A program made the translations under genes and the position numbers. The notes beneath the pieces are model-generated. The model searched no databases. It had not been told where the DNA came from and saw nothing but the letters and a program-made list of their open reading frames with translations. Below are positions 1 through 64,000 of a DNA stretch of 64,000 nucleotides, one piece after another (positions within the stretch are counted from its first letter, which is position 1; every line of letters starts with the position of its first letter). This DNA comes from Moniliella sp. 'wahieum' (lineage: Eukaryota): the NCBI GenBank assembly GCA_003971905.1, contig RSEE01000036.1:1-64000 (forward strand), given 5' to 3'.

Positions 1-453
1 TTTTCCATTGGGTTCCGTGTACCGGTTCCATTTGGATGTTGAAGGTTTGTACATACATGTTGATCATACCAATTGAAGCACTTTTTTGTGGATTCCCGAG
101 AGATCCTTCCTCCTCCCTGCCCCCCTTCCTTCTTCCTGTTTCTTTCTCCTCCCCATCCCTTTCCACCCTTTCCATCTTTTTGCATCGCCTGCACACCGAG
201 ATCGGCACACGTGCCTCGCGAGATACCTGCGTTCTCTCCGCCCACCTTCCGGTCGTAGTGCTGCAGGCAAACCCTACTGCCAGTCCGCCAGTATCATACT
301 CAGTACATGAATGTGCGTGAGCGCGTGAGCCTAGTCTGCCCCCCCACCTCCGCCCGGCCCGCTCAAGAACCCTCCCGTTGGTCCTCAGGAGCTTGTTAGT
401 GGTACTGTTTTGACAAGTAGTGAGGGTGGCCGGTGAGAGTGAGGAGGGGGGCA

Positions 454-496
454 CTGGAACCTGGAACCTGGAACTTAGGACCTGGAACCTGGAACA
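454..496. repeat. Heptamer tandem repeat (CTGGAAC)n, imperfect
   Basis: ctggaac-ctggaac-ctggaac-ttaggac-ctggaac-ctggaac read directly. Confidence 0.85.
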
Positions 497-761
497 GACA
501 GGTTGTGTAGAGACTGTCAAGGTTCCTCATCGACCTCATGAGTCTCTCTCTATACTATAGCAGTATCTGGGCTGCGTTTCCCCCACCAAGGCAGTGGGTT
601 CCAATACTGTCTCCCCCTCCACCCCCAAATCCATGCCATACCATGCCTCTTCTCGTCTGTTGCGTGTACCTACAGCATGGCCGGTAGTTGAGACTCACCC
701 ATCCCGGCTCACTTCCGCCCACGACATGTGTCCTCGCCGTTTCCATCCTACTACCTGGGGT

Positions 762-813
762 GAACCTGGGCTAACATGGGGCTAACCTGGGGCTAACCTG
801 GGGCTAACCTGGG
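762..813. repeat. 11-bp tandem repeat (CTAACCTGGGG), about 4-5 copies
   Basis: gaacctggg-ctaacatgggg-ctaacctgggg-ctaacctgggg-ctaacctggg read directly. Confidence 0.85.
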
Positions 814-1875
814 ACGAAACTGTGGCCAAACGGGGAGACGTACCCTCGTGACGGAGGGTAGTGGGGGGAGGAAGGACTAACGTGCAGAGGGAAGTTACAT
901 GAGCATAGAAAGGGACATGAAGGGGCGGGGGGGGGGGGGGCGTGAAAGTCTGGAAGAAGATGTCGATGATGGGGGAAGAGGCCATGAGGAGGGAGGGGGG
1001 GGGAAGTCGCAAGATGGGTAGGGTGGGGTGGTACACATGAGGCCTGATGGGAAGTGCGAGTGGAATGGGAATGAGAATGGGGATGGGGATGGGGATGGGA
1101 ATGGGAATGGGGATGGGAAATGGCAAGGAGGTAGGGAGAGTGAAGGGAAGGAACAAGGGCGAGGCGATCACAGACAAAACGCAAAACCGGGGAGGGACAA
1201 GAAGGAAAAGAAGAAAGGAAAGTACGAGTGCCAGGGAAGTCCGTTCCTCGTTGCATGCTGCACACTGGAGGATCATCTAATCATCGATCGAGATCGATCA
1301 AGTTGAAAGGAACCTAGAAAGACCGAGAGAAAGAAAAAAGGAAAGAGGGAGAAAGGCAGGAGGCATTTCATGCAGGATGGCAGATGCAGGATACAGGCTG
1401 GGGCCCACACAACGGAGGAGATACAGCCAGAGGCTCGCTGGTACGTAACTCGGCCGAGGTGATACCATCCCGCCCACCTTACCCATCCCATCCTCGTCCG
1501 CACGCCCCGACAATGCCCCGACAAATGCACCGACAAACGCCCCGACAAGCACAGGACACGGGAGACGGGAACGCGCGTCCTAGGGACCCGTGCCTTCCCC
1601 CCCACCCGCACAGAAAGGCACCACAAACGACACCAGGGCACCGGTTACAACTCGTGCTGCCACCCTTAGCCCGTACCCTACTAGGCGCAAGGCGCAAGGC
1701 GCAAGGGGCTTGGCGTACGCTTGCTTACATTTGCACCATATCGTACTCGGACCCCGATTCGTAAATTCCGACGCGGGCGAATCGTACCCATTCCCCATCC
1801 CAATCCCATTTCCAATCCCATTCCAGTGGCTGAGGACGGCGCAGTCCAATGAGCCGCACCAGAATCGGAGGTCCG

Positions 1876-4800
1876 TCAGTTACTCCCACTGGGTACCTGG
1901 GCCGGGCTGGGGCCGGAGCTAGGGCTGGGGTGGTATGACCGTGGTCGGTGTCGCCGTGACCAAGTTGGATCTGGTCGTGACCGTCGTTCGTCCTTCCGCC
2001 TCAGTTTCCGATGCCGAATGGACCGAGGCAGCGCGCGGCGAAAAGGAAAAAGGTCGATTAGGTTGACGTAACGCCCCGGTCCGAGACCAGGATCGGGACG
2101 GTCGGTTGGTTCCATTTGCCTACAACGCGTTAAACTCCCACCCCCTCCAGCTGTACACCAGCACCACCAGCGAGACAGCACCTGTAGCTGTACCTGTAGC
2201 TGTGTGGGTGCCTGCGCCGCCCGCTGCTGCGGAGCGGCCACGGTAAATCCGTCGAGGCTAACCGCCCGCTCGAAGGTCCCGACGACCAGCTAACGTCCAA
2301 CTTCGGTCCCCGGGACGTGTACCGCTTGCGAAGGTTGGATTGGCGTGCGCGATCGGCCTCGAGCGGGCTCGTCGCCGTCGCCGTCACCTTCACCTTCGCC
2401 TTCGCCTTCGCCTTCGTCGGTCCGGTCGCTTTCTCCCTGCTTCTCAGCTACCCTTTCCGTTCGACTTTGGCGGTTGGCGTTGGCGTCAGGTTCGGGTTCG
2501 GGTTCGGGTTCGGGGTCGGGTTCGGCTTTGGCGCCCGGGCGGGGTTGCGGTTGCGGTTGGGGCCACGTTCGACATTGGTTTCGCAAGAAGAGGGAACCAT
2601 TACTTGCGCCACCTGGATCGGAGACTGAGGTGGGCTGTCGTTCGGCCCCGCCGGGGGCAGGACAAGTAGCTGACATAGACTCTACACCCGACAAGTTCGG
2701 TACGTCTCGTATCAAGCTCAAGGTACTTGGACCAGCGGGAGACCTTGCATCATCCGAACACTTTGTATCCTCGGATCGGTGGCGACAAGGTCTCGCTTTT
2801 GCTTTCGCTCTCTCCTCCCCCTCCTCCTCCCGCTCGACTTCCCTTGCAACGGCGCAGGTACCGGAGCGAGGGGAGAAAGTGCAGGTTCAGAGTGCGTCGA
2901 GGGAGGTCCGCCGTTGCAGCTGCAGCTGCAGCTGCAGTAGATACGGATGATACGGATGAGACGGTTGATACGGGCACGACGAGCGGTGTTTGACGTGGTG
3001 CAACCAGCACGTATACGAGCCCGAGCGCGTTCCCGTTCCTTCGTTCCCGATCACGGTCCCGTTGCGATCCCCTTCGTTCTAGCGACGGAGCCGCGTCGTC
3101 GTGCAGCGGAACACGTTTGCCTCCTACGCTCGTCCATGCCTCCACGCTGCTTTTGCCCTCTTTGCCTTCTTTGCCTGGTTGGCCTGGTTTGCCTGGTTGA
3201 CCTTGTTTGCCTGGTTGGCCGTCTTTACCGGGGACCCTGGATGCAGACCCGTTGCAACCGCTTGCCCACGGGACTCGCAGGTGCCGCAGGCGTGCACCGA
3301 CAAAGTGCACCGACACGCGTGCGCGTGCGCGTCCTGCCCGCCACCAGAACCCAGACTACCCACACTACCCGTCTCCGCCCCTGCCCCTGCCCCTGCCCCT
3401 GCCCCTGTCCCCGCCGCCGGCGCCGACTCGGACTCGCGATGCGGCTGGGAAAAGGATCCTTGCCGCGCTCCCAGACTTGGGCGGGACCAACTCGGTTCAG
3501 GTTGCGGGGGGAAGTAGGATCCGGTCACTGCGGCCGCATCGCTGATTTGCGGTAGCGACGGCGAAGGTTGGCCGGAAGATACGTCAGAGGACACAGGAGG
3601 TGGGTAGAGTGGCGAACTGGGGATTCCATTCCCATTCCCATTCCCACTTCGACCTGGTGCGTCCCCGGATCCGCCGGCGTAGCCACCTGAACATGAACCT
3701 GGACCTGGACCTGGACCTGGACCTGGACCCAAACCGGACCTGAATGTGGGGCTGACCGTGGGCCTAGGGCTGGGTGAGGGGAGGGGAACGGCGAGGCAGC
3801 GACGAATGGGGATGCAGAGGAGGAAGGGCAAGGAGAATCGTCCAAGCCCAAGCCTAAGCCCGAGGTGGGTCGCACATTTTCCCGAACGGGAAAAGGGAGC
3901 GGGGACCGACCCGATACGTAACTTCCCGTATACGATGAGCCCATCCATGGCGTATGGGCCGAATGGGCATTGGCTGCACGCGGTTGCACGTGCGGCGGAG
4001 CAGCAGCGTACGACGATTGGGCCCAGGAAGACGTGCTTCGTCCCCCCCCACCCCGGGCCCCGCAAGGACAGAGGACGGAGAAGAGGATGCCAAGTTGCCC
4101 GGTAGGGGCGGGGGTGTGGGCGCGTCCAGCAGTCCAAACCGTGACATGACATACACTCTCCGCATGCGCTTTGCGCCCCAACCGGGGACGCGAAGACGTA
4201 GCACGCGCTCCAGGTCCAAGGTACAGCGCACGTTCCCGTTCGGACCGGTCTGCCGATCCTCGTGGACCAGGCCACCGCCCCGGTGACGAACCACCCGACG
4301 TGCCGCCCGGACCGCTCGGACCGGGAGGACGGTAGTCCGATTCACTCAGGACCGAGTCAGCTACCGATTCGGTATCGCTTGCTTCGGACGAGGTTACCCA
4401 CGTGGGTGGAGGCGGGGACCGAGCCCCGCGTAAATTGCCTTCAGAAAGGGACGAGTGCGCACCCAGTCCACCAGTACCTAGGTGCTGCGCCGGAGAAGGA
4501 TCGTACGGCCCAGACGGCGGGGTGGGAGGAGGGACCAAGCCAGGCGCCACGAGCGACGGGGGAAGATTCACGTCGGTAGTGGGGGAACTGGAGGGACAGG
4601 AAGAGAGCGGTGCACAGGTCGGTGACGATCCCAGTGCGGCCGGGCTTGGACTGAGCGTCTGCGTCTGCGTGTGTGTGTGCATGTGAGTGTGCGGCTGCGA
4701 CTGCGACGGGGGACCCGAGCCTGATGGAGTCAAGGTCGGCGTCGGAGTTTGTTCCCGGTTGGGGCCGGTGGGGAAATTGTCGCGGGGCAAACCACGCGCA

Positions 4801-5575
4801 TCGGCATTGGCGATCCGCAGACTGGTAGGTTGGTACCCAGTATGAGGATTGGTCTGTCCAAAAGCCATATTGACCGCGGCGGGCATCGGGTCGCCCTGCT
4901 CGGCAGCACGGTGGGACGCAGCGGCCCACCGCGCCTCGAGAAGCGCCAGGTCCATCTTAAGGTCTCGCAGTTCCGCCACCTCTTCTGCCGTCAAGTGCGC
5001 ATGGGTCGGACCGCCGTGCCGGTCGTACCGCTGGCCCGAGTGGGTCCAGCCTTCGACCGGCGCAGCGGCACTGAACCGAACCCGGGTCGGCGGACCGGCA
5101 CTGGCCGCACGTGGCGCCGAGGCAGAGGTAGAGGGGCTGCGACACGCACTGCGACTCCGCCCACCGAGACGCGGATCGGACGCGACGCTGATGAGTGTGT
5201 GGGCGGGACGGAGGGCGGTGCGGATGGGAGGCGTGCCCGGCGGGAGGCACGTGGATGGGGGGGGAGAGATGCAGCGCGTCCTCGTCTTCGTCGGCGGGGT
5301 CTTGTGGTTCGGGCTGGGGAGGGTCGGGGGCGGGATGAGGATCGGGGTCGGGGGAGGGATGCTCAGGCTGCTGGGGCTGCTGGGGGGGAGGTGGATGGCG
5401 GTCGGGGGAGGCGGGGGGGCGGGGAGGGCGTCTGCGTCTGCGGATGAGTCTGCGTCTGGAGCCTGTGCTGGGGTTGGTCTGGATCAGGCTCGTCCAGCTC
5501 GGAGACAGGCTCGAGGGCGTGTGGGGTATGTGCAGAGGCGTCGTGGGCGGCGCTGTCGCGCACGAGAAGGGCCAT
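1876..5575 (-). CDS. Large low-complexity hypothetical protein (frameshifted) with Cys-rich patches
   Basis: Chain of overlapping minus-strand ORFs (5363-5575, 3525-4994, 3124-4275, 2750-3316, 2290-2721, 1876-2241) with protein-like composition and in-frame dipeptide repeats. No family recognised; boundaries approximate. Confidence 0.5.
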
Positions 5576-6424
5576 GCCGGCGGCGCGTCTGCCGCCTGGG
5601 GGGTGGAGGTGTTAGGGGGGGGGTGGTGGGCAGCCTAAGCCAGCCAAGCTTCAATTCAAGGCCGCCTGGCAACCCACTCGGCCGGCAACGAGCGAATTAG
5701 GTCAGCGGTGAGGCGCATCACTGGTCACTGGTCACTGGTCACTATCACGTGCGCTCACCCATCGCCATCCCATCGCCCCCTCCACGCGGCCACCCGCCGC
5801 GCGGGGTCTGGTGTCTGGTCTGCCTGCTTCCATCGCCTCTCTGCGTATCATCGACATCATCATCCATGACACGGACACATGACATCAGTCATCAGTAATC
5901 AGCAATCATTAATCATTGCTGGCCTGCGTTTGCGTCCCCGCTCCGTCCCATCCGCGTCAGCCACCCACCGGATCCATCCCTTGCGCTTTCCTCCCGCAGG
6001 ACCCATCTCGTCAATTTCAATCCTTCTCCTCCCCGGCAGCACCCCGCCCCCGCAAACGCCTGGAGATGGCAAGATGATTGGTGCATTGTGCCTTGGGATA
6101 GGTGTGGCAGGGTGTGGCCAGTGCGCAGGTTTCCTTTGCCACGCGGAGGCAGCAGCAGCATGTCCCAGGTCACATGGCACGTCACATGTCACACGACACA
6201 TCACATCCCAGGCCACATCCCAACCCCAAGTATCCCCTAGGGTTCGTGCCGTCCGCTCTGGCAGAGGGGCAGTCTTACACAGGGCTGCTTTGCCGTGCAG
6301 AGTCCTGGTCGAGGCCTAAGGGGAGGCGCCCCCTTGGCCGTAGAATGCCCCGGCCTTGCCTCCGTTGTCTGTATTTCTTCTCCACGACCTTTGAGGAAGC
6401 GACCCACACCCGGCTCGCGAGAAG

Positions 6425-7154
<730 letters not shown>

Positions 7155-7499
7155 TAGGTGTAGGTGAGGGTCGTGCGCGGGGGAGCATGTGGAGGTCACC
7201 TGAAAAAGGGCGCGTGGAGCAGACGGTTGGCAAGTCGGAAAGCGAGGGGCCAACCATTGTTTTGGGGTGCGATATGAGATCGTGACGAGTGCTCGGTTGG
7301 TGATCGAGATCGGTGACCATCACCGGTGAGCGTACTAAGCGCTTTTTTTCTGAGGACCTTCGCTGATTCGTCTAAACGCTTACCGCTCCACCTCGACCCA
7401 CTCCATCTCAACTCTCAACCCCGTCCTGCCTACCACCGTGGGCATTCCCCTTGGCCAGTTCGACGGCTCGATCCGCTGCCCTGCCACTTGTCCAGTACT

Positions 7500-8858
7500 A
7501 TGCCCACGGTCGAGGAGCTGCGGGCTGAGTTGCAGCAGAGAGGGTGCAGTACGTCCGGCAACAAGTTGGCGCTCAAGCAGCGGTACCACAAGGCGCGCAA
7601 GCCACTGCTGCCACTGCTGCCGCTGGTGGTGGTGGTGACTCTACTTTCTCATCTGCACCCTTTTCCGTTCCTGCTGTCTCTCCAACACCTGCCCGTGCTT
7701 GGGCTCCTGCCATTCATACCTTTCTTGTGGTCGATGTTGAAGCCACGTGTGAACGCGCAACGTCGTCGTTACGATACGACTACCCCAATGAAAGTGAGCC
7801 CTGACCCCCCCCCCCCCCCCCCATCTGCGCGACTTTCCGTATGATAGTTTGTCTGTTTGTTTGCTTGTTCGACACAGGCGGGCTGACAGAATAGTGGTGC
7901 AGTCATTGAACTGCCCATCATCGCACTTGGCTGGAACGAACAGAGGAAGCAATACTACGAAACGAGTCGGTTCCATCGGTTTGTCAAGCCCGTCTGGCGT
8001 CCCCGACTGAGCCAATTTTGTCGTGATTTAACGGGGATCGAGCAGGCCACAGTGGACCAAGCTGAACCTTGGCCTGTGGTCTTGTCCATACATTTGATTG
8101 GCTTGCGCACCACCACTTCCTCCTCCCACGAGACAAAGCTGACGATCCAACCAGTACCGCTTGGCTCCGGGCGTGTGCTGGGTCACACATGGACCCTATG
8201 ACTTGGCTGACTTTGCTCCCAAGGCCTCTTGGTTGTCGGCCACGGCGAGCGGAAACCATACAGATACCGATACCGATGCGAGCGCAGCAAGCCGGCTTGG
8301 GACAAGGGCCCAGCGTGGGATCTGCCCGCTATGGCTGACTGGACCGGTACTGGATGTACGCAAGGCATTTATTCTCATGACGCGCCTAGCGGGCCCGGGG
8401 GGGGGACTGGACGCCCCGCGCACCCATGGCAACAAAGCACGCAAAGACGTGACGATCTCTGGCATGCTAGCTCAATTTGGCCTTGAGTTCGACGGACGTG
8501 CTCACTCGGGCTTGGACGACGCACATAACATCGCCCGTGTCGTGGTGCAGATGGGGATGTATGTGCGCGATGGACGTGCAGAGCAAACAGAGCGGACTGA
8601 GCGGACTGAGCGGACAGAGCGATGGGGACCGAGGACGAACCAACGACCATCGACTCGCTTACCCTCGCCCTACAGCACACCCAGTTGCACGCGTCATCAG
8701 CCACCCGAAAGCCCGGATGCTTGCCGCCGCTCAACGTGCCTCCCGACGTGGGGTGCGTCGTGCTCCAGCCCAATGCGCACGGGTACAGGCGCAAACGCCA
8801 TGCGTGGATGGGCCGACGACCGGGCGAGGTGGTGTGGCGCGAGCGGGCCGAGGTGTAA
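7500..8858 (+). CDS. ERI1-like DEDDh 3'-5' exoribonuclease with N-terminal SAP domain
   Basis: SAP motif TVEELRAELQQRGCSTSGNKLALKQR; ExoI FLVVDVEATCE; intron 7794-7902 joins NE-IIELP; FHRFVKPVWRPRLSQFCRDLTGI; WVTHGPYDL; FDGRAHSGLDDAHNIARV; frameshifted. Confidence 0.88.
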
Positions 8859-9114
8859 AAATCATCCGAATCTGAGATCTGAATTCTGAATCCTCGCCCA
8901 CCTTAAGGGGAAATGAAATATTGATCAGCGAGGATGCACTGCGGGTTGCAGTAGTGTTGCAGTCCCAGGGGATGTGTGTGATGTATAAGCCATGCGCAGT
9001 TCCAGCCACACGCACGTTTCCTTCACCGCTGCTTCTCCCTCTGCTTCTCCTTTTCCTTCTCCTCATCCTCCACCTCCAGCTGCTTCTCCTCCATCCCCTC
9101 CGCCACATCGCCCC

Positions 9115-10443
9115 ATGCGCGGCTTCACCAAGGCCATTGCGCGTACCCCGTACATGATCACCTCCACCTTTTCCAACGAGCCCAAGCCCTCCGACGTGGA
9201 ATACGATGAGCTGGCCAGCCGGTTTGACACGATCGAGGGCTCGGCCCTCCGACTGCGCAGAGACGCCGCCTCGTTCCTTACTTCGCTCCAGGCTATGCTC
9301 TCTTCCGCAGCTCAGTTGGGCGCCTACATGGACTCGGCCTCCGCCCCGCTCGGGACCGAGGGTGCCCAAGGCGCAACCACCACCGATCCAAATCCCGATT
9401 CAGATTCAGGTCCAAATCCAAATTCAGATTCAGATTCAGATCGAAATCCAAATCCCGTTCCCGACCTGAGTGGCCGTCGCCCCAAGCTGAACCTCAGCCA
9501 CGTGCGGGAGTACCGTACGTTCGTCACGGATCTCACTGAGGCGCTGACGCCGCGAAATGGAGGTGCTGGAAACGCAAGTGATCCCCCCCTTCGTGACCTG
9601 AAAGCGATCGTACAGATGATCCGCAAACATGTTACCAAACGGAACCACAAGCTGGTGGATTTAGAACGTCGCACAGCCTCCTACCTCGCGCTGAAGAACA
9701 ACCGTCCAAATCGTCCCGTGACGAATCGAACCTGATCAAAGCGCAGCAGGAGTACTACATAGCCAAAGAGGACTACAAGTACTTTACCACCGTTCTCAAG
9801 ACAGTTGCCTACGTTTTTGCGCTTGGCACACAACTTATGCAACCGCTTTGGTCCACTCTATATTTCCTCCAACTCAACTTGTTTTTACCTCTCCTTCAAG
9901 CACTTTGAACGCTTTGCCTTTGCCCAGCACAAGACCCAGGTTCGGTCCAACGCCTACGATCAGGTCGGAGTATACCGCAGCCTTGGGCCAGGTCGCAAAG
10001 CAGATCGACGCTCTGACTCTACATCGCCCCCCCCCTCTTCCGCCCGCATCCTCGAAGCGGCCGGACGTGCGGGCACGAACCTTCCTGATCACCCTGACCC
10101 GGATCCCGCCCGGATCGTCCGTGCTGGAACCGCAGCTATCACCCGCAACAGAGGTGGCGGAGGAGAAACAAGACAAACAGACACAGGAAAGAAAGACGAG
10201 AAAAAGACCGGACCTGGAATTGGAACGGGAAGTGGAAGTGGAATTGGAAGAAGACTTGCCAGCGTACGTGATGCCCTATGACTTTACCGCCCAGACGGAC
10301 GGAGACCTTTCCTTTGTGGCGGGCGACAAGATCCTGCTCGTCTCCCGTACCGAGTCCCGAGACGATTGGTGGACAGGAAAGTGCATGGCGTACAGGGCGT
10401 CTTCCCCGGTACCTACACCAGCGATCCGGATCCTGATCCTTGA
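9115..10443 (+). CDS. RVS167: BAR + SH3 adaptor, Rvs167/Hob1 (amphiphysin)-like
   Basis: N-term MRGFTKAIARTP..DVEYDEL, IRKHVTKRNHKLVD (BAR); C-term SH3 YDFTAQTDGDLSFVAGDKI...DDWWTGK..GVFPGTY; frameshifted. Confidence 0.88.
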
Positions 10444-11134
10444 TAAGCGAGGAGAGGACGTCAAGATCCTCACCCTGACAAGAGAGGAGAGGAGAACGAA
10501 ATACATTGGCGTAGCGGCGCTCGTCTTGCTCGTCTTGCTCGTCTTGCTCGTTTATGCGACTGGTTCAAGTTCAATATGTTCGATTCGATGTTGCCATGTA
10601 CGGAACTCGGGTGCCGACGTCCTCTTGAATTCCCCTTCCGGATAGTCAGTAGGAAGGAGGGTAGGTAAACGGTAGGCGGTACGCGGTACACGCTAAGCGG
10701 TAAGTGGTAAGTGGTTAACACCAGTCTCCCAAACCAGTGGTGGACGGGATGAAATGCGAGCACAAAAGGATATATATCTTGTTGTCGTAGCGCGTAGTGG
10801 GAGATCCTTCCGGTCGTTTCGACCATTGATCATTTCGATCATTGACCATCTATCCTTGCCAATCCTTAGGGTTTCGAAGGAACAAACGCATCCTGACGCT
10901 GAGCTGCATCGCTGTGGCTGTCGTGGCCATGGTTCAGGTAAAGCGTTTCGGGGATCGGGATCGGGGGTCGATTATCGATTATCGGTTCGGCGGCAGACTC
11001 TCCTCTCCTTTCCGCCCCTAGGCTAGCTCGGTCACAACCGTCGCATGTCACGCCACTCACCAAAGGCCCTCTGTCAGAGTCACAATGTCGCTCAGCCACA
11101 AACCACAGAACCATAGAACCACAGGCTCATAGGA

Positions 11135-11231
11135 TCCCACGTCCCACGTCCCACGTCCACGTCCCACGTCCCACGTCCCACGTCCCACGTCTCACGTCCC
11201 ATGTCTCATGTCCCATGTCCCATGTCCCATG
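11135..11231. repeat. Heptamer tandem repeat (GTCCCAC/GTCCCAT)n
   Basis: Read directly in intergenic DNA. Confidence 0.85.
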
Positions 11232-11419
11232 TGACATACCACCACGGTGCGCAAACCCAAGGACGATCCCGCACGAAACACAAAACGAGCCCAAGTACGA
11301 GCCCAAGTACGAGCCTAAGACTATCCTCCTCCCCCCCGTCCCTTGCCTCGCTTGGTCCCACGTCGCCGTTCCTGCGCTCCACGTCGGCTCGGGGTGGCGG
11401 ACCAACAGGATCCCAAGGT

Positions 11420-11536
11420 CCTAGAGCTTAGAACCTAGAGCTTAGAACCTAGGGCCAAAAGCCTTGAACCTAGAGCCTAGAGCTAGAGCTTAAAGAGTAG
11501 AGCGTACAGCATAGAGCGTAGAGCGTAGAACCTAGA
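11420..11536. repeat. Degenerate tandem repeats (CCTAGAGCTTAGAA; TAGAGCG)
   Basis: Read directly; 14-bp and 7-bp periodicity. Confidence 0.7.
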
Positions 11537-11841
11537 GGCCCAAGATGCGCATCTGGTGGCTGATGAAGTTGTTCGGCCAGGTGAAAGGAACGGTGCAAGG
11601 GCGAACTTAACCCCTCCGGTACCGCCCTTGGTTGGTCATGACCGTCACCCACGGTGCCACTTCCGTAGGCTATTACGACCTGGTCCCGACCGAGCCTCAG
11701 CCCTGACCCACCACCACCTTTTTCTCCTCCTCCTCCTTCGTATTCTTCTCCATCGCATTGTCCTTCGTGTGGTTCTCCGTGTGGTTCTCCATGTGCGTCT
11801 TAGTGTTCTTATTCATGTGCGTCTTGTTCTACTCCACCACG

Positions 11842-13198
11842 TCACCCCTCTCCTCTTGCTCGTCTTGCGCGTCTCTCCTCCTCCTCCTCAAACGCACGCA
11901 ACAACACCATCTCCTCCTGCTGGCCTTCGACACTGGTGCGGAGCCAGGTACGTTGCACCGCATCGAACCGCATGCCTTCCTGTGGCACAGGATCCGTGGG
12001 CGGGATGAGCGTCGGACGAACACGCGCGTCTCGACGGCGCGCATGATTGCTCCGTGTGCATTCTGCGCTAGCTTCAGGCTTAACCCCACGGCCAAGGGTA
12101 AGCGGACGCGGAAGTGTACGGGAAAGGGGAGAGGGAAGCGTAGGAGGAAGCGTAGGAGGAAGTGTACGGGGAAGCGTCCGGGAAAGCGTCCGCGGAACGG
12201 TAGGGGAAGGGTAGGGGGAAGGGTATGGGCTGGATGGGTAGGATAATGGGCATGCGCAACCGACCCACCGGCGCTGCTACCACGTCGGGCCACATCGGCA
12301 AAACTCCGCATCCCACGTATGTCCTGGGAGCGGTAGCTGGAGGGTCGTGTCGCGTGGAAAGGGACGTTGGAGTTGCAGTTGGAGCTGGAGTTGGAGTTAG
12401 ACTTGCAGTAGGGGCAAGGGCAGCAGGCCCAAGCGGCGGATCCGATGCGGAGGGGGAGAACGTAACGTAGTACGAGTAGAACAAACGGAAGGAGAAGGAC
12501 ATGCTCGACGGTGGTTGGAGCCTCCTATTCGCCCTGAAAAGTTTCCGGGCAGCGAAGGCGAGTGCCGCAACGTCCCCGCTGCCTTGGGTGCAGCTGTTGG
12601 TGCTGGGCGCTGGTGTGTGGGCGTGGGCTTGGGATGAGACTGGAACTGGGCTGCAACAGCGGCGTAGGAGGGCCGGCGGACCAGGGTGCTGCCAACGGAT
12701 GAGGCAGCGCGCGATGGGGAAGGGGGTATCGAAGGGCTCCGGTGCCCGTGTGGGCGAGGCAGAGACGAGGAAAATGCCGTGTGGGAGGCTTGTACGATGG
12801 GTAAGGGTAAGGGTAAGGGTCGGGCGGGGTCAGGTCTGGGCGGGCAGGAGGAACGAGGGATGGAGAGGTCGGCGCGGGGGGGGCAAAGAGACGTGCGAGC
12901 GACGGAGGCGCGGGGGGCAGGCGTGGGGCAAGCTGCCGGCCACTGGCGGTCGCTGGGGCGGCGCGGACGGCTACGGCGCAGGGGGAAAAGCTCGGGCCAG
13001 AGAATGTGGGCGCGGCGGAAGAGGTCAAGACCGCCAGGGCGGTCGTCGGCGTCCACTCCACACCGTCTTCCAGCTGCAAGGCGTCCGCGCCGTCGTCCCA
13101 GCCGCTGCGGTCGGGGTCGGAGGAGCAGTCGGGATGGGGCAGGGCGCGGCTGAGGGAGGTGCCGGTGATGGAGGCGGAGGAGGGGCGGAGGCGGGCAT
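11842..13198 (-). CDS. Hypothetical protein, weak resemblance to Atos/DUF4210-type proteins
   Basis: Overlapping frameshifted minus ORFs; fragments GNFSGRIGGS, PPSSMSFSFRLFY, PRTYVG and ETRVFVRR loosely recall Atos-family motifs; the family call is weak. Confidence 0.4.
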
Positions 13199-14286
13199 GG
13201 GCAAGGCCAGGGCGGTGGCAAGGCAACGAAGGCAACGGCAAAGGCAAAGCCCCACCAGAGGCTGCTGCCGCGCGCTTGGCCTCCCGCCGGCGCCACCGAG
13301 CATAGGCGTGGGTACTTCATATTTTATCGCGGCGCAGAGCCCACACGCCCAGGTGACGTCACATGTGATGGGGCTGCCACCACGGCGATATCACACGCCG
13401 GGGCCTCCGCAATTGAATGTTTTCGTTTCTGCCATCATGCATCATGCATCCCTCGCGCTTGTTCTCGATATCGAGTATCAATCGAGTGATCACATGTCAC
13501 AGCCCGATAGTGGAACTGTGCTCTTGCGTGCGCCGCTCAGGCGGTGAGCACTGGCACATGTATTTGTCCTCGAGATGGAATCCCCACGCGACACGAGACG
13601 CGCTGTGCGCTTCGCCGCGTCCTTTGCCCAGCACGCCATGCCCTCCCCTCTCTCGCGTATCTGCTGCCACAGACGAGTGCTACTGTCCACCATCCCTCCT
13701 CCAGTCGCCCCCCCGCCCGTCGATGCCGGAGCTAAGCACCCTCCCTCGGCCAGACACGGTCCCCACCCCGCCCTCAGCACCCCCAATCTCCAATCTCCCA
13801 ATCTCCGGCAGAGACGCGGTGGTGCCTCCGCCCACTACCCCCGTCGTCATCGGATCCAGAATCCCCAGTCCATGCCCCCCCCCCACAGGAAGATATTGCA
13901 TAGTAGCTCCACAGTCCACACCCCATATGGCCCAGAGACTCGGCGATAATCATGAGCATAACCCCCCCCAGTCCGCATAACGACATTGCTTCCCTCATCA
14001 CGCCCTCTCTTCTCAGGCCTCACCAGCCCCAGCGTCTCCCGCTCCCACTGCTACTCCCCCCCCCGTTCTCTCCGCATCTTGCCTCGTGCGGAGGCAGAAC
14101 AGGCGGGGCGGGGTAGAGAGAGCACGATCACTGATCTGTGCCCTCGCTCCTCCGTACCCTCAGTCTATTTATCCCGGCTTTTCGTCCTGCGAGTTCCATT
14201 CTTTGGCTCACATCCTCCTCTCCATCCTTCCCCCACCTCCCTCGTCTTCCTCCGCCCTACGTTTTCGAACAGCAGCAGCAGAGATC

Positions 14287-15814
14287 ATGGCTCCTCCCAC
14301 TGCCACCTCCACCCATACGTCCGCCCCCTCCTCTGCCTTCCCGAGCACAACGGGCAAGATCAAGTTGGCCGCCGAGACAAGCCAAGCGCCGGCCCCTTCT
14401 TCGGGCGTGAAAGAGACGGTGAACGAGTGGGCCAACGCATCCTGCAAATCCCGTTGTCCTCGGGCCAGCCCAAGCTTGACCGACAGAATGCCCTGCCCAG
14501 TCGACCAAAGACCGCTTTGCCCGGCACGGGGTGGACCTGAGCCAAGGCTACCCTGTCTACCCGACCAACCCGCCCGTCTTCCTCGACGAGGGACTGCAGG
14601 TGCGCGGCGAACATTGGAAGCATGTGGAACGCGCCACGTTTGCCGACCCGGAAAAGAAGGCGTTGCTGAGCGCGGCCAAGGAGGTGCGCCACCTCACCAC
14701 CTACATTGGTACCGAACTGGTCGGTCTGCAGCTGAGCCAGTTGACCGACCAGCAACGCGACGAGCTGGCGCTTCTGGTGGCCGAACGCGTCGTGGTCTTC
14801 CGTGACCAGGATCTGGCACCGAGCAAGCAACTCGAGTTGGGCAAGTACTGGGGCCAAGTCGAGGTGCATCCTAAGGTACCCCATGTACCCGGTTTGGAGG
14901 GCACGACGGTCATCTGGCCCAAGCTGGCAGCTTGGAGTCCAACACACAGTATGGGTTCAAGACTCAGTTCGGCACAGCCCTCTGGCACACGGACTTGACC
15001 CACGAACTGCAGCCGGCTTCCTACACCCATCTCCACAACGACTCGATCCCCATCACAGGCGGTGACACTTACTGGGTCTCGGGGTATGGCGTGTACGATA
15101 AACTGTCCCCTGCGCTACAGCAGTTCCTCGATGGCAAGACAGCCATTACCGCTCTGCGCACCCGTACGTCGACCGCACCAACCCCCTCGCCGGTCCTAAG
15201 TACATCGAGCGCGAACATGCCCTGATTCGCACCAACCTGCGACAGGTTGGAAGGTACGTGACATGCACATGCACATCCGGCATACCCCACTTTGCATATT
15301 TCCTTTGCGCTGTGGTGCATCAGGCTCGTGCCCATAACCGACGAGAGTTGAAGATCCCAAAAACTGACAATATCACTTCCTTCTTTTCTTTCTTCTTTCC
15401 TCTCACCTTCTTCCCCCTCCCCCTCTCCCTACTGCCCCTCTCCCCCACACTACAGGCCGTATTTGTCAACCGACACTACACGACGCGCATCGTCGGTCTA
15501 GAACCGGCCGAGTCCGAGGCGATTCTCAACTTGCTCTTCCAGATCTACGAAACGAGTCGCGACTTGCAAGTTCGCTTTAACTGGAAACCGTCGCGTCCGG
15601 GACTGGGCACCTCGGCATCTGGGACAACCGCGTCTCGATCCACGCTAACGTCGCAGATTACGATATTGCCGCTGACCCTTCCCCGGACCCCGACCACCTC
15701 GCTCGTCATGGTACACGCGTCACTACTTTGGGTGAAACGCCTTTCTTTGATCCTACATCCAAGTCGCAGCGCAGGCCCTCCACCAGCCCATTTATTGATT
15801 GGGCAACGGCTTAG
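14287..15814 (+). CDS. Alpha-ketoglutarate-dependent sulfonate/taurine dioxygenase (TauD/Jlp1 family)
   Basis: IGTELVGLQL, VVVFRDQDL, WHTDLTHELQPASYT (HxD), GGDTYWVSGY, intron 15254-15455 joins GWK-AVFVN, WDNRVSIH, RHGTRV; frameshifted. Confidence 0.93.
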
Positions 15815-16793
15815 CAGAACTCCCAGGCCAACTATGAAGGGCTAAAGGGGGTAACGTGTAATAGGGTGAACGTGGTGCACTCGCAACTCGCAACTCGCAA
15901 CTCGCAACTCGGCTGCCGTAGACACTGCAGTATTTCTGCTCTCTCCCTCTCCCCTGATGTGGCATCAGTGGCTTTCGTGGCCGCGTTGCCGCTGGACACC
16001 TCAGACCGAGAACGGACCCAGGATCCGTGTGAATGGATGTGTGAATTAGAGTCCTTATTTAGTTGCTTGGCTATAAAAGGAACTGAGCTGAGCTATAACA
16101 TGTGCGCACGGTGCATCCAGGTCAACGTACGGTAGGTGCTTACAGTGAACCTAGTAGGGAGGGGAAGGTTGAGGAAGATTCCCAGTGAATTTTCAAGGGA
16201 CATGATGCATAATATGCCTGCGACCCGGGTACGGTGGGAGCAGGATGCGAGATGCAGGATGTGAGATGCAAGATGCCAGCGAGATACACATCTCGTTTCG
16301 TCCTCTTCGACTTGACCAGCACCCAAGTTCACTATACTCACTGACAATGGAACGGAACGGACGGGGTGCCACGTTCCGTGGTTTCCTGCATCCTCTTACT
16401 GCATAGGGCTTTGGGAATACTCGCTCGACTCTCACTGCTTGGGACGAGACGGTTCATATGCATAGTTCAACGCATTTGCATAGTTCAACGTTCATGCAAT
16501 GCACAGGAGAGGTCCAAAACGAAATCAAACACTCCAGAGCAGCACTGCAGTGCTCTAATCTGTGACGTGAGTTATTGGTTTTGGAATCCGAAGCGGGTGG
16601 GCCAAAATGGGTTCAACCAACCCAGGGCCACTGATTCGCACCAGGGTGTGCGGGATAAATCCATAAATCAAAGCAACACCAAACCAACCAAACACCCGCC
16701 CAAACAAAACAATAACCAAACAAAAAGTACAATGCACACAAACTGAGTACACAATCATGTTCCTTCATTGGTTGATCAAAGTCCGTATACGAA

Positions 16794-19700
16794 CTAGAGC
16801 TCATTCGAGTCCATGCGGCGCTCAAAAGCACTCAGAACCGCCGTCAAGCGATCGATTTTCCGCACCATCGAACGAATGCTGCTCTTCCCAAACGCACGGA
16901 TCATGTCGCGGACAGGAGGCAAGGACAGAGGGCGGACGCCTTCCACATGGTCTTCTGCCCGTTGCTGCGGCGAAAACGTTTCTTTCACACAGAAGAAACA
17001 CGAGCACACACATCATAGTCGTACTCTCCGTATTCCCACTTAATCCAGTCGGTATTCGTAAACGCCTCGCCCAGCTTCTCCACACGAGTGTCCCCTCCGA
17101 TGACACCGAACTATCATCATCGTCGTCACTGTAGTCCGACGGTGGGTACAGCTCCAACTGCCGCTTCTCCATATCCGGCGCCAAGTTCACCGCTGCCCGC
17201 GCTTGCCGCAGCAAAAACTCAAGCCATTCTGCAGGCGGCACGTCGCGGTGGAACGTGCGCGGGCAGTCTGGGCTAAACCGGAGAACGCACAGAAAGTACA
17301 GAGCCGCGCATCGAATCGCAATAGGCTGCTCTTCCCCTGCCAACGCAAAAAAAGACGGAACCCCAAGCTCCTCGTAACACACCTCCTCAAACGCGCCCCC
17401 GCGGAAACTCATCAAGCCAGCAGATCGATCGAGCGCCCACGCATCATCTCTGACATCAGGTACGGTTTCCGGAACCCTTCGAGTCGCGAGGGCGGATGCA
17501 GTTGGGCCGAGACCGCGTCAAGTACCAGACGCACCAGCGGGCTGTCGGACGGAACGGGGGCTGGTAATCGGGCCCCATGTGGCCTTCGATCTGAAACATC
17601 TTGAACACGATGTTCAGCATGCTTTCGGAATGAGTAAGCGCGCACCAGCGAGCGTCCTTCTCCCATTCAGCAGGAGGAAGCAGATAGGACGACAGCACGC
17701 CTGGGTCCAGAATACCAGATCCCTTCACAGCCCACAGTTCGGCAGAATACCTGAGCTGGGCTTGCTCTTGATTGTCCACACCTGCGTCTTGATCGCCTCC
17801 GCACGCACACCGAGCGATGGCGAGCGCAACAACGCCGTGGGCAGGGGCGGCTCGATCCAATCACCCTGCAACGACGACCTGAAACGACACCCTCGAACCA
17901 GACAACGTAGCAACCCTTCTTCTTCCCGCTGCAGCAGCGCCAATTGGCCCAACGGCTCCGCTGCCTCGGCCGGGGTCAAGGGGATAGGGCCATGGTAAAA
18001 CGGTCGCGTGGGCAGCTTGGCCAACAAGGCCGAAGTAAGCGCCCGCTGCTTGTCCAGCCGACTCCACAGACAGGCCACGATGAAGTTCGGAACCCCGGAA
18101 ATACCGTCGCAGAAATTACCGTAGTAAAACCGATGCGGGGCAGCCATCATCGTCGTCAATGGGTACGAGCCCAAACGCAGCCACTTGTCATAGAAGTTCT
18201 TGACTTGAAGTGGGAGGCAGGCGGTGACATGACGAACGAGTGGTCCGACAGCTTGACGTGCGAGGACGCCGGGACTGTCGCTTTGCTGTGTGGGGTCAGC
18301 AGCACGTACTTACAACAACCCAGAAGCGCCGGCGAACCAACAGCGGTCTCAGGAAGAGGGGGGGGAGAGGGTCGGCGGTGATATTGATAAACGACGTACC
18401 ATTCTTTCAGCCACACGCGCAGCAGTTCGTTCCCTCGGCCGCACTGCCCCATTTGGTCAGTTGGCTTGAGACAGCACGCCCCATTTGCTCAGTCGGCTTG
18501 AGACAGTGACAACGCCGTCGCAGTAACATCCATCGTGATTTTCGAAAGCCCATAAGGCCACTAACATGTCAATCAGGGGCAGTTGCGCCGACTGCGGTGG
18601 GCGTCAGCGAAAAGCAGCGAAAATCGGAGGACGGAGCACGACGTACCGGTTCACCACGCAAGGCAGCCAGGTTGGATTCAACACAATCCAGCAGCGGCGA
18701 AGGGTCTACCACATAGGGCTCGAACTCATTCTTCTCCTGATCATACTGGAGGTGCGACGGAGGCGATTGAGGCGATTGAGGCGATTGAGGCTCCTCCTTG
18801 CACGGCCCGTTTTTGTCCTCTGTCATCTTCAAGATCTGGGTGGGACGCGGGCAGGAATCGCGATCGGACGACAGTTTGCGCTTAGTACCGGTCCCGCTAC
18901 GTCGGGAGTGGGTCACGCGCAAGCAGAGGTCGGAATGAAGACCGAGTGGCGGTACGGGTCAACAAACCTGCGCACACATTCGCACAGCTTCGCAGAGTCA
19001 CTTCGGCAGCGGCTCAGTCGAACCGGCGGGTCCAGGTGGGCCCTTGGTCCAGCCAGGATGGCGGGCTTGGGGGTCGTCGATGCCCAAGCCATAGTAGACC
19101 GCCAACTCTTCCTTGGACCGGAACTGTTCGGCATCCGCAAGCTCAACAGCAAGGTCGGGAGAAAACTGCGAAGCAATAATCTCTGCCACCAAAGTCGCCG
19201 CATGATGGCGTGCCTTGAAGCAGTGCGAGTGCGGGGTGACCAGGACCGGAGAGCCGACCACGACATCTTCGGTGAGGAACACGCAACTGAGCAGGATACG
19301 CAGGTTGCCCGGCAACACGTAGCTGTCCAGCTCGGCGACCCACATGCACCGCAGCAAAATCCATTCGGCCATGCTTTGGTCCTCATCACCAGCCTCCGGG
19401 CCGCGGTAGGGGTAAAATCCAGGAGCCCAAGCAGCCTGCTTGTCGGCGAGCATGCGCTGCGCCATCAACGGCAACCCTTCGTCCTCCTCAGGCCCCCAGA
19501 GGGGGACGTAGGCCCGGGCCCGGCGCCGTAGCGCAAGCTGCGCAAGCCACACAGGGGGGCGGTCACACGCCAAATGGCACCGAGCGCACGCAACACGGCT
19601 TCAATCAGCTTGATCTCCTCGGTGTAGGAGGTACAACCGGATTGAACGGTGTGGTCGATGACTTGCTGCAGACAGGAAAAGAGCGAGGGACACTACGTAC

Positions 19701-20222
19701 CCGTGCCAGGTGCGATGCCATCTTGGCCGATATACGGCCCGGCGTACGCCATGCCACCACACCCAGCACGCGCGCCGCAGCGGCGCGGATCGCCAACCCA
19801 TCGGGCTCGGAAAGCGGCGCGGAGAGGGACGCAACAACTCTGTGGGTCGCGTCAGGACAGGATAGGTCAGACCAGGTGAGCTCGGCGGCGCCCATGCGCT
19901 CGGGGATGATGTGTGCGTGGATGAGCATGGAGAGAGAGAGATGGGACCTACTGAGTTAGCTGGCGAAAGCGCCAGGCGGAGCTTGCCCACCGTTGACGCG
20001 AGCACGACGGAAAGCAGGCGGTTGAGACTGGGCAGGCTCAGCGGGGCGGTAGTCGCGTTGGGATCTGGGGAGGCGGCGCCGGCGGAGGGCGGGACGGTGC
20101 TGGCAGGCATTGGATGGCCCGTCTCCGTCACCGTCACAGTCTCCATCCCCATCTCCATCTCCATCGCCATATCCGTCTCCATCGCCGTCTTCATCTTTCT
20201 CCACATTCTTCTCGGACGCCAT
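16794..20222 (-). CDS. Large alpha-helical/ARM-repeat-like protein, possibly a divergent ARMC8/Vid28
   Basis: Chain of frameshifted minus ORFs from ATG 20222 (MASEKN); LNRLLSVVLASTVGKLRLA, IRAAAARVLGVVAW, KLIEAVLRALGAIW and IRCAALYFLCVL resemble ARMC8 helices; family tentative. Confidence 0.45.
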
Positions 20223-21034
20223 CGCGGTTAGGGTGGGTGGGGATGATGGTTGGTTGGGTGGATTCTCAGGAACGCGACGCGCCCATATGGGTCTTTGTGG
20301 CGTTGAACGGCGGCTTACACCGCTTGCAACGTTCAGAGCAGGCGGCGCCACAGCGCCTGTGGTGGCGCCTTGTCTGTCGCGTCGGAAGAATTGGGGGACT
20401 GGGCGATAAGGGGAGTGCGATGAAAGTAGCTACGCTACCAGCTAAGGACGATTGCACCGGGCAGGGTGGAAACAGTCAAAGACAGCTTTGTACCTGACGG
20501 TGACGCTAGTCCAACCTTCAATGCAACCGCTGGACAAGGACAAGCGCCAGAGCAGGAGACGAACAGGAAGAAGAGAACAGGAAGTTCACCTGATGTGCAG
20601 GGTGGAAAGTCAGAGACAACAATCCGGAGCAGGCGAGTCGCGGAACTCTAAGCCAGTTCCGCTTGCCAGCGACAGGCCGATCAAAAAAAAACCAAATGAT
20701 GCCCCACATGCCACCACACTCCAGCACCAGTGGGATCGTGAAATGGGTGACATACATCACCATCCTCGCTCCTCGCTCGTCCATCCCATCTCGATCTGAT
20801 GCCACGCAGACCCGTCGTGTGGGAGGCTAGCTAATACGCTGCTTGTGACCAGCCTCTTCCTTTCCTCGGCCCTGCCCTGCCGTCGCGATCTCGGCTTCTG
20901 TCCCGCGCTATACTACCACGAGGAGAGAGAGAAAAAGCAACCTCCAAGCGCAAGAAAATGTACATTAGTGCAGTGCAGCCATAGTGAGTCTTGTTGCCCC
21001 GGACGCCAGGAGCGCCCACAGACCTGCAGAGGCC

Positions 21035-22625
<1,591 letters not shown>

Positions 22626-23051
22626 GGGGCGGGGGGGGGAGGTGGTGGTGGAGGAGGAGGTGGAGTGACACGGGGGAGCTTAAGAAGTGGGCGCGGGAGA
22701 TTCCTGCAAGGGAAAGATCGGCGGGCTGCCTGCGAGCGACGCGCGAGCGCAGCCTTGCGCAGCCCGCTCTGCGCCACTCCCGCGCCCACACCGGCGCCGT
22801 GCGGCCCCTAGCCCCGGCACTGGCGCTGTGCAGCGTGTCGTCCAAAGGCGGGGCAACCGCAGGCAGCGCGCCAGGGGGCAGTGTGGGTCCCGTGTGGGCG
22901 CGGGCGCGCTGCTGCGCTGACACGCGCGGGGCCGGACGCGCTAAGGCCGCCGCACAGCGCCAGTGCCGTGCTCGCTGCCGAGCGTGCGAGTGGCGCTGTG
23001 CGTCACATGCCAGAGCGCGCACCCTGGCGGCCTCCACGTCAGCACGGCGCG

Positions 23052-23080
23052 CTAGGGTTAGCTCGCTTAGGGTAGGGTTG
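23052..23080. promoter_or_regulatory. Cluster of telomere-like CTAGGGTT/TTAGGG motifs upstream of UGM at the edge of the TE block
   Basis: gCTAGGGTTAgctcgcTTAGGGTAGGGTTg read directly. Confidence 0.45.
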
Positions 23081-23249
23081 CGCTGGCGTGGCGACGCAGC
23101 CGGCGGGTCTGCGATGGGCGACGGTCGATGATCGACGAAGCACACGCAGGAAGAGGGAAGAGTGAATAGAGAATGAAAATGGCTACGCAGTAAGTATTGC
23201 CTCAGCGGCGCGTTTTTGTCTACCCAGACAACGATTAATGAATCCTGGC

Positions 23250-24900
23250 ATCCGTATCGTCCGCCTTGCCCGGACGGATCAGCGCATCGCCTCTGCCCAC
23301 GTGCGCGCTGCCCACTCCTATGTCTGTTCCCTTCCAGCTTGCTCCATTGGTCATGCGCATCGATCGTGAGTCAAACGATCCCCCGAGGGTCTTGTGCTGG
23401 GACGATCAACGTATCAGCCGGCAGCCTTTCCAGAATGATCTGCAGCAGGGAAACAAACAGCAGTAGGCCGATACGATATGTCACGCGTGACTGTCCTGTC
23501 TCAGTCTCAACCAGACTAATCCGCATGAGACTTCTGTCTGCCAGAGTGCGACGCAAGCTGACCCCATAAAATCGCTCAAGGCGTGAAGGCAAAGTGCTAA
23601 GCCGCACGTCTTCAAGCAACGTCTGAAGGGAAGGAGGCGGGAAGCAGATAAGGGAGATGCAGGGGTGCACAACCTGCGAGAGCAACTCTTCCGCCTGGCT
23701 AAGCGACCGTCACCGATCAGCTGAGGGCCGTCCACTGCAGGGGAACCCTATAAAAACGCTACCCTCCATCACTGTCAACGCGCTGACGGAGAGTGTACAC
23801 TAATCCTTATCGATCCGGCCGAGTATCCTTGTTTTCCTCGCCAACTATATGGCAGGGTCATCACCTATGGACTGTGAGAACGACAAGATGTCAGCGTAGC
23901 TGCCAGTACAAGCTTTTCTTTTCTGGGACTGTTGGGTGCCCACACTCTAGCGCATCTTCACAGTTCTCCAAACCCAACAATGTGGCGTCTAAGTCATCCT
24001 GTTGATATTCTTGGTGGCCCCACAGATTTTGCAGTGGTCACATAGCTGCATGATCGATAATGCGATCCTGAGTTGAGGCTAATGGGGATCCCGCCTGTGT
24101 GATCGCCGTTCGGGAGAAAAAGCTTGAGACGAATGGAGGGGATCATAACGTGCAATGGGAGTACTAGAGCTCTGTTCTTGATCTGATCAAAGATACTGCG
24201 TTGATCAACGGAGCTGCAGTTGCTACCGGGCACCTTCTTGTCATAACCCCCCCCCTCGATTTTGAAGCAACGACTTTGGGCTTGAGAACCAAGAGCACAG
24301 CGTCGATTCATCTCTTAAGCTATAGTGATTTGAAGTCCAGGATCCATTAGAAAGACCTGACCATTGTGTTGTTCATCATCTGGTCCGACCTCCTGGAGAG
24401 CAGAGTCGGGAGCTTTCACTCATTATCCGGAGCAAAACGACATATGCACCAATAGCAATGTGTGCAGTACCACCTCTGAAAATCCAGAGTAACGATTGGT
24501 ACATTCCCAAGCACATATTGTCCTCTTGTCCAGCACATCATGAAGCGAAGGGAAGAGTCCCCTTGTACATGTTGAACTTGTCGTCTCTCTCGTTGTGGCT
24601 TCAACACGGACTTAACGAGAAAAAAAAGCGCTTATACTAACGGGGGAAAGGACCAAATGGCGTCAAGGAAAACATTGTTCAAAACGCACATGCCATACAA
24701 AAAGAGATTGCATCCAAGTCCCAGCTATAAAAGTAGGATCGAAAACCGCAATTAAGGAAGAAAAGCCGAAACCAAATGGGAAATAATGGTCAAAACCCCA
24801 ATAGACGAGTTTTCTTCTTCCCGAAGTCCACAATGTTATCTCAACCAGCAAAAATTCAGACAAGAACATTTTGGTCTATACCTAAGAGGCCTCTCTGAGG
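23250..24900 (-). mobile_element. Highly decayed Ty3/gypsy pol fossil (RT-RNase H-integrase N-terminus)
   Basis: Ordered remnants: LTPFG (~24650), VRSF (~24355), FDQIK..STPIARYDP (~24170), YQQDDLDATLLGLE..LECGHP (~23970), LIVP...AHD (~23380); many stops and indels. Confidence 0.45.
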
Positions 24901-25099
24901 GTTCTACTCAGTCCACCACAGATCCCATCCAAAGGTTTTGTCCACTGCCTACCTAGTTGTCGGAAAAGTCACCCACCGCGCTGGTTGTTCACGAACTTTA
25001 TTGAAACGCTCGTTTTGTTCTTCTTTTCCAAGGGTATAGTAATACCCGCTAAAGGGATATAGGAATTACATGGCATGTGGTCCAGGGGCTGGTGTGTTG

Positions 25100-28000
25100 C
25101 CTCTCGTGGCTGTGGATGGTCATTTATATCATCTTCCCCCTTTATATACCACCAATCCCGTCATCGCTCATACCCGTTTTCTGCGCCCCCCAGCAAGAAT
25201 TGGGGCTCTCTCCCTAGAACGAGATGTGCTGTAATCACATACTATCCCGGATCCCGGTTTGTGCGAAGCAACGACTGGTCTTTTATCAAACTAGAACCCT
25301 CTCCATCTCAGGCTCCGCGGCCTTCCACTTTAGGGGTGCGCTCCCTGAGAAAAGAACGGATTTCTCATAGTTGATCGAACCTGCTCGATTGATGGTGTTG
25401 GATGCGAACGGAGCTGTGGAGACCAGGTGAGGCCCACTTAGTTGGGGCGTCTATTTTCGCGTGTGTGGCAAGGTTGTGTATACACCGGATCAGATAAGAC
25501 TATTATATCGTGCCACAGTATATAATTATACCACAACAGTCCGACACAGGTTGATAATTCGGGAGACAAAACGAGAAATCGAAGAAGAGTCGGATAGGTT
25601 CTATCACCGACTGGAACGGTCGATCCTTGTGGAATCGCAGTGGAATTTGTGCGGGAATACTGTAGAGAGTGCAGATTTAGACGGAAATAAATGCACATGT
25701 GAGAGGGAATGACGACTACGAATAGTGTTATGCGCAAGACGGGCCGGCGAGCCTGACTGAGCCTACTTACACGATCTCTTCGCCCTCGTCATCGGCTTCA
25801 CCCCTTCGGTCCCAGGTATTGGTTGGATAACCAACACCCAAAACCAAGTTCTCGATCGCCGATGGTCAAGCGATGATCCGCGCTACCCAACTATTAGTCT
25901 CCTTCTACCCGGGTGGAAATAGGTATATATTTGCACCAATATTCGTCCCGTGTTCACCATTATCTTGCTAGGTTGTCCTTGCGTCAACCGCCCTCTCTTT
26001 TCCCCTGCCTCGTGTTAATTCTCTTTTGCGTTGTTTCCCTGTTTTGTCTCTCTCCGTAAGCAATATAGTTAGTGGATTTCCCCCACGATCCATTGGCGTC
26101 TTCACCTCCTGTCCTCGCCCATCAATTCAGTACAGGCAATTGTCTCTCCTCTTAGCCGCCTCCTCGCTACCCGTCCTGGTCTCTCCGCTCCTCAGAGACG
26201 ACTCGTGTGGGTCCCACTTCAGCCAGATCGAATACGGTCTCTGGCGGCGTTTATCCCCCGTGCCGCACCCTATTCCTGAGCCTCGAAGACTTCAGGTACA
26301 TTAATGCTACTGCCCAAACCGAAGCAACCGTGGCAGCCTTGCCACACTCCTGCAGCCGTCTCTGCTATACACCGAGAGGCCACTACTCCATGTCCCTAGT
26401 TCTGCTCCAATTCACCAAACACAGATCAAACAAGTAAATTCAGTTGACCCTTGGGACCCCTAAGGATTGTACTTCTGAAAAACCGGGTGTCCCTCGTTCC
26501 ACCAATCCTTTATCCCAGTCGTAGAAGGAAAGAGAAAGCACCGTTTGGTAGATCATGTATATCAGGGAATGTGAGCTCACCCTATTGAGACATATGATGT
26601 TGAGAAGCTTGCGATCCGCATCCGTATCTTTTGTTCTCTCTCCTTGAGAGCTTTCTTAATGCATAAGCAAACGGAGAAGCCATGGACCGGCCTGCGCTCA
26701 CCCAGACCAATCTAAGACTGCACAGGATCAGACGAATGCACACACCCAAATTATCCGTGGCACTAATACGAATAAAGCGAAAATACTGTGGCGCCTTTGT
26801 GACGGTGTTGCTGGCTTCCCAGGCGGAGACCTTCCCTGCCCATCGGGGCAAGACTCACCGCGACGACTGAACGCGATACAGATCCAAAATCCAAGGAACG
26901 CTCGTTCACGAGGATTGCGAGTAGCGCTTTAGTACTGTTTGTCAGGCAACGCCAGGCAGGGTCTCCGCCAGGAGGTTGCAAGAGTGGAGTTTGCCTAGAA
27001 GAAGGATGAAGGGGAAAGTGAGTCCACCTCCCGTCTCCTAACGCATCGTACCCCATAAACCCGGGTTACCCCGTGTCAACCTCGACGTTCAAGCCCCCGT
27101 CTTCAGCTCTCCGTCCCTCAGTCAACCCAGTTCGCGTGTACCTCCCCGGTGCCAGGTCGAAGCACAGCTACATCCAGCCGCGTGTGATTCCGCTTCCAGC
27201 CATCACGGCTGCGGACTTTGTATAAGAAATTTCCATGTTCTGGCTCTTCGGGTTTAAAGCACGTTGTTTTCCTATGGGGCATATATAAAATTCCTTTAGT
27301 GTTTTCCCAGAATCAGCGCCGTAGCATTCATCTATTTGCCGGTATAGTGCCTCCGCTTGGAAATATCTATAGTGAGAAGGCACAGCCCGTGGGAAATAGT
27401 GAGGAAAAGAGAGGCTCGAATGGGAATCGAACCCATGGCATCGCCGATTGGTCAGTGACGCGTTACCACTACGCCATCGAGCTGCGATAGGAGCAGCTGT
27501 AGGATCAGAGAGCCTCCGCTGCGAAAACACAAACCAAAAGGGTAGAAGGCGAACAAGGCAGACATCATCTCCTCCACTGTTATTATAGCTTGCATGCTAG
27601 CTACTAAATATCAACGCCACTGGTGCTCCAGTGCTCGACTATATACCCAACAGAGAGAGTTTGTCTTCGTCGCTAGTGGTTCATACATCCGCTTCACAGT
27701 TGATGCGGCATTGCTATTCAGACTCTTCATCTTCGTTGGTAGCGTCCGAAACAGACGCGTGGGACCGGCGAATGGTCCGCGTAATGGGCCTATGCCGTCT
27801 CGCGCCCTCCCAGCGGTATGCTGAAGGAGCAGCACCCACAGCAGCCTGGCGGCGTTGAGCTATCACTTGGGCCAGTATGTCGGCTTCGCGCTGCTCTGTG
27901 CTCGCTTGTCCCAGGCGCAAATTGAGGTTACTCTGGCTCTTTGGAGGGATTTTCAATGCGTACTCCACCAGGACATGGTTGAGATGCGCAACATGCCGAA

Positions 28001-28250
28001 TAGTACCGATTTAAACCCAGATTGGTTGATGCCGATGGCTTTGGAGGTAACATATCCTGTCAGGCAATGCACGGGCGGTTAGCCTCGAGCAACCATTGAA
28101 TCGCCAAATGTTTTGCGGAGGGAGCGTACCAGGCGTTCTTTTGATCCTGATATCAGCCAAGCATTGAGCGACCAGATTCGGCGCACCTGGGGGGCGAAGG
28201 AATTGCACCCTCTTGTTTCCTTGCCATTGAGGGAAGGTTCTGGCGATATC
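25100..28250 (-). mobile_element. Highly decayed Ty3/gypsy pol fossil (PR-RT-RH-IN order)
   Basis: AWLISGS (PR-like, ~28150); TVEEMM..PTAAPI; RYFQAEALYRQID..DSGKT (RT); FMGY..G; PFAYALRKLSRRENKRY (RNase H, ~26650); LFVVV..GDRTYPTLLRF..RENRRPN and LVLGREP (integrase, ~25200-25740). Confidence 0.65.
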
Positions 28251-29070
28251 GCATGCGGCTGGCAGATTTTGTTTCTTGGGGAGATGGTGATGGTGTCGCT
28301 GTAGGAGAGTTCAGCTAGGTGAACAGGTGTCTCTGTCCGGAAGTGGGTTATGCAATCGCACTGGTGGTGGTGGTGGTCTAAGCCAACCAGCAACACCTAC
28401 AAAGGAACAGCAAGCAGCGAGTCGCCACAGGGGCTAAGCTGCGGAACAAGGAAAAACAGGAGAGAGAAAACAACAGAACTCCCAGGCCTGAGGAGGAACT
28501 GAAGGGACACATTGGCCAAAGCACGAGCCACCCGATGGCTCAACATGAACTGTCTGTCCGTTTACCTATTTCTCCCCATGCCAGGCAGTATGCGGGTCTT
28601 ATTTTGCAGGGCTGGGCACTCGTTGCAACCGGAGCCCGAAGGCTGACGTTACCGTACGGCTACCAGTGACCGGTGACCAGTTAACGTTTAACGTACTTTT
28701 AACATGCTTCGTGCGAGCGACCCTGCCCCGCACGGGCTTCAGCCGCTTCACGTCGCAGAGCAGCACAGCATGCTCTCCGCACCATGCTTCTGTTTTGGGG
28801 GTGATGCAGGATGATCGCTGAAACAGCGGCCCCAGGCCTCAATTTGAGGTGTATAGTCAATTCACGCTCCGCAAATCTCAGCTCGATCGACCCCTGGGAA
28901 TCCGACCCCTGGTGGGGAAGCGACCACACAGCTGCATCCCTTTTAGGCGAACTGCATGCCCCCGCCTACCACCTTTCCCGCCATCATCTTTCTCTTGAGC
29001 CAGTACTGCCACTCTACAATGCCTCCCTCCCGCACCGTCAGGACAACCAGTAACCAGCAACGCCGCTCGC

Positions 29071-29230
29071 TGTTGACATCCGTCCTAGGACCGCGCGGAC
29101 CCTGAGTCACGTGAGTCGGCTTTCATTCCTTCCGAGCTCGCACCAGTCTTCTGGACGAGTCAGTCGCAGAAGCTTCTTAGTCCAATACGACGTTCAGTGC
29201 TCACATTCTGTGGTAGTAGCGAGGCCGACA
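29071..29230 (+). repeat. 5' LTR (160 bp)
   Basis: TGTTGACATC...GAGGCCGACA, identical by eye to 33709-33868. Confidence 0.97.
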
Positions 29231-29283
29231 GAGTTACATCCTTATCTGCTCATCCCTGAGCTGGCCAAACTACACCCACAACC

Positions 29284-30518
29284 ATGGGCGCCAACGCTAA
29301 CACCGATCTCTCGGTCAGCGACACCACAATGGTGAACAAGCGCGATTACTGGACACCAACCGGTCGCGATCCGCCACCGATTGGCACCGACAACGAGGAA
29401 CTCATGATGCTTTGCGCCGAAGCGCACCTGTGGTTCAAGAAGACGAACGACATCGATGTCGTTAAAGAGAAGATCAACAGAGCTATACACGACAGAGCCG
29501 AGTGGCTTGGATGGAAGGACGAACCTACGTCTATCACGACAAACTGGGTTCGACGGGCTACGAATTTTGTGGTGCAAAACATCCACCAATGGAAACTCAA
29601 CCAACGCAACTTTGGGGGCACCTACAGGCGCAGCCTCGCGACCCGAGTACGACCTTTACAGATCACTACGCGAGTCTCCCACCAAGATATCAAGTGGCCT
29701 GATCTGAACAAAGACCCGTCCGCCTACAGCGCTTGGGAAGACGAATTTCTTCGCGATAACAGATGCCCACCCCCACGCAAGCGACGTCGTCCAGAATGGT
29801 CGCAGCTCCCGCTACTTCACCGAGGACCTCGACAGACGCTTGCACAACCTTCTTAGGGAAGCCATGCCGACAACCCTCTTCCGGACGATCCGCACCCACC
29901 ACGAATATCATGCACCCAGGACACGCTGAACATGCTGCGTCAGCGGTATGGATATACGCCTACCGCAAACAGAGGGCCTACTCATTCGCTACTTTTCGGC
30001 CGACCAAGGAAACCGATCGGGTCGAGACTACCTCGACTACATGGAAGAGATCAGTGCAAGCCTGACGCGAGCGGGCATCCCACTTACGAAGAGCAGGAAC
30101 GCACTGGGATCCTACTCGGCTTACGCGACATGAGCATTCGCCAGCGTGAAGAGCGCTCGAGTCTAGACAAGTTACGGCAGGCCGTGATGGACATACCAGC
30201 CGCCACGTATCCCGGTGGAGAAGAAGAGAAACGGAGGCAAGCCGGTCAACGGAGGAACGCCTTGGACTCGACCTGACAGCGGGGGACGACCCACGCGGGG
30301 GAAAAACTCCAGCGGGGGCAAAGCCGGCGACGACAACCTCGCGGACACAAAGACCAAGGGGCAAGACCGCACCAACCAACCCTGGCGCAGCGCGACGTCT
30401 AATAAACCTGTTGTCCCTCCGCGCAACCCAGGCCGAGCCAACGCTCACGTCGCTCAGAGAGCGAGCTCTCCCTCAGTCTGAAGTGATTGACGTTGATGCG
30501 GGCACAGCTGACTACTAG
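29284..30518 (+). CDS. gag: Copia Gag (frameshifted in the assembly), ending at TAG 30516-30518 or TGA 30479-30481
   Basis: ATG 29284; PDLNKDPSAYSAWEDEF, MLRQRYG, SGRDYLDYMEEISASLTRAG (UBN2/gag-like); basic tail; no CCHC seen. Confidence 0.75.
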
Positions 30519-33500
30519 GAACTCGGGGGCGAAATGCGAATCATCCGGGCATTATATGACAGTGGGGCATTCCCATCCATTTGGAAAGACAAATCCGTCT
30601 TCACATCCATGACCCTTTGCGACGACGAGATAGAGGTTGCTAACGGGACACATGTAAAGGCGGAAGGACGAGGCACGGCCACAATCCGTATCCGATGCTT
30701 AGGAGGACACCAAATGGAGATAAAACTCCCAACAGCCTATACATGCCCCGTTTCAGCCGAATCTCGTCAGTGTAGCACACCTGTCGAACACCGGAATCGC
30801 ATCATACTTCGCCCACCAGAGGGTATCTGGCTTGGTAACCAGGATCCACCCTACGAAAAGTAACCGGCAGTGACTATCAATTCACGATCTTACACAACCG
30901 CGTACGCCACCCACACCCCTGCGGGCCATGGCGACCAAACCGATCAAACCGGCCGACCCACCCTCAACCCCAAACTCCCTCGCAGCATCCCTGGCCCTGG
31001 ACCACGTCTCTAAAGCCCACAAACGCTGGAACCACGCAGCCATCGACCTCCTCCCCTGGCTTACACGATCGGAAACCGCAGGCCTCCGCGTCACAGCCAA
31101 GCATATCTCCCTCTGTCGTTCAGAGTGGGATTGCCCAACATGCGCGGTGGCACTAGCGACAGCATCGCCCCATCCGAGCCGGGACCGCCTCCGATCCAAA
31201 AGACCTTTCGAGGTCCTCCACGTCGACGTAGTAGACCTCCCCCGGGTAACCGGCATGGGGCACGGATACGCCCTCGTCGCCGTTGATGACTTCACGCGGT
31301 ACGTCTTCACCACAGCGATCCCGACAAAGGGCGCTGCAACGAAGGAACTGCGGAACCTCATATTGCGGGAGCAACGCTAACGGCCCGGACAGACTGCTGC
31401 GGACTTTGCGCACGGACAACGCCCCGAATTGACAAGCGCACTGCAACCTTTTCTGGACGAGCAAGGCATCACGTCAGAACGGACAATCCCGGGGCAGAGT
31501 GCTAGCAACGGTGTGGCTGAGCGTGCCATCCGAACCATAACGACTCGTGCAAGGCAGTTGCTCTTGGGTACAGGTCTTCCGACGTCGGACTGGTGGGAAA
31601 CAGCCTCCACGCTGCGTGCTTCACCCAAAACCAAATGCCACTCAAAACATCCGGGGAAGACAACAAATCGCGATTTGAGCGATACAAAGGCCACGCATAC
31701 TCGTTACCGATGCAACCCTTTGGCCGCGTTGCATACCTCCATCTGCCCGAGTCACGCCGCGAGCACAAGCTCAGCGCGCGGGCAGAGGAAGGTATGCTGG
31801 TAGGATACCACCATCAGCGCGGATCAAAGGGATGGCTCTTCGCCACATACCAACCATCCCTGGGTACCTTCACCTACCGCTGGTCGAAACCGTACAAATG
31901 GGGCAACCCATCTACCCCCATCTCCACCCCGACCACTTCCCACCCGACATCTCCAAATCACCTCAAATTAAAATCAACAGTGAAAAAGACGCTAACCCTA
32001 CTCCGCCAGCCGCGGCAGCACCCGTTTGCCGACACAGTTCAACCTCCCGAATACGCCGCCATGACTGCTCTCAGCGCACCCATCCACCCGGACACGGTTC
32101 AGCTCACCAAGGATGGCGTACCCTCGCTCCCAAGACGCTCAAGGGTCTCGAGACTCACCCCTCCTTTGCCATGGTCAAGCAGGCTATGGCCGACGAGGTG
32201 GCCACACTCGCGCGATACGGCACCTACGAGGCTACGTACCCACCACCGGGTGCACAAATCCTCATAGGACTATGGCGCATCACCACAAAGACGGACGCCG
32301 AGGGCCGGTTCCTGCGCCACCGCGCGCGCTTTGTCGCGGGCGGACACCAACAATCGGCCGAGACTTGGGGCCAGACGTTCGCACCATCGGTGCGCACACC
32401 TGCCATCCTGACCCTCGTCGTGCTGGCCGAGAAGTATAAGTTTGGCCTCTTCTCGGCGGACGTCAATGCAGCGTACCTGAACGCCCCCCTCGAAGAAGCA
32501 GTCTACATCCGCCCACCCCCCTACTTCCCCGAAGCGGGTGGTCGCGTGTGGCGTCTCAAGAAGAGTCTATACGGGCTACATCAGAGCGGAGCAAATTGGG
32601 CACGATACATCCGGAACCTGCTGCGTGACAAGCTCGGCTTCACGCAAAGCTTGACCGAGCCCTGCTTGTTCGTGCGCGCTGCACCACCGGGTGAGCAGAT
32701 CCTCCTGGCGGTCCACACCGACGATCTGCCTCGCATGCAAGTCACACCAAAAGTACGAGGAGTTTATGACCGAGATAAACACACACATTGATGTTCGTGG
32801 TAACGGTCCCCTTCACTACCACCTGGGATGCCAATACGATCGGATCGGTGGGGAGCTGTACCTGAGCCAACCAAAGTTCATCGAGGAAGTGGTGGCAAAG
32901 CACCACATCAAAGCCCCGTGGATCCGGACTCTCCCACATCCCGTACGGATGATACCGCCCCGTGCCGACCCTGAACCCCCATCCCTCCCAGCCTTGCGCA
33001 AGGCATATCAGGGGAAGATCGGATCGGGACTGTGGGCTGCACGAATGGGCCGGCCTGACTCCCTGTTCGCTATCACGGCCCTCAGCAGAGCCGCTGCCGA
33101 CCATCGCAGCAGCATCATCAAGCAGTCGATGACTTCCTTCGCTACCTGTACCATACTCGAGGAAAGGGCCTGAGGTTGACCCCAACCTCAGATGCACCGG
33201 CCATTGCGCTGTATACAGATTCCGACTTGGCGGGAGATCCCATCCAGGCACGCTCCACATCTGGATGCCTACTGATGGTGTACGGTGTGCCGGTGTCGTG
33301 GCGATCCATTCTTCAGCCGAAGAGCGTTACCAGTACCGCCGCCGCCGAATATACGGCAGGATATGATGGACTGGTTGACGCCAACTATGTCAAGAACATC
33401 ATGATCGAGCTTGGGGCCATCGGCGAGGGTACACCCATTCATTGGTATTGCGACAATAAGGCTGTCGTCGATCTCGCCCACAAATTTGGCAGCACCGGCA

Positions 33501-33700
33501 AGCTCCGAGAGCTGAAGATCCGGTACCACAATGTACGGCAACACGTGGACTCGGGCGAGGCCATACTTGTACACATCCCCGGCGAAAGGAACCCAGCGGA
33601 CGTCCTCACCAAGCCTCTCGGCCGTCCCGCCCTGACAAGCCATCTTGCTCAACTCCGCGTCGAGGAGATGGATCCAGTCCACATGACTGGGCCCTCGGTC
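30519..33700 (+). CDS. pol: Copia Pol (protease, integrase, reverse transcriptase, RNase H), frameshifted in the assembly
   Basis: ORFs 30534-30863, 30928-31380, 31429-31803, 31593-32267, 31832-32791, 32691-33173 and 33176 onward carry consecutive copia motifs. Confidence 0.92.
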
Positions 33701-33708
33701 AGCGGGGG

Positions 33709-33868
33709 TGTTGACATCCGTCCTAGGACCGCGCGGACCCTGAGTCACGTGAGTCGGCTTTCATTCCTTCCGAGCTCGCACCAGTCTTCTGGACGAGTCA
33801 GTCGCAGAAGCTTCTTAGTCCAATACGACGTTCAGTGCTCACATTCTGTGGTAGTAGCGAGGCCGACA
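33709..33868 (+). repeat. 3' LTR (160 bp)
   Basis: Identical to the 5' LTR; preceded by the PPT, followed by TSD CTCGC. Confidence 0.97.
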
Positions 33869-35869
33869 CTCGCCGCCCGAGGGACACACGACGTATCAAC
33901 CCTGAGCCAGAGCCCGTGGTGGAGACTGCTTTCGAAGGTGACGAACCGTCCCGTGAAGAACCACCTGGTGGCAGCAGTGGGATCAACAGCGATTCGGCAG
34001 CGACTCCGACGGAGGAGAGGGGAAAAAGGAATACGAACCGAGAGTTACGTTGTAGTCCCTCCCCCCCCCTCGTTCCCGTGTTGGTTCGTGAAATGATTAT
34101 GCGGGGTCAATTGAACCCGCAGACGACGACGATGAACAACGAAGAAGTTTTGCGCTGGGTCTTGACGCTGACACCTTGTTTCCCCGCACAATGGACACTG
34201 ATGAAAGAGAGCTCCGTTAATCAGGACGAATTTGCTGGCATTCCCCTCTGATGTGGCCCTTTTGCCGGAGAATTGGATCAGTATTTCATCGATCCGCTCG
34301 TTACAAGGGCAACATGCATGCTCATCGAGGAAAGTCTATGCGACATCAAGACTCTTCGGGTGGTCAAAAGGTCAGGACCTTCAGCTCTCGCCGCATACCC
34401 AGGATCACTTTGGCTACTGACTCGCCATTGACAGAAATGGTACAAATGACTCTTCGCGGTATGGGTTTGTCTGCATCCCTAGGAGCAGGATCGGCAACAA
34501 TAATGATTTAGGCTTGGTTTTCTGTCCGCAAGCGGCTTGTCCCCGCGAGGTCCCGAAGAGTTCACTTTTGACGGACAATCCTGCCCCATATCGGTCGTGT
34601 GACAAAAAGTTGTCCAAGTTTGTTGACGGTGTTCCTGAAGCCGACTTGGTCCACCATGCGTCGTCGCATTTCGATTTGGCGGTACGTTTTTATGCTTACA
34701 TACCGCCCTGGTCATGACCTTGCTACCCGCCCCTAACCTAACCATTGCTTTGGAGGAGGAGGTGGCCACAGGAGAGAGAGTGGATGCGTGGTCCTGGGTG
34801 CTGAAGGGGCATCAAGTTTGAAGCGCAACGTTTAAGGCCGCGATGGCGAAAGTTGATGTGGCTGCAGGACGGAATGGACACCCTAACCCACCCAAAAAAT
34901 GCATTTGATCGAACTTAGGATTAAACAAGTGCGAATTGCTTGGATATATAACCTTGGCGAAACACGAGGTAAGCTAAGTACTTCTATTATAGCGAGACAC
35001 GGATAATGGTCAAACCCACTACAGCTTATGGCCGTGCTTTTAAACCATTTGTTCCGGGAACTTGGTTTTATCCCATACAAACCCCGCAGCCGTGATGCCG
35101 CTCCCAGCCCTACTCCAGATCCAGCCGCTGCCACTCTCTGTCCCTGAGCTCGAACGCTTCAGACATGTTGCCGGAGCTACACAGCAGCGCGACACTTGCA
35201 GCCGCCTCTGCCATACAGTGAGGGGCCTTTCCTCGTGTCTTAGCCTGTTCAGATGTACAAATCAGCTCAAGCACGTAAATACGATAGCCTCCAAAGCGGG
35301 CCCGTGGCAGAAACCGCCGCAAATCATTGATCCCCCAAGGGGGTCCGTAGTGTCTCTGACTTGTACAGTCTTCGCATGAATGCTTCCTTGTCGACAGATA
35401 GGGTTGATCGTCTAACGAAAAGAGCGCGAACTTTTCATACCCTTTTGGTGGTAATTCACAAGGGTTGATGCATATGGCCCGGTTCATGTAAATGCTCCCG
35501 TTGATCTCACGGGAGCATCTGGGAATGAATTTCACTGTTTGCACTATATCGGGCAATATGTTCACTCGTCATATACTTGTATCTAGACCGAGCATTAAAG
35601 AATTCTTCCATAGTGTTGCATAGTGTCTTTATGAAGCATCACACACTGCATTGATATGAAGGCCGTCATGTGCCTGGTATGAAATACCCCAATGGGCAGA
35701 TATAAAATCTGTATTTCACTTGTTAGAGAGATCTTCATGCGCTTGGCCGAAGCACGGATGTCAGACCATTAAACATCGTCGTGACATTCAATTATCATTA
35801 CTGGGGATATATATTCACTATTTTTTCGTACACCACTATTAGGGTAATTTGTACTTCTCTGCTATAAAT

Positions 35870-36830
35870 GGTTGATTGCATATGATTCGCCAGAGCCATT
35901 TCGCGAAATGTGTTCACATACACCGAGCCGAGATTCAGTTCTATATCAGGTGGACCGGCTAACGGTACCCAGAGAAAACTTCTTTCGATGTCTTTTTTGT
36001 ATGACTAGGTGGACGAGCGAATATGGAGAACATTTTTTCTTAGGGGACGTTTATATGAGGGCAAGGAAACGACCTGGTCTGGGGAAAATGTTCGCTATCG
36101 TCCTTTGTATTGATGACATCTCCGGTGATAACTTGACAGGATTCAATACTCGTTCCTTTCGCGACACTCCGACGATGTAACTGCCTATAGCATGGATTGA
36201 TTTGGTGCTATACTAGTGACATGCAACCAGTGGCACTACAGCAATTGTTTTTATTGTCTTCTTCTCCCCACTTGGTTATGCAGTAAATGTTATGACTATT
36301 CCCCCACCATCCACTGTAGTTGCACAAAAGTCTCCGGATTTTTACTGTGACACCCTCGTGGGATAACCAAACAGCAGTGTGATAAATACTCTCACTGGAT
36401 ATATGCAGTGAACATGTTGCCATCGCGAAAGACTTTTGCAGACTATCATCCCGAAGTTTGATGCTCATGAGCAAAGAAAGGAAAGTCAGATCTGAATCTC
36501 GAAGAGGCATGGCACGGTCTCTCTACAAGACCATCAAGTGGAATCGTTGCCATTCGTTGCTTAGTCTACAGGAGAAGTACAAATCGCTGACGGAACACGT
36601 GTGGTAGTTTCTTACTCCTTCTTCCTGTTATGTCTTCATCCCTGCCACGGGGCTTGTGAAATGTTGACGCCCCGCTTTAGCCTCACTCTGGTAACCTGAG
36701 ACTGCTCACTATGGGACATTTCTTACAGACTTCAGGCTCACCGGTTTGACGACGGATTTGGAACTGATCGCGTAGTCATACACGGGTGTCCCCAAGTGGC
36801 ATTACGTTCCTAGGCAACAGTTTATCGTAG
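35870..36830 (+). mobile_element. Decayed DNA-transposase relic (fungal DDxSGN/DNP..CSH..FCR family, CMC/EnSpm-like)
   Basis: RARKRPGLGKMFAIVLCIDDISGDNLTGFN (~36060-36150) and WDNQTAV**ILSLDICSEHVAIAKDFCRL (~36360-36445) in the expected order; in-frame stops. Confidence 0.45.
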
Positions 36831-37556
36831 TTACATCCAAGATCGCTTTTGAAGTTTTCCTGTGTCCTAGAACCGGGACGTCTTGGGCGTAGTCCGCGCT
36901 CTAAGTGGTGGCAATCATTAAGCCCTCTGTCTCCCAATTCGGCCCTCAAACGAAGCCTTACTCAGGATTCGGGCGATCTAGGTCGATCGGATGTCAGCAC
37001 AATTTTATTATGTCCATCCATAGAGATGATGTACATCGCTCTGACGTGACCTTAGTGACATTCTTTTTCTCTGGGCCCATCGGATGTCTTTTACGCTATA
37101 GTTGGTGCTGGACTTATAACCCCACTGCCAAACCTCAGCATAGTTACAGTCTATTCAGGTTTTCCGGTTTCGAAACGTTGCTTTTTTGTGGTGGACTGTG
37201 AGTTGCTGTCGACTTCGGTTTTGGACAAGTTAATTGCATACGCATTAACTTGTTATAGGTACACTTGGTATTGGGAGAGGGAAGATGTTCAACCGCCGTT
37301 CGGGGGTTAATTCAGGCAATCTTCTCATTGATCCGAGTTGTATTTTACATCGAGCGGCAATTGCTTTGTCTTCCTCTGCGCCTTGCTCTTATTTACTTAA
37401 CCTTCTACCCGATATCATCTTGAGTCACTGTTAGTTCATGCGACGTGCGTCATTTGTCTTCTACTTCAAAGTGGATCCCTTTCTTCTGGGATGTGTAGTT
37501 GCAGGCCCGCTCATAATACTGATCGCTGTAGCAGCCAGCCTTGATATCATCAGTAG

Positions 37557-37716
37557 TGTCGGCCTCGCTACTACCACAGAATGTGAGCATTGAACGTCGT
37601 ATTGGACTAAGGAGCTTCTGCGACTGACTCGTCTAGAAGACTGGTGCGAGCTCGGAAGGAATGAAAACTGACTCACATGACTCAGGGTCCGCGCGGTCCT
37701 AGGACGGATGTCAACA
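37557..37716 (-). mobile_element. Solo LTR of the same copia family
   Basis: Reverse complement of the 160-bp LTR with 6 substitutions; own TSD AGTAG at 37552-37556 and 37717-37721. Confidence 0.96.
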
Positions 37717-37799
37717 AGTAGTTTGGACTGTATTGTTGCAAAGCAACGCTCCGTTCGGGGTGCCTATATCTCACCAAGAACCTTCAAGTGAGGGCACAG

Positions 37800-39800
37800 A
37801 CTGCAACTAATGCGGTTGTGAAAAAGCTAAGCTGATTTCAATCAAGGCCACGAACTTTCTCAGGTCTGGGGATGTTGCGCATCACTCTGTAATGCCTTTC
37901 CCCTTCATCATGCACAAACCCCAGCTTAAGGGTGCCCAATCGGAGGGCCTAACAGGTACAGTTCCTTCCTGCAAGTCGCAAGAGTGGAACCATGGTATGT
38001 TGGTGGTTGGCCACATTGGAAAATCCTAAAGAAAAGAGATAGGGATCCCGGCCTATAAATGCGGTGGTCCTTGTGTATGACAGAGGTACGCAGGCACTAG
38101 TCTGGACGGAGAGTAAGTAGCCTTGTGAAACCGTTAATTACGGTGGTGGAAGAAGAGGCCGCGGAGGACGACGCTGTTCTCAATTAAAGGGGTACTAAAT
38201 CCCAGGTTAACCGCCGATAATCTGGAGCTGAGCTACTGTGGGGGGTAAAAAGACAGAAATCCGAACGAACGGGTAGCTAGTAAAAGGCGAGGGAATCGTC
38301 CCTATTGAACAAATTTACGAAGGAAGTAGAGACACCAATGAGTCGTCGGGGAAAGCCCCAATCTTTGGAGACAGGGGGGACTAAAAGAGAAGTACGGCGA
38401 ATTGAGATGATATCAGGGAAAGACTACAGACTAATAGGAAGCAGTGCCACGAAGAGAGAAAGTTTCCCCTCGGCGGGTAACAAGAAAACCAATGGAGACG
38501 TGCTGGGCTCCATTTTCAACAGGGGTGAAATGGGAGGGTAGGGAGCAGAATAGGTAAACAGAGGTATAAGGGTCTACGACTAGCTCTCGTTGCGACGGAT
38601 ATATGTGGCCGATGAGTGTTTGGGCCACAGGGAGATAAGGTACGGTGACTCCAAGATTGGAATTATGTTGGGGTTGGGAACGAGCTTTGGACTCGGATAA
38701 GATTGGAATTAAATCAGGGGAGTCCAGCAAGTAAAAACAGTACGCTCTCCTTCACAAGAGGGTCTTCACTTTTTGATGGGCCGCTGCCTCACGTTTTCCA
38801 TCATGGGGAGATGGCATCTTCGCCTTTGTGTCAGTTGGCCCACACGGAGCGAATAGGGCGCGTAGCCTCGCATGAGCTCGCCAGCCCGTCTTCGCAATAT
38901 CCCTGTGGCCTTAATTTTGGGCATCACAGTGAGAAAGGCGCCGCTCGGATTTAACGGAGGTGAGCAACATCGGATTCAAGCACTCTATGTTCGAAAACAA
39001 ACAACAGATAAGCTACTACCTTCTCGAAGAATGATGGAGACCATAGTGAACATAGAGGTGTGCAGACGCGTTCCAACCCTGCGGTACGATGCCTTTTGCA
39101 GTGGAGGCGATGTGGTCCGACTGGAACGAGAGACTGCCAAATAGATCCATGCACAGAGGTGGTCCCTGCGCCACCCAGTTTTAGTTGGGGACGGGGTACA
39201 GGGCATGAACAAAAGTGGAAGTAACCCATAGTCCAAATTGACGGTGGTCCGATCAGGATGCAACCCGCCAGCAACAGAGAAAACATTCGTTATTCCCTTT
39301 CTCCTATGGCAGTGAGGCAGGTTTGATCATCATCTCGCGCAGTTCTCTCCTGGATCTAACTTGCTCTCGCATTAAGTGTATACTAATGCCGCCTCTCCAC
39401 AGCGGAACGACGAGACTCACTGCTAGCTCTACCGTGAATGACTGGTTGTTGCTAGTAGTATTGCCTTTTCCTCTGTATATGAGCGCGTTCTCATCAGTCA
39501 TCAGAGCCTGAGTTAACCGATGTTCGAACAACTGAATTCGCCCCTCCCCTCGCTCCTCATTCTTCATCCCATACAGGACATTCTTCCTCTCTCTGATCCA
39601 CAAGTACATAAAATGACACCATACTCCCTGTGTGTCCAATCGGCGAGTTTTTTGGAATAGATATAGGTGCCGAAAAGTGGGGGTGAAGTTAACCCGCCGT
39701 TCGAGGCAACCCTGTAAGGCCAAGGAATTCACGTCCCCTTGACTTGCCCGATCAGGTGTTTTCTTGTCATGCGAGTCGACACGCTGCTGAAAACGGGTTC
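37800..39800 (-). mobile_element. Highly decayed Ty3/gypsy fossil (gag-like, then RT)
   Basis: Gag-like YRGKGNTTSNNQSFTVELA (~39450); GFLVTRRGETFSLR..Y (~38470); QGY..TTAFIGRDPYLFSLGFSNVA (~38010-38125) recalling KTAF..YEF..MPFGLxNAP. Confidence 0.4.
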
Positions 39801-41190
39801 TCACCTCGCTTCTCCCCCTCAGGTCGGATCGGTCGACGACAGAGTTGAAGTAATAGGCTGTGGGTCAGCCGTGAACTGCGCGGCCAGAGTTTCGTTCAAG
39901 GGAACACACTCACTTGAGTTTTGGTTCGTGGGACCCACAGCCCCACTACATCCGCCCGTGCCAAGCAGTTATAGTTACGCTCCCACAAGAGCGAAGACGC
40001 GCGCACAGTTGCTCTGCTTCAAAGTTGAGGGAACCCAGCAATGCTCATCATAGCACAGCAGGCGCGATTTTCCCTCATGCTACCCACACGGACTTTGCAG
40101 GGGAGGCGCGAAAGTCGTCCATTTTCCACAGTGGGCACCCCAAGGGCGGCGGGGGGGGGGTGGAAACATATGAACGCTGCTCCACGGAAGAGGTGGCTCC
40201 GCATCAAACAGGTGAGGCTCAAAGCATTTTGAAGGAGGGCGGTGGATCCGATCCGATGTGTGTGGAGTAGGGACAACGGGGAGGTTATAATCATTTGCAG
40301 CACGTGGTTTTCGGTATGACGCTAACAGGTAAGGAATGGGTAGGATTTGCCGGCGGACAAAAAGCATTGAGGTGTGATGGGTGGCGACCGCCACAACGAG
40401 AGTGACGTGAGTGCGGCCGTGTTGCGTGGGCAAGTTAAGAAAAAGCCAAGCACAGGCACAAACAACCCAACCAGAGTGCATAAAATCACAGCCCCCCACT
40501 ACACTCACATGAACTAAAGAGGGTGGAAAATAGGAAGAGAGGCTGAAGGATGTAAGCAAACCACCCGGTAATAATACCGGTAAGAGAAGCGGACAGAGAT
40601 ATGGATAGAAGGCAAGTGCCGGCGGCGGGAAGGAAAATGTTTTGCCTATTATATGCGATAGATGGATTGATGGGGTGATGATGGAATGGCAACATCTCCC
40701 GGCACAGGAGAATACAGAGGCAGAAGCAGTAAAATACAGGTCGATTGTGGTCGTCCAGCGGGGCCAGCAAAGCGTACTACCCTTGAGTTCCAGAAGCTAC
40801 TAGCAGCCTCGCCCATGACATGTGCTCAAGTCGTTCGCGTTCGAATGGCGAAGACTGCTGATGGCGAAAGCTGCCGGCGCTGGCAGGCTTCGCCCGGACA
40901 ATCCTATACCCGTGTCCATCCTACCCACATTCGCCCGGGCATACTGGTGGGATATATGCAAAATGGAACGAGATGATCCAAACCAACCAGCTCTGCAATC
41001 CTTACTAATAGTCCTGCGGTACGGGTTTGCTGTTGTTAGTTGGCCTACCTAGTACAATACAGACTGACTGGGAAACTAGAACCTGTACCAACCTAGCTTC
41101 TGACTCCCCCCCCCCACCACAGCGTACGATCGGAGCAGCAGACGTGAATGCAAGGATAAAGTCGACGGTACACAGACAGCCATTCGTTCG

Positions 41191-42602
41191 TCAGTTGTGT
41201 TCCTTGAGCGGGGTAGCCTGGCCGGCCTTGACGTTGCCCCAGCCAATCAGACGCCAGTGCTTGTCCACACGCCGCGACAGCGCGACCTTTTCATCATAGT
41301 CGGCGCACACGGGCTTGGTGAGTGCGATGCGCACCATGTCCGCCTTGATCGACAGCACCCTTCCGCCCGTGGTGAGGGATCCAATGGAGAGCATCAGTAC
41401 CTCTCCCGCCTCGAGTTTGCGCACCTTGACCTGTTTCTTGTCGTCGGACGCGACACCCAACAGCCGACGCAGGAGGAAGTAGGACAGCTCGAGTTCATGG
41501 TATACCGTCGGCAGCGACCCCGTCTCGCCGAGTACTTGTCCCACAATCCCATCTCCGCGACACAGCGTCGGGTCCATCTTGGTCCCAGCGCCAATCAGGC
41601 CACCAGGCACGGCAAAGTCCAAGTTGTTGTGTTCCGCATGGAGCGAGACGACACGGGTTTGGATGGGCATGGTGAGCAGGTTGCCCTGCTCATCTCGGGT
41701 GCTCAAACCGGGCCGCACCTCCACTTTTTGGCCAACCTTGAGAACGCCGCGGAGGATCGAGCCACCGGCCACACCGCCCTGCAACTCCTCCACCTCTGCG
41801 CCGGGCTTGTTGACGTCAAAGGAACGGATGATGATCAGGCGGGCCGGGGCGGTAAAGTCGCGGATGGGGATGGGGATGGTGGTGACCAGCTGTTCCAGGA
41901 CAGCATCAATGTTGTACTTGAGCTGGGCGCAGATGGGCACGATGGGTGAGTTGGCAGCTTGGGTTTTGTGGGTGAATCGCTTGATTTGGCGCCAATGTTC
42001 CTGGGCGGCCTCTTCGCGGATGAGGTCGACCTTGTTTTGAAGGATGATAATGTGGTCCAGCCGCATAATCTCCACGGCGGCCAAGTGCTCCGACGTTTGC
42101 GGCTGCGGGCAGGGCTCGTTGGCGGCGACAGGAGCAGTGCGGCGTCCATGACGGCGGCACCGTTGAGCATTGTGGCCATCAGGATGTCGTGTCCGGGGCA
42201 ATCGACAAAGGAGACGTGACGGACGAGGTTGAGGGTGCCGGGGCCGGGGCGGGCGCACTTGGGGTGGTCCTCGGTGTCACTGGGGAAGGAGGCATAGTTG
42301 CCGGGGCGGAGGCAGTCGGGGTTGTCGCACTTGTAGATCTTGGCGTTGGCGTAGCCGAGCTTGATGGTGATGTTGCGCACGAGCTCGTTCTTGAAGCGGA
42401 CGGTCTGGACGCCGGAGATGGCCTTGACTACGGTGGACTTGCCGTGGGCGACATGGCCGATGGTGCCGATGTTGATGGTGGCCTGGCGGCGGATGACCTC
42501 GGGGGAGAGGGGGGTGAGGGCGGTGGCGTCGACGCGGATGTTGCGGACGCCGTCGGTGATGCTGTCGATGGTGGCCGGAGCCTGGAGCTCGTCGAAGGCC
42601 AT
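41191..42602 (-). CDS. GCD11: Eukaryotic translation initiation factor 2 subunit gamma
   Basis: [114 protein letters not shown]; intronless, one frameshift ~42125. Confidence 0.98.
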
Positions 42603-42734
42603 GGGGGGTGCGGGGGGGTACGGGAGGCGGTGGCGGTGGTGGAGGCGGCGATGGCGGCGATGGCGATGGGCGAAGAAGGCCTCGACTTACGTACGACGGC
42701 AACTGGCCGAGTGGCGCGGCGCTGAGGTAAGCGG

Positions 42735-42780
42735 CACGTGGCAACCCTAGCGGGGAGGTGGCGCGGGGGCGCTAGGGTTG
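42735..42780. promoter_or_regulatory. CACGTG E-box plus 11-bp inverted repeat CAACCCTAGCG-N17-CGCTAGGGTTG in a divergent promoter
   Basis: Read directly between the eIF2-gamma start and the next plus-strand gene. Confidence 0.55.
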
Positions 42781-42883
42781 TGGGGATGTCCGTCCCAGAT
42801 ATTTGCCTCGCGAGAAGAAGCAGCGGGAACCAACACCACTCATTCGTCCCACTCACTCCCCCAGCAGCGCGCCGGCGGGTCCG

Positions 42884-45800
42884 ATGCCTGCCTGCGTCCC
42901 CGCCACGGCGCCTGCCCCCCCCACCACCTCCTCCTTCTCCCGCGCCCTCGCCACCGCCACCGCCTTCCGCAGCCGCATCCCCATCCCCATCCCCATCCCC
43001 ATCCCCAGCCCCTTCTCCTTCCCCCGCTCCGCGCCTTCGCCTCCCGCCCGCCGCGCCCCCCATTAGCTGCGTCTTCCGCGCCCCGCCGCCCGCCGCCAGC
43101 TGCGCTTCACCCCCCCCCCGCCCCCGCCGCCCACGCCCCCCGCGCCTCACCCAGCACGACCTCCAGACCATCCCCCTCGCGCGCCTCTTCAAGGGCGCGC
43201 TGGCCACGCGCTTCCGGCCCAGCCCCGCCCAGCTCGCCTCGCTGCACCATGCGCCCGAAACGCTGGAGCAGCTGTACAACCTCGCCCAGCGCTGGCCCGA
43301 CGGCGGTGTGCCTGCCGCGTCGAGCATCGCGCCCGAGGACCTGCTGCTGGAGCTGCACACACGCGCGGCATCCACGAGCGTGAGTTTGTAGCGTGGTGTG
43401 TGGGGCTGGCGTGCACGACGTTTGAGGATCTGCACCGGACCATGGCCATCAGTGGCGCCTGGTCTGGCCCACGTTTCTGCTCAAAAGGGCGATTGAGCTG
43501 TCGCGCACGCCCAAGCATGTGCTCCTCCTCCAGTCGTCCTTGGACCTCTCCCTCGCCGCCGGGTCCGGCTCGGTGGTGGGCAGCGCCCATCTCATTCGTC
43601 TCGCGACCGATCACTGGCTGGTCCACCATCGCTGGACCCAATTCGCGCCCTGGATCACCAGCTTGGCCACCCCCTCACCCGTCTCACCCTCATCCAGCGC
43701 GACCATCTCCCCATTCCCCTCGTCCCCCCTGCCGACGCTCCCACCCAAGACGAACCCGAGGCAGAGGAGCAGGGCAGAGACGGGATCCGGGGCGGAGAAG
43801 CTACGGGAGCGTTGGCCCTGTTTGGCCGCGCCATCGTACCTACTGGGGAAGCCTTGCGCGACACATTCGACCCCACCGACACCAAGGCGGATAATACCAC
43901 GACTGCTACTAATACTACCACCACTACCACTACCGCCAATACCACCACTACCAGCACCAGTACCACCCCCAGTCCTGCCTCCCCCCCCTCGATGGCGCCT
44001 CGTTTTGCTGGCTCGCACGCGGCGCAACCGCGCAAGTTCATCTCCCGGCCCTCGCGGGAGACGTGGCAGTTACACTGGCAGCCTGTGACGCAAGCGCGGC
44101 AGACGCTGATGCATGTGCGCAAGGCATTGTTAGCGCTGGACAGGGAGGGGGAGGCAGGTGAGGCGTTGGGGCACCTGGAAGAGTTTATGGGGCAGCACGC
44201 GACGTTGGAGATGGAAGATACAGAGGTGGCGACGCGCGAGTTGGCACGGTTGTTGCAACAGGCGCACGTTGCGCTTCCCGATCTGACGCACGCCTTTGGC
44301 GTTGCCGAGATGGCCCAGCCCGAGCGGAAACGCAAGGTGGTGGATCGGTTTGTGCAGACGATTTTAGATGCGGTGCAGGATTACCTTGCGTCGCCCATGG
44401 CGGATGCGGGCGGTGGGGTGGCACGCGTGCAAGCGGTGGGCAAGCGGGCGATGGAGCTGTGCGAACGGCTCGAGTCGAACGATGGCGTGCTGAGTCTGTG
44501 GATCTTGTTGGAAGAGGCCGAGGTGCCGGTGAGCGTGGAGGTGCTGACGTTGGCGACGGTGGCGCTGATCCGGGTGCGACAGTGGCCGGAAGGGCGGGCG
44601 CTGTTGGCGAACCATTTGCGTGTGGTGGGCGACGGCGACGGCGACGACGGGCTGCTGCAGGGCACGTCGATGCTGCTGAAGCGGACGCTGGAGGTACTCT
44701 TTCCCACCTCGCCCGCCATGGCGTTCGTCTGGTTTGACATGGCGGTCGTGCGCCACGGCATCCGGCCCGACACGGCGTGTCTGGACCTGGCGCTGCGGTG
44801 TGCCTGCAAGGCCTCCTACCCGTTCTACCACCCGCGCAAGGGCAGGGGCGCCAACTGGACTGCCGCCCTCGCCCGCTCCACTGTGCCCTGGCTCACCCGC
44901 CACACGGCCCACCTGCTCGTCGGCCCCCGGCTCGGCTGGCACGCCCTGCCGCCCATAGCCTTGGCCGCGCAGATGTTCCGCACGCGCTGCTGGGCCAGGC
45001 GCCCAAGTTGGCCCAGCTCGCCCATCCGCTCGAGGAGCAGCGCGCACGCCGTCGCACGGGCACGGCACCGCCACCGGCTCCAACCCGCGCTCCGCCACCA
45101 ACGCCAACGCCAACGTCAACACCCCTGCCCGGCGTTGGTTCACCGCAGCGATTGTGGACGCGCTTCTGCCGGCGCGGACATGGGAGCGAGCACGGGCGGT
45201 CGCGCCGGCGGCCCCCCCATCTCCATCTCCATCTCCATCTCCTCCATCTCCATCTCCATCTCCATCTCCATCTCCATCTCCATCTCCATCTCCATCTCCA
45301 TCTCCATCTCCATCTCCATCTCCATCTCCATCTCCATCTCCATCTCCATCTCCATCTCCAACTTCGCCTACGCCTACGCCTACGCCGCGGGTGTATGACG
45401 CAGACGCAGACGCAGACGCGGAGACAGAGGCGGACGATGCGGCGACCGCGTACGCAAACCCGACCGCTGCCGCTGCGGCCCAGTCGGAGGAGGTGGTAGC
45501 GGCGTTCTGGGAACGGTGGCGGCGCTCGGGGCGGGGCAAGCGCTGTACTTTGATGCGCGTCTGTGCGAGGCGTATGCGCTGGCGGTGTACCAGCTGCAGC
45601 TGGCGCGGGCGGCGGTGGGGCGGGGCGGGGGCCGCCGCTGGAGGGGGCAGCGGAGGACGAGGTGGTGGTGCTGGTGGGGTGGCAGCGGCAGCTGTCTGTC
45701 CGGCCGACGCGGCTGACGTTGGCGCTGGCGCTGCTGGATGCCGAGGCGGGCGGGGAGCGGGCGGAGCTGAGTGCGTGGATCGCCGCCTGGCTCGGGCACG

Positions 45801-45913
45801 ACGCGGTGCCGAGCGAGGCGGAGGTGGAGTATGTGCGGCAGGTGTGGGCCGACGCGTTTGAGAACGCGCAGATGGCGGACACGCCTTTGGAGCTGCGCGC
45901 CCCGCCTAGCTGA
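42884..45913 (+). CDS. Hypothetical helical-repeat (PPR-like) protein, frameshifted
   Basis: Long ORFs 42738-43391, 43519-44088, 43812-45398, 45154-45861, 45563-45913; PPR-like FDMAVVRHGIRPDTACLDLALRCAC; start uncertain. Confidence 0.55.
45217..45360. repeat. (CCATCT)n hexamer microsatellite, about 24 units, within the CDS
   Basis: Read directly; encodes (PS)n in the frame of ORF 45154-45861. Confidence 0.95.
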
Positions 45914-46675
45914 TGGATCCGACGCCGATTCTCGTACGTGTCCTCCATCGTCCCATCCTCCTCGCTCCTCGCTCCTCTTTCTTCCCGCGGCCGTGCGCCT
46001 TGCGACGGCGCGAAGACGGCCTGGACGCGGCACCAAGGAATAACAGCTGGCGCGACGGATGGCCCGTCGCCGAGCCGAGATGGAGACAAAGCATCCAAAG
46101 TGGAGGGCCAGGTAGTCGTAGGTAATGTCTAGTCCAGTCGGTAGCTTCCACCGTCGCCGCGCCTCTTGCACAAGACAGTTCCGCACAGCACGACAGAAAC
46201 GATTTCCATTGGAGAAAGTCTGCTGTCCATTTTTAACCCCCATCTCGCCCATCTCGCCTACTGGCCTCGCTCTCACCGGCAAGCGTGCCCTGCCCCGCCA
46301 TCCTACCTCTCCTATCATCTGCCGACCGCCTGCGTGAGCACAGGCTCGAGAGGTTGGGTTGGAGCCCAACAAGCACCCCTTCCTCCCCGTCTTCCTTACC
46401 GTTTGGCACGCAATCTGCGGTGTCCAGTATGCATTTTGGTCTGCGCCGCCTCGTCCACCCCTGCCTTCACGTGCATAGTGCGAGCAAGGTGGAAGCAGGG
46501 GGTGAGGGGGCCAGGGTGACGGACGGACGATGAGATCGATGAGACCTGAGGCCTACCCGAGACCTAACCTGAGGGGCTTGAGACCTCCCGCCTGAGGCTC
46601 AGGCCTAAGGACCTGACGCACGCGCCTTCCCCCTACCATCCTGGGTCGCCGCCCAGGCAGGTACAGCATTGCGCG

Positions 46676-48903
46676 TTACGCCGCAATGACCGCGCGGACG
46701 AGCTCGACGTAGGCCGGGGGGATCCAAGTGCGGGAGGTCTTCCAAAAGGACGCGAGGGCGTCGAGATAGGTGGTGTCGAGGTGGGGGAAGTACCAAGCCG
46801 GGCTAGGCAGCAAGGTGATAAACCGAGGGTGTTGAATGGCCAGCGCTTGGTCCACCATATCTTCCCAACCGTTGACCAGGACGAGGTGTTGGGCCGCGGG
46901 ACCGAGGTGCGCTTCGATCTGCGGTCGAAAGTCGATCCAGTCCTCGCCGGGCGGGTCGTGCAGGCGGACGCGCACGTCGACCGCACGAGCGGACACGGAG
47001 CTAGAACTGGCACTGGAACTGCTCCCGTCCGATACGCGAGGCAGAATCAACGGTCGTAACAATGCAACGGCGGCATGTACACCCGCCACGCAAACACGTG
47101 CACGTCGATCCCCTGTGTCTCTCCTGCTCCTACTCCTGCTCCTTGGGCACCCGCGGGGTGGGACGCATAAAACTCGCGCCACGCCTGGTGGGGCAGGATC
47201 TCGTGCGGCGGGGTGGAGATGGCGGTACTCGGGGGCCAAAGTAGACTTTGTTCCTCGCCCCGTCCCGTTGCGGCCAGCATAGCGGCCTGGTTGATGGCGC
47301 GAAAGGAAGGGATGACGCCGGCCTGGTGGATCAGCGAAAAGAAGAGCGCTGTCAAGATGCCCTGGGTCACATGGACTCGGAAGAACCACTTCCACGACTG
47401 GGAGCAGGAGTTGGAGCGGGAGCGCGGAGCGGGGCCTTGCGTGCTGGCGCTGGAGCTGGCACTGGAACTGGAGTCGGAAGCGTCAGGTGGGCCGGCCCGC
47501 GGAGCGAAGAGGGAGGCAGCGACGAGCGTGCATGTGGGCGCGAGGAGGGGCGCGAGGAAGCGCGGTTCCTGGTGAGGCTGGATCGAGAGACCGAGCAGGG
47601 GACAAGCAGGGTCCAGCTCAGCACTGCGTCCACCCCAGGAACGGAGAGGTTACAACGTCGCGTCAGAACAGGCGAGGCAGGCAGAACGAAATGCATGCGC
47701 AGTGTGGGGAGATGGAGATGAGAGGGGTGACGTACGACACAGGAGCGGGAGCGAGGTGTTCCAAGCCCCGAGGAGGGCGGGAGGGGGTAGATGGGCTTGC
47801 CGTCAGCGTCCCTGGTGGGACGGAAGGAGCGCGCGAGGACGACGAGAGCGACGCACACGCCCACCCCCACGTCAAGGAGCCCATCATGATTGGGCCATTG
47901 ACCACGGCATGGAGCCAGCGCGGATGGGTGCCATGGAGGGCCAAGTTGGATGCGTTGGCATTGTAGCGTGCTGCATTCCAGGGCGCAACAACGGGCGGCC
48001 AAAAGGTGCTGTACGTGCCCGTGGGCGCCCAGCGCCACCACCAAACCCGTCCGCCCGCGCCGGCACAAGCACATGGAAGATCCAAGTGTCGAGCGCAATG
48101 TGCAGCGCGCTCGTCCCGGCAAAGCCCACCAGACCGGGCACGAGATTGGCCACGAGCGGACCCACAGGGGAGGCCGCCGGTGCAGGCGCACGCGGGCCTG
48201 GACGTCGGGCAGAGTAGCGACCTGGTAGACGTGGAGAAAGTAGAGCACCGCAGGCAGGGCAAAGAGCGGGAAGGTGAAGCGGGCAAACAAGCCCAGCGCG
48301 CCCACGGCGCCCAGGAGGAAGGTGAACAGGGCCCATCGCGCTTGCCACGCCGTTACGGCAGCCGGTGACAGGGCAGACGCGAGGGTGCGCAGGCGGGCCA
48401 GTTCCTGGACAAGCACCAGCACGGCGGCAAGCAGGAGCGCTTCGAGGGTGTTGGAGAAGGGCCGCGGGAGGATGGAGAGACTGGCGGCGGTGGTGATGGA
48501 CAGGAGGCGTGCGGCGCGTTGGACGGGCACGGGCGCGTGGGCGCGCTGGAGGAGCTGGGCAAAGAGCCAGTCGTGGGCGGTGAGGAAGAGGAGGAAGGTG
48601 GCGCGCTCGAGGAAGAAGATGTGGGACGCGGACAGGAACCAGCCCAGGTGGCGGTACACGCAGGCGGCCAGCAGAAGCGCGCCTGGGACCAGACGATGGT
48701 CGTGGCGGAGCGGGCGGGGCGACGGGGTTGAACTCCCAGGGGACGGCCATCTTTTCGCGCTGGGCGCCGCCGTCGCGCGGGAGGAGAACGGCGGCGGCAA
48801 ACTCACCGCTTTGGTGCCACTCGTCGGGGTGGATGTAGCCGGGGCCAAAGAGGCAGAGCAGCGCGCGGAGCGCGAGGGGGAAGACATGCCAGAAGGACGC
48901 CAT
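46676..48903 (-). CDS. SMP3: GPI mannosyltransferase 4 (Smp3/PIG-Z, Alg9-like GT22 family)
   Basis: [100 protein letters not shown]; frameshifted. Confidence 0.92.
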
Positions 48904-49479
48904 CCTTGGCGACGGTGGTGCGCAGCCAACGGTGGCGGCGGGGGTACCCGAGCCCGAGGCGGGGTGCCACGTGGCCGTTGCGCTCGTGCACCCGTTCGCA
49001 CCGCCGTCGGCGGTGCCCAAGACTGCAACGAAGATGGGCTCTACGAACGAGACGGATCTGCGGATGGGTGGCTACCTGTCTGTGTGCGGGCGCAGTCGAC
49101 GCTAGACACGGCATGCCATGTGATTGGCACGATTGGCCCCGGGGACGCAGCCCAACCTGCTACGTACATGTCCAGCGCATCGCCCCGTCGAGCAGGTCGG
49201 GGGGAAGGGGTGGCCAGGCGGCGCGCGAGACGCAGCGAGGGTAGAGGTGGAGGAGGGAGGTATGGATGGATGGATGGATGGATGGTGGTGATGGCGATGG
49301 CGATGGCCATGGCGGTGCTGCGGGTGCCGACGACCGTCCGGCGCGGCCGGGACGCATGCCGGACACGCTGCCCATTCCGCCGTGCCGCGCGCCGCGATTC
49401 CGCGCGCAGGGTCCGTGCACAGCGGCGCACCCCGAAGCTCCCTCTAACCCCCCACCGCCTCGTCCGTCGTCCGCCCCCC

Positions 49480-50493
49480 ATGAGCTGCAACTTCTCCTCG
49501 GGCGCCCCCATCACCGCCGGCCTCTTCCACTCCCGCGGCCCCACCCACGACCACTCCCACGGCCACGGCCACTCCCACGAGCACGGCGGCGAGCACGGCC
49601 ACACCCACGAGGTCCTCGAGCACCCCGGCAAGTTTACCGAGCGCTCTGTGCCCGATTGGCGTTCGCGCGACTTTTCCGAGCGTGCGTTCACCGTCGGCAT
49701 TGGCGGCCCCGTCGGCAGTGGCAAGACGGCGCTGCTGCTGGCACTGTGCGAGGCGTTGCGTGACACGAACAGTCTCGCCGTCGTGACCAACGATATCTTT
49801 ACACGCGAAGACGCCGAGTTTTTGACCATGCACGCTGCCCTCACCCCGCCCGAACGCATTGCGGCGGTCGAGACGGGCGGGTGCCCGCATGCTGCGATCC
49901 GCGAAGACGTCAGTGCCAACTTGGCTGCGCTCGAACGGCTCCATGCCCAGTTTGACACCAACCTGCTCTTTGTCGAGTCGGGCGGGGACAACTTGGCGGC
50001 TGCGTTTAGTGTCGAGCTGGCCGACTTTCACATTTATGGTACGTTTTCTTTTTCTTTCTTCTTTGGTTTCTTGGCCTCCCTCTCCCCCCTATGCTTGCTT
50101 GGAGTGGGGGGTTAGGCGCCCATACGGAGAGCGTCTGATAGACAGCGCCGGAGGAGGGGCAACGTGCTGTAGCTCCAAGGCTAGGCGGGGAAGCTTACAT
50201 GTGCTGACGGTACGAACGACACACAGTGATTGACGTGGCGCGGCGACAAGGTGCCGCGGAAAGGCGGTCCGGGGATTTCGCAAGCGGATGTATTGGTGAT
50301 CAACAAGATTGATCTGGCACCGCTGGTTGGGGCTGACTTGAGTGTGATGGCGCGCGATGCGTCGACGATGCGCGACGGTGCGCCCACCGTGTTCACGGCG
50401 GTCAAGTCGCGTGACGGGGTGCAGGCGGTGGTGGACCTAGTCCTGGCTGCCAGACAGCAGGCCTTGGCGCAAAAGGCGGTGCAGATGGGCTAG
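49480..50493 (+). CDS. ureG: Urease accessory GTPase UreG with His-rich N-terminus
   Basis: [64 protein letters not shown]; intron 50039-50226; [26 protein letters not shown]. Confidence 0.96.
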
Positions 50494-50662
50494 GGATGCA
50501 CTGCTCGGTGGTGCTGGCATGGTACATGAATTGATCTGTTGCTTTTGACCAGCCATCTGAGCTTCTTACGCGGCCAACCTTCAACTGTAGTAGGCAGGGG
50601 GGTGCATAATGCGAGAGAGAGGGGGGGCAGGATGGAAAACACGATGCGAGAGAAAGAGACCT

Positions 50663-50694
<32 letters not shown>

Positions 50695-51179
50695 AACAGC
50701 ACAGCTCGAGGACCAACACGAACGAGCGCACGGAAGCGCCGACGGGCGGAACAAGATGACTTCCTCAACTCACAGTCCGTTCAGGGAAGGGAGTAGGGGA
50801 CGCAACGGATCGGGCCAGAAGAGGGACAAGGGGAAGGAAGGGCGCAGCGCAGTGCTGGCAAGGGCCCAATGAGTCCGCCCAAGGAAAGTTGTGGTCATGA
50901 TCGGCCGAGTGGGGTGGAGATATGCGTTGCTGGATAGCGAGGACCTCGGCGGGACGGAGCGGGGCTTGGCAATATCAACTTCACCCTCGTTGGCGCCTGG
51001 CGTCCTCGCCCCCCCCAGCCCCCCGCCATCGACAGGAACGCGTCCGCCAATGGGGGCCCCGCGACGCGCGGCGAAGCCAAGGCGTACATAATACTGCACC
51101 CGCCCACGCCATGAATCAATCTCTCCAAGGTGGAAACCAACTGGATTCGTGCGTTCTTGGGGGTCTATTCTGGTTTGCT

Positions 51180-54100
51180 TTACCTTGCGTTGCGTCGCCT
51201 GACGGAGCGACTCGTCTTCATGCCACGCTGCGCCAAACCATGCCAGGCACAGATGGAGGCGCTCTCGGTGAGGCCTAAGGCAGATGGTCCAGAAATGTCC
51301 CGAGAGCAACACTTCTCTTCCGACACAGGAACGCCCCTGCGAGCGACGGGAAGCGCGTCGTGCGCACCACGCATGCCACTGGCGAGACATGCCAAGCACG
51401 TGGGGACGTGAGGAGCAGCCGACGGGCACCGTTTGGGTCTGTGCCCGCTGCTCGCACCGCTTCCGTCTCCATTCTCCACCTCGCTGCGGCCCGCGAGTGC
51501 AAGAGGAAAGCGAAAGCAGACAGGTCGGTGGAACGTCGCGTGCGCCACGACGTTTGCCCCTCGTGCACTGCCTACTGCATGGCCAACAGCAAGGCCTACT
51601 GCATGGCCTACTTCTCTGCGCCTTTGCCCGCACGCACATGGCGCACTTTTTTCTTGGCCAGTCCATCGCCCACGGGTGCTGCGACTGGGCCTCATGCTCT
51701 TCGCCCAGGCCATCGTGCCGTGTGCGCTTGGTCTTCTCCCTCTGGCAGGGGATAGCCACGTCGTCCGACGGCCGAGCTTGCTCCGCCTCCCCACGCAGCT
51801 GGATCGGCCCAGCGCTCCCGATCCTAGCTTGGTCCAATAAGACGGATGGGACGGACGAAATGCGAACGGGCGGGTCAGGGGGTCGCATACCCCGCCCCGT
51901 GTCCGGTCGCCCACGCGTCCAGGCCAAGCGACGAGCGACGCCCTGACGGGTCCGTCGGTTCCAGTCGCTGCACCGACCGCTCCACGCGCACACCGCTCCT
52001 CTCTCTCCTGGGCTGGAGCGAGGGCACGGGGGGAAGCCGCACGGGAGAACAGGGCAGGAGGAGGAGGAACAAGGGGCAGGGGGCCCACCGTTGGTTCCTG
52101 CTCACTGGGTCTGATGGCCAGCCGGGAACGGGCCGGCGATGTGGTGTCGGGGTCCACCTCCTGAGCCTGCGCCTCGGATGCACCCGGGTCCACGTCAGCG
52201 TTGGCGCCATCCAGCATTAGCTTTTCGTTTGCCACGGCGGCGGCGCTACTGCCGCGCGACTGTTCGTCCTGCTGCTTCGGTGGCTGGGAACCGTCGCTGT
52301 CCATGGCGGCTAGCATACTCTGTTGTGCCGCATCCGACGGCAACGGCAACGGCAATGGCACCAGCGACGCTTCCGCGTCCGCGTCCGCCTCTGCCTCGTC
52401 CACTTCGACCACTTCGACCGACGTGCGGCCCAGACGAGGGCGGCACGACGGCGCAAGGCCGACGCGGAGCGTGTGGATGGGGCGGGTGCGGAGGGGCTGG
52501 GCTGGCTAACGAGGGAAAAGGGGAGGTGTTCTGGATCGTCGTCCTCGGGCTTAGTTTGGGTGTAGAGACCGTGTTGGTTCATGTACATTTGTGGCGACTG
52601 TAGCAGTGCCCTTCGTTCGGCCCAGACGCGGTGCTTCTCTGCGTCCTCGGCTTCAGCCTCGTACCGCTCCGCCTGCCACGTCGCGATAGCAGGCAGATCA
52701 TCGTCCCACTCGGCCCCGGCGTGCTGGTACGCGCGCAGCGCGGCAAACCCATCGACCTCCTTGCTCGCACCAGGCTGGGTCGTCGTCGACGCGGAACTGG
52801 TCTTGGTTTTGGTTTTGGCCGTGGAAGTGAGCTTGCTTTGGGTCTTGAGTTTGTCTGCCTTTGGTGACCGCGTCGGGATCTGGGACGTGGGCGGGATGGG
52901 GATGGTGATGGGGTCTGGGTGGGATGGGGTGGGGAACGCGGGCGACACCTGTCCTTCCATTCCCGGGTTGGTCGACCGCATGCCCGCCCGCCTCGGGCAG
53001 TCGCGAAGGCGTACTAGGCCGCGGCTGACCCTGGCTCGAGGCCTGAGTCGAAGCAAAAAACTGGCTCAGCCGGGCCGGGGTGGCGTCAGAGCCGGCCAAG
53101 ACGGACGAGGGACGCTGTGGGCACGAAGGGCGGTGGGGCCGAGTCGGGGAGGAGATGTCCGTGGCCTGGGACCAGGCCTGGGTGGGCATCGGGGTAGCCG
53201 TACCTGGCTGGGACAGCGGCGCGTCCGACTCCACCTCGAGGCCGAGCGCTTGGTCAGTCTGCGTGTCGACGGCTTGGGACCCACTCGGCTCGCCCGTGTT
53301 CGCGCTCGTGTTCGCGCTCGCACCGGCTCGCGATGCGGGTGGCATCCCACTCCGCTGCGACGCCATGCGCGTCTGGCCCGGCGGGGGAAATCGCTCTGGC
53401 GCAGGTAGGACGCTTGCGATGGCGGCAACGATGCTTGGGCCAGCACGTGTTCCGTGGGATCCAGGCCACGACTTGGTGGGGACACAGACCCGCCGCGGGA
53501 CGATTGAGTCTGCTTGGCCAACACCTTACTGCTCTCGATGCGATCGTCATCGGAATCGGATGGAATGGCAGGGCGGTACCGGCGCAGTGGGGGCGGCATC
53601 CGGGTGGTAGCCAGATCGTCCATGTCGTCGTCGCTGGCGCCCGCCAAGGTGGTGGGGAGGGGATCGCGCTCGACTCGGTCTGAATCCCACTTTTCGTCCT
53701 GGTCGGGACGATTCGGTGCCGGGGCAGGGGAGTGGGCCTGGCGCCTACCCTGCTCGTCTTCGTGATCCAACGCATCCTCGCTGCCACTCTCGCCATCCTG
53801 CTCGATGGGAGCGATAAAGGACGGGGAGGCGGGACAAAGCGGCGTTGGTGCGGTTCTGCACTCCGCCTGCTCGTAAGCTCGTCGGTCCGGTCGCGGGTGC
53901 GCCGCATCGGCGCGGCGCCACCGACCAAGACGTCGACGGCAGCGATCCCGGCGTGGCCATTTGCAGGACGGGCTTCCTGGCGCGGGATGGCGCGCGGGGT
54001 AAGGGTTGGGCCTTGGGCGGAGCAAACCGAGCGGGCTGGCGGGCGAGCTGCAAGTCAAGCTTGCTTGGGGGCGGTGAGGTGGGTTTGTGGTTGTAATTGT

Positions 54101-56312
54101 GGTTGTGGTTGTGGTTGTGGTTGTGGTTGTGGTTGTGTTTTGGGGGTGGGAAAAGCTTGGATCGCCCCAAGAGACGTTCGCCCAGCAGGCCGCGCTTATT
54201 CTGGGTCCGATGGGGCTGCGCGACGTGAACAGGCTCGATCTCATCGTCCTCGTCCTCGTCCGCGTCCGCGTCCTCGCCGGGTGCGTGAGGAGAGGAGATA
54301 CGAGCCGAACGAGAAGCTATAGTGAAGGGACGCTTGACGTCCCTGTCATTTGATTTTCCCTGTCCCTGCCCCTTCTCTTTACCCTTTGCCGTTGCCTTTT
54401 CCTTTGCCTTTTCCTGTTCTGTTTCCTTGGCGTTGGCGTTTGAGCTCCAGGTCGAAAGCGGCGTGTCGACATCACTTGCCTCGTCGTCCCACTCGTCCTT
54501 CCGCAACCGATCCGTAGTCAGCGCGGCGATGCTGTTTTCGCTCATGTCCACAGGCGGTTCGCTCGTGGGGGCGTTTGGCAGGGCCGAGATCCGGTCGTGG
54601 GACCGATTTGGGCTCGGGCCGAGCGAGCTTGGGAGGCCCCGCTTGGATCGCCTCGTGCAGCCTGGAAACACCAAACGTGGGGGGTTCCCTGCGGCGCGAC
54701 TGGGTCTCGTGCACATGCGCCACGCTGCGCGTGGCGTCCATCTTGGGGGTGCATCCCCGCGCAGCGCTTCTGTCTCGTCCGGTTCGCGAAGAGAGAACGT
54801 CTGGGGAAGGTGTCAGTAGTGGGAGGGGAGGCAAGCCAAAGCCCAGAAGGAAACGGTACCTTGTGTTTAAGCCCCTTGGGCCTCGCGGGGCGTTTCGGCT
54901 GATGCGCATCCATCCTGTCCTCGGGCTCGGAATCGGAAAAGAAGCCAGACGGGTGGGGCAACGCCGAGGGTCTCGATAAGGCGACAACTTGACCTTGGAC
55001 CTGGGCAGGTCCGGATCCCGAACCGGGACAGAACGAAACAGGTCCTGCGTCCCGGGCCATTGGTCGCCATCGTCGTCCAACAATCCCATCATGTGGGCGC
55101 CCAAGGTCGTCGTCACGCCCTTGGTATCGACAGCGATAAGGGGGTGTACCGATTTGGCATTCGCGGCCGCGGTCGCGGTCGCTCCAGCTGCTGCTGCTGC
55201 TGCTGCGGCTGCTGCGGCTGCTGCCTGGAATTCCCGCGCTGTCCCCCTTCTCTTCTGAACAAGATCCACGAGGCGTGAGGTCTTCCCGGACGGTTTGGCC
55301 GCCTTACGTGTATCCCGCCGGACGCGGGGGGCGACTTGTTCTCTGCGCATTCGGCCAGGTGCAAGCGGAGGGTGCGTGTGGAGGTAGAGGTAGAGGTGGA
55401 GGTAGTGAGAGGAGTGGAGTGCCGGCGGGTGCCCCCCGACGCAGTTGACTCACTTGAGCATGCGCGGTCGGCGCTGGCCGGCGCCGAACGGGGCGTCGCG
55501 CGTCCGGCCCGGCGGGGTGGGAACTTGGTAGTCACGTCATAGTCGTCGTCGTCATAATCGTCGTCGTCGTCGTCGTCATCGTCCTCCTCCTCCTCCTCCT
55601 CCTCCTCGGCCTCGTCCACCACGTTTTCGTCGTTCTCTTCCCCCTCCCTGCGCTTTTCCTGATCCCTGCCATCATCACCATCACCATCGTCATCACCGTC
55701 ATCTTCATCTTCATCGTCTTCCGGTTGGCCCTGCTGCTCGCCCATCCCGCCCGCGCTCTGCGCCTCAGGGCTACCTTCAATCTCGTCGGTCGAAGGAGCG
55801 CGGGGGTCGCAGCCGGGCTGCGGATCGGGGGACGAAGCGAGCCGAGGCGGGCGGGAAGGCGTGGTGGGCAGATCAATCTCATCGGGCTCCTCGGGCTCAT
55901 CGGGCGAGTCCGAGGCGGGAAAGGAAGGGTGGCGGGACAGACCGCGCTTGCGGCCATCGGATCGTTGGACGTAGTACTGGTCGTCCGAGTCGGAGTGGCA
56001 AGGCGGCGCAGACGGGAGGTGCGCGAGGATGAGGTCGTCGTCGGCATCGACGTCAATATCAATGTCGTCGTCGATGGCGGGTTGAGGGCGATGTCGTTAT
56101 CGACGTCGATACTAGCGTGCGCCTCGGCGGGTCCGCCGCCGGGATCGGGCCCGGGGTGGGGGAGCGCCGGGGCCGGCGCAGGCGACTTGGACTTGGGCAG
56201 CGGCGGGCCCGCGGGCGGGCGCGAGCGGATGGCGAGGTGGGGTCGGGGGAGGTCTGGCTGGCCTGCGAGGACTGGAGCTGGCCATGGGCGGCAGCGACGA
56301 CGAGTCGGCCAT
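51180..56312 (-). CDS. Large disordered acidic protein, Mrc1/claspin-like (tentative)
   Basis: Chain of frameshifted minus ORFs; acidic tracts; PQMYMNQHGLYTQTKP resembles a motif I recall from basidiomycete Mrc1 proteins; 3' end uncertain. Confidence 0.4.
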
Positions 56313-56651
56313 GGCAGACAGCGGCCGAGAAGGAGGCCGGCGGAAGCGGTGGTGGCGGCGGGCGGGTGTCGCGTCGCGTGCCGGCGAGTGACTATAACTT
56401 GCAAGAAATCCGATCCTATCTTATCCTATCCTATCCTATGCGATTCCATCCTTGGTCCCACACAGCCCTCCCAATCGCCGCGTCGCGACTCGCATCAGCT
56501 GTGAGAGAGAGACTAGAGGCTAGTCCATCTGTCTACCCGTCTACCTGTCCACCGCTTCTGTTGACCAATTGAGGGCACATCCCATCCATCATCGCTTGAA
56601 TCCACCCAGCAAACCATCGGGAAAAAAAACGCGGGAGCAGCTGGCGGCGGG

Positions 56652-59600
56652 CTACTCGTGGGGCACATGCGTCTCGATCGCCTGGACCAGCTTGCGGCCA
56701 TCGGGGACGGACATGACGCGAACGCGGTACGCAACAGGGGTCGTGCCCTCGTGGCCGAGGAACGTAACCACCTTACCTTCCAGTTTAGGTTCCATGCCGC
56801 GGTAGAGCAAAAAGTTCACCAGCACATGGTTTGCCGGCTCAGATCGGAGCAGTAACCGAGCCTGCCCCGATCCGGGTAGCACCGTCACCTTCATCATTCC
56901 TACCCCTACGTTTTCCCACGCCGACCCGGCCAGCTTGAACACCTTCGTCCGCACTTCTTCCACCACGCCTGTATCCTGTTCGTCCTCCACTCCTTCCTCT
57001 GCACCAGGCGCGGCAGCGGCAGGAGAGCCATTCGTGGCTGCTGGCACGGCGGGAGCGGCAGAAGCAATCGGAGGCGCCGACGATGGGACAGGCGCTGCCT
57101 TCTCAGCCGATGCAGCCGGTGGAGCAGGTGCCGACGTAGACGCAGGTGCAGGTGTTGTGCCGCTCAGAGTGGCCGAGGGACCCTTCTTGGTCTTGGCGCC
57201 ATCGAGCAACGCCGTCTGGAGCGACTTGGCCTCGGCGGGGGTTTTGACGCGAAGACGGTACTGGGTCATCTTGCCCTGCTGGTCGTACCCAACAAACGAC
57301 AAGGCGACCTTGTCCACACGAACGGTCAAGTCGGGATACAGGGCAAAGTTCTATCCCAGGCGCAAAGCAAAGGTCGAAGGCAAGGCAAAAGAAATGAAAA
57401 GAAAGAAAGAAAAGGAGGGCAGGGAAGGGCAGGGAAGAGTAGAATAGGATAAGTTAGCTTGGCACATACACATACAACACACACACACGCAACCCGCACC
57501 AACAACCAAACAAAAACAAAAGACACAGGGAGCAAGGCGAGGCAGAAAGAAAATCAAGTACGTACAATGAGGACATTATTGTTACCTTCGGAGCGCATCA
57601 GGGCGCGTGTGCGGCCCGTTTCGAGGTGGCGGGTGACACGGAACAGGCCCACGCCCACCACGCTCCACTTGCCATCATCCATGCGCATCGCTTTCACCCG
57701 TGCCTCCCCCAGAGTCCGCTCGCCCTCCTCGCCCTCCACGGGCGTACTGGCCTCCGCGGCCGTCGGGTCCGCGGCCTTCGGGTCCGAGGCGGCCGGAGGT
57801 GGGATGGCAGCAGGGGCCGACGGGGCCGGAAGAGAAGTAGGATTGGACGTAGGATCCAAGGCAAACGAGGGCAACTTGGCCGGGGGTGTGGCCAAAGCCA
57901 CGTCGATCGCAGCCTTTTCCGGGGAGCGAGGCGGCTGTGCGCCTCCACCAGCGCTCCCACCAACAGACAGAGGGAGGCCCAGGTCAAACGCCGGCAACGT
58001 CGACGCAGGTTTGTCCCGTACGAGTTGCTGGGGGTGTGCGTGCGAGTGTGCGTGTGGGTGAGCGCATGCGGCGCGGGCTGGCTGCTGCAGGGTCCGGAAC
58101 CGGATGCGAGGAAGTGACCGGCGCCAGCGGTACGGTCACCAGTCCAAAGGAGGAGCTAGACTGCGCCTTTGGGGTGGCAGTGGGCGGCTCGGACAGCACA
58201 GCGGACCCAGCCGCCGTCGGTTCGACCGGCTTGGGCGTGGGCTTGGGCATCTGGAACGAAAAGCTCGGTTTCGGGGTGGGCTCTGCCGGCTGAGCCGTCT
58301 GGAACGAAAAGGTGGGTTTCGGTGTGGGCTCTGCCGGCTGGGCCGTCTGGAACGAAAAGGTGGGTTTCGGTGTGGGCTCTGCCGGCTGAGCTGTCTGGAA
58401 CGAAAAGGTGGGTTTGGCGGCCGAGAGGCCAGGCTGGGACGACGGTTTGGGGGCCGGCGCGGGGGCTGAGACCGAGACGGGAGGGGTGAAGGTGAACGCC
58501 GCAGAGGGCGGAGCGACAGAGGCGCTCGAGCCCGAGCCAGATCCGAAGCCCGATCCAGAGGCGGGGGAAAGTGGAGCTGTCGTCAGCGAGGGAAACGGAA
58601 GCCGAAGCGGAGGTGGAGAGGGAGAGGGACGACGAGTCAGCGAGCGAGGCATGTTTCAACGGCGACGAGTGGCGCGGGATAGAGGAGGTCCAATGTGCCG
58701 AGCGACGGGTAGGGCTGCGGCTCGGGCTGGGGCTACGCGCTTTGTGGGTGGGACCGGGCTCGGGGGCGGTACCGGTGGGCGCGTGGGTCGGTTGACTCGA
58801 TTGGCTCGGTTTGCCTATCTTGCTTGGTTGGCTTTTCTTGCCCGACTTGCCTTGTCGGGTTTGTTGCGCCGTCTGCTGGATCAACGCGACCAAGTCCTGC
58901 CCGCATCCTTGCGGGCCGAAGAAGCCTCATCCGAAGCCGAACCCGAAGCGGAAGCGGAAGGGAGCAGCATGTTTCTTGGCATGGCGTTCTTTCAGTGCTT
59001 TCTTCTGCTTCTCCAGCATGCGTTGCACGCGCTTCGACGCGTCCTCCGACGCAGACGCGGCAGTGGCCTGCGTCGGTCCGGCGGAGGGGGCCAGGGCGGC
59101 ATACGGATTAGTCATGGCGGCACGGGCGCGAGCCACATGGTCTTCCGGCAACGGATTCTCCGCGAGCAAGTCCTTGATGGTCGAAGCGACCAACGACCGT
59201 TTGGCCGGCTTGGGTTTGGGGGCGGGGAGGTAGAGCCCGGGTGGAAGGCAGCGTTAGCCGCCTCCTGCTTGGCTGTGGCAGGCGCAGACGCAGACGCAAA
59301 CGCAGATGCAGACGCAGGTGCAGGCGGGAGAACCGTAACGGGGGTCGGGTTCGGAGCGTCGTCTTCGACCTCGCGCAACCGGGGCCGTTTGGCCGCAGGC
59401 TGCGTGTCCAGCACCGCGCCGTACACGCCTGGAGGACGGTACGGAGTGAACAGGCTTGCGCGGCCCGGCTCGGCTTTGGCCCCGAGCGAACGGACGGTGG
59501 CTGTCGCACGCCTGCGCTGTCCGGAGGGGGTGTAGATGGTGACCTTGCGTGTTGGGCGTGTGCTGGGCGGGTTGCGTGGTACGGGTGGTCGAGCGGGAGG

Positions 59601-60764
59601 CAGCGGTGGGCGCGGCGGGCGTGGCAGTCGGGAGGGTAGAAGGCCGTGACGCGACGGACGAGACTGAACGCGGAAGGACATTCTGCGTCGGCATGCTGCC
59701 GATCCCTCGTGCGCACGCGCGCCAGAGGGGGGTGGAGGTGGACGTGGAGAGGGAGGAGGCGTAGCACTGCTGCATCAGCTCTTTGCATCCAGCCCACTCC
59801 CTCCTGCTAGGCTGGGGTCCCGCGGGGCCCGATGCCTTTTCTTGGAAAAAACTGGCTGAGCAGCGCATAAGTGTTCTCTCGGCTTTCGCTCGCCTCGTCC
59901 AGAGTAAAGCTGGGCTCCGTGTCGAGAGGCACGTCAGGGTGGTGCTTCGGATCGTGTGGCTGCTGCTGTGCTGCTGCTGCTGCTGCTGCTCTTGCTCTCT
60001 TCAGCATCGGCCTCAGCGAGCGCCTGGGCCTCGATTCCGCTCCAAGCCGACCGAGAAGGGATGCGAGCACCGACGGGGCCATAGCCTACCGACGCACTCA
60101 CCTCGGCCGCGCTCGTGTTGCCCATCTGGCTAAAGGAGATGTGCGGGCGGGACGCGATGGGCGTCGAGGCGACGGGCATCAGGGTCTGCGCGCGGAGGGC
60201 GCAGAGAGGACATGGCCTCCGACACGTGTCCCGGTGTGGGGGGCGGTGCGACGGCCGCGGGTGGCTCGGGGTAAGATTCGTGTCCAAACGCGGCGGAATG
60301 GGTGCGACGGCGGGAGCGCGAAGGCCAGAGGACGGACATGATCGAGTCCAAGTAGGACGTGGGCTTGGGAGTGGTCTGGACTTGGCCTGGGACTTGGACT
60401 TGGCCTTGGACTTGGGAGGGGCCGTGGACGCGGGGTCGAGGTCCGAGGCCAGGTGGCGGCGGCGACTGGAGCGGGCAAAGGTGGAGGTGGAGGTGAAGGG
60501 GGCGGAGACGGAGGGAGGCGCATGGGCTCGAGATCCAGGGTGGAGATGTCGCTGTGGGGACGGTGGCCACTGGCAACACGCGTGCTGGGACGCCAGGACG
60601 GCCGAGGCGAGTAGGCGGCGAGGGGGGTGCGGAGCGGGGCCGAGGTTGTAGTAGGGCGCGGCGGGCAGAGAGGGCGGGGCGTAGCCAGCGGGCGTCAGGC
60701 CGGGCGGGGGGCGCGCCCGGAGCTCGGGGGCGCGCGCGGGCGCATCCGCGGGCAGGTCGATCAT
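56652..60764 (-). CDS. Nuclear-basket nucleoporin-like protein: Nup60-like N-terminal motif, FxF repeats and two tandem RanBD1 domains
   Basis: YALLSQFFQEK..EWAGCKELM; (PTFSFQTAQPAEPTPK)n; RanBD 1 EGEEGE..RVKAMRM..WSVVGVGLFRV..RALMRSEG..VLI|NF (intron 57351-57565); RanBD 2 GVEDE..RTKVFKL..WENVGVGMMKV..RLLLRSE..VLVNF..YRVRV. Confidence 0.75.
58251..58415 (-). repeat. 48-bp coding minisatellite, about 3.4 copies (FSFQTAQPAEPTPKPT)
   Basis: ctggaacgaaaa recurs at 58251, 58299, 58347 and 58395. Confidence 0.92.
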
Positions 60765-62598
60765 GGCGGGCGGCGGCGAGGAGGACGCGGTGGTGGTGGT
60801 GGTGGTGGGCAGGAGGACGCGGTTGCCAACCGCGGAGCTGAGCCAAGCAAGAAGGCAACAGCACTGGGCTCGCACGGCGCCAGGTGGGACGCCGGGCGTT
60901 GCTAGGGTTGCTGCACTCTCCTCAAACCGTCCGGAGCCCAGTCGCCCGTAGCGACCCAGTCCGATCGCAGCAGAAGCGAGCAGGCGATTGGCCAGGCACA
61001 CCCTCCATCCACCACCCCCCCGTCAGCACTGCGTCCGTCGCTTGCCCCATTTCAGCGAAGAGGCACGATTCGCATGGCTACTCGTTCAGTTACTTACGGG
61101 CTGCACGCAGTACAACACAATCCATACAATACATACAATTACAAGCTGGCAGGAAAAAGCAGGCAACGTGCGACAAGGGATGCTGCCCACAAGAGGGGGA
61201 CAGCCATTGCAATCGTGCGTGCGCAGGTAGAAGATGGGGTATCGGGTGGGATATGAAGGGGATCAAGACAGAAAGCGGGCAACGGCCAATCTGAGCAGCA
61301 ACCGCCAAAAAAAGGTCAGCAACTCTACTTCACGACGAACCCGCCACGCACGAGTGCGGAGGGAAGCAAGGAAAAACGAAGCAAAGCGAAACAAAATCAG
61401 AGAGAAGATTGATCACGTCACACAGGGACGAAGCTGCATGCCCCAGCCGCCTCCTGGCCAGCGGGACACCAGAACGCTTGAGCCCAGGTGGCTCACACCT
61501 GCTCCACCTCCGCTCCTGCAAGGAGGAAGGGGGGGGGCAGAGCAAGGAGCGTGCCTGAGCGCAGTTGGCTCTGGGTCCACCAGCACCTGGGCCGGCCGGG
61601 GGGTGCGCAAGACAGGGGCCCAAAGGGCGCGTCTGTCTTCCGCGCAGCTCCGCCCCCGATCGGGGAATGGATTATCTGTGTCTTCATCATGAAGGCGAGA
61701 GGGGAGCCGGGGACGGGGCAGAGCAAAGAACGTACGGTGGGTGCGGCCGAGGCGGGCTGCCTGTGCGTGCTCAGCGAGGGAAGAGACGCATGCTGGGGGG
61801 TGGGTGGAGAAGACGGGTGGAGAAGACGGGGGGAGAAGACGTGGATGCGTCGTCTGAAAAGCACGTGTGGATGGTGAGGGGCGGAACAGGAAGGGGCGGA
61901 AGCGCAGGGGGATGTGATTTGCCAGCCCACCTCGGACAAACTGGGCGATGGGGATCGACGATGGCAGATGGCCGGTCGGTCGGATCACGGCAACGCGAGA
62001 CGGCACTCCTGTCCAAGGCAAGGCCTAGCCCAGGGGGGTAGAGGGACAGAGCAAGGAGAGATAGCATCGCATTCGATGGGACATGCACAAAACACAACAA
62101 CCCAAGCAAAAAGAAAGGAGTAGGTCGGACTTGAACCAACGACTTCAAGATGATGTCAACACACAAGTTGCAATCACACACGCTAACCGCTGCGTCACTA
62201 CTCCCTTGGGACCAGCGTGGAGGGCTGCAACTACTACATCCATCCCTCAGTTCAATTCCCAGTGGAGAGAGAAAGAAAGGGCCCTCCTTCTTCGGTCCTT
62301 GTAGCTCCCACAAGAACCCAGTCAAGTGCCACCTGTTTGGGAAGGAGCACGCCATCGAACGTGCGCGCCGACATGACGAGCGGCTGGCGGCGGATGGTGG
62401 GCGGGCGCTTGCCGGTGCTCGCGACGGCCATCTGGGCCTGGTTGAACGTTGATCATCGATAATCGATAACCGCCCTTCCGCCCATTCCGCCTGGCGCCCA
62501 CGCCGAAATGTTCAGAGGCGGCAGGAGCGGCAGATAGATAACAAGGCCAGCCTCCTCGGCGCTGCCCTCCCGCTCCCCCTCCCCGCCCACCCGCCATC

Positions 62599-63458
62599 AT
62601 GCCGCCGCCCGTCGCGTGCGCCGCCTCCTCCTCCTCGCCATCGCCATCGCCGTTGGCGGTGCGGCCGCGTGCCCCGACGCCGCTGCCGACGCAGCACGGC
62701 CTGGCGCCGCGCTCGCAGCGCGGCGCGACCCAGCCGTCGGGCGGCCGCTCCCTTGTCCGCCGCTCACCTGGGCCAGGTCAACGTGCTGCACACGACCGAC
62801 ATTCATGGGTGGTACCAGGGCCACCTTGCAGCGACGCAGCCCGAGCCGAACTACTCGGCGGACTGGGGCGACTTTGTGAGTTTCGTGGCGCATCTGCGTC
62901 GGCAAGCGGCGCTGCGGGGTGTGGACCTGCTCCTGGTCGACACGGGCGATTTGCAGACGGCACGGGGTTGGCCGATTCGCCTCCCCAGGCCAAGTTGCCA
63001 GCCACACTGCCAACCAGTTCCACCTTATGGTCCACTACGATGTCCTGACGCCCGGCAACCACAACCTGTACAACTACACGCTTGCTCTCGACACGTACAC
63101 GCACTATGTGCCTGCCACCGCTGGCCGCTTCCTGGCGTCCAACATCACCTCACCCTCCCCTCGGGCGAGGAGGTGCGATGGGCAAGCGGTACCGCAAGTT
63201 TACCACCGCGCTCGGCCGCCGCGTCACGGCGTTTCGGTGTGCTGTTCAATTTCATGGCGCCGACAAGGGCATTGCGGTGCAGCGGGTGGAAGCGATGGTG
63301 CAGGAACCTTGGTTCCTCGAGGCCATCCAAGATCCACCCGATTTTCTTGGTCACAGGTACGTGTCGTATGCGCGCTGTTATCTTGCGTCAGGTGGAGAGG
63401 TAGAGTGGGGTGCACGAGTGCTGACTGACACAACCTGCCGTCTCGTTCGTTCGTTCGC

Positions 63459-63537
<79 letters not shown>

Positions 63538-64000
63538 GGGCAGGCCACATGCCCGTCGCGCGAGACAACTTCCCGACGGTGATCCAGGCCATTCGGAAGC
63601 TACATCCCACCACGCCCATCCTCGTTCTTGGTGGCCACACGCACATCCGAGACTGTGTGGTGTACGACGGTATGCGATGGGGCTGGGAGTGGGCGGTACC
63701 TCGAGACGGTAGGCTGGCTACGCCAACGCCTCAAACTTTCACGTTCCATCCTCGGGTGCAATGGCCACGTCGGACGAAATTTCGTTTGCGCGGTCGTACA
63801 TTGATGCGAACCGGCGCAACTATGCGATCCATGCTGGGCTCGCCTCGGAGGGCGGGTTGGACACCCCGCGCGGAGTCAACATTTCCCTTGCGCTGGACCA
63901 GATAGCTACCGAGTGGAACCTGAGCCACGTGCTGGGGCACGCGCCACAAGATTATTCCCTAGACGGGTATGCGGCGACGGACCAACGGTCGCTTCTGCAT
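62599..64000 (+). CDS. Secreted/vacuolar calcineurin-like metallophosphatase (5'-nucleotidase, YHR202W-like), runs off the window
   Basis: Signal-like [51 protein letters not shown]; intron 63357-63543 joins [20 protein letters not shown]. Confidence 0.9.
63459..63537. repeat. (TGTC)n intronic microsatellite
   Basis: Read directly. Confidence 0.95.

Follow-up and report, generated by a model that had tools for sequence, protein, structure and literature searches.

To our knowledge, the centromeres of Malassezia are the only ones that have been mapped experimentally in Ustilaginomycotina, those of Ustilago being predictions. The Malassezia centromeres span 3–5 kb and have a core of less than 1 kb that is ~78% AT, with enrichment of a 12-bp motif (PMC7025860, Sankaranarayanan et al. 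2020). The predicted Ustilago centromeres measure 4.1–37 kb in U. maydis, 15–42 kb in U. bromivora, and 26–67 kb in U. hordei, and are ORF-free, poorly transcribed, HobS-rich, syntenic, and present once per chromosome (PMC5866544, Yadav et al. 2018). The centromeres of Cryptococcus span 20–110 kb and are retrotransposon-rich, with several retroelement families being dominant (PMC5866544), and the predicted centromeric regions of Salmacisia buchloeana span 32–181 kb and are low in GC and rich in copia and gypsy elements of several families (bioRxiv 10.1101/2023.05.24.542141). SI Table S3 of PMC5866544 gives centromere coordinates without flanking genes, and in the main text of PMC7025860 we found no names of genes flanking known centromeres.

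In the window, by which we mean the whole 64,000-nt stretch of DNA analysed here, the longest gene-free stretch by far is a block between the genes for UDP-galactopyranose mutase (UGM) and eIF2-gamma (Table 1). The anatomy of the block is directly observable: it is GC-poor, lacks both coding signal and repeats, and has received two clean insertions, each with its target-site duplication. Like the predicted Ustilago centromeres described in PMC5866544, it is long and ORF-free in a compact genome, carries LTR insertions, and comes from the same subphylum, and its 18.5 kb falls within their 4–67 kb range; unlike those HobS-rich regions, it is 27% transposable element (TE) of one copia family, the rest being unique. 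Like the Malassezia centromeres described in PMC7025860, it is a GC trough in unique intergenic DNA of Ustilaginomycotina and carries no centromere-specific repeat; unlike them, it is 18.5 kb long with a lowest GC of 0.42 per kb (58% AT), and is thus not of the Malassezia type. It resembles the centromeric regions of Cryptococcus and S. buchloeana in being ORF-free, in having a GC content below that of the arms, and in containing LTR elements, but it is smaller and mostly without recognisable TE sequence. The block is a reasonable but unproven in silico candidate for a centromere, of a familiar kind. With slightly less than even confidence, we read it as the regional, epigenetically specified centromere of its chromosome, or at least as a centromere-linked cold domain.

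Table 1. Features of the candidate block and its flanking genes (positions in the window)
Feature	Position	Strand	Remarks
Left flank: UGM	21133..22650	-	5′ end towards block; several frame breaks
ORF-free, GC-poor, repeat-poor block	22651..41190	.	18,540 nt
Left unique non-coding segment	23371..29070	.	GC 0.516; local minimum 0.44 at 24500–24999
tRNA-like sequence	27411..27483	-	aberrant anticodon arm, then T-run
Full-length Ty1/copia-type LTR retrotransposon	29071..33868	+	4,798 nt
Lowest-GC core	33869..37556	.	between copia 3′ LTR and inverted solo LTR
Solo LTR, same copia family	37557..37716	-	96% identity to full element's LTR
Right unique non-coding segment	37717..41190	.	+ strand purine-rich
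Right flank: eIF2-gamma	41191..42686	-	3′ end towards block; stop at 41191

The flanking genes anchor the block on both sides. Specifically, three overlapping ORFs on the left match solved UGM structures (E 2e-52, 3e-34, and 8e-30), and the FAD motif GxGxxG of this minus-strand gene starts at 22608. On the right, eIF2-gamma contains the Pfam domains eIF2_C (E 4e-32), GTP_EFTU_D2, and GTP_EFTU, and its best named relatives in a protein search are from Ustilaginomycotina; judging from its sequence, the host organism is a member of Ustilaginomycotina. The initial annotation had placed the block between two gene-dense arms, and five named genes or domains in the left arm (ubiquitin fusion, SAP, BAR-SH3, TauD, and UGM) and four in the right arm (eIF2-gamma, GT22 mannosyltransferase, CobW, and RanBP1) bear this out. 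The arms are the window's two sides of the block, and given the close spacing of their genes, a unique spacer as long as 13.6 kb stands out as exceptional in the window. TrAA12-like Pfam matches are present on both flanks; a segmental duplication of the flanks was considered on this account and rejected, the two ORFs having no similarity (E 0.054).

The GC content of 23150–41150 is 0.526, as compared with 0.628 outside, in agreement with the drop described initially, for which the hand counts of 40/120 and 37/60 are exact. The non-TE parts of the block have a GC content of 0.50–0.52 versus 0.60–0.65 in the arms, and 84% of the 49 block windows of 500 nt outside the copia element fall below the 5th percentile of the arms (0.544). 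GC declines gradually at the left edge, over ~700 nt, and reaches its minimum in the lowest-GC core, at 0.42 per kb at 35501 and at 0.33 per 100 nt at 35776. In the left arm, a single 1-kb intergenic spot at 16001–17000 has a GC content of 0.49–0.50. This spot indicates that a GC content of ~0.50 is normal for non-coding DNA in this window, and the anomaly of the block is therefore the length of its non-coding stretch together with its few repeats. RIP was rejected as an explanation for the lowered GC, since TpA/ApT is 0.74–0.78 and (CA+TG)/(AC+GT) is 1.15–1.23, whereas an ascomycete-type AT island has a TpA/ApT above ~0.89 together with strong CpA/TpG depletion; the observed/expected ratio of CpG is 0.84–0.85. 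A GC-skew switch was likewise rejected as a centromere mark: the cumulative minimum lies inside the block, yet the skew chiefly reflects gene orientation and the strand on which copia is coded, and the Malassezia paper (PMC7025860) does not use GC skew for centromeres.

The block is also depleted of small repeats. TRF detects 4 loci in its 18.5 kb (0.22/kb), as compared with 82 and 79 loci in the two arms (3.61 and 3.46/kb), making such loci 16-fold rarer in the block, where they are at the chance level given by shuffled sequences (0.12–0.20/kb). The microsatellites do vanish in the block, as had been noted at the outset. Furthermore, perfect duplications of 6, 9, and 12 bp number 5, 0, and 0 in the block, versus 57 and 64, 9 and 6, and 4 and 2 in the two arms. 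Perfect 7-bp duplications number 4 in the block's 13.6 kb, a density equal to that of the right arm.

The TE content of the block consists of one full-length copia element and one solo LTR. The LTRs of the full-length element (29071–29230 and 33709–33868) are 160 nt long, 100% identical, and bounded by TG...CA, and the element is flanked by a 5-bp target-site duplication, CTCGC, at 29066–29070 and 33869–33873. Its domains are arranged in the order Pol_BBD, rve, SH3_retrovirus, and RVT_2 and are spread over several frames. In particular, rve (30874–31377) lies upstream of RVT_2 (31679–32788), and it is the direct TG...CA LTRs, the 5-bp duplication, and an integrase upstream of the reverse transcriptase that assign the element to the Ty1/copia type. 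The solo LTR has its own target-site duplication, AGTAG, at 37552–37556 and 37717–37721, and together with the 3′ LTR of the full element it forms an inverted repeat (33709–33870 and 37555–37716, 96% complementary). It differs from the LTR of the full element at six positions, all of them transitions, and five of the six are GC-to-AT in the solo copy, which fits GC decay in place. Since both insertions retain intact 5-bp duplications, their target DNA was already non-coding when they arrived. Self-blastn and tblastn did not reveal a second TE family in the block. The description of the block as a TE graveyard, and of its LTR elements as being of several ages, is thus not supported: a single copia family is represented by one identical LTR pair and one solo LTR at 96%, and 73% of the block, or 13.6 kb, consists of unique sequence with neither detectable TE or gene homology nor a RIP signature. 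Of the centromere call in the initial annotation, the ORF-free length, the GC trough, the LTR insertions, and the size agree with the features by which the Ustilago centromeres were predicted, but its retrotransposon-rich premise is not borne out by the recognisable elements, although the unique DNA may include very old relics.

Host genes are not recognisable in the block, as first claimed. A six-frame read-through of 23001–29300 and 33601–41400 yielded no Pfam family at E ≤ 0.1 except the C-terminus of eIF2-gamma at the edge. Among the 80 ORFs of at least 82 aa in the block and its right edge, four correspond to copia domains, one to eIF2-gamma, and one to a weak TRM13 match (ORF 36211–36522, E 0.0033, 17.5 bits versus a cut-off of 26), which we take as chance because it is absent from the six-frame read-through and lies below the cut-off. 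No host-like codon usage was found in the block, where the log-odds reach a maximum of 0.01, as compared with a 90th percentile of 0.08–0.16 and a maximum of 0.52 in the arms, and three-base periodicity averages 0.07 versus 0.24–0.35 in eIF2-gamma. For two of the block's three pieces outside the TEs, ORF lengths are at chance level relative to shuffles. In the left unique segment, the longest ORF, of 142 aa, is equalled in 73% of shuffles, and neither a Pfam family in six frames nor an internal repeat was found; ORF lengths in the lowest-GC core are likewise those of shuffled sequence. By Pfam matches in six frames outside copia, codon signal, and ORF lengths, the block is ORF-free in the sense used for regional centromeres, with the caveats of a tRNA-like sequence and of frame breaks in the assembly. 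The earlier term gene-free is accordingly apt for protein genes and inexact for the tRNA-like sequence, which ARAGORN calls tRNA-Gly(ACC) and which scores 43.2 bits with the Rfam tRNA model against a gathering score of 29, but whose anticodon region leaves 14 bases unaligned and whose acceptor contains one non-standard pair.

We consider it improbable that the block holds long non-coding RNAs, or lineage-specific genes such as those for small secreted proteins, that are invisible to Pfam and chopped by assembly indels. Indels are frequent in this assembly, because the same DNA encodes UGM residues 363–376, 377–397, and 405–474 alternately in two frames and because a copia element with identical LTRs spans several frames; since Pfam at E ≤ 1e-4 also missed the flanking gene UGM, one or two orphan genes could hide in the block. 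The right unique segment, moreover, contains 10 ORFs of at least 100 aa, as compared with 3.8 ± 1.8 in shuffles (p ~0.007 for the excess), and its GC and AT skews are positive at 38000–38999 and 40000–40999. The longest of these ORFs, of 238 aa (40080–40796, minus strand), was rejected as a gene and attributed to composition: it lies on the pyrimidine-rich strand, lacks a codon signal, and has a single match among 1.84 billion proteins, a 17-fold tandem-repeat 'protein' without a Pfam family that is itself an artefact. The codon log-odds and periodicity of the block also argue against hidden genes, as does the expectation that the ~6–7 genes implied by arm density should have given some Pfam match, where none was found.

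It is a realistic possibility, though one we would give clearly less than an even chance, that the block is a non-centromeric gene desert, formed by the decay of very old transposons or pseudogenes and surviving by chance as a heterochromatin island that still collects LTR insertions, with the centromere elsewhere on the chromosome. The two LTR insertions mark a TE-tolerant site, and the GC-to-AT drift seen in the solo LTR could remove any protein homology that older elements once had; set against this, TE protein remnants were found in no frame at E ≤ 0.1, internal repeats and a second LTR family are both absent, useless DNA amounting to 13.6 kb ought to have been lost from a compact genome with spacers of ~0.3–2 kb, and centromeric satellites are not known from Ustilaginomycotina. 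Foreign or misassembled DNA, be it a contaminant, a chimeric join, or a large insertion of different composition that was acquired recently, is very improbable. The composition and repeat content of the block are sharply unlike those of both arms, and a scan of metagenome contigs for the initial 30 nt of the copia LTR gave 0 matches; however, contaminant or transferred DNA normally has genes and the block has none, its GC falls gradually at the left edge and not at a sharp joint, and its residence has been long enough for two copia insertions, one of them now a solo LTR diverged by 4%. The longest direct and inverted matches between the block boundaries are 9 and 11 nt, within the shuffle values (mean 10, maximum 13), and with no terminal or boundary repeats beyond chance, the block was rejected as a single giant mobile element; this, too, speaks against a foreign insertion.

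Under the centromere reading, the binding of the kinetochore to the block, its chromatin state, and a suppression of recombination there are what we infer. Specifically, the unique, GC-poor non-coding DNA, ~13.6 kb in all, would form the bulk of the candidate centromere, and the kinetochore site would most plausibly coincide with the deepest trough, at ~34–38 kb. A domain that is transcriptionally quiet and recombination-poor would be expected to have three consequences. GC would decay under AT-biased mutation without the counterweight of coding selection or GC-biased gene conversion; the micro-duplication and microsatellite processes of the arms would be inactive; and LTR retrotransposon insertions would be tolerated, one copia copy being still complete and the older copy having presumably become a solo LTR by LTR–LTR recombination. 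Several observations run against the centromere reading: the trough is shallow, an ordinary intergenic spot of the left arm also has a GC content of ~0.50, perfect 7-bp duplications persist in the block, orphan genes could hide behind the frame breaks of the assembly, and recognisable retroelements account for just 27% of the block, in contrast to the centromeres of Cryptococcus and Ustilago, where TEs dominate.

Confirmation of the block would provide a first view of a centromere from a branch of the smut-fungus subphylum that has been little sampled, and a data point between centromeres of the 'short AT-rich' type and those of the 'large transposon-rich' type. More speculatively, and with appreciable doubt, a centromere on ~13.6 kb of unique, moderately GC-poor DNA in a deep-branching member of Ustilaginomycotina might represent an intermediate between the short AT-rich cores of Malassezia and the transposon-filled Ustilago centromeres, in which copia colonisation is just beginning. 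The scarcity of micro-duplications in the block, if the centromere reading is true, would tie the mutational process that produces them to chromatin state or recombination, and the block constitutes a natural control region for this micro-repeat phenomenon.

The block, the candidate regional centromere at 22651–41190, fills the 18,540-nt interval between the genes for UDP-galactopyranose mutase (UGM) and eIF2-gamma. The ORFs assigned to UGM match solved structures of the enzyme with E values of 2e-52, 3e-34 and 8e-30, and the FAD-binding GxGxxG motif begins at 22608, indicating that the 5′ end of UGM faces the block. Pfam matches to ubiquitin fusion, SAP, BAR-SH3 and TauD families on the left, and to GT22 mannosyltransferase, CobW and RanBP1 families on the right, verify that the flanking arms are gene-dense. 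The two TrAA12-like matches, one per flank, align to the same portion of the profile, near its C-terminal end; a duplicated flank is ruled out, as the two ORFs have no significant similarity.

Features of the block and its flanks
Feature	Position	Strand	Remarks
TrAA12-like Pfam match	19959–20429	−	left flank
UGM	21133–22650	−	left neighbour of block; identified in three overlapping ORFs by similarity to solved structures
tRNA-like sequence	27411–27483	−	ARAGORN Gly(ACC); Rfam 43 bits; only gene-like object in block
Copia element	29071–33868	+	4,798 nt; 160-nt LTRs, 100% identical; TG...CA ends; CTCGC target duplication
Solo LTR	37557–37716	inverted	96% identical to copia LTR; own AGTAG duplication
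eIF2-gamma	stop at 41191	−	right neighbour of block
TrAA12-like Pfam match	44367–45905	−	right flank
Second tRNA match	62116–62204	−	89 nt; Rfam 43.9 bits; not called by ARAGORN

The GC content of the whole window is 0.599, and the drop described in the initial annotation is confirmed, with 0.526 over 23150–41150 versus 0.60 in the left arm (1–23150) and 0.65 in the right arm (41151–64000). Both of its hand counts of G+C, 40/120 at 35761–35880 and 37/60 at 42421–42480, are exact. Among 49 overlapping 500-nt windows of the block outside the copia element, 84% lie below the arms' 5th percentile (0.544). On a 1-kb scale GC is lowest at 35501 (0.42) and on a 100-nt scale at 35776 (0.33); a second minimum of 0.44 lies at 24500–24999. 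In the left arm, the ordinary intergenic DNA at 16001–17000 has a GC content of 0.49–0.50, as low as the block average, and low GC by itself is thus nothing special in the Moniliella genome. CpG depletion in the block is mild (0.84–0.85 versus 0.93–0.99 in the arms), and a signature of RIP is absent (TpA/ApT of 0.74–0.78).

The microsatellites of the arms vanish in the block, as the initial annotation had stated. Specifically, the TRF density is 3.61 and 3.46 loci per kb in the two arms (82 and 79 loci) but 0.22 per kb in the block (4 loci), which is at the chance level in shuffles (0.12–0.20 per kb). Perfect tandem duplications follow the same pattern, with counts in the left arm, right arm and non-TE block of 57, 64 and 5 for 6-bp units, 9, 6 and 0 for 9-bp units, and 4, 2 and 0 for 12-bp units. 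Duplications of 7 bp are fewer yet present in the block (4), and are far more numerous in the left arm (1–22650; 22) than in the right (41191–64000; 5) at similar TRF density, a difference that probably comes from more intergenic DNA on the left.

The frame of UGM residues 363–376, 377–397 and 405–474 alternates between two frames over the same DNA, with no intervening sequence, and the copia element, which has identical LTRs, is spread across several frames. Judged from the sequence, these switches appear to stem from indel errors that are frequent in the assembly, and not from introns or decay; we therefore relied on frame-independent tests. That the block as a whole is foreign or misassembled DNA is, in our estimate, very improbable.

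Among 80 ORFs of at least 82 aa in the block and its right edge, four carry copia domains, one is eIF2-gamma, and one gives a TRM13 match (E = 0.0033, 17.5 bits) under the curated 26 bits. Because frame breaks are common in the assembly, the six-frame translations of 23001–29300 and 33601–41400, with stops read as X, were also searched, and the only family match at E ≤ 0.1 was to the C-terminus of eIF2-gamma, at the edge. Codon log-odds, based on 1,353 codons from supported genes and scanned along the sequence, peak at 0.01 in the block versus 90th percentiles of 0.08–0.16 and a maximum of 0.52 in the arms, and three-base periodicity averages 0.07 versus 0.24–0.35 over eIF2-gamma. ORF lengths in 23371–29070 and 33869–37554 are the same as in Markov shuffles, while 37717–41190 has an excess including a 238-aa ORF (p about 0.007). 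The + strand of 38000–41000 is purine-rich, with GC skew up to +0.26 and AT skew up to +0.28, which accounts for long stop-free minus-strand frames, including the 238-aa and a 186-aa ORF, whose translations look non-coding. The 238-aa ORF is rejected as a gene: it lies on the pyrimidine-rich strand of this purine-skewed stretch, it has no codon signal, and a search of 1.84 billion representative proteins gave a single match, to a "protein" that consists of a 17-fold tandem repeat and belongs to no Pfam family. Pfam is blind to many fungal genes, UGM itself being missed at 1e-4, and one or two orphan genes may lie hidden in the block; that hidden genes account for the block is nevertheless improbable. 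The claim of a gene-free block thus stands for host-gene families and codon signal, but not for the tRNA-like sequence, which has intact acceptor, D and T arms, a poorly paired anticodon arm and a T-run after its 3′ end, and probably represents either a tRNA gene in decay or a relic derived from a tRNA.

Repeat finding, self-blastn (word 9, E ≤ 1e-3) and tblastn with copia pieces within the window recover only three related sequences, the two LTRs of one copia element, in which integrase precedes reverse transcriptase in copia order, and one solo LTR. Together the element and the solo LTR account for 27% of the block; the remaining 13.6 kb are single-copy within the window and yield no TE protein remnant in the six-frame family search (E ≤ 0.1). 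The initial annotation was largely right in its observation of the block, but wrong in describing it as a TE graveyard. The target duplications of the element and of the solo LTR indicate that both inserted cleanly into already non-coding sequence, and no terminal repeats marking the block as one large element were found. Six transitions separate the solo LTR from the young LTR, five of them GC-to-AT, a small hint in the sequence that GC may be being lost in place.

Unique sequence of 13.6 kb that lacks both coding signal and repeats, in a genome with otherwise close-packed genes, is difficult to reconcile with ordinary intergenic DNA. The simplest account is a centromere, or else a cold domain linked to one, and we tentatively read the block as the centromere of its chromosome; a decayed, non-centromeric desert is a rather unlikely alternative. 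The best matches of the eIF2-gamma fragment in named organisms are from Tilletiaria, Malassezia, Ustilago, Thecaphora, Sporisorium and Tilletia (near 67–70% identity across 84% of an ORF with non-coding ends), placing the organism in Ustilaginomycotina, with no close sequenced relative in that list. In Yadav et al. (PMC5866544), the predicted Ustilago centromeres are long regions free of ORFs, poorly transcribed, rich in HobS and syntenic, of 4.1–37 kb (U. maydis), 15–42 kb (U. bromivora) and 26–67 kb (U. hordei); the block is of matching size and likewise ORF-free, but most of it is not TE. It does not fit the Malassezia type, given in PMC7025860 as 3–5 kb long with a 78%-AT core of less than 1 kb. 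For Salmacisia, bioRxiv 10.1101/2023.05.24.542141 predicts low-GC regions of 32–181 kb rich in copia and gypsy elements. The centromere reading is plausible and matches published in-silico practice, and the block keeps the status of an unproven candidate; if the reading is true, the block would be a further regional centromere of a type already known.

The copia 3′ LTR (33709–33870) and the solo LTR (37555–37716) form a 162-nt inverted repeat (96%) bracketing the 3.7-kb core in which the block's GC is lowest, superficially like centromeres whose core is flanked by inverted repeats; this layout is probably a coincidence. The second tRNA match, in the right arm, probably contains an intron.
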